Origin: Dehalococcoidaceae bacterium
GTDB lineage: Bacteria; Chloroflexota; Dehalococcoidia; Dehalococcoidales; CSSed11-197
Assembly: GCA_016928015.1 (NCBI GenBank)
Contig: JAFGLQ010000119.1
Location: forward strand, 1-38,306
Direction of reading: 5' to 3'
DNA: 38,306 bases
Below the pieces are notes generated by a model. That model had not been told where the DNA came from. It saw only the letters and a list, made by a program, of their open reading frames with translations, and did not search any database. Shown here one piece after another: positions 1 through 38,306 of the stretch (the first letter of the stretch is position 1; the number at the start of each line of letters is the position of its first letter). The translations under genes were made by a program, and so were the position numbers.

Positions 1-473
1 ACTTTCCTTTCAACGAAATCAGCTATAACCGGTATATCGTCAATACTTAAAACACATTTCGTAGATTCTAGTGGCTCCTGGCTGGCAATGGCAACTATGT
101 CAATATCATCTTCAAGCAAAGGCATGCCCGTGCGGTGCACCTCAATCTTGGGAACATTCGAGTGCTTAAAACCTTCGGCAATTACGATGTCATGCCCTTG
201 TCCCAGTAATCCGGCAATAGCATGAATGTCAGTTTCAATGGTTGATCTGCGTATAACCACGATACTGTCATGCGTTTTGAGCGCTGTCGCGGTGCTTCCA
301 GCTTCGATATGTTTCCAGGAATCCTTATCTTTAGAATCGAAGGTTGGCTGACGATGGCTGTCCTTCATGGTAGCCACTCGATAGCCTCTGCCAACAAGCT
401 CACGAACCAACCTTGTAACCAAAGTTGTTTTGCCTGAATTTGAACGTCCAACAATCGCAATTATCGGCAGCAA
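1..473 (-). CDS. mobB: Molybdopterin-guanine dinucleotide biosynthesis protein B (runs off the left edge; missing from the ORF track)
   Basis: Hand translation from TTG at 473 (GGAG RBS upstream) gives MLPIIAIVGRSNSGKTTL..., then RGYRVATMKDSH, DSKDKDSWKH and DVIIAEGFKHSNVPKIEVHR, which are MobB P-loop family motifs. Confidence 0.85.
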   Translation of the reverse strand, partial: MLPIIAIVGRSNSGKTTLVTRLVRELVGRGYRVATMKDSHRQPTFDSKDKDSWKHIEAGSTATALKTHDSIVVIRRSTIETDIHAIAGLLGQGHDIVIAEGFKHSNVPKIEVHRTGMPLLEDDIDIVAIASQEPLESTKCVLSIDDIPVIADFVERK

Positions 474-592
474 GTTTGCCCTCCGTGTAAAATAATGTAT
501 TTGAACGGGGGAAAGCAAAGGTTAGTCAAATCATCTTCAAATATTATATACTTAATGAGCCACAATTTCCTGTAAGAATATTTAATGTAGCT

Positions 593-1624
593 ATGAAAGC
601 CCTTATATTGATTGGCGGATACGGAACCCGGCTTGAGCCGCTTACCGTTGCTACTCCAAAAAGTATGGTACCGGTCATGAACCAGCCTTTCCTGGAATGG
701 GTTATAAGAAGGTTAACAGCCTTCGGTATCAAACAAATCGTGCTGTCTCTCGGGCACCTTCCTGACTTGATTTTGAATTATTTCGGGCAGGGTGATGCAT
801 TCGGAGTTGATATTAAATACGTTATAGAGAACACTCCTCTAGGTACCGGCGGCGGCATAAAAAATGCAGGCAAGTACCTGGACGAAACATTCTTGGTTAT
901 TAACGGAGACGTATTTACAGATATTGATGTAGCGTTAATGAATGAATATCACCATAGAACACATGCACTGGCGACCATTGCGCTGATACCGGTAGATGAT
1001 CCTTCCCGGTATGGAGTAATTGAAACTGAAAACACCGGCAGAGTTAAACGCTTTTTGGAAAAACCTGCCAGAGAAGAAATAACTACCAACCGAATCAATG
1101 CCGGGTTTATTATAATGGAGCCCGAGATTCTCAATTTCATTCCCGAAAACAAAAAATACAGCTATGAAAAAGAATTATTTCCTTCATTGCTTGAAATGAA
1201 TAAAGCCATATTCGGATATAAAACCGGGGAGTACTGGATCGATATTGGTACTCCGGCCAGCTATTTCCAGTTGCACAAGGACCTGCTAAGCGGTCGCAGC
1301 CGGCAGTATAACCCGCCGGTTAAATATATGAACCATTCAGATTCGTCGGTCGAATACGGAGATGGCTTTTGCTCTAAAGACACAGTCGTGCTGGGCAAAG
1401 GATGTGTTACCGGGCCCAAAGTATGCGTGCAGGACAGCATACTTTGGGAAGAGGTGACCGTCGGAGCTAATACCACCATAACAAACTCCATAATTGCCGA
1501 TAAATGTCGAATCGGAGACAACTGTCTTATCGAAGGCGCTGTATTCGGGCAGAAAGTTTCCATCGGATCCAATGTCAATATTTCCGCGGGAAGCCTTATT
1601 TACCCTGATTCAATAATTTGCTAA
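593..1624 (+). CDS. NDP-sugar pyrophosphorylase (mannose-1-phosphate guanylyltransferase-like) with C-terminal hexapeptide repeats
   Basis: MKALILIGGYGTRLEPLT...PKSMVP, LGTGG, NGD, FLEKP and YWIDIGTP motifs, plus a left-handed beta-helix tail. Confidence 0.9.
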   Translation: MKALILIGGYGTRLEPLTVATPKSMVPVMNQPFLEWVIRRLTAFGIKQIVLSLGHLPDLILNYFGQGDAFGVDIKYVIENTPLGTGGGIKNAGKYLDETFLVINGDVFTDIDVALMNEYHHRTHALATIALIPVDDPSRYGVIETENTGRVKRFLEKPAREEITTNRINAGFIIMEPEILNFIPENKKYSYEKELFPSLLEMNKAIFGYKTGEYWIDIGTPASYFQLHKDLLSGRSRQYNPPVKYMNHSDSSVEYGDGFCSKDTVVLGKGCVTGPKVCVQDSILWEEVTVGANTTITNSIIADKCRIGDNCLIEGAVFGQKVSIGSNVNISAGSLIYPDSIIC

Positions 1625-1666
1625 CAGCTCACAGTTAACAGCCTATTAACAAAGGAGAAAATATAC

Positions 1667-3616
1667 ATGCCTGAAATCAAACCTGAGTGCTCTCAGGCCT
1701 CCGGCCCTCAAAAAATATTTTCCTGGCCTTACCACCGGTATATGTCTATGTACCGGCATTCGCTGGAAGATCCTGAATCATTCTGGGCCACCGAAGCCAG
1801 AAAGCTTAACTGGGCTCAGCAATGGGAGAAGGTGCTTGAATGGCAGCCGCCTTACGCAAGATGGTTTGTAGGCGGTAAAATCAATGCATCCTACCAGTGC
1901 CTGGACCGTCATGTAAAAACATGGCGGCGTTCGAAAGTAGCTATCTACTGGGAAGGTGAAAATGGCGAAACCAGGACTCTGAGTTACTCCACCCTCTTCC
2001 GTGAAGTTAACCAGTGTGCCGATGTTTTATTGAAGCTTGGTGTAAAAAAGGGTGATATAGTTGCTCTGTACCTTCCCATGATTACCGAATTACCGGTATT
2101 TATGCTGGCTTGCGCGCGTATCGGTGCGGTGCATACCGTCGTATTTTCCGGCTTGAGCGCCCAGTCACTCGGTGACCGTGTTAATGACTGCAAAGCCAAG
2201 GTAGTGGTTACCGCGGATGGAGGCTATCGCCGGGGTAAAATATTTAAACTTAAGCAAACCGCTGATATCACGGTTAACAGTTGCCCTTCGGTTGAAAAAA
2301 TACTGGTGGTCAAGCGCACCGGTGAAGACGTACCCATGGTTGAAGGCAGGGATTACTGGTACAGTGATTTGATCGATGAAGACGTGCATTACGTGGCACC
2401 TGAAGCCTTTGAGGCAACTCACCCCTTATATATTTTATATACCTCAGGAACAACCGGCAAGCCAAAAGGTGTTGTTCACAGTACTGGAGGCTACCTGGTG
2501 TTCAATCATTCAACTTTTAAATGGATTTTCGACATACGAGAAGACTCTGTGTTCTGGTGTACAGCCGACATCGGCTGGGTTACCGGTCACAGTTACGCTG
2601 TCTATGGTCCTCTTTCTCATGGCGCTGCTATAGTGCTGTATGAGGGGTCTCCGGATTATCCCACCATCGACCGGTGGTGGGATATAATCGAAAAATACAG
2701 TGTAAATATTTTCTATACCTCTCCTACAGCTATCCGGATGTTCATGAAGTACGGTGAAGAATATCCCGCCAGGCACAATCTTTCCTCCCTCGAGCTGCTG
2801 GCCAGCGTGGGTGAGCCGATCAGCGCCGAGGCCTGGTGCTGGTATTACAAGCACATCGGACAGGAAAAGTGCCCCATTGTCGATACGTGGTGGCAGACCG
2901 AAACGGGAGGTTTCATGATCGCTCCCTCACCCGGTATCGAACCAATGCCGCTCAAGCCTGGTTCAGCCACTTTACCCCTTCCCGGCATTGATGTGGCAAT
3001 TCTGGATGCTGAAGGAAACGAATTGGGTACCAATCAAAAAGGTTATCTGGTTATAAAGAAACCCTGGCCCGGAATGCTTATGGATATTTACGGAGATTCC
3101 GAACTTTATAAGAAAAATTACTGGTCACGTTTCAAAGGCGTCTACTATCCGGGTGACTACGCAATGCGGGACGAAGACGGTTATTTCTGGCTCTACGGAA
3201 GAGCTGATGAAGTGTTGAAAGTTGCCGGCCATCGCATCGGCACTGCCGAAATAGAATCTTCGGTTGCCGAGCTCGATGAAGTTACCGAGGCCGCCGTCGC
3301 CAGCCGTCCGGATGAAGTTAAGGGCGAAGCCATAGTTTTGTTTATCAGCCTCAAAACCGGTTACAAGCCATCGGATGATCTCAAGAAGGCTATTGTGGGG
3401 CATATACGAAAAAATATTGGACCGATTGCGGCACCGGATGAAATATATTTTGTGCAGAGTTTACCTAAAACGCGCAGTGGTAAAATCATGCGCCGCGTTT
3501 TAAAGGCAGTTGCGTCCAACCAGGGGCTCGGCGACTTATCCACCATCGAGGATCAGGAATCCGTTACGGAAGTAAAAAAGGCATATGAAGCGCTTAAGGG
3601 CTGTACCAGAGACTAA
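1667..3616 (+). CDS. acs: Acetyl-CoA synthetase (acetate--CoA ligase)
   Basis: AMP-binding YTSGTTGKPKG, DTWWQTETGG and LPKTRSGKIMRR motifs; AAGGAG RBS. Confidence 0.95.
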   Translation: MPEIKPECSQASGPQKIFSWPYHRYMSMYRHSLEDPESFWATEARKLNWAQQWEKVLEWQPPYARWFVGGKINASYQCLDRHVKTWRRSKVAIYWEGENGETRTLSYSTLFREVNQCADVLLKLGVKKGDIVALYLPMITELPVFMLACARIGAVHTVVFSGLSAQSLGDRVNDCKAKVVVTADGGYRRGKIFKLKQTADITVNSCPSVEKILVVKRTGEDVPMVEGRDYWYSDLIDEDVHYVAPEAFEATHPLYILYTSGTTGKPKGVVHSTGGYLVFNHSTFKWIFDIREDSVFWCTADIGWVTGHSYAVYGPLSHGAAIVLYEGSPDYPTIDRWWDIIEKYSVNIFYTSPTAIRMFMKYGEEYPARHNLSSLELLASVGEPISAEAWCWYYKHIGQEKCPIVDTWWQTETGGFMIAPSPGIEPMPLKPGSATLPLPGIDVAILDAEGNELGTNQKGYLVIKKPWPGMLMDIYGDSELYKKNYWSRFKGVYYPGDYAMRDEDGYFWLYGRADEVLKVAGHRIGTAEIESSVAELDEVTEAAVASRPDEVKGEAIVLFISLKTGYKPSDDLKKAIVGHIRKNIGPIAAPDEIYFVQSLPKTRSGKIMRRVLKAVASNQGLGDLSTIEDQESVTEVKKAYEALKGCTRD

Positions 3617-3701
3617 TTGCCATGCCGGACTTTGCAAGTTGATGCTTTGTTGATACAAGAATATTATTGAATAAGAATAGAAAACGTAATTGGATTAATT
3701 C

Positions 3702-4772
3702 ATGCTGAAAAGACTCGACAATATTGTAGCCCGATACAGGGAACTTGAAGAGGAAATAGGTTCTCCTGCAGTTGTTTCCAACCCCAAACGGCTTCAGGAG
3801 ATTGCCCAGGAACGTGCGGGTTTGGAAAACCTGGTTGAAACTTACCATGCCTACAAAGCAGCTGATGCCGAATTGAGTTCTTTGAAAGAAATGCTGAAAG
3901 AGCCCCTCAGTGATGAACTGAAAGAAATGGCCCAGGAAGAAATAGCTGTCCTTGAGAAGAAGCTTGTAGGACTGGATCATGATATAAAACTGGCCTTACT
4001 GCCTAAAGACCCGAGCGATGAACGAAATATTATCATGGAGATTCGTGCAGGGACCGGTGGCGATGAAGCCGGTTTGTTTGCCGCTAATCTGTACAGAATG
4101 TACACCAGGTATGCCCAAATCAAAAACTGGGCGGTTGATATAGTTGACATTAACCAGACGACCATAGGCAGCATAAAAGAAGTCATTTTGGAAATAAGAG
4201 GCGAAGGCGCCTATTCCCGGTTGAAATATGAAAGCGGAGTACACCGCGTCCAGCGTGTGCCTACTACGGAATCTTCCGGCCGAATACACACTTCCACAGC
4301 TACTGTCGCTGTGCTGCCCGAGGCCGAGGAAGTTGAAGTTGAAATCAATCCTGAAGAAATTCGAACAGATATTTTCCATTCAGGTGGGGCAGGCGGCCAG
4401 AATGTAAACAAAGTCGCCACTGCTGTTCGTATTACACATTATCCCACCGGTATTGTGGTAACCTGCCAGGACGAGCGGTCACAGTTGAAAAACCGAAACA
4501 AGGCTATGGCTGTTTTACGTGCCAAGCTTCTTGATTTGGAACGACGCCGACAGGAATCGGAAATAACCTCGCAGAGGCGCTCTCAGGTAGGTACCGGAGA
4601 ACGTGTTGAAAAAATACGAACCTACAATTATCCCCAGGACCGAATTACCGATCACCGAATAGGGTTATCAATGCATAACCTTGAAAAAATCATGGAAGGC
4701 AACCTCGATGAACTGTTTGATTCTCTGGCTACCGAATTTCAAGCCAGACAGTTGGAGGAAGAGCTCATTTGA
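3702..4772 (+). CDS. prfA: Peptide chain release factor 1
   Basis: GGQ motif ([10 protein letters not shown]), PxT codon-recognition motif (RVPTTE), IRTYNYPQ; prmC directly downstream. Confidence 0.96.
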
Positions 4773-5599
4773 AAATAGTTGATGCCTTGAAAGAGTCCGA
4801 GCATCAATTAACGTTTACCCGCACCGACGCACCCCTGCTCGAAAGCGAAGTTTTATTACGCCATATTTTAAATATCAGCCGGGCTCAACTTTACATGTCG
4901 CTTCACGATGCTATTACCCAGCAGGACTGGCAATCGTTGCAGTGTATGGTAGAAAGACGATTAGCGGGAGAGCCGGTCGCATACATCATTTCTAAAAAAG
5001 AATTTTATAACCTCGAACTGTTTGTCGATAAAAGGGTGCTGATCCCAAGGCCTGAAACGGAAATACTGGTGGAAGAGGCGCTTAATATTGCACAAGGCAT
5101 TGAATCTCCGGTTATTTGTGACTTGGGCACGGGCAGCGGCGCCATTGCTATCGCGATTGCACATAACAACCCTGCAGCAGAACTGTTAGCCATAGACTCA
5201 AATCCTGAATGCCTTGATGTTGCCGCCATCAACATTCATGCCCTGGGTCTTGATGGCCGTATTATACTGTTGCACGGCAACCTGCTGGAGCCTCTTGAAA
5301 AAACAACTGATATTATTTGCGCCAACTTGCCTTATGTAAAGCATAGTGATATTGACAATAACACATTTGAACCGGTGAATTCCCTCGACGGTGGTATAAA
5401 CGGCCTGGACGTGATACAAATACTCATAAAGGATTACTACCGGTATTTAAATCCCGGCGGAAGATTGCTTATTGAAATCGGAGACGGACAGGAAGCAGCG
5501 GTCAAAACTTTTCTCGGCAGATATACTCCGTCAGTCGCAGTACTATCCCGGAGGGATTTGTCCGGCATAGTACGCATGATAATAGCCAGCCGTACTTAG
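4769..5599 (+). CDS. prmC: Release factor glutamine N5-methyltransferase
   Basis: [18 protein letters not shown] and ANLPY motifs; TTG start overlaps the prfA stop. Confidence 0.95.
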
Positions 5600-5612
5600 C
5601 TTACAACCGGTA

Positions 5613-7685
5613 TTAATGCTGCTTGCTTTCTTCCTTGTCTGACTGGGCCTCTTCAGAAATCTTTTGAGCAATATGTGCCGGCACTTCTTCATAGTGGCTG
5701 AATTCCAGGCTGAATTTTCCCCGTCCCTGAGTTATTGACTTCAAATCAATCGCATACCTCTGGACTTCGGCCAGGGGCACCAGCGCTTCAACGATATTAA
5801 CGTCGCCTTCGGGTGTTATTCCATTCACTCTGGCCCGTTTTGTATTTAAATCTCCCACCACATCTCCAGTATGATCGCCGGGAATAACAGCTTTTAACGT
5901 CATAATGGGTTCCAGAAGAACCGGGCTGGCAGCGGCCATACCTTTCTTGAAAGCCTGGGAACCGGCGATTTTGAAACAGATTTCAGATGAGTCCACCGGG
6001 TGAAAGCTGCCGTCATATGCAGTAGCCCTCACGTCTACTACCGGACATCCGGCAATAACGCCTTCTTTGAGCGCCTCAAGGACGCCTTTTTCTACCGCCG
6101 GCAGGTAATTTTTAGGTATTGAGCCGCCGACTACGCGTGTGGCAAATTCATTGCCCGTACTACGGGGCAAAGGTTCTACTTCAAGCATTACATGCCCATA
6201 TTGACCGTGGCCGCCGGATTGTTTCTTATGTTTATGTTCAGCAGTTACCTTTTGTGTTACCGTTTCCTTATAAGGTACTTTTGGAGTTTTCAACTCAACG
6301 CCAACACCGAACTTGCGGTGCATTCTTTCGGCGGCTACATCCAGCTGTGTGTCGCCTGTACCGGAAAGAATAGTCTCTCCGGTATCAGGGTCGCGATGAA
6401 TGCGCATGGTCGGATCTTCCTCAACAATTCGGGCAATAGATGCTCCAAGTTTATCTACATCTTCTTTACTTTTGGGATAAACAGCCGCAGAATAAGACGG
6501 GTCGGGAAAAACGACCGGCTCAATTTTGACCTGACCGGCCTGTTCGCCCAGCGTATCTCCGGTGGCAGTAACAGCGAGTTTGGCTGTAGCCCCGATATCT
6601 CCAGCCGCAACCCGGGTTACGGTCTCCTGGCTTTTACCTCTCGGAACAAACAACTGGCCGATTCTTTCGAAAGCGCCCTGTTGTACGTTGTAAACCTGTG
6701 AATTACTTTCCATTGTCCCGGAATAGACCCTGAACATCGAAAGTTTGCCGACGTATGGATCAGCACTTGTTTTGAATACCAGTGCCGCCAGCGGACTTTC
6801 CTGTCCTGATTTTATATTCTTGACCATTGAATCTTCGGTGAGTTTTACTTCTTTTTCAAGGGGAGATGGCAGTAATGTCTTGATGGCCTGCATCAATGTT
6901 TTTACGCCGATGTTTGCCAGGCCGGAACCGCATAATACTGGATTTATATTTCCTGTTTTTACGGCATTGACCAGAGCAGAAATAATTTCGGCGTCTGATA
7001 TCTCTTCTCCTGCCAGGAATTTTTCTATCAGCGCATCGTCGGTTTCGGCTACAGCTTCTATCATGCGCTCACGATATTCGGCTGCTTTTGCTTTGAGCTC
7101 TTCAGGGATTGGCCCTTCGGTATCGTCGGGGCCTGTGTAGCCTTTTAAGCTGACAAGGTCGATTATCCCCTTGAAATCGGACTGGGAGCCTATGGGAATC
7201 TGTATGGGGAGGCACTTGATACCAAACTTGTCTTGAATTTCATCAACTACCTTAAAAAAGTCGGCATTTTCCCGTTCCATCTTGCTAACAAAAAACATAC
7301 GGCTGAGTTTCTGTTCTCCGGCAAGCTCCCAGGCAATTTCGGTTCCGGTTTTTACGCCTGAATTGGCGCCGATTACTATCAGAGCGCCTTCGCATACCCT
7401 TATCGCCGATTTAACCTCGCCTATGAAATCCGGGTAGCCCGGGCAATCAATCAGATTAATTTTGATATCGTTCCATTCACAAGGCAGAAGGGTGAGATTA
7501 ATGCTTAATTTTCTCTTGATTTCATCGGGGTCGAAATCCGACGTGGCGGTTCCGTTGTCAACTTTTCCCAGGCGGTTTACCGCACCGCTGTTGAATAAAA
7601 TGGCTTCGGAAAGCGTCGTCTTGCCTTCGGAGCCGTGTCCAATAAATACAACATTTCTGATGTTTTCAGCCTGGTACTGGTTCAT
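5613..7685 (-). CDS. fusA2: Elongation factor G paralogue (EF-G2 type)
   Basis: Full five-domain EF-G (KQSGGHGQYG, DGSFHPVDSSE) with a divergent G1 motif GHGSEGKTT; not in the rpsL-rpsG operon. Confidence 0.9.
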   Translation of the reverse strand: MNQYQAENIRNVVFIGHGSEGKTTLSEAILFNSGAVNRLGKVDNGTATSDFDPDEIKRKLSINLTLLPCEWNDIKINLIDCPGYPDFIGEVKSAIRVCEGALIVIGANSGVKTGTEIAWELAGEQKLSRMFFVSKMERENADFFKVVDEIQDKFGIKCLPIQIPIGSQSDFKGIIDLVSLKGYTGPDDTEGPIPEELKAKAAEYRERMIEAVAETDDALIEKFLAGEEISDAEIISALVNAVKTGNINPVLCGSGLANIGVKTLMQAIKTLLPSPLEKEVKLTEDSMVKNIKSGQESPLAALVFKTSADPYVGKLSMFRVYSGTMESNSQVYNVQQGAFERIGQLFVPRGKSQETVTRVAAGDIGATAKLAVTATGDTLGEQAGQVKIEPVVFPDPSYSAAVYPKSKEDVDKLGASIARIVEEDPTMRIHRDPDTGETILSGTGDTQLDVAAERMHRKFGVGVELKTPKVPYKETVTQKVTAEHKHKKQSGGHGQYGHVMLEVEPLPRSTGNEFATRVVGGSIPKNYLPAVEKGVLEALKEGVIAGCPVVDVRATAYDGSFHPVDSSEICFKIAGSQAFKKGMAAASPVLLEPIMTLKAVIPGDHTGDVVGDLNTKRARVNGITPEGDVNIVEALVPLAEVQRYAIDLKSITQGRGKFSLEFSHYEEVPAHIAQKISEEAQSDKEESKQH

Positions 7686-7766
7686 TTTGTCCGCCTTTCT
7701 ATTAAGGATTTATTTATCTGCTGCCCCTATTATAGATAATTTGAAAGTATCGGGACAAACTTCAAA

Positions 7767-8318
7767 CTAAAACAGACTTAATAACCCCGGTGTCACAAAC
7801 GTTTCTATGAATGCTGCCGGTATCAATAGAGCTATCGAAAGGGCAAGATATTTTAAGCTTGAAATTAGGGTTGGCAGTAACATTGCCCTGAGCTCCCGCT
7901 TGAAAATACTTAATGCCAGCGTTGTACCCAGGTAAATAGCGGCCGAAAGACCGATAATAAGGGCGGGGATTTCAAAAATCCCATGCGGTAAAAGCCCCGT
8001 GAGCAAAAAACCCAGTGATTCCTGCTCAATTACCATTGCGCTGACAACTCCAATCACAAATCCATTCAGCCCCAGGGCTAGCAAAGGTACAATGCCAAAC
8101 AGCGGAGACATGATAAAACTGAAAACGATAGCGATTATATTGTTAAATAAAATAATAAAAAATACGGCCGCAGGGCTCAACGATTCGAAATCCTCAAGAA
8201 ATTCACCAAGGGGAGCGATATCTTCAATAGACACATTTAGCGGAATAATGAATCCGGCAGCAACGGCAAATAACAAAATCAGGCTCGAAGCAGCCAGCCA
8301 TTTACGGTAACTTATCAT
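7767..8318 (-). CDS. SpoIIM/DUF95-family membrane protein
   Basis: IFFNN-like ILFNN, NG, LLPHGIFEIPA and AAFIETFVTP motifs; multiple hydrophobic segments. Confidence 0.85.
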   Translation of the reverse strand: MISYRKWLAASSLILLFAVAAGFIIPLNVSIEDIAPLGEFLEDFESLSPAAVFFIILFNNIIAIVFSFIMSPLFGIVPLLALGLNGFVIGVVSAMVIEQESLGFLLTGLLPHGIFEIPALIIGLSAAIYLGTTLALSIFKRELRAMLLPTLISSLKYLALSIALLIPAAFIETFVTPGLLSLF

Positions 8319-8869
8319 AGCGGGTAAGGTTCCCCGAAACGGTTTAAAAAGACCGTTGCTTCAAGCGGTTTTCTGGGAGTCGACCGGGGTTGTTCTGCCG
8401 GATAACCCAGCAGCAACAGCGCCACTGCCGCGTAATCTTGAGGCAGGCATATTTCGCGTGCTACCAAATTTGAATCGAAATAACCTATAATTACGGTACC
8501 AAGACCCAATTGGTGCGCGGCGAGCATCAGATTCTGGGCATACACGCCGGTATCGAACATAAACCATTCAGCCTTATCTGTAACGGGTGAAGAACCGGAA
8601 TACCCGGACAGGCCTTTTTCGGCACATATTACGAGTATAACCGGCGCTTCAAGCGCACCGTCATAGGATCGATTGCCTTTGAGAGCTTCAGCTATGCGTT
8701 TCTTTATTTCAGTATCCTCAACAATGACCACCCGGGCACACTGGCTGTTTTTCCATGAAGGTGCCCATCGGGCAGCTTCAAGTACTTGATACAGTTTCTC
8801 CGGCTCCACCTTAAATTGGCTATAGCGCCGAATAGCACGTCGCGAAGCTATTATCTGCAGTATATCCAT
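8315..8869 (-). CDS. Nitroreductase family protein
   Basis: RRAIRRY, EAARWAPSWKNSQ and QNLMLAAHQLGLGT motifs. Confidence 0.92.
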   Translation of the reverse strand: MDILQIIASRRAIRRYSQFKVEPEKLYQVLEAARWAPSWKNSQCARVVIVEDTEIKKRIAEALKGNRSYDGALEAPVILVICAEKGLSGYSGSSPVTDKAEWFMFDTGVYAQNLMLAAHQLGLGTVIIGYFDSNLVAREICLPQDYAAVALLLLGYPAEQPRSTPRKPLEATVFLNRFGEPYPL

Positions 8870-8875
8870 ACGGGT

Positions 8876-9535
8876 TTACGATTCCTCCCAAGCCTGGCGC
8901 CCGATCAATGAAACAAAACGGCATCCACCAAGGCTGTGCACCTCAATATCATCATGAGTCTTTGTCACTTTAAGCAATTCCTGCTGATGACGGCTGCCTG
9001 CTGGAATAACCATGCGTCCCCCTGTAACTAACTGGTCGAGCAAGGATTTGGGTATTTCGGGCGCTGCAGCCGCAACGAGTATGGCATCATACGGAGCATT
9101 TTTCTTCCAGCCGAGTTCTTCTTCTGCAATCCTGACATCAATGTTGTGATACCCGAGTGTTTTTAAAACCGATTTCGCCCTTGCCGCCATGTCGGGAAGC
9201 CTCTCTACTGTAATAACCTTGGCGGCAAGCTCGGCAAGTATTGCTGCCTGATAACCACTGCCCGTACCGATCTCCAGAACCTTTTCTTCGCCCTTGAGTT
9301 CAAGAGCAGTACTCATTAATGCAACTATATAAGGCTGTGAAATAGTCTGGCCTGAGCCTATTGGCAGCGGGGTATCTTCATAAGCCAGCGCTAATTTTTC
9401 AGGTGGCACAAAGTAGTGCCGCGGCACCTTTGATAAGGCATCCAGAACCCTGTTATCAAATATCCGGTTTCGCAGTTGAGAAACCATCTTTTTTCGTTCA
9501 ATATCATAACAGGACACTGGCTCCATATTGTTCAT
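8876..9535 (-). CDS. pcm: Protein-L-isoaspartate(D-aspartate) O-methyltransferase
   Basis: GQTISQPYIV, VLEIGTGSGYQAA, APYDAILV and CRFVSL motifs. Confidence 0.95.
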   Translation of the reverse strand: MNNMEPVSCYDIERKKMVSQLRNRIFDNRVLDALSKVPRHYFVPPEKLALAYEDTPLPIGSGQTISQPYIVALMSTALELKGEEKVLEIGTGSGYQAAILAELAAKVITVERLPDMAARAKSVLKTLGYHNIDVRIAEEELGWKKNAPYDAILVAAAAPEIPKSLLDQLVTGGRMVIPAGSRHQQELLKVTKTHDDIEVHSLGGCRFVSLIGRQAWEES

Positions 9536-9783
9536 AGAATATATGAAAGGATAATAAGCAGAACAAGCATGATGGCAAAAAGAAGGCCGATTCTCTTCAG
9601 TTCCGGTATTAGGGACCTGGAAACAAAAATATTTCCCGCCTGCTGTTCATTTGGCGGTGCATCAGCGATGCGATCACAGGCAATAGCGGGGTTTGTGCGG
9701 TCTGGCAAACCCGCCGTCTTGGGTGTAATTATTCTTACCGGAGTCCTTTTTGGTTTTCTAAATTTGTTGGCCTTTGAAGACAT
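9532..9783 (-). CDS. Small basic protein with a C-terminal transmembrane anchor (hypothetical)
   Basis: GAGG RBS; Lys/Arg-rich N-terminus and hydrophobic C-terminus (IGLLFAIMLVLLIILSYIL); stop overlaps the pcm start by 4 nt. Confidence 0.7.
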   Translation of the reverse strand: MSSKANKFRKPKRTPVRIITPKTAGLPDRTNPAIACDRIADAPPNEQQAGNIFVSRSLIPELKRIGLLFAIMLVLLIILSYIL

Positions 9784-9805
9784 TTAAATATACCTCAAGA
9801 AATTA

Positions 9806-10714
9806 TTATTTCGCCCGGGGATGGGAGCTGTTATATGCCCGGCGAATATGTTCGGAAGAAACATGGGTGTATATCTGTGTTGTAGAAATATTGGCATGCC
9901 CCAGCATTTCCTGTACTGCACGCAGGTCAGCTCCACCGCTCAGCATGTGTGTTGCGAAACTGTGGCGTAAAGTGTGAGGTGTTACCTTATTGCCCAAACC
10001 TGCGGCCTTGGCATAACCTTTCAGTATTTGCCAGAGTCCCTGGCGGGTCAATCGTTCTCCGCGCTGGTTCACAAACAGTGCTGGTTCATTATCACGGTGA
10101 ACCATCGCCGGCCTTGCATCCTTTATGTAAACTGCAACCGATTGGGCCGCCTGGGGATATATCGGGATAATTCTCTCCTTGCTGCCCTTCCCAAAACAGC
10201 GAATGGTGTTATTAGCTGTATCGATATCTTCCAGGTTAAGGGCAATCATTTCACTGACCCTCATGCCGCTGGCATACAGCAACTCAAGCATCGCACGGTC
10301 CCTTTTTGCTTCCGGCGCGCTGGATTTGGCTGGCTGGCTGATTAGTTCTCGTACTTCAGTTATGGTAATTGCATCAGGCAGCGACTTGCCAACTTTGGGA
10401 GAAGTAACTTTTTCAGCCGGGTTATCAGCCAGTTTGCCATCGGCAACCATAAAATTAAAAAAGCTCTTGGTAGCAGCTACTTTGCGAGCCAGAGTAGTAA
10501 CTGCATAACCTCTGCTTTTGAGTTCTACCATATAGCTGGCCAATCCGTGCTTGCCGAAATTTTGCCAGGAAGGTATAACGCTTCGATAGCGTGCATCGCG
10601 TTCAACGTATTCAACCATCTGCCCCAAATCGTTATTATACGCATCCAGGGTATTTTGAGAAAAGCCCCGTTCAACCTTGAGATAATTTAAGAAATGTTCG
10701 ATATCCTCTTTCAC
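9806..10714 (-). CDS. xerD: Site-specific tyrosine recombinase XerD
   Basis: ELLYASGMRVSE, GKGSKER, HTLRHSFATH, LGHANISTTQIY and C-terminal HPRA. The GTG at 10714 has a GAGGGTG RBS; the ORF track start is 10747. Confidence 0.93.
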   Translation of the reverse strand: MKEDIEHFLNYLKVERGFSQNTLDAYNNDLGQMVEYVERDARYRSVIPSWQNFGKHGLASYMVELKSRGYAVTTLARKVAATKSFFNFMVADGKLADNPAEKVTSPKVGKSLPDAITITEVRELISQPAKSSAPEAKRDRAMLELLYASGMRVSEMIALNLEDIDTANNTIRCFGKGSKERIIPIYPQAAQSVAVYIKDARPAMVHRDNEPALFVNQRGERLTRQGLWQILKGYAKAAGLGNKVTPHTLRHSFATHMLSGGADLRAVQEMLGHANISTTQIYTHVSSEHIRRAYNSSHPRAK

Positions 10715-10812
10715 ACGCTCACCCTCTTTGCAGCTAATGGATACCATATTAACATAACATGATTATATTTTAAACTGTTTCCTACCACTTGCAGGGCTTT
10801 CCAACCAATATA

Positions 10813-10841
10813 TTGACGTCGATGGAACGGTAGAGCATACT
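10813..10841 (+). promoter_or_regulatory. Putative sigma70 promoter TTGACG-N17-CATACT
   Basis: -35/-10 hexamers at 17-nt spacing in the divergent intergenic region upstream of the Ala-rich protein. Confidence 0.5.
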
Positions 10842-10914
10842 ATAACTTGAACCTATGCAGCGTCCCGGCAACCCTGTAATTATTGCCGCTGCTATGTGTT
10901 ACAGGAGAATGAGA

Positions 10915-11529
10915 ATGGTTGATAAGCAAGTAGAAGAAATATTCGAACCCGGTGAATCAGATAAACCACGCACCCGGATACTATCTGTGCCGCTGCCGCA
11001 GATACTGGATGAGATGGAAGCCAATATCAGGGCTGCAGCGGAAGCGGCTCGCAAAGCAGAAGCGGCGGCAAGAGATGCAGTTGGAGCCGCCAAATCTGCT
11101 ACACAGGCTTCCGAAGTCGCTACCCAGCGTGCCAGGGAAGCTCAGGATGCTGGTGAACAGGCAGCCGAAATTGCTACCCAGGCAGCCCGGGATGCAGCTG
11201 CTAAGGCTGAAGAGACTGCTAAAGCTGCCACCGGTGCGGCTGAAATGGCTGTCAAAAAAGCTGAGGAGGCAGACCGCGGCGCTCAAAAAGCCATACAGGC
11301 ACTTCAGGCGGCAACAGCCGAAGCCGCCGTAAAAGGCGAAGAGGTTAGAAAAGCCGGTGAACAAGCAGCTGCCAGAGCCATAAAAGCCGCCGAAGAGATT
11401 GCCGCTCTTGCAATGTATGCCATAAATTCTATAAATGAAGCCGCCAATAATACAGCCAGTTTATCCGAAGGGTTGAAAGAACGAGCCAGGGAAGCAGAAA
11501 ACAGGATAAAGGCCCTGGAGTCGATATAA
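10915..11529 (+). CDS. Alanine-rich coiled-coil protein (hypothetical)
   Basis: AGGAG RBS before ATGs at 10909/10915 (ORF track start 10855). Short head RILSVPLPQILDEMEANI, then about 165 aa of Pro-free Ala/Glu/Lys helix. Confidence 0.8.
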   Translation: MVDKQVEEIFEPGESDKPRTRILSVPLPQILDEMEANIRAAAEAARKAEAAARDAVGAAKSATQASEVATQRAREAQDAGEQAAEIATQAARDAAAKAEETAKAATGAAEMAVKKAEEADRGAQKAIQALQAATAEAAVKGEEVRKAGEQAAARAIKAAEEIAALAMYAINSINEAANNTASLSEGLKERAREAENRIKALESI

Positions 11530-11644
11530 ACTTTCCGGGTTATTGATTGACCTTGGTCGTGTATAAACCTCACGGGCAGTCGCTATTCAGTTGACGCATC
11601 CGTTAACTGGCGGCCAATCCGGCAATTTGCGGGATAATTTAAAG

Positions 11645-13471
11645 ATGATTGATACTCGAACCATATTTAAAGAGCGCGCTAAACGTTTCCCAATGTCTCC
11701 CGGCGTATATCTGATGAAAGACAGCGGGGCAAATATAATTTACGTGGGCAAAGCCAGTTGCTTGCGTAACCGTGTGGGCTCCTATTTTGTATTAACAGAA
11801 AGGTTAAATGCCAAAACCCGGCAGTTGGTCAGCCGGATAGCTGATATAGAGTACTTCGTCACCTCATCCGAAGAAGAAGCCCTGGTTCTGGAACTGAACT
11901 TCATTAAACAATACAGGCCCCATTTCAATATCGCCTTAAAAGACGATAAGAGCTACCCGTATATAAAAATTACCGTTAATGAAGAATGGCCCCGAGTGCT
12001 GGTCACTCGCAGGCTTGAAAACGATGGCTCCCGTTACTTCGGGCCGTACGGGAGTGCATTTTCTACCCGCCAAACTATTGGCACAATTAAGAAAATCTTC
12101 CCTTTCAGATCATGTAAAACAATCAGAAGCGGAGCAAACCGGCGCCCCTGCCTTGAATACGATATGAAGCAGTGCCCCGGTCCCTGCGCAGGGCGGGTGG
12201 ATGGAAATGAGTACAATAACACCATAAAAAGCCTGCTGATGTTTCTGGAGGGAAGACATGGTTCGGTTATTTCAAGGCTTGAATCCGAAATGAAAAAAGC
12301 TGCCACCGAATTGAATTATGAAAAGGCGACCGTAATCAGGGATCGAATAAATTATCTAAACCGTATCATTTCCTACCAGGAAATCACACAGCGTGTAAGC
12401 GGCACCAAAGACGCCATTGCTTTTGCCCGTGAAGATGAGGACGTTTTTGTACAGGTTTATTTTATCCGTGAAAGCAGAATAGTCGGCCGTGAAGGCTATT
12501 TCCTGAAAAACACCCGGCACGAAGAAAACACCAGTATCATGACCAGTTTTGTCAAGCAGTATTACAGTCATGCCGTAAATGTTCCTCCCGCGATATTGCT
12601 GCAGTATCCGATTGAAGACAAACCGGTTATAAAAAACTGGCTTCGCAGCAGGGCCGGTCACAACGTAAACATCCAGGTACCGGCAAAGGGCGCGAAAAAG
12701 GAATTAATTAAAACCGTTGCGTCAAACGCCACCCAGGGCTTGAAAGCCGGTAAGTTCAAAAACATCTCCAGTAAAACAGATGCCACCAGTCTGCTTGATG
12801 AACTCCGGCATTTATTGAACCTGCCGCAGTTGCCAGAACGCATCGAGGGGTATGATATATCCAACATACACGGACATGCAGCCGTAGGCAGCATGGTTGT
12901 GTTCGAAAATGCAACTCCGGCACCTTCTCAGTACCGCAGATTTAAAATTAATACTGTAAACCAGCCGGACGATTTTTCAATGCTTAAAGAGGTAATATCA
13001 AGACGGTTTGGTCAAAAATTCTTGAATTCTCCAACTGCCGGGTACCGCTTGCCTGACCTGATTTTGATAGATGGAGGCAAAGGTCAAGTTAGTTCCGTGG
13101 TAGAATCCATCAGCAGGGCAGGGCATTCTGAAATCAGTATTATTGGTTTAGCAAAAGAAAATGAACAGATATTCTTGCCGGGCGTGAGCCGCCCGGTTGC
13201 ACTTGATAGAACTTCACCCGTACTGCACTTACTTCAAAATATAAGAGATGAAGCCCACCGGTTTGCCCTTGGCTATCATAGAAAAATCCGCAGCAAACAA
13301 AGCTTTAAATCCAGATTGGATGATGTTGCCGGTATCGGGCCGAAAAGAAAACGCGCACTGTTGAATAAATTTGGTTCTCTGGCGGCTGTAATTAATGCAG
13401 ACGCTGATGAACTTACCGGTGTTAAAGGGATCACGCCTGAAATTGCCAGGCGGATCAAGGAAATCGTTTAG
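11645..13471 (+). CDS. uvrC: Excinuclease ABC subunit C
   Basis: GIY-YIG domain (PGVYLMKD...IYVGKA), RIEGYDISN, LILIDGGKGQ, RDEAHRFA and C-terminal HhH. Start is either ATG 11645 or TTG 11591. Confidence 0.96.
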   Translation: MIDTRTIFKERAKRFPMSPGVYLMKDSGANIIYVGKASCLRNRVGSYFVLTERLNAKTRQLVSRIADIEYFVTSSEEEALVLELNFIKQYRPHFNIALKDDKSYPYIKITVNEEWPRVLVTRRLENDGSRYFGPYGSAFSTRQTIGTIKKIFPFRSCKTIRSGANRRPCLEYDMKQCPGPCAGRVDGNEYNNTIKSLLMFLEGRHGSVISRLESEMKKAATELNYEKATVIRDRINYLNRIISYQEITQRVSGTKDAIAFAREDEDVFVQVYFIRESRIVGREGYFLKNTRHEENTSIMTSFVKQYYSHAVNVPPAILLQYPIEDKPVIKNWLRSRAGHNVNIQVPAKGAKKELIKTVASNATQGLKAGKFKNISSKTDATSLLDELRHLLNLPQLPERIEGYDISNIHGHAAVGSMVVFENATPAPSQYRRFKINTVNQPDDFSMLKEVISRRFGQKFLNSPTAGYRLPDLILIDGGKGQVSSVVESISRAGHSEISIIGLAKENEQIFLPGVSRPVALDRTSPVLHLLQNIRDEAHRFALGYHRKIRSKQSFKSRLDDVAGIGPKRKRALLNKFGSLAAVINADADELTGVKGITPEIARRIKEIV

Positions 13472-13496
13472 ATTTCCTGTGAGTCAAATCCGGAAC

Positions 13497-14309
13497 TCAG
13501 AGAATGAATTCTTCTATCACCCTGGCAACGCCGCCTTCTTCAACATTTTCGGTAATCCAGTCGGCAATAGATTTGAGTTCCGGAAATGCATTACCCATCG
13601 CAATGCCAAAACCGGCAGTTTCAATGAGTGAAAGGTCGTTAAGGCCGTCACCCACCGCAATCACATTATCCAGTTCAATATTCAGATGGCCAGCCAGTTT
13701 GACCAGGGCGCTGCCTTTGGAGGTACCTGGTTCGATAATATTCACAAAATCAACTCCTGGAAACGCTGGCGAACGAGCTACAGAAAACCGGAAACAATCA
13801 CCAAAATTGCTTTGTATTGCTCTGGCTTTATCATATTCCTCCGGAGCCCTGGCGATAGTCTCCATCTTCAGAATTTCTTCATTCCTGCCAATTTTTTCGA
13901 GGTCTTCCAGTAATATGTTAACTCCAAAAAACTCTTTATGCACTTCGTCCGTCCAGTTGGATTTGTCGGCATAAAATCTGTCGCGGGCATAAAGTTCCAG
14001 ATAGGTATCGGTGGTGCGGCAGTATTCAATTGCTTTTAGTACGTTCTCCCTGTTTATGGGCTGACAATGTATTTTATCGCCAAGCTTGGGATTATATACG
14101 AGGGCACCGTCGAAAAATATATGGTTGCCGTTAAGTTCCAGTATACTCAAGATTTTACTGCAGGCCAGCGGCACTCTGCCCGTAGACAGAACGACTTTAA
14201 CGCCTTTTCCAATTGCCCGGTTGATGGCTTTGATATCCCGCTGGCAAATATTTCCGGATCCGTCTACGATAGTCCCGTCGACATCGATTACAAGAAGTTT
14301 ATATTTCAT
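13497..14309 (-). CDS. Cof-type HAD-IIB phosphatase
   Basis: IDVDGT, STGR, SKG, GDGLND and AMGNA motifs. Confidence 0.92.
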   Translation of the reverse strand: MKYKLLVIDVDGTIVDGSGNICQRDIKAINRAIGKGVKVVLSTGRVPLACSKILSILELNGNHIFFDGALVYNPKLGDKIHCQPINRENVLKAIEYCRTTDTYLELYARDRFYADKSNWTDEVHKEFFGVNILLEDLEKIGRNEEILKMETIARAPEEYDKARAIQSNFGDCFRFSVARSPAFPGVDFVNIIEPGTSKGSALVKLAGHLNIELDNVIAVGDGLNDLSLIETAGFGIAMGNAFPELKSIADWITENVEEGGVARVIEEFIL

Positions 14310-14384
14310 TGTGTAATTCTACCCGCCACCCGGATTAAAAAGCAAAAGCAATTGAGTTTTACACCAAAAGGGGTGAAAATTATG

Positions 14385-14413
14385 TTGACAGTCTAATGCG
14401 CCTTTAATACAAT
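14385..14413 (+). promoter_or_regulatory. Sigma70 promoter TTGACA-N17-TACAAT
   Basis: Near-consensus hexamers with 17-nt spacer, followed by GGAGG RBS and ATG at 14442. Confidence 0.7.
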
Positions 14414-14441
14414 CAATTTGTTAATAAACCGGAGGTTAGCT

Positions 14442-14858
14442 ATGAAAAGACCCGACCTTCTGATACTTGTTGCCGTTTGGCAATTTTTTACCGGTACAAT
14501 TGCATTTTTTGGAATTATGGCTATTGTTTTTATCGCATTACCTGTGGTTTTGGGTATCAGTGATATATGGTCAGGTAACTGGGGGCATTGGAACGGCTGG
14601 GAATATTCACCGGGGCTGGCCGCGCCAATTATCGGACTGAGTATAGCTGTGGTGGTTTTACTTGCATATTTCATCATCAGCCTGGCAGCAGGCATAGGAA
14701 CGCTTCAGGGCAAACCCTGGGCTCGATTGCTTGGCATAGTGCATGCGGTAATGGGCGTAGTCAATTTCCCGCTCGGTACCGTTATCGGTGTTTTGATCAT
14801 CATATATCTCGGCAACCAGGAAGTAAGGGATTATTTTGAGGCAAGCCGGCTGCCCTAG
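14442..14858 (+). CDS. Small integral membrane protein (hypothetical, 3-4 TM)
   Basis: GGAGG RBS; hydrophobic segments; KPWAR...FPLGT...YL...EVR-YF pattern. Confidence 0.75.
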   Translation: MKRPDLLILVAVWQFFTGTIAFFGIMAIVFIALPVVLGISDIWSGNWGHWNGWEYSPGLAAPIIGLSIAVVVLLAYFIISLAAGIGTLQGKPWARLLGIVHAVMGVVNFPLGTVIGVLIIIYLGNQEVRDYFEASRLP

Positions 14859-15637
14859 TCAGCGATTGAAATGTCGTTTCCGTTGGCTATTACGTAATTA
14901 ACCAGAGAACCTATACCCTGGATTTTAACTTCTACGCGATCCCCAGGGTACATAGGGCCTATTCCGGCCGGGGTGCCGGTTGCGATAACATCCCCTGGCA
15001 TCAGCGTCATCACGTTGGATATAAAATTAATGATTTCTGCTATATTATATATAAGGTCGCCGGTGTTGCCCTGTTGCTTAAGCTCGTCGTTTAGATAAGT
15101 CTCGAGGTTCAGGCTGCCTGGTTCTAAATCGGTTTCGATCCATGGGCCGATTGCAGCAAATGTATCAAATCCTTTAGCTCGGGTCCACTGGTTGTCCTGC
15201 TGCTGAAGGTCTCGAGCAGTAACATCGTTAAAACACGAGTAACCCAGAATATAATCATTAACGTTTTCCTTGCTTACCCTCCAGGCAATCTTGCTGATGA
15301 TAACAGCCAGTTCACCTTCGTAATCGACGCGTGCAGATGCAGAAGGGTATATGATATTTGCTTCAGGCCCTATTACAGCTGTGGGAGGTTTTAAAAAGGT
15401 AAGCGGTGAATTCGGGATTTTATGGCCCATTTCCCTGGCGTGCGAATGATAATTTAAACCCATGGCAATAATTTTGGTAGGTTGGCAGGGAGCCAGTAGT
15501 TTAACCCGGCTAACAGGCAAGCACGCATCCCCGGTTTCAATTTCTTTATATGGTTGTCCAATTATTGGTTTAACAGTGTCGCCTTCGACAATACCGTAAC
15601 TGGAATTGTTGTTGTGGGTATAGCGTACGATTTTCAT
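14855..15637 (-). CDS. Fumarylacetoacetate hydrolase family protein
   Basis: GLNYHSH, FLKP, DYEGELA, NDVTARD, AKGFDTF and GDVIATGTPAGIG motifs. Confidence 0.93.
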   Translation of the reverse strand: MKIVRYTHNNNSSYGIVEGDTVKPIIGQPYKEIETGDACLPVSRVKLLAPCQPTKIIAMGLNYHSHAREMGHKIPNSPLTFLKPPTAVIGPEANIIYPSASARVDYEGELAVIISKIAWRVSKENVNDYILGYSCFNDVTARDLQQQDNQWTRAKGFDTFAAIGPWIETDLEPGSLNLETYLNDELKQQGNTGDLIYNIAEIINFISNVMTLMPGDVIATGTPAGIGPMYPGDRVEVKIQGIGSLVNYVIANGNDISIAD

Positions 15638-15717
15638 TACAAGGCTGTTATTTTACTTCGTTCAGGTCCATAAGGCAAACGACTGAGTAAAATGGCGAAT
15701 AATTCAATCATATATTA

Positions 15718-15747
15718 TTGACACTTCAGAACCAGGATTGATAAACT
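15718..15747 (+). promoter_or_regulatory. Putative sigma70 promoter TTGACA-N18-TAAACT (extended TGn -10) for cobO-fbp-rdgB
   Basis: Consensus -35 and TGa-TAAACT seen directly upstream of the AGGAG RBS. Confidence 0.55.
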
Positions 15748-15789
15748 GAGCAGTCATTAAACTTCGCATGAACCATTTCAGGAGTACCG

Positions 15790-16326
15790 TTGCTTCACAA
15801 TCATGATACCGGGCGAGTCATAATATTTACAGGTGACGGCAAAGGCAAAACTACCGCCGCGATTGGAACAGGGGTGCGTGCCGCCGGGCATGGCCTGAAG
15901 GTGATAATGGTCATGTTTATGAAAGGTGTCGATTATGTCCACGGAGAAATTCAGGCACTGCGCGACATACCCAACTTCGAAGTTGTGAGTTTCGGACAAA
16001 AAGGCTGGGTAAAAAAAGGGCAGTTGCGCAGTATAGATATCAAGCAGGCGAAAGTTGCCCTGGATTTCTGCCGTGATGCAGTTAATTCGAATGCGCATGA
16101 TGTGATAATATTTGACGAAGCCAATTCCGCCCTCGATTGCGGCTTAATTTCTTTTGAGGAACTTTCTGATATTATAATAAGCAGGCCAAAAGGTGTTTCG
16201 ATTATTCTTACCGGACGCAACGCTGATCTGCGTTTGTTTTCATTGGCCGATATAGTCACCGAGATGAATCCTGTAAAGTACAATTACGAACGAGGAATAA
16301 ATGCCCAAAAAGGGCTTGACTACTAG
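15790..16326 (+). CDS. cobO: Cob(I)yrinic acid a,c-diamide adenosyltransferase (CobO/BtuR type)
   Basis: FTGDGKGKTTAAIG P-loop, DE, ILTGR, ADIVTEM and KGLDY motifs. Confidence 0.93.
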   Translation: MLHNHDTGRVIIFTGDGKGKTTAAIGTGVRAAGHGLKVIMVMFMKGVDYVHGEIQALRDIPNFEVVSFGQKGWVKKGQLRSIDIKQAKVALDFCRDAVNSNAHDVIIFDEANSALDCGLISFEELSDIIISRPKGVSIILTGRNADLRLFSLADIVTEMNPVKYNYERGINAQKGLDY

Positions 16327-16335
16327 GAGGTAGTA

Positions 16336-17436
16336 ATGAAGGTTACTCTAAGTGTTATCAAAGCAGACATCGGGGGTTGGGTCGGCCACAGTGACTCTCA
16401 CCCCGAAGTACTGGCCAAGGCCGAAGAGATGATGGCCAGGGCAAAAAAGGAAGGTACTCTTATTGACTATCATGTTACCAAGTGCGGTGACGATGCCCAG
16501 CTGATAATGACTCATAACCATGGCGAAGAAAATGAACTGATTCACAAACTTTCCTGGGATACCTTTCTTGCCTGCACCGAAGTCGCCAAAAAATTGAAGC
16601 TGCATGGTGCCGGACAGGATCTGCTCAGCGATGCTTTTTCCGGCAACGTCAAAGGTATGGGCCCTGGAGTTGCCGAATGTGAAATTGAAGAGCGCGGCGC
16701 CGAAAGCATTATAATATTCATGGCTGATAAAACTTCATCCGGTGCCTGGAACTTACCTCTGTATAAGATATTTGCCGACCCTTTCAATACCATCGGGCTG
16801 GTAATCGCCGGCAATATGCATACCGGGTTTGCTTTTGAAGTCCATGATGTTAAGGAACACAAGAAAGTAACCTTCAATTGTCCTGAAGAAATATATGACC
16901 TTCTGGTCTTTATCGGTGCTCCGTCAAGATTTTGCATAAAATCGGTATATCATCGTGATTCTGGCGAGATCGCCGCAGTTTCATCGACGCAAAAACTTTC
17001 CTTGATGGCTGGCCGGTATGTCGGCAAAGACGACCCGGTTTGTATAGTCAGAGCCCAGGGCCATTTTCCTGCCGTCGGAGAGGTACTGGAACCGTTTGCT
17101 CACCCGTTCTATGTCGAAGGCTGGATGAGGGGTTCGCACATGGGTCCCCTGATGCCGGTATCGGTTCCTGATGCTACACCATCCCGTTTCGATGGCCCGC
17201 CGCGGGTTACTTCTCTGGGCTTCCAGCTGGCCGGAGGAAAACTGATTGGGCCTAAGGATATGTTCGATGATATTTCTTTTGAAAATGCTCGTGCAGAGGC
17301 CAACTTGATGGCCGACATTATGCGTCAACACGGGCCCTTTGAACCTCACCGCCTGCCTCTTGACGAAATGGAATACACTACCATGCCGCAGGTAGTTGAC
17401 AAGCTGAAAGACAGGTTCGAGATACTGGAGGATTAG
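16336..17436 (+). CDS. fbp: Bifunctional fructose-1,6-bisphosphate aldolase/phosphatase (class V)
   Basis: KVTLSVIKADIGG, GAGQDLL, GNVKGMGPG, FADPFNT, YVGKDDP, GWMRGSH and FEPHRLP motifs; GGAGG RBS. Confidence 0.96.
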   Translation: MKVTLSVIKADIGGWVGHSDSHPEVLAKAEEMMARAKKEGTLIDYHVTKCGDDAQLIMTHNHGEENELIHKLSWDTFLACTEVAKKLKLHGAGQDLLSDAFSGNVKGMGPGVAECEIEERGAESIIIFMADKTSSGAWNLPLYKIFADPFNTIGLVIAGNMHTGFAFEVHDVKEHKKVTFNCPEEIYDLLVFIGAPSRFCIKSVYHRDSGEIAAVSSTQKLSLMAGRYVGKDDPVCIVRAQGHFPAVGEVLEPFAHPFYVEGWMRGSHMGPLMPVSVPDATPSRFDGPPRVTSLGFQLAGGKLIGPKDMFDDISFENARAEANLMADIMRQHGPFEPHRLPLDEMEYTTMPQVVDKLKDRFEILED

Positions 17437-17438
17437 CC

Positions 17439-18047
17439 TTGCCAGGCAAGCTCGTTCTTGCCACCGGTAATCCGGGCAAGTTAAAGGAGCTGCGAGAACT
17501 CCTCAAGGGAGTATCTCTCGAGCTCCTTTCACCGGATCAGGTCGGGTTGTCTCCTTATATTGCAGAGACGGGTTCGACATACCATGAAAATGCCGCAATA
17601 AAAGCTCTAAATCTGGCCGAAAAAAGTGGTATTCTATCGCTGGCCGATGACTCAGGCCTCGAGGTTGATGCGCTTGACGGTATGCCCGGAATATTGTCGG
17701 CCAGGTTTGGTGGCCCTGGTTTAAGCGATGAGCAAAGATGCCTTTTGCTGATAAACAAAATGCAGCACGTCCCTCATGAAAAACGACGGGCGCAATTCAA
17801 ATGTGTTATGGCTCTGGCAACACCGGAAGGTAAGATCGAAACTTGTGAAGGCTGTTGCCAGGGTATAATATATTCCAGGCTTTCTGGTAAAAATCATTTT
17901 GGTTATGATCCCATTTTTTTTATACCGGAATTGAATAAAACCATGGCGGAACTGACTTTTGATGAAAAAAATACCATCAGTCACCGCCGGCGGGCCGCAG
18001 ATAAAATCAAAGACCTGCTCCAGTCGCGGTATCCCGGCGGTAAATAA
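17439..18047 (+). CDS. rdgB: Non-canonical purine NTP pyrophosphatase (XTP/dITPase, Ham1 family)
   Basis: LATGNPGK, ADDSGL, FGYDPIF and KNTISHR motifs. Confidence 0.95.
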   Translation: MPGKLVLATGNPGKLKELRELLKGVSLELLSPDQVGLSPYIAETGSTYHENAAIKALNLAEKSGILSLADDSGLEVDALDGMPGILSARFGGPGLSDEQRCLLLINKMQHVPHEKRRAQFKCVMALATPEGKIETCEGCCQGIIYSRLSGKNHFGYDPIFFIPELNKTMAELTFDEKNTISHRRRAADKIKDLLQSRYPGGK

Positions 18048-18129
18048 TCCTTGCCGGCTTCCCCTGCATATTGAGCTTGGCTGAGTGGATGATGTATACT
18101 ACACGGTTACAGATATTTAGAGGTGTGAA

Positions 18130-19284
18130 ATGAAGCTATCTTGCCTTCAGGAAAATTTGAATAAAGGGCTAAATCTCGTTGGCAGAGCAGCTGCAGCCCG
18201 TACTACTTTGCCGATTACCAATAACGTTCTTCTGTCGACTGATGGAGGCAGGCTGAAGCTGGTTGCTACCAATCTTGAAATGGCCATAAGTTGCTGGATT
18301 GGCGCCAAAGTTGACGAAGAAGGCGCCATTACCATTCCTGCCAGAATCTTGAGTGAATTCGTAGCATCTCTGCCTAATGATAAAGTCGAAATGACACTCT
18401 CATCCAAAACACGGGTACTCGAAATGAAATGCGCCCGTTTCGAAGCCAGGATGAGCGGCGTTGACGCCAAGGATTTTCCTCCCATCCCCCATATAGATGA
18501 TGGTATAAGCACTACCGTCGAAGCCCTCGAGTTAAAACGCGGTATTCGTAAAGTGGCTTTTGCCGCGGCTGTGGATGATTCCAGGCCTGTTCTTACCGGA
18601 GTCAATGCAGAATTTGATGATCAGACACTAACACTCGCCGCAGCGGACGGTTTTCGTTTGGCAGTATACAAAATGCCTCTGGCAACCAGAGTTAGCCAAA
18701 AAATTACCGCCATCATACCGTCACGCACACTTTTTGAGCTTCAAAAACTTTCAGCAGATCAGGAAGGGCCCATTACAATCGTACTTAATCCCTCCCGCAG
18801 CCAGATCATATTCCGCCTCAAAGATATTGAGCTTGTTTCTCAGCTTATACAGGGAACATTCCCCCAGTATTCCCAGTTAATCCCCCAAAGTTACGGTACC
18901 AGAGTTGTAGCCAATGTAAAACAACTCTCCCAGGCAAACAAGACTGCTTCCATTTTCGCGCGTGACGGCAGCGGAATCGTCCGCCTGGTAGTGACTCCCG
19001 GTGAAAGCGAAGTGACTCCCGGCAAAATGACCGTGTCTGCTCGGGCCGAAGAACTTGGTGAAGACACCGGCGACATTGATGTTACCGTACAAGGGGATGA
19101 GTCGAAGATTGCGTTCAATACACGCTACTTGAAAGAAGTGCTGGAAGCCATTTCCGAAGCCCAGTCCGATGCCGAAAAACAGGTAGCGCTTGAGATTACC
19201 AATCCTTCGAGCCCCGGCGTGTTCAAACCCATAGACGAAGACAACTATTTGCATGTGATTATGCCTATGTTCGTCAGTTGGTAA
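18130..19284 (+). CDS. dnaN: DNA polymerase III beta sliding clamp
   Basis: ATNLE, RPVLTG, ADGFRLA, GTFPQY, AFNTRY and VIMPM motifs; GAGGTG RBS; TTGAGC-N18-TATACT upstream. Confidence 0.96.
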   Translation: MKLSCLQENLNKGLNLVGRAAAARTTLPITNNVLLSTDGGRLKLVATNLEMAISCWIGAKVDEEGAITIPARILSEFVASLPNDKVEMTLSSKTRVLEMKCARFEARMSGVDAKDFPPIPHIDDGISTTVEALELKRGIRKVAFAAAVDDSRPVLTGVNAEFDDQTLTLAAADGFRLAVYKMPLATRVSQKITAIIPSRTLFELQKLSADQEGPITIVLNPSRSQIIFRLKDIELVSQLIQGTFPQYSQLIPQSYGTRVVANVKQLSQANKTASIFARDGSGIVRLVVTPGESEVTPGKMTVSARAEELGEDTGDIDVTVQGDESKIAFNTRYLKEVLEAISEAQSDAEKQVALEITNPSSPGVFKPIDEDNYLHVIMPMFVSW

Positions 19285-19317
19285 TATAGATTTGATGTAT
19301 ATTCGCCCGGAGGTGTC

Positions 19318-20178
19318 CTGGTAGGCATTATAAACCTCGGCCGCCTCACATTAATTTGTCTTGTCGTGATAACCGGTGCAAGCTTGTTAGCGTTAGCGGC
19401 ATGCGCTGCAGATCCGTGGCAACCTGAAAATATTTTTACATCTTCCCAAGAGGGCTCAACGGGAAATATCGCCAGAAATATTACTGCTATCGAAGCATTT
19501 AATCTGTTAAGCATCAATTCAGACAATCGCGACTTTGTAATTTTAGACATAAGAACGTCCGAAGAAAGGACTCAGGCCTACATTAAGGGGTCGATTTTAC
19601 TTGACTGGCATAGCGGCTACTCTCAGCAGATAATCAGCCTGTTGGATAAAAATAAAACCTACCTGGTTTACTGAAAAAGCGGTTTGCGGAGTTCTTCCGC
19701 TTTGGAGTTAATGAAATCTCTTGAGTTTAACGAGGTTTATGACTTACATGGAGGTATCGTCGCCTGGGAAGAGGCCGGTTTGCCTCTGGTAACTCCTGAC
19801 ACTTCAGGCAGTACAAGTGATCCCGCCACCACTTTGCCCGCTGCCACCAGCCCGCCTTCATCCAGCGACAGTAAAACACCGGCAAAATTTGCCGTCTCGA
19901 ACCTTCACACGGATCCCCCTGTGCCTGTCCCTCCCAGCGGCCTCTTCTCTTTCATTGTTACGGTTACCAACGAAGGTGGTGTTGAAGGTTATTATGAAGC
20001 GGTCGTTGAAGTGGTTGAAGTTATCGGTGTGATAAGGCTGGAAATTGGGAGTGTATCAGAACGCGTATTGATTCCACCAGGCCAGAGCAGAATCGTAACG
20101 TTCGAACAAATACATCTGACTCAGGGAATTTTCGAAGCAACTATCGAAAAGGAAAACCTGTTATTCGAATGCACCTGA
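19318..20178 (+). CDS. Probable selenoprotein: lipoprotein with a Sec-containing rhodanese domain, S/T/P linker and Ig/CARDB-like domain (TGA 19672-19674 read as Sec)
   Basis: ORFs 19366-19674 and 19684-20178 are in the same frame, giving KTYLVY-TGA-KSGLRS where rhodaneses have YC(R/K)SGxRS. LDIRT..E before and LHGGIVAWEEAGLP after; lipobox LAAC; SECIS-like hairpin. Start uncertain (CTG 19318 after GGAGGT, or GTG 19366). Confidence 0.8.
19686..19700 (+). promoter_or_regulatory. Candidate bacterial SECIS element
   Basis: GCGGA-GTTCT-TCCGC hairpin; the loop begins with G, 16 nt 3' of the in-frame UGA. Confidence 0.65.
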
Positions 20179-20196
20179 GGCTGAGGGACCTGGTGA

Positions 20197-20215
20197 CGGC
20201 TGCCGTTGGCAGCCG
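20197..20215 (+). other. GC-rich hairpin: second SECIS candidate or weak terminator
   Basis: CGGCTGCC-GTT-GGCAGCCG, 8-bp stem with a G-first loop, no clean U-tract, preceded by three in-frame TGAs. Confidence 0.5.
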
Positions 20216-20303
20216 ATGCATGTTATGTTAAATCCAACTATTTACATTAAATTCTATGCCTTTAATGACTGTTTGTTCGCATTTCCATCCGGCTGACATG
20301 TTT

Positions 20304-20332
20304 TTGATTTGGTGGTTTTATAAGCTTATACT
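20304..20332 (+). promoter_or_regulatory. Putative sigma70 promoter TTGATT-N17-TATACT
   Basis: Hexamers at 17-nt spacing upstream of the GAGGTG RBS and ATG 20376. Confidence 0.5.
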
Positions 20333-20375
20333 TAACTCCAAGCGGCAACTTCAATAACTTTCGGAGAGGTGGCAT

Positions 20376-20783
20376 ATGAGTATATTAAAAATAGTGATTC
20401 TGTATTTCAGTGCCCTGGTGGCTTTTTTCGCGATAGATATGTTGTGGCTGGGAGTGATATCCAAGGACTTTTATGCCCGTCAGCTGGGTCATCTACTTAG
20501 CCCCAAAGTGCACTGGGTTCCGGCAATAATATTCTACCTGTTGTTCGTCGCCGGCATACTTATATTCGCTGTTGTTCCTGGTGTCGAAGCCGGTTCACTG
20601 GCCAGAACGGCTCTTATGGCTGCCCTGTTCGGCTTGTTCTGCTATGCAACTTATGATCTTTCCAATTTATCAACATTGAAAAACTGGCCCCTCCTGGTTA
20701 CCGTTGTAGATATTGTCTGGGGAATAACTATTTCTACCAGCGTTGCCATAATAGCTTATTTTATAGGCCGGGCCATTATATAA
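20376..20783 (+). CDS. DUF2177-family membrane protein
   Basis: IDMLWLG, FY, YATYDLSNL..LKNWP and DIVWG motifs; four hydrophobic segments. Confidence 0.85.
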   Translation: MSILKIVILYFSALVAFFAIDMLWLGVISKDFYARQLGHLLSPKVHWVPAIIFYLLFVAGILIFAVVPGVEAGSLARTALMAALFGLFCYATYDLSNLSTLKNWPLLVTVVDIVWGITISTSVAIIAYFIGRAII

Positions 20784-20816
20784 TTGCTTCCAGTTATTGC
20801 GGATCTGTAACAAAAC

Positions 20817-22553
20817 CTATTGCTCTTTTTTCCAGACGGAAGCTTTGAGTGATAATTCCCTGGCTACATCAAGAGATTTCTCTGAATACTGCCTGGGAGA
20901 TATCATGGCAGCCAGCTCTTCAATACGTTCGTTGTCATTTAGAGCCCTGATTGTACTGGTATTACGGTTACCCCGGGATGTTTTGCAGACCTTGAAATGT
21001 GAATCGGCGAACGCTGCAATCTGTGGCAAATGAGTAATGCATATTATCTGGTGGTGCCGTCCTAGAGACCACAGCTTCCTGCCGATTACCTCCCCGCTCC
21101 TTCCGCCGACACCTATATCAATTTCATCGAATATCATCGTCGGTACCGCATCCGCTCCTGCCAGCGCGTTTTTTAAAGCCAGTGTAAATCGGGATATCTC
21201 TCCAGTAGAGGCAATATTCGCAATAGGCATAACCGGTTCTCCCGGATTGGTTGAGGCAAAAAATTCTACGTTGTCAATACCGTCCTTACCAAATTTGTAT
21301 TCCTTGCCCGATAGGGCCAGGCCGCCTGTTTCTTCGGTATGCTCAATGCAAACTTTGAATACGACTTCGGGCATGTTAAGGCCGGCAAGCTCATCCTCCA
21401 TCTTGTGTTCAAGCTCCCGGGCCGCATTGAGTCTTAAAGACGTTAATTGTTGCGCTAAATCCGCCATTTTGAACATCAGTTCCCTGATTTCGTTGTCCAG
21501 TTTATCCAGATTCGATGCAATGTTGCCGATATCTTCGAGTTCCTGACGAATACTCTTTTGCTGGAGCAGCAAACTGTCCATACTGCCGCCGTATTTACGC
21601 TTCAAGCGCCCTATCAACTCCAGCCGGTTGCCCAGTTCTTCGATGCGTTCCGGGCTGCCATCCAATTCTTCCACGTAGCGGCGTACTTCATAACCCAGTT
21701 CTTCTGTTTTATCGCAGGTCTCCTGTAATAATTCGAACTGAGCGGTTAACCGCGGGTCTATCTCGGCCAGGCGGGAAAACAACCCCAGCGCTTGAGAAAG
21801 GCAGTCAAAGGCGGAAGACTGCTCCGATGTATAATCCCCTCTCAAAGACTGGTAAATATCCCAGGAAAGCCTTTTTACGGTCTCTATATTGGTCAGCTTA
21901 ATTAACTCTTTTTCTATTTCAGCGTCTTCTCCGGGTTTAATGCCAGCTTTTTCAAGTTCATCCATCTGAAAATAAAGATAATCTCTACGTTTGGCAATAT
22001 CATTGTTAGCCGTTTGCAAGCGAGCTCTTTCATGAAGTAAATGCTGAATTTGCGAATACAGCTGGCTGTAAGCATCCCTTATTTCGGCCGTGCAGCCAAA
22101 TTTGTCCAGCAGTCTCAAATGAGTCGACCTGTCATACAAAGACAGGTGCTGAGTCTGGCCATGTATATCCAGAAGAAGGCCCCCGACATGTTCAAGCAAT
22201 TTCTTGGGGACCGGAGTTGAGTTGATGCGAAAAATATTGCGCCCGTTCTTTTTCAGATGGGCAGTAATAACAATGTCGTTTGAGCCGGAATGCAATTTTC
22301 TCTCTTCGAGAAATTCAAGTAAACCCTGGGGTGAACATACGTCTAAGTTGAAATACGCTTCGACTCTGGCCTCTTCACTACCATGCCGGATAACTGAATC
22401 ACCTGGAGACTCAAAAAATAGAATCTCCAATGCCTCGATAATGAGCGATTTCCCGGAACCCGTTTCACCGGATATTATGTTAAGTCCATGGTCAATATCC
22501 CAGGTAAGGTCGTCAATTATTCCCAGTGAAATAATCCGTATTTCTTTCAGCAT
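20817..22553 (-). CDS. recN: DNA repair protein RecN
   Basis: GETGSGKS Walker A, DIHGQ, central coiled coil, ASTGEISR, FDEIDIGVGG and ITHLPQIAA motifs. Confidence 0.95.
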   Translation of the reverse strand: MLKEIRIISLGIIDDLTWDIDHGLNIISGETGSGKSLIIEALEILFFESPGDSVIRHGSEEARVEAYFNLDVCSPQGLLEFLEERKLHSGSNDIVITAHLKKNGRNIFRINSTPVPKKLLEHVGGLLLDIHGQTQHLSLYDRSTHLRLLDKFGCTAEIRDAYSQLYSQIQHLLHERARLQTANNDIAKRRDYLYFQMDELEKAGIKPGEDAEIEKELIKLTNIETVKRLSWDIYQSLRGDYTSEQSSAFDCLSQALGLFSRLAEIDPRLTAQFELLQETCDKTEELGYEVRRYVEELDGSPERIEELGNRLELIGRLKRKYGGSMDSLLLQQKSIRQELEDIGNIASNLDKLDNEIRELMFKMADLAQQLTSLRLNAARELEHKMEDELAGLNMPEVVFKVCIEHTEETGGLALSGKEYKFGKDGIDNVEFFASTNPGEPVMPIANIASTGEISRFTLALKNALAGADAVPTMIFDEIDIGVGGRSGEVIGRKLWSLGRHHQIICITHLPQIAAFADSHFKVCKTSRGNRNTSTIRALNDNERIEELAAMISPRQYSEKSLDVARELSLKASVWKKEQ

Positions 22554-22627
22554 ACTTCTTGCCCAATATAGTATTATATTTATACCCGTGTTGAAAAGGC
22601 CACTGCAATGACGTTATCTTTTTAAGT

Positions 22628-22656
22628 TTGACTTAAAAGCCAATAGTCATTAAACT
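22628..22656 (+). promoter_or_regulatory. Putative sigma70 promoter TTGACT-N17-TAAACT for the tubulin-family gene
   Basis: Hexamers at 17-nt spacing in the divergent recN/tubulin intergenic region. Confidence 0.5.
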
Positions 22657-22731
22657 TTTAGTGACTTTTCTCAAATTTAAACACACCATCTTGACACCAA
22701 TTATTTTATCCCGAATAAAGGGAGGAGCGAA

Positions 22732-23910
22732 GTGAAATTATTAGTTGTAGGTTGCGGGCAGGCCGGAGGCCGCATTTCTGACGAATTCGCCCTGCTTAAC
22801 AAAAAAGCGCGTGCCGAACGCGGTTTCGATATCATGACAAACATTCTTGCGGTAAACACCGACGTTGCCGATTTGAGTGGATTGTGCCACATAAAAGCCG
22901 ATTTTCATCATCGTATTCTGATCGGCAGCGGCAAGACTCACGGCCATGGTGTCGGCAAAATGAACGAAATAGGCGCTGCCATCGCCCGTGAAGATGGCGA
23001 TAAAGTTCTGGACAAAATAAGAGATACCAAGAACCTTCCCGAAACAGACGCTTTCATGGTTGTAGGCAGCGCTGCCGGGGGTACTGGTTCCGGATCCGTG
23101 CCCGTAATAACTCAGATTATTAAAGAACATTTTCCCGAAAAACCTGTATATAATCTGATTGCCTTGCCGTTCAAGTTCGAAGAAGTGACGGAGGAGCGTT
23201 CGGTTTACAACGTGGGCACGTGCCTTAAATCCGCTTACCTGGTCGCCGATGCTATATTCCTTGTTGACAACCAGCGTTATATCACCAAAAACGCTTCCAT
23301 GCGCCAGAATCTGGCCAAGATAAACCATGACATAGTCAAACCTTTTTACAACCTGTTATGCGCCGGCGAAGAAACCGATGTGAAATACATCGGTTCCAAG
23401 GTGGTTGACGGGGGTGATATTATCCAGACTCTTTCCGGATGGACAACCATTGGTTACGGCAGAACTAAAACTTCCGTAATGAAACTGCCTTTCAATAAGT
23501 CGGTCGATTTCCGAAGCAAAAATACTGAAGCCATGCCCGGAACCCAGGCTATGAACGAAGCACTGGGCGAACTGTCACTGAAATGTGAACCCAATGATGC
23601 CCGTAAAGCTCTCTATATCATTAATGCTCCGCCTGATGTTATGAGCATGGACCTCATCAAGGACCTTTCTGCCGCTTTGAGAGAAATGGCCCCGCAGGCG
23701 ATTATCCGCAGTGGCGACTACCCGAGAGGCAAAGGTTCGGTCGATGTGACAATTTTACTTTCAGAACTGGTCAACTCTCGTAAGGTTATGAGTTACTTTA
23801 CGAAAACCATCAGCTATATGTCTCACATACGCACTGAAAGAGGCTATATCGAAGAGCAGGAAAGGGGCCTTGCCGGCGCTTTCCAGGATATTCCATCCCT
23901 TCTTTCATAA
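22732..23910 (+). CDS. Tubulin/FtsZ-superfamily GTPase, CetZ-like
   Basis: T1 loop GCGQAGG, AVNTD..DL, RILIG..KTHGHGVG, signature GGTGSG, LVDN and T7 region VVDGGDIIQTL; GGAGG RBS with GTG start. Confidence 0.9.
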   Translation: MKLLVVGCGQAGGRISDEFALLNKKARAERGFDIMTNILAVNTDVADLSGLCHIKADFHHRILIGSGKTHGHGVGKMNEIGAAIAREDGDKVLDKIRDTKNLPETDAFMVVGSAAGGTGSGSVPVITQIIKEHFPEKPVYNLIALPFKFEEVTEERSVYNVGTCLKSAYLVADAIFLVDNQRYITKNASMRQNLAKINHDIVKPFYNLLCAGEETDVKYIGSKVVDGGDIIQTLSGWTTIGYGRTKTSVMKLPFNKSVDFRSKNTEAMPGTQAMNEALGELSLKCEPNDARKALYIINAPPDVMSMDLIKDLSAALREMAPQAIIRSGDYPRGKGSVDVTILLSELVNSRKVMSYFTKTISYMSHIRTERGYIEEQERGLAGAFQDIPSLLS

Positions 23911-23914
23911 ACAT

Positions 23915-23950
23915 AATAATAGAGCGGGTCGGTCGACCCGCTCTATTATT
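23915..23950. terminator. Bidirectional intrinsic terminator between the convergent genes
   Basis: Perfect 17-bp inverted repeat AATAATAGAGCGGGTCG-GT-CGACCCGCTCTATTATT with A/T-rich ends on both sides. Confidence 0.85.
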
Positions 23951-23964
23951 TTTCACCTTTTGGG

Positions 23965-25683
23965 TTATTCGTCGTCTGTGTCAGTTTTTCTGGTTGCTCC
24001 ATGCTGTTCAAGCTCGCTGAACATCTGCTCCAGTTCTTCCAGTCTGGATTTCTTCATTTCCTGCGTTTCAACCGGTATCTCATTTGAAGGTAGCGTGTTC
24101 TCTTCTTTCACGGGTTCGTAAATTTCATCGAATTCCTCGGTATTTACCGGTTCCGGGCGTTCTGTCGATATCTGGCTTTTAGTGGCGGTATCGATTTTCT
24201 GTATTTTTGGAGCTTGCTTTTCTATTTTTTTCAAATCGCGCTTCAGTTCCCTGGAAACCTGCCCTGCCACCTTGTTTATTTCGCCCGTGCCGCTGATCAT
24301 TCTTTCTATAATAGGCAGGGACATTCCAACGGCTTCCTGCAAAGCCAGCCTGGCGGCATTGATGGCATCTTCAGCTGTTTGCACGGCTTGCCGGGCTGCT
24401 ATTTCCGCTTCCTGCGACAAGCTGGTTGCATTTTCAAGCGCATTCTGTGATTGCCGGAGAGCGGCAGTGGCCTCCTTCCGGGCTTTTTCGGCAGTTTCTT
24501 CGGCGCGGGAAATGGGCAACCGGGACGATTTTACCCAGCCTTGTATATCATCAACTGCTTTCGAGCTTATTTGCTGAGCTTTTTCTATTGCCTTCTGAGA
24601 AGAGGTTATTGCCTGGTCTGCGGTGTGTTTAGCCACGTTACCGAGGTCAATTGCCTTATTCGAACTGTTCAGCGCATCTTGTTTGGCCTGTTCTACCGAT
24701 AGTTCTGCCTGACGGATAGTGTCTTCAATATTAGCAATCGCCTCTTTAATCATAACAACAGCCTGGTTGGCGTTTTCACTGGCCTGCTGGCTGCTTTGTT
24801 CTACGCGAAAAATAGATTGCTTTGAAAGCTTGAGCGCTTCATCGGCCGTGTTCTTGGCCCACTGGCTGGAATCATTGGCCATTTTTATTGCCTTTTCAAA
24901 GTTACTGGAATAACCCGCGGCAGTTTCCTGGGCAATGGCTGCGGCTCTTTCAGCCCTTTTTACGGCATCCTCGCTCAATCTGGCTGAAGCGTCGGCTACC
25001 TTCCTGGATGCACGGCTTACTTCATCAGCCCTTAAAATGGCTTCATTGGAAATCCGGGCGGCTTCAGTAGCCGATTCCCGGGTGGTTTTTCCCATTTCTT
25101 CTACCTTTTCGATTGCCTGCTGTCCCAGCAGAACTGCGTTTTGAGCTTCACTTTTAGCCTCGTTTGACATTCTTTCGGCGCTTCTGAGGGTTTCCTGGGA
25201 TTGTTTTACTGTTGCTTTAATTTCATCCAGCGTTTCCCTGGCAATTTTTTCTATGCGGGCAACTGTATCTTCAAAGGAGCGTGAAAGTTCTTTTGAAGCC
25301 TTTGTAGAGTTTTCCACGCTTTCTTCGGCATTTCTGGCAGCATGTTTGAATGCAGCTTCAGCTTCTTCGGCTCGCGCTTTGGCCTGGCTGTAATCTTCTG
25401 CTGCCTTGGATACGGCTTCTTCTGCCTTTAATACAGCTTCCTCAGCGCGGCGTACCGCATTTTCAGAAGCTCTTTTCGCTTCGGATGAATCTCTTTGCGC
25501 TTGTTTTACAATTTCCTTTGCGTTATTAAGCGCTTCCTTGCTTACTTTTATAGATTCTTTGGCCTCTTCTTTTGACTGGTTGGATAGATTCACAGCCTCT
25601 GTAATCTCTTTTCTTAAAGCTTCAGTTTCTTTTTCCATGCTTTTAAGGTCTCCTGCAGTAAAATTATGGCTGTTATTATTCAA
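23965..25683 (-). CDS. Long Ala/Glu/Ser-rich coiled-coil protein with 25-aa repeats (hypothetical)
   Basis: 572-aa ORF, AGGAG RBS and TTG start; no TM or signal peptide visible; almost Pro-free helix for about 490 aa, then an acidic tail. Confidence 0.85.
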   Translation of the reverse strand: MNNNSHNFTAGDLKSMEKETEALRKEITEAVNLSNQSKEEAKESIKVSKEALNNAKEIVKQAQRDSSEAKRASENAVRRAEEAVLKAEEAVSKAAEDYSQAKARAEEAEAAFKHAARNAEESVENSTKASKELSRSFEDTVARIEKIARETLDEIKATVKQSQETLRSAERMSNEAKSEAQNAVLLGQQAIEKVEEMGKTTRESATEAARISNEAILRADEVSRASRKVADASARLSEDAVKRAERAAAIAQETAAGYSSNFEKAIKMANDSSQWAKNTADEALKLSKQSIFRVEQSSQQASENANQAVVMIKEAIANIEDTIRQAELSVEQAKQDALNSSNKAIDLGNVAKHTADQAITSSQKAIEKAQQISSKAVDDIQGWVKSSRLPISRAEETAEKARKEATAALRQSQNALENATSLSQEAEIAARQAVQTAEDAINAARLALQEAVGMSLPIIERMISGTGEINKVAGQVSRELKRDLKKIEKQAPKIQKIDTATKSQISTERPEPVNTEEFDEIYEPVKEENTLPSNEIPVETQEMKKSRLEELEQMFSELEQHGATRKTDTDDE

Positions 25684-25839
25684 TGGTCTCCTACCTCCGC
25701 TGCGAATAATTCTATAACAGCATTACCTCTAAAGCAAACATAACCCGGTATCAGCCTAAGTTGAGTTGTTGTTTCGTCATAAAATACAGGGTAAAATGGC
25801 AGGCATGCATGATTGACAGAAAAACAAGGAGTATTTCAA

Positions 25840-27216
25840 ATGAAGAAATATGATGTTATCGTCATCGGTTCCGGCTGCGGTCTCATAGTTACTGAAGCGG
25901 CGGCTATGGCCGGGAATAAGACGGCTCTTGTAGAAATGGATAAAATGGGAGGCACCTGCCTCAACGTTGGGTGTATACCTTCCAAAATGCTTATTTATCC
26001 GGCGGACGTAATATACGAAATTGAAAACTCTTCCCGTTTGGGCATCAACGCTTCACTTTCAAATGTGGATTTTGCCGGCATTTTAGAGCGGACGAGCCGG
26101 ACAATAGAAGGCTATCGCAATAAATTGCATCGTCAGTTGCATCGTATGCATGGGGTTGATCTTTATGAATCAAGAGCTCGATTCATTGACGAGCATACCC
26201 TGGATGTAGATGGCCAAAGAATTACCGCTCCGTTGATTTTTATCGCCTGCGGTACGCGTCCGGTGTTACCCCAGGCTGAACTGTCGGGAAAACCCGGTAT
26301 AATTACCAACGATAATTTGCTTAATCTAACCAGCCTGCCTGCAGAAATACTTATCGTTGGTGGTGGTTATGTTGCCTGTGAATATGGCCACTTTTTCGCT
26401 GCCATGGGCAGCAAGGTTACCATGCTGGAAATGACCGGCCAATTATTATCAGGCGAAGAACCGGAAGTTTCCCAACTGGTTGAAAAAACTCTACGGTCAA
26501 AAATCAACGTTCAAACGAATACAATTTTAAAGACGGTAAATGAGGCTCATTCGGGATGGAATATTTCAACTGAAAACACGCAGGACAATTCCAGCAAGTC
26601 TTTTTTTTCCAGCCATGTTCTTTTCGCCATGGGCAGAATCCCCAACACCGATATTCTCGGTTCGAGGGAAATTGGCATCGACCATGACGATAAGGGGTAT
26701 ATACGGGTTAATGATTACCTGCAGACAAACATCGAGGGCATATACGCTATAGGCGATGTGAATGGCCAGTACATGTTCCGCCATGCTGCCAATTATGAGG
26801 CCGAACTGGCCTGGCACAATGGGCTGCATTCCCGGGCTGGCTTTGCACACCTGACCGCCGTTGATTATCTTGCCATGCCGCATGCGGTTTTTACCCGTCC
26901 GCAGGTTGCTTCGGTCGGCATGACCGAAGCACGCGCCCGTAAAGAGCATGATATTGGTACAGGCATCGTCAGCTATTTCGAGACAGCCAAGGGAGAAGCC
27001 ATGCAGGAAAAAGAAGGGTTTGCCAAAGCGGTAGTCGATAAATCCAACGGGAACGTACTTGGATTCCATATTGCCGGGCCGAATGCTGCAATTTTAATCC
27101 AGGAAGTTGTCAATGCCATGTCCGGCAAGGGGGGAACGGATACCGTTAAACGGGGTATTCATATTCACCCGTCTATCAGCGAGCTTGTACCCTTAACCAT
27201 ATCAAGCGCAAAGTGA
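25840..27216 (+). CDS. Flavoprotein disulfide reductase (dihydrolipoyl dehydrogenase/mycothione reductase-like)
   Basis: VIGSG, GGTCLNVGCIPSK redox disulfide, VGGGY, IYAIGD and HIHPSISE motifs; AAGGAG RBS before ATG 25840. Confidence 0.9.
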   Translation: MKKYDVIVIGSGCGLIVTEAAAMAGNKTALVEMDKMGGTCLNVGCIPSKMLIYPADVIYEIENSSRLGINASLSNVDFAGILERTSRTIEGYRNKLHRQLHRMHGVDLYESRARFIDEHTLDVDGQRITAPLIFIACGTRPVLPQAELSGKPGIITNDNLLNLTSLPAEILIVGGGYVACEYGHFFAAMGSKVTMLEMTGQLLSGEEPEVSQLVEKTLRSKINVQTNTILKTVNEAHSGWNISTENTQDNSSKSFFSSHVLFAMGRIPNTDILGSREIGIDHDDKGYIRVNDYLQTNIEGIYAIGDVNGQYMFRHAANYEAELAWHNGLHSRAGFAHLTAVDYLAMPHAVFTRPQVASVGMTEARARKEHDIGTGIVSYFETAKGEAMQEKEGFAKAVVDKSNGNVLGFHIAGPNAAILIQEVVNAMSGKGGTDTVKRGIHIHPSISELVPLTISSAK

Positions 27217-27284
27217 GGTTAATAAATCATTATTAACAAGTCCTGTGGGAAAATATTATCTGTGAGCAAAGTTGCCTAAACCTA

Positions 27285-27313
27285 TTGACATTGCTGTATA
27301 TTGCTGATACTTT
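27285..27313 (+). promoter_or_regulatory. Putative promoter of the dpp operon (TTGACA with weak -10)
   Basis: Consensus TTGACA at 27285; -10 candidates GATACT or TACTTT; ATTGCTG repeated at a 10-nt period. Confidence 0.4.
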
Positions 27314-27394
27314 AGAATATTATTATTTCATAAGCGAACTTCCCGGAATTAATCCGGGCAAAGGCTGGAATCAAAATAAATTAATGGAGGAGAA

Positions 27395-29158
27395 ATGTTC
27401 ATGAAACCTAGAACACTCGGCAAGTTCGCGGTTGCGGCACTTGTACTAATAGTGGTTGCAACCGTATTGCCAGCTTGCCAAACGGAGGAAAAACCTGAAA
27501 TCAAGAATCCGGACACTTTTATAGTTGCCACCATCGGTGGCCCGGAAACACTAGACCCGGCGGCAGCCTATGACAGTGCCAGCGGCGAGGTACTGCAGAT
27601 GGTATACGAAACCCTCATATATTACAAAGGCGAAAAAACCGACGAATATGTTGAGGTTCTGGCCGACGAATGGGAAATCTCTGCCGATGGTAAAACCTAC
27701 CGATTCCACATTCGTGATGGAATATACTTCCATAACGGCAACGAAATGACACCGGAAGATGTGGAATATACCTTCGAACGGCAACTGGTACAGGATTATG
27801 TCGGTGCCCCTACCTGGATGCTGTACGAACCCCTGCTGGGTATAGGTACCAGTTCGCATGTCGGTGACTCCCTGCGCCCGCTCAGTGACCTTACCAGCGT
27901 TGTCGAAGTAGTCGATGACAACTGGGTGGAATTCTACCTTGCCGCTCCGTATGAACCGTTTATTCAAATTTTATGCGGGTGGTGGGGCGGTATCGTTGAC
28001 AAGGAATGGTGTATCGAAAACGGCGACTGGGATGGCACCCAGGCTTCTTATGAAGCCCTCAACAATCCGGCTGCCAATGCCTGGCCTCTTGACCTTATTA
28101 CCAACGGCACTGGCCCGTTCAAGCTGGAGTACTGGGAAAAGGCAGTAGAAGTGTCGCTGGTAAGAAACGAAAACTACTGGCGCGATGAAGCCCCGTTCGC
28201 CAGGCTGCTCATCAAAGATGTCCCTGAATGGACAACCCGAAAACTCATGCTTGAAAACGGCGACTGCGACTACGCCTATGTACCCACCATCAACTATGAA
28301 GAAATGGAAGGCGCGGCCAACATAACCGTTTACAAAGACCTGCCGCTGGTGCAGTGCGAAGGCTTTTTCTTCAACTACGAAATAAGCTCCGAGAGCACGT
28401 TTATCGGCAGCGGACAACTTGACGGCAACGGTATTCCGACTGACTTCTTTACCGATCAGGACATCCGCAAGGGCTTTACCTACTCTTTCGATTGGGAAGC
28501 CTATATAGACGATGCCATGAACGGTCACGGTGTTCAACCGGCCTCTCCAGTAGTAAAAGGGCTTACCTACTACAATCCCGACCTCCCCATTTACTCCCAT
28601 GATGCTGCCAAAGCCGAAGAACATTTCAAAGCGGCTTTCGGCGGCCAGGTCTGGGAAAAGGGTTTCAAGATGACCCTGGCCTATAACAGCGGCAACGATA
28701 CCCGCAAGGTTGCCTGCGAAATCCTGGCCGACAATATCAACGCCCTTAACCCGAAATTCCAGGTTACCGCTGCTCCCCAGGAATGGACCAGCTACGGCGC
28801 CCAGATGTATGCCCAGGTACTTCCCTGCTTCCAGGTCGGCTGGATACCCGATTTCTTCGATGCCCACAACTTTATCTATACCTGGATGCACGAAGGCGGC
28901 TACTGGGCATATTACCAGCGCTACAACAACCCGGAAGCCACCGCTCTGATCGAAAAGGCCATCAACTCTCCGGATTCCGACGAACGCCAGGCAATATATG
29001 ATCAGCTTGCCGGTATCTACTACGATGAATGCCCCGGCATCCTACTGGTGCAGCCCACCGGCAACCGTTATTTCCGGGACTGGGTCAAGGGCTTCTACTT
29101 CAACCCGGCCAACTCCGCCAACTATGGCTGGGTTTACGAGCTTGAGAAAAAGTACTAA
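27395..29158 (+). CDS. dppA: Peptide ABC transporter substrate-binding lipoprotein (family 5)
   Basis: Lipobox LPAC, TLDPA, YETL, FHNG..T.EDV and GTGPFKL motifs; GGAGG RBS. Confidence 0.92.
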   Translation: MFMKPRTLGKFAVAALVLIVVATVLPACQTEEKPEIKNPDTFIVATIGGPETLDPAAAYDSASGEVLQMVYETLIYYKGEKTDEYVEVLADEWEISADGKTYRFHIRDGIYFHNGNEMTPEDVEYTFERQLVQDYVGAPTWMLYEPLLGIGTSSHVGDSLRPLSDLTSVVEVVDDNWVEFYLAAPYEPFIQILCGWWGGIVDKEWCIENGDWDGTQASYEALNNPAANAWPLDLITNGTGPFKLEYWEKAVEVSLVRNENYWRDEAPFARLLIKDVPEWTTRKLMLENGDCDYAYVPTINYEEMEGAANITVYKDLPLVQCEGFFFNYEISSESTFIGSGQLDGNGIPTDFFTDQDIRKGFTYSFDWEAYIDDAMNGHGVQPASPVVKGLTYYNPDLPIYSHDAAKAEEHFKAAFGGQVWEKGFKMTLAYNSGNDTRKVACEILADNINALNPKFQVTAAPQEWTSYGAQMYAQVLPCFQVGWIPDFFDAHNFIYTWMHEGGYWAYYQRYNNPEATALIEKAINSPDSDERQAIYDQLAGIYYDECPGILLVQPTGNRYFRDWVKGFYFNPANSANYGWVYELEKKY

Positions 29159-29218
29159 TATATATCACTGGTAGATAAAGTTAAACATTCATTGATTTTG
29201 GCGACCTGATGTAAGATG

Positions 29219-29258
29219 GACAGGGCCCCTGACTCCTCTTCAACAAAGGGGCCCTGTC
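29219..29258 (+). other. Intercistronic hairpin between dppA and dppB
   Basis: GACAGGGCCCCT-N16-AGGGGCCCTGTC, perfect 12-bp stem with no U-tract. Confidence 0.75.
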
Positions 29259-29292
29259 TAAGTATAAAGCATCGACGGAGAAAGGCTGAGCT

Positions 29293-30339
29293 TTGGAATT
29301 TCGTTCTTATTTAATACGAAGATTGTTTCTTCTGATACCCGTTCTGTTAGGCGTTTCCATTTTAATTTTTGGTCTTTTGCAGCTTTTCCCCCCGTACCAG
29401 CGCGCCATGCTCTATGTTACCGACCCTAGGCAGCTATCCAACATTGATGAGATAATAGAACTCTACGGGTTGAATGCGCCGGTATGGCAGCAGTACTTCA
29501 CCTGGCTGGGCCAGGTATTTCAGGGCAACCTCGGCTGGTCAAAAGTTGTTGGCATGTCAGTAACCGATGCAATCTTCAATTTCCTGCCAGCTACCCTGGA
29601 ACTGGCCATTTTTTCAACCCCTATAATTATCCTGGGCGGTATCTGGCTTGGAACCAAAGCCGCCGCCCACAAGGACGGGCTTATCGATCATACCACCCGC
29701 GCCGGGGCTATTGTCGGCTGGTCGTTGCCCACTTTCTGGTTCGGACTGGTTTTACTTATGATCTTCTACGGTTATTTCCGCGGCCTGTTTCCACCCGAAC
29801 GGCTCAGCACCGCCATGAGTGTACTCGTCAACTCGGCATCCTTTACCCGGTACACCCATCTTAATTTTATCGATGGAATATTGAACTGGGAATGGAGGGT
29901 AGTTTTCGACTCCCTCAGGCACCTGGTTCTGCCGGTTATAACCCTGTCGGTTGTCAATATTGCTTTTATTATGCGCCTGATGCGCTCGAGCATGCTTGAA
30001 TCACTGGGCAGAGGATACGTTTTGACAGCCCGTGCCAAAGGTTTGCCGGAAAAACAGGTTATAAACAAACACGCCCGCCGCAATGCCATGATTCCGGTAT
30101 TGACGGTATCAGGGTATATTTTTGCTGCCATCGTTAACGGGGTGGTTATTACTGAAAGCATTTTTAATTACAAAGGGCTTGGCTGGTGGGCATGGCGCAC
30201 CGCCATCCAACTTGATGTGTCTTCAATACTCGGCTTTGCTCTGTTCAGCGGGGTTCTGTTTGTGCTTACCAACCTGGTAGTCGATCTTCTTTATGCTAAA
30301 TTCGACCCTCGCGTGCGCCTGGGAGGGGGTGTTAAATGA
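29293..30339 (+). CDS. dppB: Peptide ABC transporter permease
   Basis: QYFTWL..GNLG, PATLELA, TARAKGL (EAA loop) and LYAKFDPRV motifs. Confidence 0.92.
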   Translation: MEFRSYLIRRLFLLIPVLLGVSILIFGLLQLFPPYQRAMLYVTDPRQLSNIDEIIELYGLNAPVWQQYFTWLGQVFQGNLGWSKVVGMSVTDAIFNFLPATLELAIFSTPIIILGGIWLGTKAAAHKDGLIDHTTRAGAIVGWSLPTFWFGLVLLMIFYGYFRGLFPPERLSTAMSVLVNSASFTRYTHLNFIDGILNWEWRVVFDSLRHLVLPVITLSVVNIAFIMRLMRSSMLESLGRGYVLTARAKGLPEKQVINKHARRNAMIPVLTVSGYIFAAIVNGVVITESIFNYKGLGWWAWRTAIQLDVSSILGFALFSGVLFVLTNLVVDLLYAKFDPRVRLGGGVK

Positions 30340-31223
30340 AGAATTTAAGATTCCTCCTTTTCCACTTCAAAAAGAACCCGCTGTCTGTTATCGGCCTGGT
30401 GATAATAGTAATATTTGCTATCATTGCGGCGCTGGCTCCGGTTATTGCGCCCACACCCGAGGGTCAATTCAACCCGTATATGATACCCCGGGACGGCTAT
30501 GGTTCCACTCCTCAACCCCCCAGCGATACTCACATATTCGGCACCACGCAGGGGCAGTACGATATTTTCTACGGCGTGATCTGGGGTACCCGCACTGCTT
30601 TCCAGGTTGGCCTGGTGGTTATCGGCGCTGTTCTGGTAATCGGCATAATTCTGGGGAGTTTAGCAGGGTATTTCGGCGGTATAATCGATGAGATCATCAT
30701 GCGTATAACCGATATTTTTCTGGCTTTTCCGCCGCTGATTCTTGCCATGGCGGTAACCATCGCCCTGGGAGCCAGCATCGAAAGTATCATCATTGCCATT
30801 ACGGTGGTTTCGTGGCCGAGTTATGCCCGCGTTATTCGGGGAGATATTCTGGCCATACGTGAAGAGGATTATATTGAAGCATCTCGCGGTGTCGGCGCAT
30901 CGCACCTGCGAATTATTTTGAAACACATTTTACCCAATTCGATATATCCCATTTTCATAATGGCTTCTCTGGATATAGGATCGGTGGTCCTCACTGCGGC
31001 TGCTCTCAGCTTCCTGGGTCTGGGCGTACCGGAGGGTTACGCCGACTGGGGGCAGATGATCAATTTTGCCCGCAACTGGATTGTAGGTACTCCCACTAAT
31101 ACTTTTGCCTACTGGCATGCCATTACTATTCCCGGTCTTTTTATCTTCTTCTTCGTGATGGGCTGGAACCTGCTGGGCGATTCCCTGCGTGATATTCTTG
31201 ATCCCAGGCTGGCCAGGAGATAA
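30336..31223 (+). CDS. dppC: Peptide ABC transporter permease
   Basis: HIFGT, YIEASRGVGA, HILPN, LSFLGLG and GDSLRDILDPR motifs. Confidence 0.92.
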   Translation: MKNLRFLLFHFKKNPLSVIGLVIIVIFAIIAALAPVIAPTPEGQFNPYMIPRDGYGSTPQPPSDTHIFGTTQGQYDIFYGVIWGTRTAFQVGLVVIGAVLVIGIILGSLAGYFGGIIDEIIMRITDIFLAFPPLILAMAVTIALGASIESIIIAITVVSWPSYARVIRGDILAIREEDYIEASRGVGASHLRIILKHILPNSIYPIFIMASLDIGSVVLTAAALSFLGLGVPEGYADWGQMINFARNWIVGTPTNTFAYWHAITIPGLFIFFFVMGWNLLGDSLRDILDPRLARR

Positions 31224-31225
31224 CC

Positions 31226-32413
31226 ATGGAAAAGCTGGTGCAGATTAAAGGAGTATCGGTAAATTTCTACACCTATGAAGGTGTTGTCAGAGCGCTGAAT
31301 AATCTCTCCCTGGATATATACAAGGGGGAAACACTGGGCCTTGTCGGTGAAACCGGGTGTGGCAAAACCATGACCGCGTTTGCCATCTTAAGGCTTATTA
31401 TGCCCCCCGGGGTAATAGAAACCGGCACAATCCTGTTTACACCCAACGGCTCAGCACCAGTTGATCTTTTGAGTTTGTCCGAAAAAGATATCCGGGCCAT
31501 TCGCGGCAGTAAAATCTCCATGGTTTTCCAGGAGCCGGGTAACGCTTTGAATCCGGTATACACTATCGGCGACCAGATATCAGAAGTCATACTGCTGCAT
31601 CGTAATAATGAAATGATTGTCCGGGCTATAAAAGACATCGACTGCCATTTGAACCAGCCAGCGGATGAGCGAAATAAGTTATTCGATTATTTTATAAGAA
31701 TGCAGAAATACATTCTCGCTGCAATGCTTAATTCTCCGGGCGCTTTACTACCCAGAATAGTTCAAAAAGTTCCGCTAGTGAAGCGCCTGCTGTGGCGGAT
31801 AAACAACGAGGCCAAAAAAACGGCTGTAGCGATGCTCAAGGAAGTAGATATTCCAGATGCCGAACGCATTGTCAATTATTACCCGCACCAGTTAAGCGGC
31901 GGCATGAAACAGAGAGCGGTTATCGCCATGGCTCTTGCCTGTTCGCCAAAATTTTTGATCGCTGATGAACCTACCACAGCCCTCGATGTTACTATCCAGG
32001 CCCAGATACTCGAACTTCTCCAGCGCCTCAAGGATGAATTCAATTCGTCCGTTTTGTACATAACCCATGACCTTGGCGTTGCTGCAGCCATCTGCGACCG
32101 GGTTGGCGTAATGTATGGCGGCAGTATTGTCGAACTTGCCGAAGTCAACGAGTTGTTTGTCAACCCGCTTCACCCGTATACCAGGGCTTTGCTGGCAGCT
32201 GTGCCCAAGCCGGGCGAAGAACCCATGCCGATTCCCGGCTTTATTCCCGACCCCACCAACCCGCCAGCCGGATGTCCTTTTCATCCCCGGTGTTCATTAG
32301 CGCAAGATATTTGCCGTTTGGAAAAGCCTGAATTGCACGAAATATATCCCGGTCATTTCATCGGTTGCCATATCGACGCAGGAGAAAATATTGACACCCC
32401 TAGTCAGAACTAA
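31226..32413 (+). CDS. dppD: Peptide ABC transporter ATPase with an approximately 60-aa insertion
   Basis: GETGCGKT, YPHQLSGGMKQR, ADEPTTALD, HPYT and C-terminal GCPFHPRC motifs. Confidence 0.92.
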   Translation: MEKLVQIKGVSVNFYTYEGVVRALNNLSLDIYKGETLGLVGETGCGKTMTAFAILRLIMPPGVIETGTILFTPNGSAPVDLLSLSEKDIRAIRGSKISMVFQEPGNALNPVYTIGDQISEVILLHRNNEMIVRAIKDIDCHLNQPADERNKLFDYFIRMQKYILAAMLNSPGALLPRIVQKVPLVKRLLWRINNEAKKTAVAMLKEVDIPDAERIVNYYPHQLSGGMKQRAVIAMALACSPKFLIADEPTTALDVTIQAQILELLQRLKDEFNSSVLYITHDLGVAAAICDRVGVMYGGSIVELAEVNELFVNPLHPYTRALLAAVPKPGEEPMPIPGFIPDPTNPPAGCPFHPRCSLAQDICRLEKPELHEIYPGHFIGCHIDAGENIDTPSQN

Positions 32414-33437
32414 AAATTTAAAAACTTACTTTCCGATATTGCAGGGCATCATAAGGCGTCCTGTCGGTTATGTAAAAGCAGTCGATGATATCAGCCTGGA
32501 TGTTCAGCACGGGCAGTGGCTCGGTCTGGTAGGCGAATCCGGATGCGGCAAGACTACACTGGGCAAAACCATATTGCGTTTGATCGAACCCACTTCCGGG
32601 CATATATATTTCGATACTCCTTCAGAAATATTCCAGCAAATCGAATCGGCTGAAAATGAAAACAATCAGGAAACATTAGAAACGCTTTATGATACTTATG
32701 ATTTAGCCACCTTTTCGGGCGGGAAATTAAAAGTGCTTCGCAAAGACATGCAACTTGTTCACCAGGACCCCTTCAGTTCGTTGAATCCCAGGATGAAGAT
32801 AAAAGATATCGTCTCCGAACCCATGATCGTTCACAATTCAACTTCTGGAGATGAAAGGCTGAAAAGGGCGGCTGAACTTATGAACCTCGTAGGATTAAGC
32901 GAGAAGAACCTGTCTCGTTATCCGCATCAATTCAGCGGCGGCCAGCGTCAGAGGATTGCTATTGCCAGGGCTCTGGCTACTACTCCGAAATTTATCGTTT
33001 TCGATGAACCTACTTCAGCGCTTGACGTTTCGGTACAGGCCCAGATACTAATTCTCTTAAAAGAACTCAAGCAGAAATTTAACCTTACTTATTTATATAT
33101 AACGCATGCTCTGACTGTAGCCGAAAGCGTGTGCGATTCTATTGCGGTGATGTATTTGGGGAAAATCGTTGAATACGGAGACCCTTCAGTTATTTTCAAG
33201 GAGCCCATGCATCCTTATACCCAGGCGCTGATTCTTTCAACTCCTATACCCGATCCTCAGCAGAAAAGAGTGCGCCTGGTTCTGCCGGGCGAGGTTCCCA
33301 GCCCTTCCAACCCGCCACCCGGCTGCCGCTTTCATCCCCGGTGCTCAAGAGCTACTGATGTTTGCGCTACAACCGAACCACCACTGAAGCAAAGGGGGCA
33401 AAACCGCAAGGTTGCTTGCTGGCATCCACTGGTTTAA
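32391..33437 (+). CDS. dppF: Peptide ABC transporter ATPase
   Basis: GESGCGKT, YPHQFSGGQRQR, DEPTSALD and GCRFHPRC motifs. Confidence 0.92.
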   Translation: MTPLVRTKNLKTYFPILQGIIRRPVGYVKAVDDISLDVQHGQWLGLVGESGCGKTTLGKTILRLIEPTSGHIYFDTPSEIFQQIESAENENNQETLETLYDTYDLATFSGGKLKVLRKDMQLVHQDPFSSLNPRMKIKDIVSEPMIVHNSTSGDERLKRAAELMNLVGLSEKNLSRYPHQFSGGQRQRIAIARALATTPKFIVFDEPTSALDVSVQAQILILLKELKQKFNLTYLYITHALTVAESVCDSIAVMYLGKIVEYGDPSVIFKEPMHPYTQALILSTPIPDPQQKRVRLVLPGEVPSPSNPPPGCRFHPRCSRATDVCATTEPPLKQRGQNRKVACWHPLV

Positions 33438-33443
33438 TCATTA

Positions 33444-34055
33444 ATGATCCCCCTTCTCATCGGTGCATTTTCAATATCGCTGGCCGCCGCCCTAACTCCC
33501 GGCCCTGTTGTCACTGTAACCCTGGCTAAAAGCTATCGTTCCGCATGGGCCGGTTTTCAGGTAGCTCTGGGTGGCGCAGTCGTAGAAATTCCTATAATCC
33601 TTCTTATCTACTTCGGTTTCGGACAAATACTGAAAATAGACTGGGTTCAAATGGCCCTGGGTATTACCGGCGGCCTGCTGCTTATAGTACTTGGGTTTTT
33701 TCTGTTCAGGCGGCGTACGGTTGTGTTTTCTCACAGTAGCGACCTTCCGGTGACGGCGTTTAAACTTGGAGTTCTAACTTCGCTGGTGAATCCGGGTATG
33801 GCAGTCTGGTGGGCCAGTGTCGGAGCACTGCTTATATCCCAAGCTGCCTCCTACGGAATAGCCGGCCTTATCTGGCTTACCGCAGCTATAGAACTGCCAA
33901 ATTTCTTATGGTATTCAACAATTTCGGTACTTTTTAACCGTTATAATCATTTGTGGAGCCCAAAATGGCAAACCATTTTGATTATCGTTTTCAGTTTCGT
34001 TCTAACTGGTTTTGGAGTATGGTTCATCATAAATGCCCTGCAGCCTGTTTTATAG
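33444..34055 (+). CDS. LysE/RhtB-family exporter
   Basis: ALTPGP motif, NP..W motif, about six hydrophobic segments. Confidence 0.88.
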   Translation: MIPLLIGAFSISLAAALTPGPVVTVTLAKSYRSAWAGFQVALGGAVVEIPIILLIYFGFGQILKIDWVQMALGITGGLLLIVLGFFLFRRRTVVFSHSSDLPVTAFKLGVLTSLVNPGMAVWWASVGALLISQAASYGIAGLIWLTAAIELPNFLWYSTISVLFNRYNHLWSPKWQTILIIVFSFVLTGFGVWFIINALQPVL

Positions 34056-34073
34056 CTCTTTTCTTACAAGATA

Positions 34074-34103
34074 TTGACACCTGGACGCCTACTGGCATAT
34101 CAT
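34074..34103 (+). promoter_or_regulatory. Putative promoter TTGACA-N18-TATCAT just upstream of an SD-less ATG
   Basis: The -10 ends 12 nt before ATG 34116, and no Shine-Dalgarno is visible. Confidence 0.5.
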
Positions 34104-34115
34104 TTCTAAACTGAA

Positions 34116-36101
34116 ATGACTGATACTGCAATCTCCAGGCCGCCCCTTAGCAATTGGTTAGGCAGCCGGCCCGTGATTTTTGAAATCGTTTTTCCGGCCC
34201 TGTTAACCGCCTTAGGGTTGCAGGCAATCAGAGAGCTTATCTCCGGGCTGACCTGGACGCTTGGAGATCGCTTCGGTGTAGGCGCTCCGGTGCTGGGGCT
34301 GATCGCCCTGATAGTTTTCAGCTCTGCTTTTGCGGCATTGCTGCTTAATAAATATCTCGGCATCAAGCGTTCCATAACCGGTTCTGTTGTCGCCGTATGC
34401 ATTGCCTATTTTTTTGCGGGAATATGGCCGCTGGATCCCCTTTTAAATACCGGGTTTTCAATAATCGCCACGATGGCCTTTGGCGTCTTTTTACCGCTTT
34501 ATATTGACCGCGTGAGAATGGCCGGCAGCAAAATTACGGGCTTATTCGCCCTGGGAATATTTACCGGCCTGGGCCTGGATAGTGCGATTCATGGCGCCTA
34601 CGGAACTTACGATATAATATGGTCTGCTGACCCGATTTCGTTGTTATTAAAATTTACACTGGTTTCAATCACATTGTATTTTACCCTCAAGGGATTCAAA
34701 TATTTTGTTCAGGATTCCCGCCCGCCCCTTTCGTTTTCCTTTAACTCTGCCATTCCATTGATTGCAATCGGTCCGTTTCTTTTTCTTGAGCTCCAAATAT
34801 TTCAGAATATTGCACGCCTGGCTACACTCACCGGGTGGCAAATACCGGTAGCTTTTGGCTGGGTCATGCTTGGCAACTTGATAAGCCTGACGCTTTCAGC
34901 CTGGTTCATATATCGCCCGCCCAAATACAGGCTTGCCGTAATATCCTTGCTGGCATTGATTCTCCAGGTAACTACATTGTTGTCCTACCCTGAAGGTATC
35001 ATGGCTGCCTTATACCTGGTGCTGGGCCAGCCGGCATTATGCCTGCTGGTACTGTACTTGATTTTATACACCGGCAAAAATGCTTTCCAGGTAAAGATGC
35101 CTGCCTTTAGCTCCGCTTCGATCCCGGTTGGATTTGGTATGATACTGCTGGTAGCCTTAATACTGGTGTATTATGCCACCTATCAGATAAAAATCCCTTT
35201 CGAAACCCGGATTCTCGAACCCATGGCAGCCTTCTTGGTAATCGCCTGTGTATTGCCCCTGGCCGGCAAAGGTTCTTTCCGGGCCGGATATGAACCACGC
35301 TCGTGGCTGGCCCCTGCCATTACCGTTATTCTGCTGCTATTCAGTTTTGCCAGCATGGTCACCTGGCAGCCTGTGCCCGTTACCTCCTACCATGATACCG
35401 GAATAAAGGTGATGAGCTACAATCTGCATAATGGTTTCGATACCCGGGGCTACCTCGGCCTCGAGGAACTGGCGGCCAATATCGAGCTCCACTCTCCGGA
35501 CATTCTTGCCCTGCAGGAAATCAGCCGCGGATGGCTGATAAGTGGACGGGTTGATATGCTAGGCTGGCTTTCCCAGCGTCTGGGTATGCATTATGTCTAT
35601 GGCGCCACCGCCGGGCCCCTCTGGGGAAACGCCATACTGAGCCGTTACGAAATAACCGAATGGGTTAATATACCGTTACCATCGGAAGGCCTTGCTATCG
35701 AAAGAGGTTTTATTTCAGCACAAATCAAAATAGATGAGGGGAAATATGTAAATGTTTTAGCCACCCATTTTCATCATATCTCCGGCGATTCTGCAATCCG
35801 CCAGCAACAGGCTGAAGCACTCCTCGATTATTGGAACCGGACGGAGAGTACAGTAATAATGGGAGATTTAAACGCTTCCCCGGATGCGCCGGAAATACAG
35901 ATGTTCAAGGATGCCGGGCTGATAGATGTTTTGTCCATTATCGAACCCCCTCCTGCTTACACCTTTCACGCCAACGAACCTTATGAACGCATCGATTACA
36001 TATGGACAAGCCCGGAGATGGAAGTGCAGGATATCCTGGTACACCCGTCTACTGCTTCCGACCATTTGTCAATTATGGCGACTATCTTTCCTGACTACTA
36101 A
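34116..36101 (+). CDS. Multi-pass membrane protein fused to a C-terminal EEP (endonuclease/exonuclease/phosphatase) domain, CWH43/PGAP2IP-like
   Basis: About 420 aa of hydrophobic segments, then SYNLHNG, ALQE, GNAILSRY, GDLNA, RIDYIW and SDH EEP motifs. Confidence 0.85.
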   Translation: MTDTAISRPPLSNWLGSRPVIFEIVFPALLTALGLQAIRELISGLTWTLGDRFGVGAPVLGLIALIVFSSAFAALLLNKYLGIKRSITGSVVAVCIAYFFAGIWPLDPLLNTGFSIIATMAFGVFLPLYIDRVRMAGSKITGLFALGIFTGLGLDSAIHGAYGTYDIIWSADPISLLLKFTLVSITLYFTLKGFKYFVQDSRPPLSFSFNSAIPLIAIGPFLFLELQIFQNIARLATLTGWQIPVAFGWVMLGNLISLTLSAWFIYRPPKYRLAVISLLALILQVTTLLSYPEGIMAALYLVLGQPALCLLVLYLILYTGKNAFQVKMPAFSSASIPVGFGMILLVALILVYYATYQIKIPFETRILEPMAAFLVIACVLPLAGKGSFRAGYEPRSWLAPAITVILLLFSFASMVTWQPVPVTSYHDTGIKVMSYNLHNGFDTRGYLGLEELAANIELHSPDILALQEISRGWLISGRVDMLGWLSQRLGMHYVYGATAGPLWGNAILSRYEITEWVNIPLPSEGLAIERGFISAQIKIDEGKYVNVLATHFHHISGDSAIRQQQAEALLDYWNRTESTVIMGDLNASPDAPEIQMFKDAGLIDVLSIIEPPPAYTFHANEPYERIDYIWTSPEMEVQDILVHPSTASDHLSIMATIFPDY

Positions 36102-37207
36102 AAGTCTATTACAAAACGTCCATTTTCATAGAATAATTCTTTATCGACCCACACTTGCCCGCCGTCTCTCAAATCACACACCATATCCCAGTGAATAGCG
36201 GATTCATTCTTAGAGCCTGTCTCGGGATAACCGGCTCCGAGCGCCATGTGGAACGAACCGCCGATTTTTTCATCGAAGAGTATTTGCCGGGTAAACTTTT
36301 TTATGCCATCGTTAGTTCCAAAAGCAAATTCACCCACATATCGCGCACCCTCGTCAGTATCCAGCTTTTTTATTAGAAATTCTTCGTTCTTTTCCGCTGT
36401 AGCCTTAATCACCTTGCCTTTTTCAAACCAGAGCCTTACACCGGTGACTTCTTTGCCATCGTAGATGGCGGGGTATGAGAAGTAAACCTTGCCTTCCAGG
36501 CTATTTTCTACCGGACCGGTAAATACCTCGCCATCCGGTACGTTAAAGCGCGCGTCGCAGTTGATGAATTTGCGCCCTTCGATACTCAATTTTAAATCCG
36601 TTTCTTTTGCCAGTACCCGGACTTCTTTTTTCCCGTCCAGCCAGCGGATTATTTTATCCTGCCATGCAGAAAACCTCTTCCAGTAACCAACAGGATCATC
36701 CAAATCCGGCATGCATGCTCCGTATACAAAATCCTCATACTCTTCCAGGCTCATATCGGCATCCTGAGCGCAGGCGTTGTTGGGGAAAATGGTCAGTGTC
36801 CATTTGTATTCCCCGGCTGCCGAACGCCGCATCATGGTTTTCATGAGGCTTGTTCTTGCTTTATCGGCAATTACCATGCGTTGCGGGTCTACACTGGACA
36901 GCGCCCGGGTGTTATGTTCCGCATAACATGCTATTCTGGCGTCATAGGTCTTAACAACCAGTTCCTGGGGTGGCGGGATATGCTTTAGCTGCTCTTCACT
37001 GGCATACTTGTAAAATATTTCCTCCATACCGTTCAGATTCACTACAGTGAAAGGCAATCCGCCGGCTTTCAAAACATGCTTGTATACCGCTTTTATCAGC
37101 GGTTCTGCCAGTGTATCGCCGTTTATGACAACCTTTTCGCCCGGTTTTACGCTCACCGAATAGTTGACCAGCATGCTGGCCAGTTTGTCCACCCTGGGAT
37201 CAGCCAT
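36098..37207 (-). CDS. M29-family aminopeptidase (AmpS/aminopeptidase T)
   Basis: NVPDGEVFTGP, GEFAFGTN, LFDEKIGGSFHMALG and SAIHWDM motifs; AGGAGG RBS before ATG 37207. Confidence 0.93.
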   Translation of the reverse strand: MADPRVDKLASMLVNYSVSVKPGEKVVINGDTLAEPLIKAVYKHVLKAGGLPFTVVNLNGMEEIFYKYASEEQLKHIPPPQELVVKTYDARIACYAEHNTRALSSVDPQRMVIADKARTSLMKTMMRRSAAGEYKWTLTIFPNNACAQDADMSLEEYEDFVYGACMPDLDDPVGYWKRFSAWQDKIIRWLDGKKEVRVLAKETDLKLSIEGRKFINCDARFNVPDGEVFTGPVENSLEGKVYFSYPAIYDGKEVTGVRLWFEKGKVIKATAEKNEEFLIKKLDTDEGARYVGEFAFGTNDGIKKFTRQILFDEKIGGSFHMALGAGYPETGSKNESAIHWDMVCDLRDGGQVWVDKELFYENGRFVIDF

Positions 37208-37296
37208 AGTTGTCCTCCTGTCTTGATTTAACAAAGTTGAATACGCGTCTAATTATATCCACAAAACCTGGTATGTGTATATACCACACCCTGCCT

Positions 37297-38166
37297 TTAT
37301 ACCACCTGCGGCCGGTTATACCTCATCACAATGTAAATCCCCCCCAGTATAATTAGCCCTCCAATGATTTCTACCGGCCTTGGAATCTCGCCCAGGACAG
37401 CCCAGCCGAGTAATGCTGCTCCCGCCGGTTCTCCCAATATGGCAATGGAAACGACTGTAGCCGGTATCATGCGTACCGCGAGATTTAAGCAGCTGTGTCC
37501 GATCAGTTGCGGCACAAGCGCAATAAGTACCAGCATGGCATATGTTGGCAGTGAATACCCGGTCATTTCTTTGCCGGCTGCAATTACCGAACCGGCCAGA
37601 ATAACAGCGCTTACCGCATAGACGGTTGTAAGATATTTCAGAGCTGGTAATTTGTCTTTCAGATGCCTTCCTGTGACCAGATAGGCTCCCATTGCCATGC
37701 CCGCAACAAGTGCCATAACATTACCCTTAAGCGCCGTTGAGCCAAAATCAAAACTTCCATGGTTTATAACAAGAACGCCTGCAAATGCTATAAAAATCCC
37801 CAGCACGCTCGCCCTGCCCGGTTTTTCCTTAAATAATATAAATGAAAACAAAACTACAAAAGCGGGGTGGGCGGTAACCAGAACTACCGAACTGGCAATA
37901 GTGGTGTATTCCAGGGAAGTGATCCATAAAGCAAAATGTATCGAAAGAAATATACCGGCGAAAATAACGTAAATTATATCCGTCCTTTTAAGATTCTCAG
38001 GCATCGTTGAACGCCGTTTTATAAATACCGGTACCAGCAACATGGCGGCAAGCGTCATTCTATAGGCGGCAATAACCAGAGAAGGAGCATCGGCAAGGCG
38101 GATAAAAACGGCTGCAAATGAAATCGCAATTACACCGGTTGCCAGAATCAGGTACGCTTTTTTCAT
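37297..38166 (-). CDS. EamA/DMT-family transporter
   Basis: Ten hydrophobic segments; SLEYTTIA, KEK and GEP motifs. Start is ATG 38166 or 38190. Confidence 0.9.
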   Translation of the reverse strand: MKKAYLILATGVIAISFAAVFIRLADAPSLVIAAYRMTLAAMLLVPVFIKRRSTMPENLKRTDIIYVIFAGIFLSIHFALWITSLEYTTIASSVVLVTAHPAFVVLFSFILFKEKPGRASVLGIFIAFAGVLVINHGSFDFGSTALKGNVMALVAGMAMGAYLVTGRHLKDKLPALKYLTTVYAVSAVILAGSVIAAGKEMTGYSLPTYAMLVLIALVPQLIGHSCLNLAVRMIPATVVSIAILGEPAGAALLGWAVLGEIPRPVEIIGGLIILGGIYIVMRYNRPQVV

Positions 38167-38257
38167 TTTTCTTGTACCAGCATACGTCAAATTCTACCGA
38201 GTGGCAATATAACTTGAATGTGTTCTGAAAAGTTATGCAAAAGTTCAGAAACATATT

Positions 38258-38288
38258 GGACTCCCGGGGAGGTGATCTTGGGGAGTCT
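38258..38288. other. GC-rich hairpin near the right edge (possible terminator or leader)
   Basis: GGACTCCC...GGGAGTCT arms enclosing GGGA/TCTT; context is truncated by the window end. Confidence 0.4.
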
Positions 38289-38306
38289 TTGCAGTGAAAC
38301 AGATCT

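Follow-up and report, generated by a model that had tools for sequence, protein, structure and literature searches.

Locus and coding sequence

The window is the whole stretch of DNA that was analysed, 38,306 nucleotides of a contig of a Dehalococcoidaceae bacterium (JAFGLQ010000119.1). Its forward strand carries a lipoprotein gene with a rhodanese domain, a disordered linker, a C-terminal β-sandwich domain and a short tail, followed directly by a hairpin (Table 1). The true start may lie upstream of GTG 19366, at a non-canonical codon. The architecture is the same in homologues L052, L053 and L055; lipoboxes comparable to …LALAAC are present in these three and in L064. In public data, gene callers end the protein at …FECT, at the first tail TGA, and split it at the active-site TGA; the databases therefore hold only fragments.

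Table 1. Positions of the features of the lipoprotein gene and its 3' flank in the window
Feature	Position	Strand	Remarks
Lipoprotein CDS	19366..20196	+	GTG 19366 (first canonical start) to TGA 20194-96, through three TGA codons
Lipobox Cys codon (…LALAAC)	19402..19404	+	From the translation; predicted lipidated first mature residue
Rhodanese domain	19522..19773	+	Pfam PF00581, E 9.4e-15, residues 76-159 of P0001
Active-site TGA, read as Sec (Y-U-K-S-G-L-R-S)	19672..19674	+	Aligns with Cys in P0006-P0009 and L064
SECIS-like hairpin of the active-site UGA	19686..19700	+	5-bp stem; loop GTTCT starting 16 nt past the UGA; centroid structure
Pro/Ser/Thr-rich linker	19807..19866	+	Predicted disordered; pLDDT <50, mature residues 136-155
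C-terminal β-sandwich domain, seven strands, CARDB/Fn3-like	19879..20172	+	Model pLDDT >90
Tail C-T-U-G-U-G-T-W	20170..20193	+	Conserved in 5/5 close homologues
Tail TGA 1, proposed Sec	20176..20178	+	TGA in 6/6 lineages; aligns with terminal Cys of …EVGC relatives
Tail TGA 2, proposed Sec	20182..20184	+	TGA in 6/6 lineages; loop start 20 nt downstream
True stop TGA	20194..20196	+	Abuts the hairpin; in-frame TAG in L053/L054 and L021, TAA in L064
SECIS-like hairpin, 3' UTR	20197..20215	+	8-bp stem, 20197-20204 with 20208-20215; loop GTT 20205-07

Rhodanese domain

The match to PF00581 scores 55.3 bits, against a curated cut-off of 22.2. The AlphaFold2 model is confident over the domain, and the Foldseek matches are single-domain rhodaneses. 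The catalytic loop is U-K-S-G-L-R in the gene and C-K-S-G-x-R in homologues. L052, L053 and L055 retain the active-site TGA and conserve the sequence of its hairpin. A protein with three Sec had been proposed originally, and this reading is borne out in so far as the rhodanese TGA matches a Cys of homologues; the residue would stand beside two tail Sec.

β-Sandwich domain

Both Foldseek and profile comparisons relate the fold to the Fn3-like C-terminal domain of GH3 enzymes. Pfam CARDB (PF07705) gives no match to the domain of the window at E up to 10, and is matched in 4/18 family members with a best E of 2.6e-4; P0027, the only member with a score shown, reaches 17.6 bits, below the cut-off of 22.7 bits. 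No match to NCBIfam models is observed for the β-sandwich with its tail from the window, L021 or L079, at E up to 1 or 0.1; the models for C-terminal Sec that were covered include UXX-star (NF041114 and NF041211), KCU-star (NF033934), SaoC (NF040734) and others. The domain together with its tail is outside every curated family. In the AlphaFold2 model the last β-strand ends at Cys 20170-72, and the tail is a low-confidence, flexible extension past it.

Tail and its homologues

The final codons are TGC (20170-72), ACC (20173-75), TGA (20176-78), GGC, TGA (20182-84), GGG, ACC, TGG and TGA (20194-96). Three in-frame TGAs after TGC ACC, followed by a hairpin, had been reported in the original prediction, and re-reading of 20170-20215 reproduces them exactly.

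Close metagenome homologues (L052-L056, 69-85% protein identity) keep the tail in 5/5, as TGA GGC TGA GGN ACC TGG plus a stop; variation within the 18 nt is confined to the wobble position of GGN. Recoding had been expected to leave a conserved TGA-GGN-TGA and hairpin at homologous 3' ends, and all five have both. Their terminal stop is TGA or TAG, in frame; after TGG, an in-frame stop is retained across three different 6-nt versions. Mean pairwise identity is 0.85 in the last 60 coding nt, 0.95 in the tail, 1.00 in the hairpin core and 0.30 in the post-hairpin spacer. The spacer is orthologous, with the same DUF2177 gene on its 3' side in L052, L053 and L055, and rdgB-dnaN on the 5' side in L052 and L053. 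At synonymous sites, identity between the window, L053 and L055 is about 50%. Neither GGC nor ACC varies, despite their free third bases, and a constraint at the RNA level would fit this as well. A small downstream ORF, or a Shine-Dalgarno role for the GAGG repeats, was considered and rejected: nothing is conserved past the hairpin.

Two more distant relatives carry similar ends. The same-genus genome G002 encodes a β-sandwich-only lipoprotein, 45% identical (L021; identical in L057), that ends with FEVT, TGA GCT TGA, 10 more codons ending in Trp, and TAG; its putative U-A-U tail has neither a rhodanese domain nor a neighbouring Cys. In another family (G144, L064) a Cys-rhodanese fusion ends with …PG, TGA GGC TGA GGT TAA. 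Four close and two distant lineages are counted as independent, L054 being taken with L053, L056 with L055, and L057 with L021. The internal codons are TGA in 6/6 lineages, never TAA or TAG, and the terminal stop is TGA in three, TAG in two and TAA in one. No homologue across the six lineages has the TAA or TAG at an internal position that would speak against the original prediction, and the in-frame swaps of TGA, TAG and TAA at the last codon agree with its assignment of termination to the third TGA.

The related gene L079 has its second TGA three codons past the first, immediately before a TAA and 9 nt from the loop. Placed there, this second TGA resembles a true stop, and TGA pairs of the family may therefore not all encode two Sec. 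In metagenome relatives that end …EVGC, the final Cys lines up with the first tail Sec (profile position 105; protein sequences only). Relatives with the ends …FEAT, …FFCT, …FFKCI/F and …EVGC are P0012, P0015, P0017, P0023, P0025-27, P0031, P0039 and P0063. No Cys at the second tail position, and no C-x-C tail, is found among 111 matches from a search of 1.84 billion representatives; the classical Cys/Sec comparison consequently holds for the first tail position only.

Tail hairpin

The bacterial SECIS consensus of bSECISearch has a loop of 3-9 nt, a stem of 4-16 bp, G in loop position 1 or 2, usually followed by G or U, and a distance of 16-37 nt from the UGA (PMC13188914). The tail hairpin agrees with this consensus for both tail UGAs; it has a 3-nt loop, GTT, on 8 perfect pairs. 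The hairpins of L064 (loop GTT) and L021 (loop AGTTG) have 7 bp each. As RNA, the loop is GUU in the window, L052, L053, L055 and L064, and AGUUG in L021. Distances from the two UGAs to the loop are 26 and 20 nt in the window, in agreement with those first given for its loop G, 23 and 17 nt in L064, and 30 and 24 nt in L021. The true stop at 20194-96 is only 8 nt from the loop. In the consensus fold of five sequences 7 pairs are conserved, 3 of them with compensatory changes on both sides, and the loop is invariant. The SECIS-like character originally proposed is thus supported by the invariant GTT loop, the compensatory stem changes and the unconserved spacer beyond.

The E. coli fdhF element has an 11-nt spacer with G23 U24 (PMC8659212). 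Counted from UGA2, the tail hairpin is close to this geometry, with a 12-nt spacer and G24 U25. Other candidate in-frame TGA sites of the genome have GU-containing loops starting 16-21 nt past the UGA, the loop GUUCU of the gene's own active-site element among them; UGA2 (20 nt) falls inside this range and UGA1 (26 nt) outside it.

A GC-rich hairpin is present, but the U-run of an intrinsic (rho-independent) terminator is not: the missing U-tract noted earlier is confirmed, and neither the window nor any homologue has a U-run 3' of the stem. A simple terminator scan does not call the 8-bp hairpin and calls only a weaker, overlapping 6-bp hairpin. Folding z-scores of the short hairpins are weak, -1.2 to -1.5 against shuffles, and not significant. 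Rfam matches over 19600-20300 at E up to 10 comprise two at chance level and no SECIS family; this result is uninformative, because the accepted active-site element of the gene also goes unmatched.

Probable decoding of the tail

A selC-selD-selA-selB set lies together on contig C100 of the genome, with tRNA-Sec at 9373-9467, SelD at 9528-10454, SelA at 10820-11902 and the SelB wing domain at 13693-13830; SelD itself has an in-frame TGA. SelA is found in G002, G144, G142 and G141.

Judged from sequence and comparison, the gene very probably encodes a lipoprotein with three Sec, consisting of a Sec-rhodanese, a disordered linker, a β-sandwich and the tail C-T-U-G-U-G-T-W, in which two UGAs, 6 nt apart, would share a single SECIS in the 3' UTR. 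Recoding of the first two TGAs, as first proposed, is favoured by the codon-like conservation of the tail, by TGA at both positions in six lineages and by the presence of Sec machinery. The third Sec is counted on the strength of the rhodanese active site, where homologues have Cys opposite the TGA.

The product would be an extracytoplasmic lipoprotein of a sediment Dehalococcoidales bacterium, with a rhodanese whose active site carries Sec. Translation would run past the first TGA after …FECT, TGA 20176 and TGA 20182 would be decoded as Sec, and termination at 20194 would leave the tail as a flexible end. The recoding signal would be the GC-rich hairpin with loop GUU, placed in the 3' UTR because it lies directly behind the true stop. 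SelB·GTP·Sec-tRNA(Sec) would bind the apical loop and first serve UGA1, with the loop 26 nt away; one Gly codon later, a second ternary complex would bring Sec to UGA2, with the loop 20 nt away. On reaching the third stop, the ribosome would already be inside the stem, so that the release factor wins. To our knowledge, two deliveries off one hairpin within three codons have no experimental precedent in bacteria.

It is improbable that only the first TGA is Sec and the second stops translation, which would give an end …C-T-U-G with a Cys/Sec pair as in thioredoxin reductase (TrxR) and leave the bases up to the hairpin to be kept as a SECIS spacer. Spacers between UGA and hairpin can be under constraint, the second TGA of L079 resembles a true stop, and families with Sec 2-3 residues ahead of the stop exist (UXX-star, KCU-star, SaoC; PMC13188914). 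A functional stop should, however, drift as the third codon does, and the second is TGA in all six lineages; the hairpin is better placed for UGA2 than for UGA1 by the standard of the genome's other elements; the stop after TGG is retained in frame in each 6-nt version; the one base that varies between TGA2 and TGG sits at the third position of a codon; and in the G002 form, which has no neighbouring Cys, a lone Sec would be partnerless.

Termination at the first TGA, with the other TGAs as back-up stops and the hairpin as a transcript-end or mRNA-stabilising structure, is quite unlikely. The genome uses TGA as an ordinary stop: its ORFs of 150 aa or more (n=1842) end in TAA (862), TGA (536) or TAG (444). 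After the 536 TGA ends, TGA recurs two codons on in 6, and at least three TGAs lie within 7 codons in 5. A crude test for SECIS-like hairpins is passed after 36/857 TAA, 20/443 TAG and 20/532 TGA stops, about 4% for each type, and the public gene callers end the protein at …FECT. In the single genome alone the pattern of triple TGA and hairpin is real but non-significant; it is raised above chance by its conservation in relatives. Back-up stops leave unexplained the 0.95 identity of GGC, GGN, ACC and TGG against 0.30 in the orthologous spacer, the absence of TAA and TAG at the first two stops, and the recurrence in a relative with 45% protein identity and in a different family; the U-tract of a transcript end is absent in the window and all homologues.

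In many bacteria no stop is leakier than UGA, but read-through without Sec, whether by near-cognate tRNAs for Trp, Cys or Arg or through codon reassignment, is scarcely credible: the genome has a dedicated Sec system, plain leakiness has no use for a suitably spaced, conserved hairpin of SECIS type, and relatives have a Cys that pairs with the first position. A reassigned code is rejected, since TGA ends 29% of long ORFs (536/1842).

It is likely that one SelB-type hairpin, sited in the 3' UTR, recodes a pair of UGAs one codon apart and gives a Sec-Gly-Sec end to a surface lipoprotein with a rhodanese Sec.

Comparison with known systems

Mammalian TrxR has a C-terminal Gly-Cys-Sec-Gly arm and MerA a C-terminal Cys pair. 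In both, the C-terminal arm is flexible, and its chalcogen pair, redox-active or metal-carrying, shuttles between the catalytic site and the substrate. Both differ from the present protein in fold, are cytoplasmic and have a Cys-Sec or Cys-Cys pair, whereas the present tail would have Sec-x-Sec.

BslA of Bacillus subtilis has an Ig-like fold. It has Cys where the present protein would have Sec, and is likened to it by the C-terminal C-x-C/U-x-U motif. It is a secreted biofilm protein in which the C-terminal CxC forms intermolecular disulfides, giving dimers and tetramers (bioRxiv 10.1101/138099).

Families with Sec near the C-terminus are UXX-star 1 and 2, KCU-star/DUF466 and Cys-Cys-COOH SaoC, for which binding of metals or small substrates has been suggested (review PMC13188914). 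Like the tail proposed here, they have a Sec a few residues ahead of the stop (PMC13188914), so that the SECIS must be at or beyond the stop codon. They differ in that none of their NCBIfam models matches the present protein or its relatives, that the present tail would have two Sec one residue apart, and that this tail is borne by a lipoprotein domain of CARDB/Fn3-like type, itself fused to a Sec-rhodanese.

Pairs of nearby Sec are described as UxxU in the metal-binding NF041115, the FmdB family and a Prx-like oxidoreductase, and as UxxxxU in the rhodanese/DsbD fusion TsoB (PMC13188914). As in the present gene, their paired UGAs are so close that one downstream element would need to serve both; the present spacing is one residue (6 nt). 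The strings 'UxU' and 'UGU' are absent from the main text of the review (PMC13188914). TsoB and the present protein both have a rhodanese domain, but the TsoB model gives the rhodanese part a weak score (25 bits; cut-off 805). Rhodanese-like selenoproteins of forms 2 and 4 have the motif UxxG and are listed with one Sec (PMC13188914). The present protein resembles them in the loop U-K-S-G, with Sec replacing the catalytic Cys, and in its single rhodanese domain, and differs in that this domain is lipid-anchored and fused to a β-sandwich, in a protein with two further putative Sec.

Eukaryotic selenoprotein P has a C-terminal Sec-rich domain with CXU, UXC and UXU, and its UXU pairs are proposed as binding sites for soft metals (Cd) (PMC11818150). 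The likeness to the proposed tail lies in the C-terminal UXU and in several UGAs read with a SECIS in the 3' UTR. The proteins are non-homologous, and the eukaryotic machinery (SBP2, eEFSec, distant kink-turn SECIS) contrasts with the present SelB-type hairpin within 26 nt.

Function and significance

The tail is tentatively regarded as a mobile selenol/diselenide arm that could take over or resolve S or Se species of surface rhodanese domains. Soft-metal binding and intermolecular diselenide cross-linking are alternatives. Recycling of the rhodanese site by the tail had been suggested earlier; as a strict rule this suggestion is weakened, because L064 appears to pair a U-G-U tail with a Cys rhodanese and the tail of L021 occurs without a rhodanese.

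If the pair of UGAs is recoded in this way, the annotated fragments stand for one product with three selenocysteines, a member of a new extracytoplasmic selenoprotein family in Dehalococcoidales, with the tightest Sec-Sec spacing among the bacterial families in the main text of the 2026 review (PMC13188914). A diselenide-capable tail could give redox or cross-linking chemistry that works in sulfidic, strongly reducing sediment, unlike disulfides. Dehalococcoidia genomes with 46-49 selenoprotein genes are recorded in BSepDB (PMC13326102). UGAs 6 nt apart before one hairpin would be a compact natural test case for the speed of SelB reloading on a SECIS; the distances of 20 and 26 nt on the same mRNA would test the UGA-to-loop distance tolerated in bacterial recoding, and the true stop 12 nt on would test how ribosomes discriminate Sec codons from a stop.

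Occurrence in wider searches

No relative is confirmed by a whole-protein scan of the genome contigs, and a scan with alignment A5 gives generic CARDB-like domains only (L059-L061). With a domain-plus-tail profile, the own genome alone is found among 401 genomes at class level. An order-wide pattern search of 363 genomes gives matches in 102; the reversed-pattern control also matched often. Among 50 loci inspected, with about 85 further listed matches beside them, an in-frame upstream ORF of at least 60 codons occurs only in the window and in G002; G144 was found by a separate search. The finding hints at a broader group of CARDB-like lipoproteins whose tails carry Cys or Sec. Twenty small ORFs retrieved from an order-wide domain search have no Sec tail, and at least 12 of them have a basic, apparently membrane-anchoring C-terminus.

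Reading frame and protein architecture

The read-through product is built of four elements: the signal sequence of a lipoprotein (…LALAAC), a rhodanese domain matched by Pfam PF00581 at E 9.4e-15, a Pro/Ser/Thr linker and a C-terminal domain of about 100 residues, terminating …FECT. The catalytic position of the rhodanese is a TGA in the frame of the three tail TGAs (Y-U-K-S-G-L-R-S vs C-K-S-G-x-R-S in Cys homologues). In an AlphaFold2 model (26-row alignment, Cys substituted for Sec; mean pLDDT 85.6) the rhodanese domain and a seven-strand β-sandwich are confident, and the linker is disordered (mature-chain residues 136-155). The Cys of …FEC ends the last β-strand; the seven tail residues are of low confidence, and the model suggests a flexible end. 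Foldseek matches the rhodanese part to single-domain rhodaneses and the second domain to the Fn3-like C-terminal domain of GH3 glycosidases, concordant with a PDB profile search. Pfam CARDB gives sub-threshold matches only, in 4 of 18 relatives. None of the Pfam and NCBIfam models spans the C-terminal domain together with its tail.

ATG, GTG and TTG are absent between the dnaN stop (TAA 19282-84) and GTG 19366 (window 19285-19368). Translation from GTG 19366 would give a signal peptide without a charged N-region. Three close homologues (L052, L053, L055) start with ATG about 12 codons upstream of that GTG; the aligned window position is ATA (19330), with ATT just before, GGAGG at 19309-13 and CTG at 19318 nearby. 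The gene may start at a non-canonical codon, or else the sequence may contain an error.

Features of the gene, its relatives and its genome
Feature	Location	Strand	Description
Active-site TGA	window 19672-74	+	earlier in-frame TGA, from reading-frame translation
First tail TGA (UGA1)	window 20176-78	+	
Second tail TGA (UGA2)	window 20182-84	+	
Third TGA	window 20194-96	+	terminal stop
Tail hairpin	window 20197-20215	+	perfect 8-bp stem, loop GTT, directly after third TGA
Paralogue in own genome (G000)	G000:C10:4855-5796	+	lipoprotein signal, T-rich linker, Sec-rhodanese, related β-rich domain
selC-selD-selA-selB	G000:C100:9373-13830		compact cluster; tRNA-Sec, SelD, SelA, SelB adjacent
L021 (genome G002, same genus; identical sequence L057)			lipoprotein of the C-terminal domain alone, 45% identical
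L064 (genome G144, different family)			lipoprotein, Cys-active-site rhodanese and C-terminal domain
L079 (genome G142)	1489-1500	-	lipoprotein of C-terminal-type domain alone, ends …AIFGVG, TGA GCT AAC TGA TAA

Tail hairpin and fit to the bacterial SECIS model

From 20170 the window reads TGC ACC TGA GGC TGA GGG ACC TGG TGA. The loop G of the hairpin lies 26 nt 3' of UGA1 and 20 nt 3' of UGA2; on re-reading of the sequence, the original prediction was correct in its tail coordinates, in these distances and in the 8-bp hairpin. It had also described the hairpin as lacking a proper U-tract, and no U-run follows the stem. In the bacterial SECIS consensus, 4-16 bp of stem carry a 3-9-nt loop, one of whose first two bases is a G with G or U after it, and the UGA lies 16-37 nt away (PMC13188914). 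Every constraint of the consensus as described there is satisfied, for UGA1 and UGA2 alike. Counted from UGA2, the spacer to the hairpin is 12 nt and the loop has G24/U25; for the E. coli element an 11-nt spacer and G23/U24 are described (PMC8659212). With the loop just 8 nt beyond the third stop, the stem would be open by the time a ribosome decodes that codon; the distance fits a real stop.

In the proposed mechanism, SelB·GTP·Sec-tRNA(Sec) would dock on the GUU loop, Sec would be inserted with UGA1 in the A site, and Gly would follow. A second ternary complex on the same, still intact hairpin would serve UGA2. Gly, Thr and Trp would then be added, the ribosome would melt the stem and a release factor would read the third stop. 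Truncated products ending at UGA1 or UGA2 would be likely by-products. That one hairpin is used twice, for both UGAs, is an inference.

Within one genome the combination of tail and hairpin does not exceed chance, and the case rests on comparison. In G000 a second TGA lies two codons past a TGA stop in 6 of 536 ORFs, and at least three TGAs occur inside seven codons in 5 of 536. Hairpins passing a simple bacterial-SECIS test follow 36/857 TAA, 20/443 TAG and 20/532 TGA stops. Folding z-scores of the hairpins are -1.2 to -1.5.

Conservation in close homologues

A protein search returned three C-terminal fragments (84, 72 and 69% identity), all terminating …EKENLLFECT. A metagenome scan added homologous loci at the DNA level, five of them close (L052-L056) and one distant (L057). 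L054 is nearly identical to L053, and L056 to L055, so the independent close lineages number four. The active-site TGA and the tail are kept in all five. The TGA-GGN-TGA motif and the hairpin of the original prediction are thus conserved at the aligned 3' ends. Each tail reads TGA GGC TGA GGN ACC TGG plus a stop, the third base of GGN (G, A or T) being the sole variable base of 18. The invariant GGC and ACC would also fit a constraint at the RNA level. The terminal stop is in frame throughout, being TGA in L052, L055/56 and the window and TAG in L053/54; the three bases 3' of it differ between sequences. No base changes in the hairpin core, GTT loop included.

Mean pairwise identity is 0.85 over the last 60 coding nt, 0.95 in the tail, 0.56 over the six bases with the third stop, 1.00 across the hairpin core and 0.30 in the sequence past the hairpin. 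Past the hairpin no sequence is alignable, despite an orthologous spacer, recognized as such because the same DUF2177 membrane-protein gene lies downstream in L052, L053 and L055, as in the window, and rdgB-dnaN upstream in L052 and L053. Among codons for identical residues, the window, L053 and L055 agree at a fraction of about 0.5 of third positions, and silent sites are therefore near saturation. Conservation and geometry of tail and hairpin are direct observations.

Distant relatives and the terminal stop

L021 ends …RFEVT, TGA GCT TGA, ten more codons with Trp last, and TAG; it has a 7-bp hairpin whose AGTTG loop begins 30 nt past the first TGA and 24 nt past the second. L064 ends …VLPG, TGA GGC TGA GGT TAA, with a 7-bp hairpin whose GTT loop begins 23 and 17 nt past its TGAs. 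SelA is present in G002, G144, G142 and a further genome, G141. In all six lineages both internal codons are TGA; the terminal stop varies, with TGA in three, TAG in two and TAA in one. A true stop can be any of the three codons and a Sec codon cannot. Six available lineages are few. Termination at the third TGA, part of the original prediction, agrees with this in-frame exchange for TAG or TAA and with the 8-nt distance to the loop in the window. In a consensus fold computed from five sequences, seven pairs are retained, three of which have changed at both bases, and the loop does not vary.

The alternative, in which the second TGA of such tails is a stop, draws support from L079. It probably encodes one Sec and two residues before tandem stops (a 'UXX-stop' arrangement); a 5-bp hairpin with an AGTT loop begins 18 nt past the first TGA. 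No NCBIfam family matched.

In L064 (1447-1491, minus strand) two mutually exclusive hairpins can fold after the TGAs, GUU opening each loop. Their loops are 6 nt apart, the spacing of its two UGAs, and each UGA could face a loop 17 nt downstream. No second hairpin of this type can be seen in the window. In two further families of the order, small lipoproteins with a Cys-rhodanese (L017, ~1453-1917, plus strand; L022, ~1402-1875, minus strand) share the ending …TVK, then a TGA and a brief in-frame stretch up to the following stop, which may be chance.

Wider domain family and tail variants

Searching 1.84 billion representatives with a profile returned 111 matches, many of them large multi-repeat proteins. 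Among them, lipoproteins of 120-175 residues and rhodanese C-terminal fragments stop exactly at profile positions 103-105, ending …FEVT, …FEAT, …FFCT, …FFKCI/F and often …EVGC. Splitting of the Sec-rhodanese fusion is common, since P0012, P0023 and P0026 begin just past the site of the Sec codon in the rhodanese. In the …EVGC proteins the terminal Cys aligns with the first tail Sec, a predicted Cys/Sec pair at the level of the called proteins. No relative among the 111 matches has Cys at both tail positions, and the second Sec is without a Cys counterpart. …EVGC directly precedes the called stop in P0025, P0026, P0027, P0031, P0039, P0050 and P0063, metagenome lipoproteins of the same domain family. 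Related multi-repeat lipoproteins have Cys-rich tails (…GFGCTSSCG, …PSCCSL).

The C10 paralogue has the rhodanese motif LVYUKKGGRS (TGA at 5341) and ends …IGAG, TGA, six codons (G-S-G-S-C-S) and TAG. Its 4-bp hairpin (loop AGUUA), starting 15 nt after the TGA, is marginal against the SECIS model. This tail may be of a single-Sec U-x-x-x-x-C type, comparable with the Cys tail …IGFGCTSSCG of P0030.

Putative function and novelty

The tail is found on proteins with a Sec- or a Cys-rhodanese and also where no rhodanese is present; it must therefore act as a module of its own. In most architectures seen, the C-terminal domain is joined to a rhodanese. The tail is tentatively, and with considerable doubt, preferred to be a mobile selenol/diselenide arm that would accept or resolve sulfane sulfur or selenium from cell-surface rhodanese domains. 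By analogy, a tail making intermolecular diselenides would also fit. Diselenides are harder to reduce than disulfides, and this resistance would suit sulfidic sediment. Secreted BslA is reported to form intermolecular disulfides via a C-terminal C-G-C (bioRxiv 10.1101/138099). A putative soft-metal site fits likewise, by analogy with the site proposed for selenoprotein P UXU motifs (PMC11818150) and with the metal-site role given for bacterial UxxU metal-binding proteins in a review table (PMC13188914).

The 119 families of that 2026 review include Sec-rhodaneses (UxxG), Sec near the C-terminus (UXX-star, KCU-star, SaoC) and paired Sec (UxxU, UxxxxU); according to it, the majority of families carry a single Sec, and a small number carry two or three. 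It lists no Sec-x-Sec pair, and the strings 'UxU' and 'UGU' do not occur in its main text; such a pair may have been described earlier elsewhere. The tail is classed here as a candidate new family of C-terminal selenoprotein tails on a three-Sec protein with a shared 3'-UTR SECIS, its predicted Sec-x-Sec spacing being the tightest when compared with the families in the review.

Genome and other candidate selenocysteine sites

G000 is 1.6 Mb in size, with 51% GC; its nearest named DnaN relatives are 'Dehalococcoidales bacterium' (80% identity). Its selD frame has one in-frame TGA of its own. The stops of 1842 ORFs of at least 150 aa are TAA (862), TGA (536) and TAG (444), and TGA is an ordinary stop despite the Sec machinery. 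A genome scan with a home-made coding-potential measure pointed to further probable Sec sites, including the second rhodanese on C10, a C-x-U-type rhodanese and a peroxiredoxin-like FTFVUPTE; family searches confirmed the C10 rhodanese site and SelD only. The active-site TGA has its own element, conserved in homologues (loop GUUCU, start 16 nt after the UGA). UGA2, at 20 nt, is typical for the organism, since the GU-containing loops of the other candidates start 16-21 nt 3' of the UGA. UGA1, at 26 nt, is farther than any other candidate, yet within the consensus range. Scan candidates with a downstream GU-loop hairpin are C11(-):1016, C22(-):27091, C45(-):7837 and C89(+):19043; the motif types of this set are an F-Y-C-D-U-P rhodanese, the FTFVUPTE type, C-G-T-C-H-U and G-G-G-U-P.

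Follow-up and report, generated by a model that had tools for sequence, protein, structure and literature searches.

A predicted lipid-anchored selenocysteine rhodanese of a Dehalococcoidaceae bacterium, with a possible selenocysteine tail past its annotated end

Gene organisation

The window analysed here, the whole stretch of 38,306 nucleotides, is contig C37 of a 1.61-Mb Dehalococcoidaceae genome that is 92% complete and has 51% G+C. Two ORFs of its + strand, 19366..19674 and 19684..20178, lie in the same frame and are separated by a single break, the TGA at 19672-19674. The initial annotation had taken them for one TGA-interrupted frame, and translation bears this out. The read-through product runs ...KTYLVY-U-KSGLRSSSALELM... 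around the break, a single PF00581 rhodanese match extends across it (55.6 bits against a cut-off of 22.2, E about 7e-15 to 8e-15), and the 167 codons downstream of the TGA contain no frameshift or additional stop. The UGA is the opening codon of the six-residue active-site loop and stands at the catalytic Cys column of the rhodanese domain. Standard gene callers had been expected to split such a gene, and public sets do contain only C-terminal pieces of 155-158 aa: in a public collection of 5.8 billion proteins every copy is stored as a headless fragment of this length. The gene is flanked by housekeeping genes, with no sulfur-metabolism operon and no adjoining transport or reductase genes. 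Its features are collected in Table 1.

Table 1. Features of the predicted selenocysteine rhodanese gene and its surroundings (window coordinates)
Feature	Position	Strand	Basis
SD-like GGAGGTG	19309..19315	+	Read in sequence; purine-rich block at the same position in orthologue L054
Possible N-terminal extension (n-region, start of h-region)	19318..19365	+	Open frame; orthologue alignment
GTG 19366 (first canonical start), hydrophobic stretch, lipobox L-A-A-C	19366..19404	+	Translation, alignment
Rhodanese domain, spanning the UGA	19522..19773	+	PF00581, aa 53-136 of the 270-aa reading
Predicted recoded UGA, catalytic site of loop U-K-S-G-L-R	19672..19674	+	Homologue comparison, tree, dN/dS
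SECIS-like hairpin GCGGAG-UUC-UUCCGC	19686..19700	+	Conservation; begins 11 nt past the UGA
Ser/Thr/Pro-rich linker	~19792..19881	+	Read from translations
CARDB-like (Ig-like), beta-rich C-terminal domain	19882..20175	+	hhalign of family profile with a CARDB-bearing protein
Probable translated tail TGA GGC TGA GGG ACC TGG TGA (U-G-U-G-T-W-stop)	20176..20196	+	Orthologue comparison
Hairpin CGGCUGCC-GUU-GGCAGCCG, proposed tail SECIS	20197..20215	+	Covariation; 12 nt past the second tail UGA

Domain architecture

The encoded protein has the domain order rhodanese, Ser/Thr/Pro-rich linker, CARDB-like Ig domain. PF00581 matches all 14 family members tested (14/14). The loop U-K-S-G-L-R has the Cys-X4-Arg form, and its K, G and R together with the following S are invariant in the family alignment; the selenocysteine motif is UxxG, not CxU or UxxxxU. 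Sequence neighbours in the PDB include 6mxv and 1qxn (Sud), the nearest solved relatives being single or tandem rhodaneses. Scores for the NCBIfam models rhodanese_LYCAU (NF041203, 39.8 bits against 115) and TsoB (NF045694, 25.1 bits against 805) stay under their cut-offs. Thr-rich linkers are found also in a paralogue of the host and in clade C of the family, both described below.

The C-terminal domain had been proposed to be Ig/CARDB-like. A direct Pfam search of nine domain-carrying members gives no match for it at E up to 1, to CARDB (PF07705) or to any other model. A HMMER scan of the domain over 1.84 billion representatives returns 49 relatives, among them giant DUF11 and Ig-repeat (Ig_7) surface proteins, small lipoproteins consisting of this domain alone, and three more headless rhodanese fragments. 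One of the relatives, P0038, matches CARDB at E 1.4e-15, and hhalign aligns the family profile A7 to P0038 with 97.8% probability (E 7e-13). Together these two results support a CARDB-like C-terminal domain at the profile level, and the proposed assignment holds for the family by this route. In the protein L051 the C-terminal domain displays a CX4CH motif and has no Pfam match. An HMM of the CARDB-like domain matches 60 of 401 genomes of the class. The 29 loci inspected in other genomes code mostly for surface proteins of a generic kind, many of them ending in a hydrophobic anchor.

Translation start and export

The protein had also been described as a lipoprotein, which holds for the family. 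The Cys column of the lipobox (19393-19404, with the lipidated Cys at codon 19402-19404) is invariant in the 14 aligned proteins (14/14), and the host encodes Lgt (231 bits) and LspA (130 bits). A K/R-containing n-region followed by a hydrophobic core and the lipobox is present in 13 of these 14 proteins; the window copy is the exception. Its ATA at 19330-19332 aligns with the ATG of L054 and L052 (the ATG of L058 is one codon later), and the TTG of L054 is replaced by GTA. The segment 19318..19365 has no ATG, GTG or TTG, in a frame that stays open as far upstream as the stop codon of dnaN (19282-19284). Initiation at GTG 19366 would leave a 12-residue peptide before the Cys, devoid of a charged n-region. 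Since ATA and GTA stand where the orthologues start, translation would begin at a rare upstream codon or at GTG 19366. ATA, ATT and CTG are rare bacterial starts in table 11. Read from the sequences, the lipoprotein signal is plain in the paralogue and in the orthologues; in the window copy its n-region can be reached only from a non-canonical start.

The ATA and GTA codons and the short peptide after GTG 19366 could also mean that the start has decayed from ATG to ATA, leaving the window copy poorly expressed or not exported. This is improbable: both the Arg of the n-region and the hydrophobic core are retained in the open upstream frame, the remainder of the gene is under purifying selection, and ATA is listed among the rare starts. 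We consider export as a lipoprotein likely.

Selenocysteine machinery of the host

The genes for selenocysteine (Sec) insertion, selA, selB, selC and selD, are all present in the host. Contig C100 carries tRNA-SeC, selD, selA and selB side by side; selB includes the SECIS-binding wing and selD has its own in-frame TGA at an SGU motif. As the terminator of 260 of 984 long open frames of the genome, TGA serves as a normal stop codon and has not been reassigned. SelA is present in 35 of 61 relatives searched.

Screening the whole genome for UGA read-through yielded 794 raw candidates, and follow-up was confined to those that have a Cys paralogue or carry a known motif. The host encodes a selenoperoxiredoxin, PrxU, scoring 380.7 bits (cut-off 270); a further rhodanese lipoprotein, the third, in which the motif is FYC-D-U (CxU); and a Se_S_carrier protein that has GGGU where the paralogue upstream of it has Cys. 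All three genes display a small G+C-rich hairpin 9-14 nt after the UGA. The host has four reductive-dehalogenase matches above the cut-off; two relatives of the same order have 27 and 30 matches.

Sec and Cys homologues

The host has a paralogue of the same build on contig C10, 27% identical overall, with TGA at the same column (YLVY-U-KKGGRS). A homologue is found in 157 of 363 genomes of the order. Among the matches listed, 12 rows from other genomes are flagged for TGA, and U is at the active site only in G142; the remaining flagged rows have an active-site Cys and a TGA that is merely terminal. Another 33 matches lie outside those listed. The motif pattern applied to metagenome contigs gives 23 matches, of which 17 are true Sec-rhodanese genes and six are chance, and the strict pattern Y-L-[VI]-Y-U-K-x-G-x-R-S gives three matches over genome contigs, all without ORF context. 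In total, the Sec forms amount to 16 distinct sequences in clades A (window type), B (C10 type) and C (G142 type), the metagenome ones being a biased sample, gathered by motif, in which Cys forms of the same clades were not sampled.

The interchange of Cys and TGA looked for at the catalytic column is thereby found: 16 distinct U forms share it with 37 Cys forms, which are all the other homologues examined. Sec and Cys versions coexist within one genus. A tree of 48 domains places every one of the 16 Sec rows inside a single supported set of 18 (97/93), whose two Cys rows come from the genus of G142. This topology fits a single origin of Sec followed by later reversions to Cys. The synteny dnaN - gene - DUF2177 - recN - CetZ is retained in four clade-A contigs. 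Downstream of the UGA, six clade-A pairs give dN/dS values of 0.15-0.25 at dS 0.29-1.17 over 167 codons; such purifying selection shows that the second half is translated.

A pseudogene, or a sequencing or assembly error turning TGY into TGA in a normal Cys-rhodanese, would require a change of one base from TGC or TGT. It would agree with the Cys of most of the closest sampled relatives, with the equally non-canonical start of the window copy, and with sequencing-run matches that do not span the TGA (a contig of 212 nt, placed at 19742-19953, and 31 matching nt of another organism, neither reaching across 19672). It is nevertheless extremely unlikely, for 16 distinct sequences from three clades share this TGA, the host genome itself carries it twice, and the uninterrupted codons beyond it are under purifying selection. 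By these comparisons, the TGA at 19672-19674 is not a nonsense mutation, and very probably encodes Sec at the rhodanese active site.

The hairpin downstream of the active-site UGA

The hairpin GCGGA/TCCGC of the initial annotation is found where it had been placed. GCGGA at 19686-19690 pairs with UCCGC at 19696-19700, and the loop G at 19691 is 16 nt past the UGA. The stem can be extended to 6 bp, GCGGA(G) at 19686-19691 with (U)UCCGC at 19695-19700, so the apical-loop G exists only in the 5-bp register. As a single sequence the window hairpin is unremarkable in stability (z -0.29; 65 of 200 shuffles fold equally well), and the single-sequence MFE of the region is an alternative 7-bp pairing. 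Its support is comparative.

Conservation is complete, in 15 of 15 distinct sequences. RNAalifold finds in them a sole consensus structure, the 7-pair GGCGGAG-U(G/U)C-(C/U)UCCGC(C/U), with 98% of cells paired. The covariation that was also sought does not appear: apart from G-C/G-U swaps the stem is constant, with zero compensatory changes among the 15 sequences. The argument rests instead on synonymous sites. The arms fall in the conserved R-S and S-A codons. The stem codons Arg CGG, Ser AGT and Ser TCC are invariant in all 16 Sec forms, versus 13 of 14 other invariant degenerate residues that vary in codon within the same 62-codon stretch. In Cys forms CGG is used at the corresponding codon in 3/33 and AGT in 7/33. 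A nearby stem of at least 6 pairs is present also in 10 of 33 Cys forms, the Cys orthologue of G144 retains the internal hairpin, and simple MFE after the catalytic codon does not separate Sec from Cys forms. Rfam has no match at gathering score in the window and none at E up to 1 within 19500-20400.

These data bear on whether selenium is inserted at all. The UGA could be passed without selenium, a near-cognate tRNA inserting Trp or Cys, or each half could be made as a polypeptide of its own, with TTG 19684 as a possible start of the second ORF and in agreement with public gene calls. Either course is very unlikely. The break is exactly at the catalytic residue and within one fold, the clades share no conserved start codon downstream of it, and the host combines the full Sec machinery with a conserved hairpin at SECIS distance.

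A possible Sec tail beyond the annotated end

The initial annotation closed the gene at 20178. The frame up to 20175 stands, but the gene probably continues beyond 20178. In clade A, the sequence ...FECT is followed by TGA GGC TGA GGN ACC TGG and then by TGA or TAG; substitutions in this tail are confined to the last position of the GGN codon and to the closing stop, which alternates between TGA and TAG at the same codon. Clade B ends in ...FIGAG TGA GGN AGY GGC AGC TGC AGT TAG, the Cys-rhodanese of G144 in ...VLPG TGA GGC TGA GGT TAA, and a stand-alone lipoprotein of the same genus (G002) in ...FEVT TGA GCT TGA GGC ... TGG TAG. In a protein alignment, six homologues have their C-terminal Cys (...EVGC, ...NIDC, ...IQCS) in the column taken by the first tail UGA in the window and in G002, and four gene calls end immediately before this column. 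SelA and SelB are present in G144 and G002, both carriers of such tails.

A hairpin follows the tail in every group, 10-12 nt past the last UGA in clades A, B and G144 and 18 nt past it in G002. Among 10 sequences, compensatory changes affect five of its eight pairs, a value reached by 0 of 500 shuffles. Of the 50 cells for its five core pairs, 49 are paired, and the loop GUU is invariant; the single-sequence z is -1.69. In size, loop and distance the hairpin is similar to the SECIS of the host PrxU.

We regard it as slightly more probable than not that the protein continues past 20176 as C-T-U-G-U-G-T-W, with two further Sec residues. The chances are about even for the complete proposal of three Sec (one at the active site and two in the tail), a second SECIS placed after the true stop, and a tail that marks a family of CARDB-like lipoproteins. 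A gene that stops at 20178, with an untranslated tail and a downstream hairpin that stabilises the transcript or is terminator-like, remains a serious contender with somewhat under an even chance. It would be unusual for one hairpin to serve two UGAs one codon apart, conservation in clade B is mostly that of the hairpin itself, the window hairpin is overlapped at 20204-20218 by a weak match of terminator type, the sequences number only about 10, and the UxU tail is absent from the 29 inspected CARDB-like loci of other genomes of the class. On the other side, the substitutions between the UGAs and the final stop are at third codon positions, the final stop alternates at a single codon, and the homologues ending in Cys at the first-tail-UGA column and the gene calls ending just before it argue for translation, as do the likeness of the hairpin to the PrxU SECIS and the SelA and SelB of the tail carriers. 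Moreover, no U-tract is found 3' of the hairpin in orthologues. A second site, 'T-U-A-U-G' on contig C69, lies apparently in an antisense frame and is taken as chance.

Relation to known proteins

The initial annotation held that Sec-rhodaneses had already been reported in prokaryotic surveys. The literature confirms it: Sec-rhodanese-like proteins recur in selenoproteome surveys from the Sargasso Sea study onward, UxxG forms included (PMC13188914, PMC1088965, PMC9312934). A 2026 review describes five Sec-rhodanese forms, of which UxxG represents forms 2 and 4, named 'rhodanese-related sulfurtransferase'. The survey proteins, as described, share with the window protein PF00581, Sec at the catalytic Cys and the UxxG motif, and were likewise predicted from the pairing of Cys and TGA together with a small hairpin, theirs with a loop G. 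They differ in that these descriptions mention no lipoprotein signal, CARDB-like domain or further Sec. Since UxxG Sec-rhodaneses are already in the surveys, the core of the gene, its active-site Sec, belongs to a known kind of selenoprotein. What is new is the lipoprotein/CARDB architecture and the probable Sec tail past 20176. A literature search of titles and abstracts gave no description of a lipoprotein with a Sec-rhodanese, of a selenoprotein linked to CARDB, or of a UxU tail. Predictions of Sec-rhodaneses go back to 2005, and the surveys list them as predicted proteins; a 2022 review states that the functions of most predicted selenoproteins are unclear. BSepDB includes Dehalococcoidia with 46-49 selenoproteins.

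The Cloacimonetes proteins P0056 and P0057 (369-374 aa) also combine a rhodanese with Ig-like surface domains. They differ in the Ig family (DUF1573), and their 35-40% identity is confined to the rhodanese part. Sud is a periplasmic polysulfide-sulfur transferase and provides a working model for the binding and handing on of polysulfide sulfur. The Sud protein of Wolinella succinogenes (PDB 1qxn) shares a single extracytoplasmic rhodanese domain with the window protein (sequence match E 1.5e-5), but it uses Cys, is soluble, and has neither an Ig domain nor a tail. Mammalian thioredoxin reductase ends in GCUG, a short redox tail with a UGA beside a Cys. The SaoC 'CC-COOH' proteins are described as mostly having lipoprotein signals, with C-U variants and a short redox tail (10.1101/2022.07.06.499078); in these variants too, the UGA next to the Cys is reported to be mistaken for a stop by gene callers. 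SaoC and thioredoxin reductase belong to other folds and systems, and the tail motif here is C-x-U-G-U-G or G-U-G.

ExtH of Geobacter sulfurreducens (extHIJKL), a known example of a rhodanese lipoprotein with Cys, is likewise described as lipid-anchored outside the cytoplasm, and adjoins a multihaem selenoprotein of the periplasm that has since been demonstrated to reduce polysulfide (PMC6148476, PMC5877670, PMC13510729). ExtH is a 49 kDa protein of a diderm host and is not presented as a selenoprotein in those accounts. No ext-like cluster is found in the neighbourhood of the window gene.

Proposed function

With housekeeping neighbours and no sulfur operon, the function has to be read from fold and motif. 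A six-residue C/U-X4-R loop is that of sulfurtransferases, a seven-residue loop that of phosphatases and arsenate reductases. The loop of sulfurtransferase type makes the uptake of sulfane sulfur the most likely chemistry, and in combination with the Sud-like sequence neighbours and the extracytoplasmic site leads to a proposed extracytoplasmic sulfane-sulfur transferase. We hold this function tentatively, at slightly less than even odds.

The enzyme may alternatively handle selenium, arsenic or metal at the cell surface, for example in selenite capture, and not sulfane sulfur. This is unlikely, the loop being of the six-residue and not of the phosphatase/arsenate-reductase form, with no transport or reductase genes adjoining. 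Handling of selenium itself is still the main functional rival to sulfane-sulfur transfer: the host genome invests in selenoproteins, stand-alone CARDB-like lipoproteins share the Cys/Sec tail in the absence of a rhodanese, rhodanese is described as able to carry selenium, and Geobacter ExtH is reported to adjoin a porin tied to selenite/tellurite reduction (PMC6148476, PMC5877670, PMC13510729).

For sulfane-sulfur transfer, we propose the following course. The UGA at 19672-19674 would be recoded by SelB and Sec-tRNA(Sec), directed by the G+C-rich hairpin 11 nt downstream, to which SelB would bind. The precursor would carry a lipoprotein signal peptide, be lipidated at the lipobox Cys, and be held as mature protein on the outer face of the Dehalococcoidales cytoplasmic membrane. 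There, outside the cell, it would draw sulfane sulfur from thiosulfate or polysulfide, bind it in an Se-S (selenopersulfide) intermediate, and then pass the bound sulfur to an acceptor, as Sud does with Cys. The selenol/thiol tail C-T-U-G-U-G-T-W could accept or resolve the Se-S intermediate. For the overall reading, one gene coding for an exported, lipid-anchored Sec-rhodanese, with a UGA recoded through SelB and the downstream hairpin, our estimate is a probability of about 0.8.

Significance

The gene exposes an annotation gap: its copies are stored headless, and a pipeline able to find the active-site Sec would still miss the possible tail. If it is translated, it would define a previously unrecognised tail family with the core G/A-U-G, replaced by Cys in some homologues, in which some members are fused to a Sec- or Cys-rhodanese and others stand alone. 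The rhodanese would then have a built-in selenol partner, an extracellular selenol/thiol arm that accepts or resolves rhodanese-bound sulfane sulfur (or selenium).

The family represents a well-defined case of a Sec-rhodanese, an extracytoplasmic enzyme with Sec and Cys versions in one genus and paralogues in a small genome. It opens two questions to testing: the reason for which a sulfur-transfer enzyme uses selenium in place of sulfur, and the way in which polysulfide, thiosulfate or selenium may be handled at the surface of uncultured sediment Dehalococcoidia.

Selenoproteins encoded elsewhere in the source genome

The lipoprotein encoded on contig C11 is the third Sec-rhodanese of the source genome (see table) and matches the Pfam Rhodanese family. 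It resembles the window gene product in being a lipoprotein but differs from it in carrying a CxU-type motif, and its score against the curated Sec-rhodanese model NF041203 (40.2) is under the cut-off of 115. A hairpin (GUCUGCC-AAGUC-GGUAGAC) starts 14 nt 3' of its UGA. The SECIS of the selenoperoxiredoxin gene on C22 has an 8-bp stem and an AGUU loop, 9 nt past the UGA (z -3.06). The Se_S_carrier protein of C89 has no NCBIfam match; the gene immediately upstream codes for a paralogue (49% identity) with Cys in the U column. Four in-frame TGAs occur in a gene on the plus strand of C104 (about 2080-3840); in a C65 paralogue the aligned residues are R, R, G and F. The C104 gene may have decayed, or the TGAs may have another explanation.

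Coordinates of features in the window, other contigs of the source genome (C) and extracted stretches (L)
Feature	Location	Strand	Evidence
CxU-type Sec-rhodanese lipoprotein	C11:8782-9297 = L109:283-798	-	FYC-D-U-PDD motif; lipobox LTAGC
PrxU selenoperoxiredoxin	C22:1989-2699 = L110:290-1000	-	FTFV-U-PTE motif; NF040737, 380.7 bits
Se_S_carrier (PF11823) N-terminal domain, C-terminal ...SGGG-U-PDIP	C89:18611-19213 = L111:312-914	+	Domain and motif
Clade-C Sec-rhodanese joined to differing C-terminal domain	L051:698-1405	-	C-x4-C-H motif in that domain
Tubulin/FtsZ-family protein with CetZ C-terminal domain, bacterial genome	window 22732-23910	+	PF21011, E 6e-20
572-aa ORF	window 23965-25683	-	No Pfam match

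Related rhodaneses and genomic context

The C-terminal domain of the clade-C fusion, which has no match in Pfam, is possibly a haem-binding or redox module. Contig C32 of a relative's genome, G144, carries selA and selB ~11 kb from a Cys-rhodanese with a probable U-G-U-G tail (loci L048 and G144:C32:955-3968).

Window positions 19643-19673 have an exact 31-nt match, present in two copies in one high-depth, 2.5-kb contig from the same sample; the matching sequence there probably represents the active-site region of a tandem Cys-rhodanese that belongs to a different, abundant organism. The CetZ-domain protein shares 99% identity with its counterparts in two related contigs, where the flanking genes have diverged; the 572-aa ORF is 77% conserved in related contigs.

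Since four reductive-dehalogenase homologues of the source genome (contigs C57, C58, C62 and C82) exceed the TIGR02486 cut-off, the organism may respire organohalides.

Follow-up and report, generated by a model that had tools for sequence, protein, structure and literature searches.

A CetZ-type gene of the tubulin/FtsZ superfamily in Dehalococcoidales bacteria and its possible role in cell shape

We analyzed a stretch of 38,306 nucleotides from a Dehalococcoidaceae bacterium (contig JAFGLQ010000119.1 of assembly GCA_016928015.1; hereafter the window), in which a gene for a CetZ-like GTPase of the tubulin/FtsZ superfamily lies at positions 22732..23910 of the forward strand. The reading frame is intact, and a single ORF at exactly these coordinates, stop codon included, encodes 392 amino acids from a GTG start; the assignment rests on the ORF list and on Pfam and PDB matches. 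A Shine-Dalgarno-like element, GGGAGGAG, was read from the sequence at 22720..22727 of the same strand, 4 nt upstream of the start codon. The preliminary description of this DNA had given the gene a candidate promoter and terminator of its own. The promoter was not borne out: five sigma-70-like sites were counted, against 3.1 +/- 1.8 in shuffled sequences. The terminator was confirmed. Between two convergent genes, at 23915..23950 and not assigned to either strand, a hairpin formed by a perfect 16-bp palindrome has a folding energy of -27.9 kcal/mol (z -7.7), which none of 200 shuffled sequences reached, and is followed by a U-rich run. It is likely a two-way terminator for both genes. No Rfam family matched within 22300-24200.

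The encoded protein begins with the N-terminal GTPase domain (Pfam PF00091, residues 3-183; 22738..23280, forward strand, as for all features of this gene). This domain contains the T1 loop GQAGG within GCGQAGG (residues 7-13; 22750-22770), the segment HRILIGSGKTHGHGVGK (residues 60-76 in the translation and alignments) and the T4 loop GGTGSG (residues 116-121; 23077-23094). The CetZ_C domain (PF21011, residues 189-354; 23296..23793) includes a GDYP motif, the T7 region VVDGGDIIQTL (residues 224-234; 23401-23433) and a long M-loop at about 23461-23547. The protein ends in FQDIPSLLS (residues 384-392), whose last seven residues, DIPSLLS (23887..23907), represent the family consensus KDIPSLL at the extreme end of the chain. 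All motifs quoted earlier, GQAGG, GGTGSG and VVDGGDIIQTL among them, were thus recovered in the translation, as was the reported lack of an N-terminal extension (the protein starts MKLLVVG, and CetZ1 starts MKLAMIG). The tail had also been called amphipathic; the peptide is present, but it is better described as a conserved terminal motif.

Within the tubulin/FtsZ superfamily, the product of the window gene is of the CetZ type. It scored 101.7 bits on the Pfam Tubulin model (PF00091; cut-off 33, E 7.9e-29) and 71.8 bits on CetZ_C (PF21011; cut-off 21.6, E 6.3e-20), above the 57.9 bits that the CetZ of a cultured Thermococcus (P0253) reached on the latter model; among 14 control genomes, CetZ_C was matched in Haloferax only. 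A single-sequence search of the PDB returned 4b46 at 4.7e-42 over residues 1-356. With a profile of 47 orthologues, the matches to 4b46 (CetZ1, 6e-63), 4b45 (CetZ2, 1e-46) and 3zid (2.5e-24, aligned up to about residue 307), the last of which we take to be a Methanosaeta CetZ, spanned most of the protein length, whereas the best FtsZ (3e-13) and TubZ (2.6e-8) matches covered the N-terminal domain only. The identities of 4B46 as CetZ1 and 4B45 as CetZ2 are those of the figure legends in PMC9856176. On the ftsZ equivalog model TIGR00065 the protein remained at 58-62 bits, far below the cut-off of 295.2, and its T7 reads VVDGGDII instead of the NxDFAD of canonical FtsZ. The superfamily signature [SAG]GGTG[SA]G is matched by GGTGSG, which is invariant in the 47 orthologues together with G7, G9, Q10, G12, GHGV, N180 and the T7 aspartates D226 and D229. 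In our own alignment, which served here in place of a published definition of CetZ against FtsZ motifs, GQAGG, GHGVG, AGE after H7 and GDYP were common to CetZ1, CetZ2 and the window protein and absent from FtsZ. The GTP-binding loops and the catalytic aspartates of T7 are all conserved, and the protein is predicted from these residues to be an active GTPase.

The host of this gene is a bacterium, as had been proposed. The contig carries dnaN, recN, uvrC, xerD and prfA, GC content shows no anomaly at the gene, and the closest relatives come exclusively from Dehalococcoidales metagenome-assembled genomes and Dehalococcoides, apart from a few oddly labelled bins. Among 41 Dehalococcoidales genomes, 38 gave a CetZ_C match, with one to four CetZ-type genes each, and three gave none; one of these three is 95% complete. 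Orthologues are present in closed genomes of 1.4-1.9 Mb and in cultured Dehalococcoides. The gene is vertically inherited and near-universal in the order, with several orthologous groups per genome. The source genome has four CetZ-like paralogues, the window gene and three others, and two canonical ftsZ genes, each adjoining ftsA (one within mraZ-rsmH-ftsA-ftsZ on contig C20, the other in an ftsA-ftsZ pair on contig C114); the two FtsZ proteins score 403-415 bits on the ftsZ model. No ftsA or other dcw gene was found among the 34 ORFs scanned in the window, in agreement with the preliminary description, and all four paralogues are located away from ftsA and ftsZ. In genetic terms, the CetZ-like gene stands apart from the division genes ftsA and ftsZ.

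In a maximum-likelihood tree (IQ-TREE), FtsZ split from all other rows with a support of 100, and the same support joined the 31 Dehalococcoidia-type rows, among them the four paralogues of the source genome, in one clade. As profiles and tree assign the protein to the CetZ type and two separate ftsZ genes are present, it neither falls inside FtsZ or TubZ nor serves as the only FtsZ of its genome, the findings that the preliminary description had named as counting against it. The archaeal ancestry implied in that description fared less well than the CetZ-type identity, which is borne out by Pfam, PDB, the ftsZ model and the tree. When the tree was rooted on FtsZ, the Thermococcus protein P0253 branched first and the bacterial clade fell inside archaeal CetZ (SH-aLRT 87 and 90). 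However, a constraint holding together the 37 archaeal, unlabelled and type-B rows that belong neither to FtsZ nor to the bacterial clade cost 11.5 lnL units with an AU p of 0.125, so that a sister position is not rejected. CetZ is described as "archaea-specific" in the parts used here of PMC9856176 and in the abstract of PMC11621097, a statement about distribution rather than a molecular criterion. As to an archaeal host, the contig is bacterial and the homologues bear the names Dehalococcoidia or Dehalococcoides.

The lineage had been described as wall-less, and the source genome (92% complete) agrees with this, as no peptidoglycan or MreB machinery was found in it. SepF, FtsW/RodA and the PBP transpeptidase gave no match, MreB gave none over the cut-off, and a single Mur-ligase domain was detected. 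Of 31 relatives, 30 encode FtsA, which has an amphipathic helix at its end. In one sample of 201 genomes of the class, the 88 genomes that have FtsW/RodA gave no CetZ_C match, and 37 of the 113 lacking FtsW/RodA gave one; these counts are not phylogenetically independent. FtsW/RodA was likewise found in 0 of 5 additional genomes, which had been selected for carrying the deep-branching P0143 type. A CetZ_C match was lacking in 76 of the 113 FtsW-less genomes.

The convergent gene on the other side of the hairpin (23965..25683, reverse strand; ORF list) encodes a 572-aa helical-repeat, coiled-coil-like protein rich in Ala, Glu, Ser and Lys, the C-terminus of which carries a conserved motif, SRLEELEQMF, followed by an acidic tail. 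Neither this protein nor an ORF of ~170 aa matched a Pfam family, and the helical-repeat protein also matched no NCBIfam family; the searches with these two returned only below-threshold matches to ApoLp-III and Phasin_2 and 1eq1 at E 0.008. The search for homologues of the helical-repeat protein returned none at E <= 1e-8, probably because word-based picking of candidates fails on low-complexity sequence, and this result does not speak for a rare family. By position, 66 of 79 related loci have a gene of the helical-repeat family downstream of the CetZ-like gene and convergent with it. The neighbor adjoins 31 of 32 C37-type CetZ-like ORFs, all three CetZ-like ORFs in complete genomes and 35 of 55 C76-type ORFs (missing from the other 20), so that a link confined to the orthologous group of the window gene was rejected. 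The neighbor was seen at 0 of 58 P0143-type loci and is missing beside the three other paralogues of the source genome. The two genes are arranged convergently and are not co-transcribed. Other candidates for conserved neighbors (recN, dnaN, DUF2177, a lipoamide-dehydrogenase-like gene and oppA) were discarded, each recurring at 0-2 of the 79 loci.

The FtsA-binding peptide of FtsZ is a terminal D-[IV]-P-x-F-L motif that follows a flexible linker. In the order, the C-terminal consensus of FtsZ reads L-D-[VI]-P-S-F-L-R-R (23 of 26 strict, the other three near variants), while a KDIPSLL-type motif stands at the protein end in 87 of 88 CetZ-like ORFs (loci L027-L105). DIPSLLS aligns with the D/EVPSF of the FtsZ C-terminal peptide, and KDIPSLL is identical to LD[VI]PSFL of the same order at five of six core positions. 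The archaeal CetZ tails ELESLF, LDSLF and IEPLF follow the same hydrophobic pattern, h-x-x-L-h, which makes the CetZ-like tail an old family trait; the proline and serine of the Dehalococcoidales tail are mostly absent from five examined CetZ tails of Haloferax denitrificans. The CetZ-like tail of the deep SAR202-type branch retains only [IL]P[DN]L while FtsZ of the same genomes keeps LDVPSFLRR, and hence the tail and the FtsZ peptide do not co-vary.

From these observations we tentatively favor an explanation in which the CetZ-like GTPase serves as a shape cytoskeleton that docks to FtsA through its tail and has the convergent neighbor as a cofactor or adaptor; taken as a whole, this explanation falls a little short of probable. 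The protein would polymerize with GTP into membrane-associated filaments, and these filaments would organize the envelope and the shape of a cell that lacks peptidoglycan, SEDS/PBP and MreB, which would give them a role like that of haloarchaeal CetZ1 and unlike that of a division ring. A function in shape rather than division is plausible. With less confidence, the terminal KDIPSLL may dock the filament to a partner, most likely FtsA, since the peptide nearly copies the FtsZ C-terminal peptide of the lineage; FtsA is the sole recognized FtsZ-tail receptor and membrane anchor in the source genome. The equivalent tail of CetZ1, LESLF, is required for rod formation in the portion used here of a preprint (bioRxiv 10.1101/2024.04.08.588506). 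The helical-repeat neighbor might act as a cofactor or adaptor, again with less confidence. Several observations count against parts of this explanation: the hydrophobic pattern shared by archaeal CetZ tails and the missing co-variation with the FtsZ peptide, which weaken the argument from the tail; the phylogenetic dependence of the FtsW/RodA counts and the many FtsW-less genomes with no CetZ_C match; the convergent orientation of the neighbor and its absence from P0143-type loci, part of the C76-type ORFs and the other paralogues of the source genome; and the three genomes of the order that gave no match.

An accessory function in the divisome, in which FtsA would recruit CetZ-like filaments through their FtsZ-like tail and the filaments would aid constriction without septal peptidoglycan synthesis, is possible but doubtful. 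It would parallel the use of more than one FtsZ by wall-less archaea. In its favor, the tail core DIPSLL differs little from the DVPSFL of FtsZ, FtsA is near-universal in the order, and no SEDS or PBP was found in the source genome. Against this stand the location of all four paralogues away from ftsA and ftsZ and the two canonical FtsZ already encoded in the source genome. CetZ1, moreover, is dispensable for division. This nearest characterized relative acts in shape and motility, and not in division, in the parts of the published accounts used here. The D. mccartyi genes DET0589 and DET0636, annotated as FtsZ and either CetZ-like or not, are linked to growth-related transcripts in the sections used of PMC5102406, which would fit a part in division.

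We consider it unlikely that the protein has the same cytoskeletal role while its tail contacts a neighboring subunit or the membrane instead of FtsA, the likeness to the FtsZ peptide then reflecting the shared ancestry of superfamily tails. The h-x-x-L-h pattern common to archaeal CetZ tails and the lack of co-variation with FtsZ in the SAR202-type branch are in line with such contacts. In the portion used here of the preprint on CetZ1 (bioRxiv 10.1101/2024.04.08.588506), the CetZ1 tail is predicted to contact the adjacent subunit, and CetZ1 alone binds liposomes. Against this reading, the match of the tail to the lineage's own FtsZ peptide at five of six core positions includes Pro and Ser.

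A TubZ-like filament for DNA or plasmid segregation is very improbable and was rejected. Although the protein belongs to the tubulin superfamily and matches TubZ weakly (4e-6 and 2.6e-8), these matches are limited to the N-terminal domain, and the score of 24.5 bits on the TubZ model Tubulin_2 (PF13809; residues 106-139 only) lies under the cut-off of 27; the gene lies on the chromosome amid housekeeping genes and occurs in nearly all genomes of the order, and the two adjacent genes carry no DNA-binding family in general Pfam and NCBIfam scans. An artefact, either archaeal contamination of the metagenome-assembled genome or the decaying remnant of a recent transfer, is scarcely credible and is refuted for practical purposes: odd bin labels occur on a few close homologues, namely one "Bathyarchaeota" protein and three loci given as Gemmatimonadales, Syntrophaceae and Chloroflexia, against which stand the bacterial genes of the 38-kb contig, its typical GC, the intact frame, the invariant catalytic residues and the orthologues in closed and cultured genomes.

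The shape-cytoskeleton reading can be extended to an evolutionary scenario that we regard as rather improbable in its full form. The ancestors of Dehalococcoidales and of SAR202-type Dehalococcoidia, on losing peptidoglycan, SEDS/PBP and MreB, would have come to rely on a multi-paralogue CetZ-type cytoskeleton of archaeal origin; the Dehalococcoidales tail would have evolved to mimic the FtsZ peptide, FtsA would tether both systems to the membrane, and an amphipathic helical-repeat partner, the convergent neighbor, would complete the shape machine. An archaeal style of morphogenesis would then operate inside cultivable bacteria. CetZ is called archaea-specific in reviews, yet a whole order of wall-less, S-layer-bearing and environmentally important bacteria, cultured Dehalococcoides included, encodes CetZ-type proteins in addition to a minimal divisome of FtsA and FtsZ. 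Should these proteins determine cell shape, they would reveal how form is controlled in a bacterium without peptidoglycan or MreB, and they would provide a bacterial counterpart for the function of CetZ filaments and for what their conserved tails bind.

Compared with tubulin-superfamily filaments of bacteria, the window protein resembles TubZ and BtubA/B, which are bacterially encoded and non-divisional, in the N-terminal domain only (E 1e-6 to 1e-8). Plasmids or phages carry TubZ, whose partner is TubR, whereas the window gene is chromosomal. BtubA/B are described in the abstract of PMC9871819 as true tubulins restricted to Prosthecobacter. Bacterial FtsZ shares the superfamily fold, the GTPase loops, aligned T7 aspartates and the C-terminal core D-[IV]-P-S-[FL]-L with the window protein at 22% identity, and differs in its GGGG-type T1, GGGTGTG, NLDFAD, lack of CetZ_C and position next to ftsA.

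The best solved relatives are CetZ1 and CetZ2 of Haloferax volcanii, which have the CetZ_C domain in common with the window protein. The CetZ1 orthologue is 33% identical to it over 389 residues (E 3e-45), and Haloferax CetZ shares the T1 GQAGG, the T3 GHGVG, AGE and GDYP. Both CetZ1 and the window protein have a long M-loop and a short, conserved, hydrophobic C-terminal peptide, and both Haloferax and the source genome encode several CetZ-type paralogues. The differences are DGGD in T7 in place of the DSSE of CetZ1 (D for E), one 2-residue and one 3-residue insertion in the alignment, the Pro-Ser of the tail, as in bacterial FtsZ, and a bacterial host whose partner set has FtsA and no SepF. 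Thermococcales CetZ (P0253) is a deep CetZ-type lineage with Tubulin and CetZ_C domains, like the window protein, and differs from it in the T3 loop, which reads GKGVN, and in having a long basic tail; a UniRef cluster member of P0253 from T. radiotolerans is named "Tubulin-like protein CetZ". This lineage marks the family boundary and has a short M-loop in the parts used here of Brown & Duggin 2023 (PMC9856176).

The closest known counterpart is the Dehalococcoides "tubulin/FtsZ family protein" of the same orthologous group. The G015 orthologue shares 60% identity with the window protein, along with the same domains, the same convergent helical-repeat neighbor and the IPSLL tail core (GSIPSLLD, against the order consensus KDIPSLL), and a database protein 100% identical to this orthologue carries both that name and the UniRef name "Tubulin-like protein CetZ". 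Nothing essential differs between the two; the genus of the window copy, in the same order, is uncultured. In the part used here of Santana-Molina et al. 2023 (PMC9871819), about one sentence mentions CetZ-like proteins of Chloroflexota-Dehalococcoidia, as "sparse paraphyletic groups", whereas we found them in 38 of the 41 genomes of the order and in one clade. A bacterial CetZ homologue, on record in UniRef and in that study, is thus less novel than was first assumed; the leads that are new here are its near-universality in the order, the strict complementarity with FtsW/RodA, the near-FtsZ tail and the conserved helical-repeat neighbor.

The CetZ-like gene is a single long ORF of 392 aa with a GTG start (22732-23910, + strand), exactly as placed in the preliminary description. 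It is preceded by a strong Shine-Dalgarno-like GGGAGGAG (22720-22727), and all previously quoted motifs were found in the translation and alignments: GCGQAGG (residues 7-13), HRILIGSGKTHGHGVGK (residues 60-76), GGTGSG (residues 116-121), VVDGGDIIQTL (residues 224-234), and the C-terminal tail FQDIPSLLS. The protein matched the Pfam families Tubulin (7.9e-29) and CetZ_C (6.3e-20; 71.8 bits versus a cut-off of 21.6) and scored 58 bits with the NCBIfam ftsZ equivalog, below the cut-off of 295.2. Using a profile of 47 orthologues, the best solved structures were 4b46 (6e-63), 4b45 (1e-46), and 3zid (2.5e-24; a Methanosaeta CetZ); other tubulin-superfamily structures matched over the N-domain only (best FtsZ 3e-13, gamma-tubulin 2e-9, TubZ 2.6e-8). 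The single-sequence search also gave 4b46 first (4.7e-42, residues 1-356) and then 4b45 (5.7e-32), with the best FtsZ structure at 7.5e-11. Figure legends in Brown & Duggin 2023 (PMC9856176) identify 4B46 and 4B45 as H. volcanii CetZ1 and CetZ2. Identity to the CetZ1 orthologue of Haloferax denitrificans was 33% over 389 residues. The full-length match to CetZ1 leaves the fold in no doubt, and the original call of a CetZ-like tubulin homologue was right, given CetZ_C above its cut-off and CetZ1 and CetZ2 as the best structures.

The window contig is bacterial, with prfA, prmC, fusA, xerD, uvrC, dnaN (18130-19284), and recN (20817-22553, divergent from the CetZ-like gene), followed downstream by a lipoamide-dehydrogenase-like gene and an opp operon, and its GC content is unremarkable. 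As first reported, the window has no ftsA or dcw gene. Directly 3' of the CetZ-like gene, between it and its convergent neighbour, a perfect 16-bp palindromic hairpin (23915-23950; -27.9 kcal/mol, z -7.7) bears out the candidate terminator; the proposed promoter of its own was not borne out, promoter-like hexamers being at chance level (5 versus 3.1 +/- 1.8). No Rfam match was found around the gene and hairpin (22300-24200). The window also encodes a bifunctional fructose-1,6-bisphosphate aldolase/phosphatase at 16336-17436 (+) (NF041126, 579 bits versus a cut-off of 520). Close named homologues, annotated either as 'tubulin/FtsZ family protein' or as 'cell division protein FtsZ', come from metagenome-assembled genomes of Dehalococcoidia, Dehalococcoidales, or Chloroflexota. 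Labels are of Dehalococcoid or Chloroflexota type for 76 of the best 79 loci in species-representative genomes; the remaining three read Gemmatimonadales, Syntrophaceae, and Chloroflexia. The odd-labelled close homologues (protein P0103 and loci L074, L085, and L090) are 59-63% identical; the Bathyarchaeota (one protein), Gemmatimonadales, and Syntrophaceae ones lie on short contigs and the Chloroflexia-labelled L090 on a 2.0-Mb contig. They are probably binning or labelling errors.

The assembly containing the window (G000; 1.61 Mb, 120 contigs, 91.9% complete) has six tubulin-superfamily genes, four CetZ-like and two canonical ftsZ (415 and 403 bits), both outside the window, so that the window protein is not the only candidate FtsZ; nor does it fall inside FtsZ or TubZ. 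The CetZ-like proteins are 35-54% identical to one another; besides the window gene (contig C37), they are encoded between gap and dnaX-ybaB-recR (C76), between moaA and nuoA (C43), and on contig C66. The C66 paralogue is the most divergent and lies directly 3' of genes for a GAF/HisKA_3 histidine kinase and a LuxR-type response regulator, on the same strand (C66 17289-19402; locus L108 5289-7402). One ftsZ belongs to a minimal mraZ-rsmH-ftsA-ftsZ cluster (C20, ftsA-ftsZ pair at 2641-5047) and the other to a second ftsA-ftsZ pair (C114, about 9492-11884; locus L110 6493-8882), giving two complete pairs within one 1.6-Mb genome. Two FtsA matches were found in 7/7 genomes of the genus (the second copy partial in two) and in 6/24 other genomes of the order searched; the second FtsZ ends in EVPSFQRL in place of DVPSFLRK. 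No SepF, FtsW/RodA, or PBP transpeptidase was found in the 91.9% complete G000, MreB had no match above cut-off, and there was one Mur-ligase domain. These absences fit the loss of dcw and peptidoglycan genes, with retention of mraZ-mraW-ftsA-ftsZ, that PMC10608941 describes for Dehalococcoidales and SAR202.

Phylogenetic placement was assessed in two trees, 99 rows being analysed with FastTree and 72 in a quick IQ-TREE run (LG+C20 PMSF). The latter left out fragments, redundant rows, and long-branch rows among the 99 and took in H. denitrificans proteins (two FtsZ, five CetZ). In the IQ-TREE tree, bacterial and Haloferax FtsZ split from all other rows at 100, and all Dehalococcoidia-type sequences formed one clade at 100 (31 rows, including the four G000 paralogues). 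Within this clade, the closed genomes G009 and G136 are both represented in each of the C37, C76, and C43 orthologous groups, and genome G015 is represented in C37 and C76 alone. Haloferax CetZ grouped elsewhere, in a mainly archaeal clade with support of 80 and many unlabelled rows. When the tree was rooted on FtsZ, the CetZ of a cultured Thermococcus (P0253) branched first. Thermococcales CetZ marks the CetZ family boundary in Brown & Duggin 2023 (PMC9856176), and the bacterial clade lay inside it with support of only 87-90. A tree grouping the 37 other rows (non-FtsZ rows outside the bacterial clade) was not rejected by the AU test (delta lnL 11.5, p 0.125). The bacterial clade is thus CetZ-type. 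It may lie inside archaeal CetZ, in which case a transfer from archaea would be implied, or may be the sister group of archaeal CetZ.

Two further CetZ kinds were observed. A shorter one (about 350-370 aa) in some other Dehalococcoidia families (L111-L115, in G170, G150, G070, G051, and G049) starts MRVGxIGxGQAGGRIADL, lacks the IPSLL tail, and matches CetZ_C at 1e-30 to 1e-38; at L115, two such genes stand in tandem with one Dehalococcoidales-type gene. It clusters with Nitrososphaerales archaeon-labelled proteins (support 98-99) and may represent a separate inter-domain transfer. The P0143 type (L249-L306; about 418-480 aa, tail ..LPNL or ..LPDL) branches deeply within the bacterial clade and comes from genomes of 2.6-5.1 Mb that bear the label Dehalococcoidia or SAR202; in most of the 25 such loci listed, it is followed on its own strand by a different gene, about 270-320 aa long.

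CetZ_C was detected in 38/41 genomes of the order (G000 included; 32/35 genera) at 1-4 copies each, the three genomes with no match being 95%, 89%, and 63% complete. A class-wide sample of 201 genomes, which missed the P0143 type, had it in 37, and a broader bacterial-clade profile recovered the same set (36/201). All 25 positives among 301 genomes sampled from the phylum belong to this class, leaving 0/266 outside it by our own count from the family tally. FtsW/RodA was found in 88 of the same 201 class genomes with zero overlap: CetZ_C was present in 0/88 genomes with FtsW/RodA versus 37/113 without (Fisher's test, p = 4e-11, which overstates the case because related genomes are treated as independent). 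FtsW/RodA was likewise found in 0/5 genomes carrying the P0143 type. However, 76 of the 113 FtsW-less genomes had no CetZ_C match, which argues against the idea that a wall-less cell needs the protein. The window protein may form a cytoskeleton that serves shape or envelope, and not division, in a wall-less bacterium; this reading is reasonable and gains some support from the FtsW/RodA complementarity, from the lack of MreB, and from a divisome encoded separately.

Reviews still call CetZ archaea-specific (PMC9856176, PMC11621097). Santana-Molina et al. 2023 mention CetZ-like proteins of Dehalococcoidia, which their CetZ C-terminal model matches at about 1e-10 (PMC9871819). The G015 orthologue is named 'MULTISPECIES: tubulin/FtsZ family protein [Dehalococcoides]' and, in UniRef, 'Tubulin-like protein CetZ'. 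In D. mccartyi, DET0589 and DET0636 bear an FtsZ annotation in addition to DET0343 (PMC5102406). Literature searches on CetZ in Chloroflexota, on CetZ, tubulin, and cytoskeleton in Dehalococcoidia, on horizontal transfer of CetZ to bacteria, and on DET0589/DET0636 found no experimental study of these bacterial proteins. The bacterial CetZ-like finding is thus already known at annotation level and from one comparative paper, and the most useful new leads are a conserved helical-repeat partner and an FtsZ-like tail, the latter with real counter-evidence.

The convergent neighbour (23965-25683, - strand) is a 572-aa helical-repeat ORF rich in Ala, Glu, Ser, and Lys, with no Pfam or NCBIfam family and only sub-threshold similarities to apolipophorin-III and phasin. 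Homologues occurred within the 4-kb flank at 65/79 (tblastn) or 66/79 (phmmer) of the best loci, nearly always downstream and convergent; among other window neighbours, recN recurred in 2/79 and dnaN, DUF2177, the dehydrogenase, and oppA in 0/79. Family members carry the same C-terminal motif, [ST]RL[ED]xLxxM[FY], with an acidic tail after it, so the matches are not merely compositional. The neighbour accompanied 31/32 C37-type and 35/55 C76-type ORFs; in closed or near-closed genomes it stood beside 3/3 C37-type genes and 0/5 of the other types, and at P0143-type loci in 0/58. A helical ORF of about 170 aa often intervenes between the two genes; this small family (52 ORFs at L039-L105, about 160-190 aa, AEqQA/ReeA-type repeats) belongs to no Pfam family and lacks a homologue in G000. 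The neighbour-family profile also matched a 224-aa ORF of no NCBIfam family at window 10855-11529 (+) (5.5e-14) and an ORF near the start of contig C70 (7.4e-43), both with large composition-bias corrections. The theme is not new, since Santana-Molina et al. remark that coiled-coil genes are frequent near archaeal CetZ-like or tubulin-like genes (PMC9871819).

The tail x-[ILV]-P-x-L, with consensus K-D-I-P-S-L-L, ends 87 of 88 CetZ-like ORFs at the best 79 loci, the sole exception being a 501-aa read-through ORF (L077 748-2250). Several CetZ matches contain a single in-frame TGA or TAG (G053:C5:43710-44819 and the shorter-kind genes of G051, G049, and G070); these and the read-through may be pseudogenes, sequencing errors, or match-window start-site artefacts. 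FtsZ of the same order carries E-[DE]-E-L-D-[VI]-P-S-F-L-R-R (strict match in 23/26; the others MPSFLRR, VPSFLRY, and VPSFMRY), MAFFT aligns the two tails, and their cores match at five of six positions. FtsA, which binds the FtsZ C-terminal peptide, is present in 30/31 relatives and ends in an amphipathic helix. On these grounds, FtsA could tether the CetZ-like filament through its FtsZ-like tail. However, Haloferax CetZ tails (ELESLF, LDSLF, IEPLF, LDDLL) have the same hydrophobic pattern, and the LESLF tail of CetZ1 is essential for rod formation, with a suggested adjacent-subunit contact (bioRxiv 10.1101/2024.04.08.588506), so that the tail is an old family trait. Moreover, the P0143-type tail is only [IL]-P-[DN]-L and FtsZ of the same genomes keeps LDVPSFLRR, so that the two peptides do not co-vary. 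Both observations count against FtsA tethering.

Across a conservation set of 47 C37/C76-type sequences plus the G000 paralogues, the T1 loop G7, G9, Q10, and G12, GHGV, GGTGSG, P146/F147/E150, N180, and the T7 aspartates D226 and D229 were invariant, and D229 aligns with the latter of the two Asp residues in NLDFAD of FtsZ. From this conservation we infer that the window protein is probably an active, polymerising GTPase. It shares AGE and GDYP motifs with both CetZ1 and CetZ2, and its long M-loop is like that of CetZ1 and unlike that of CetZ2.
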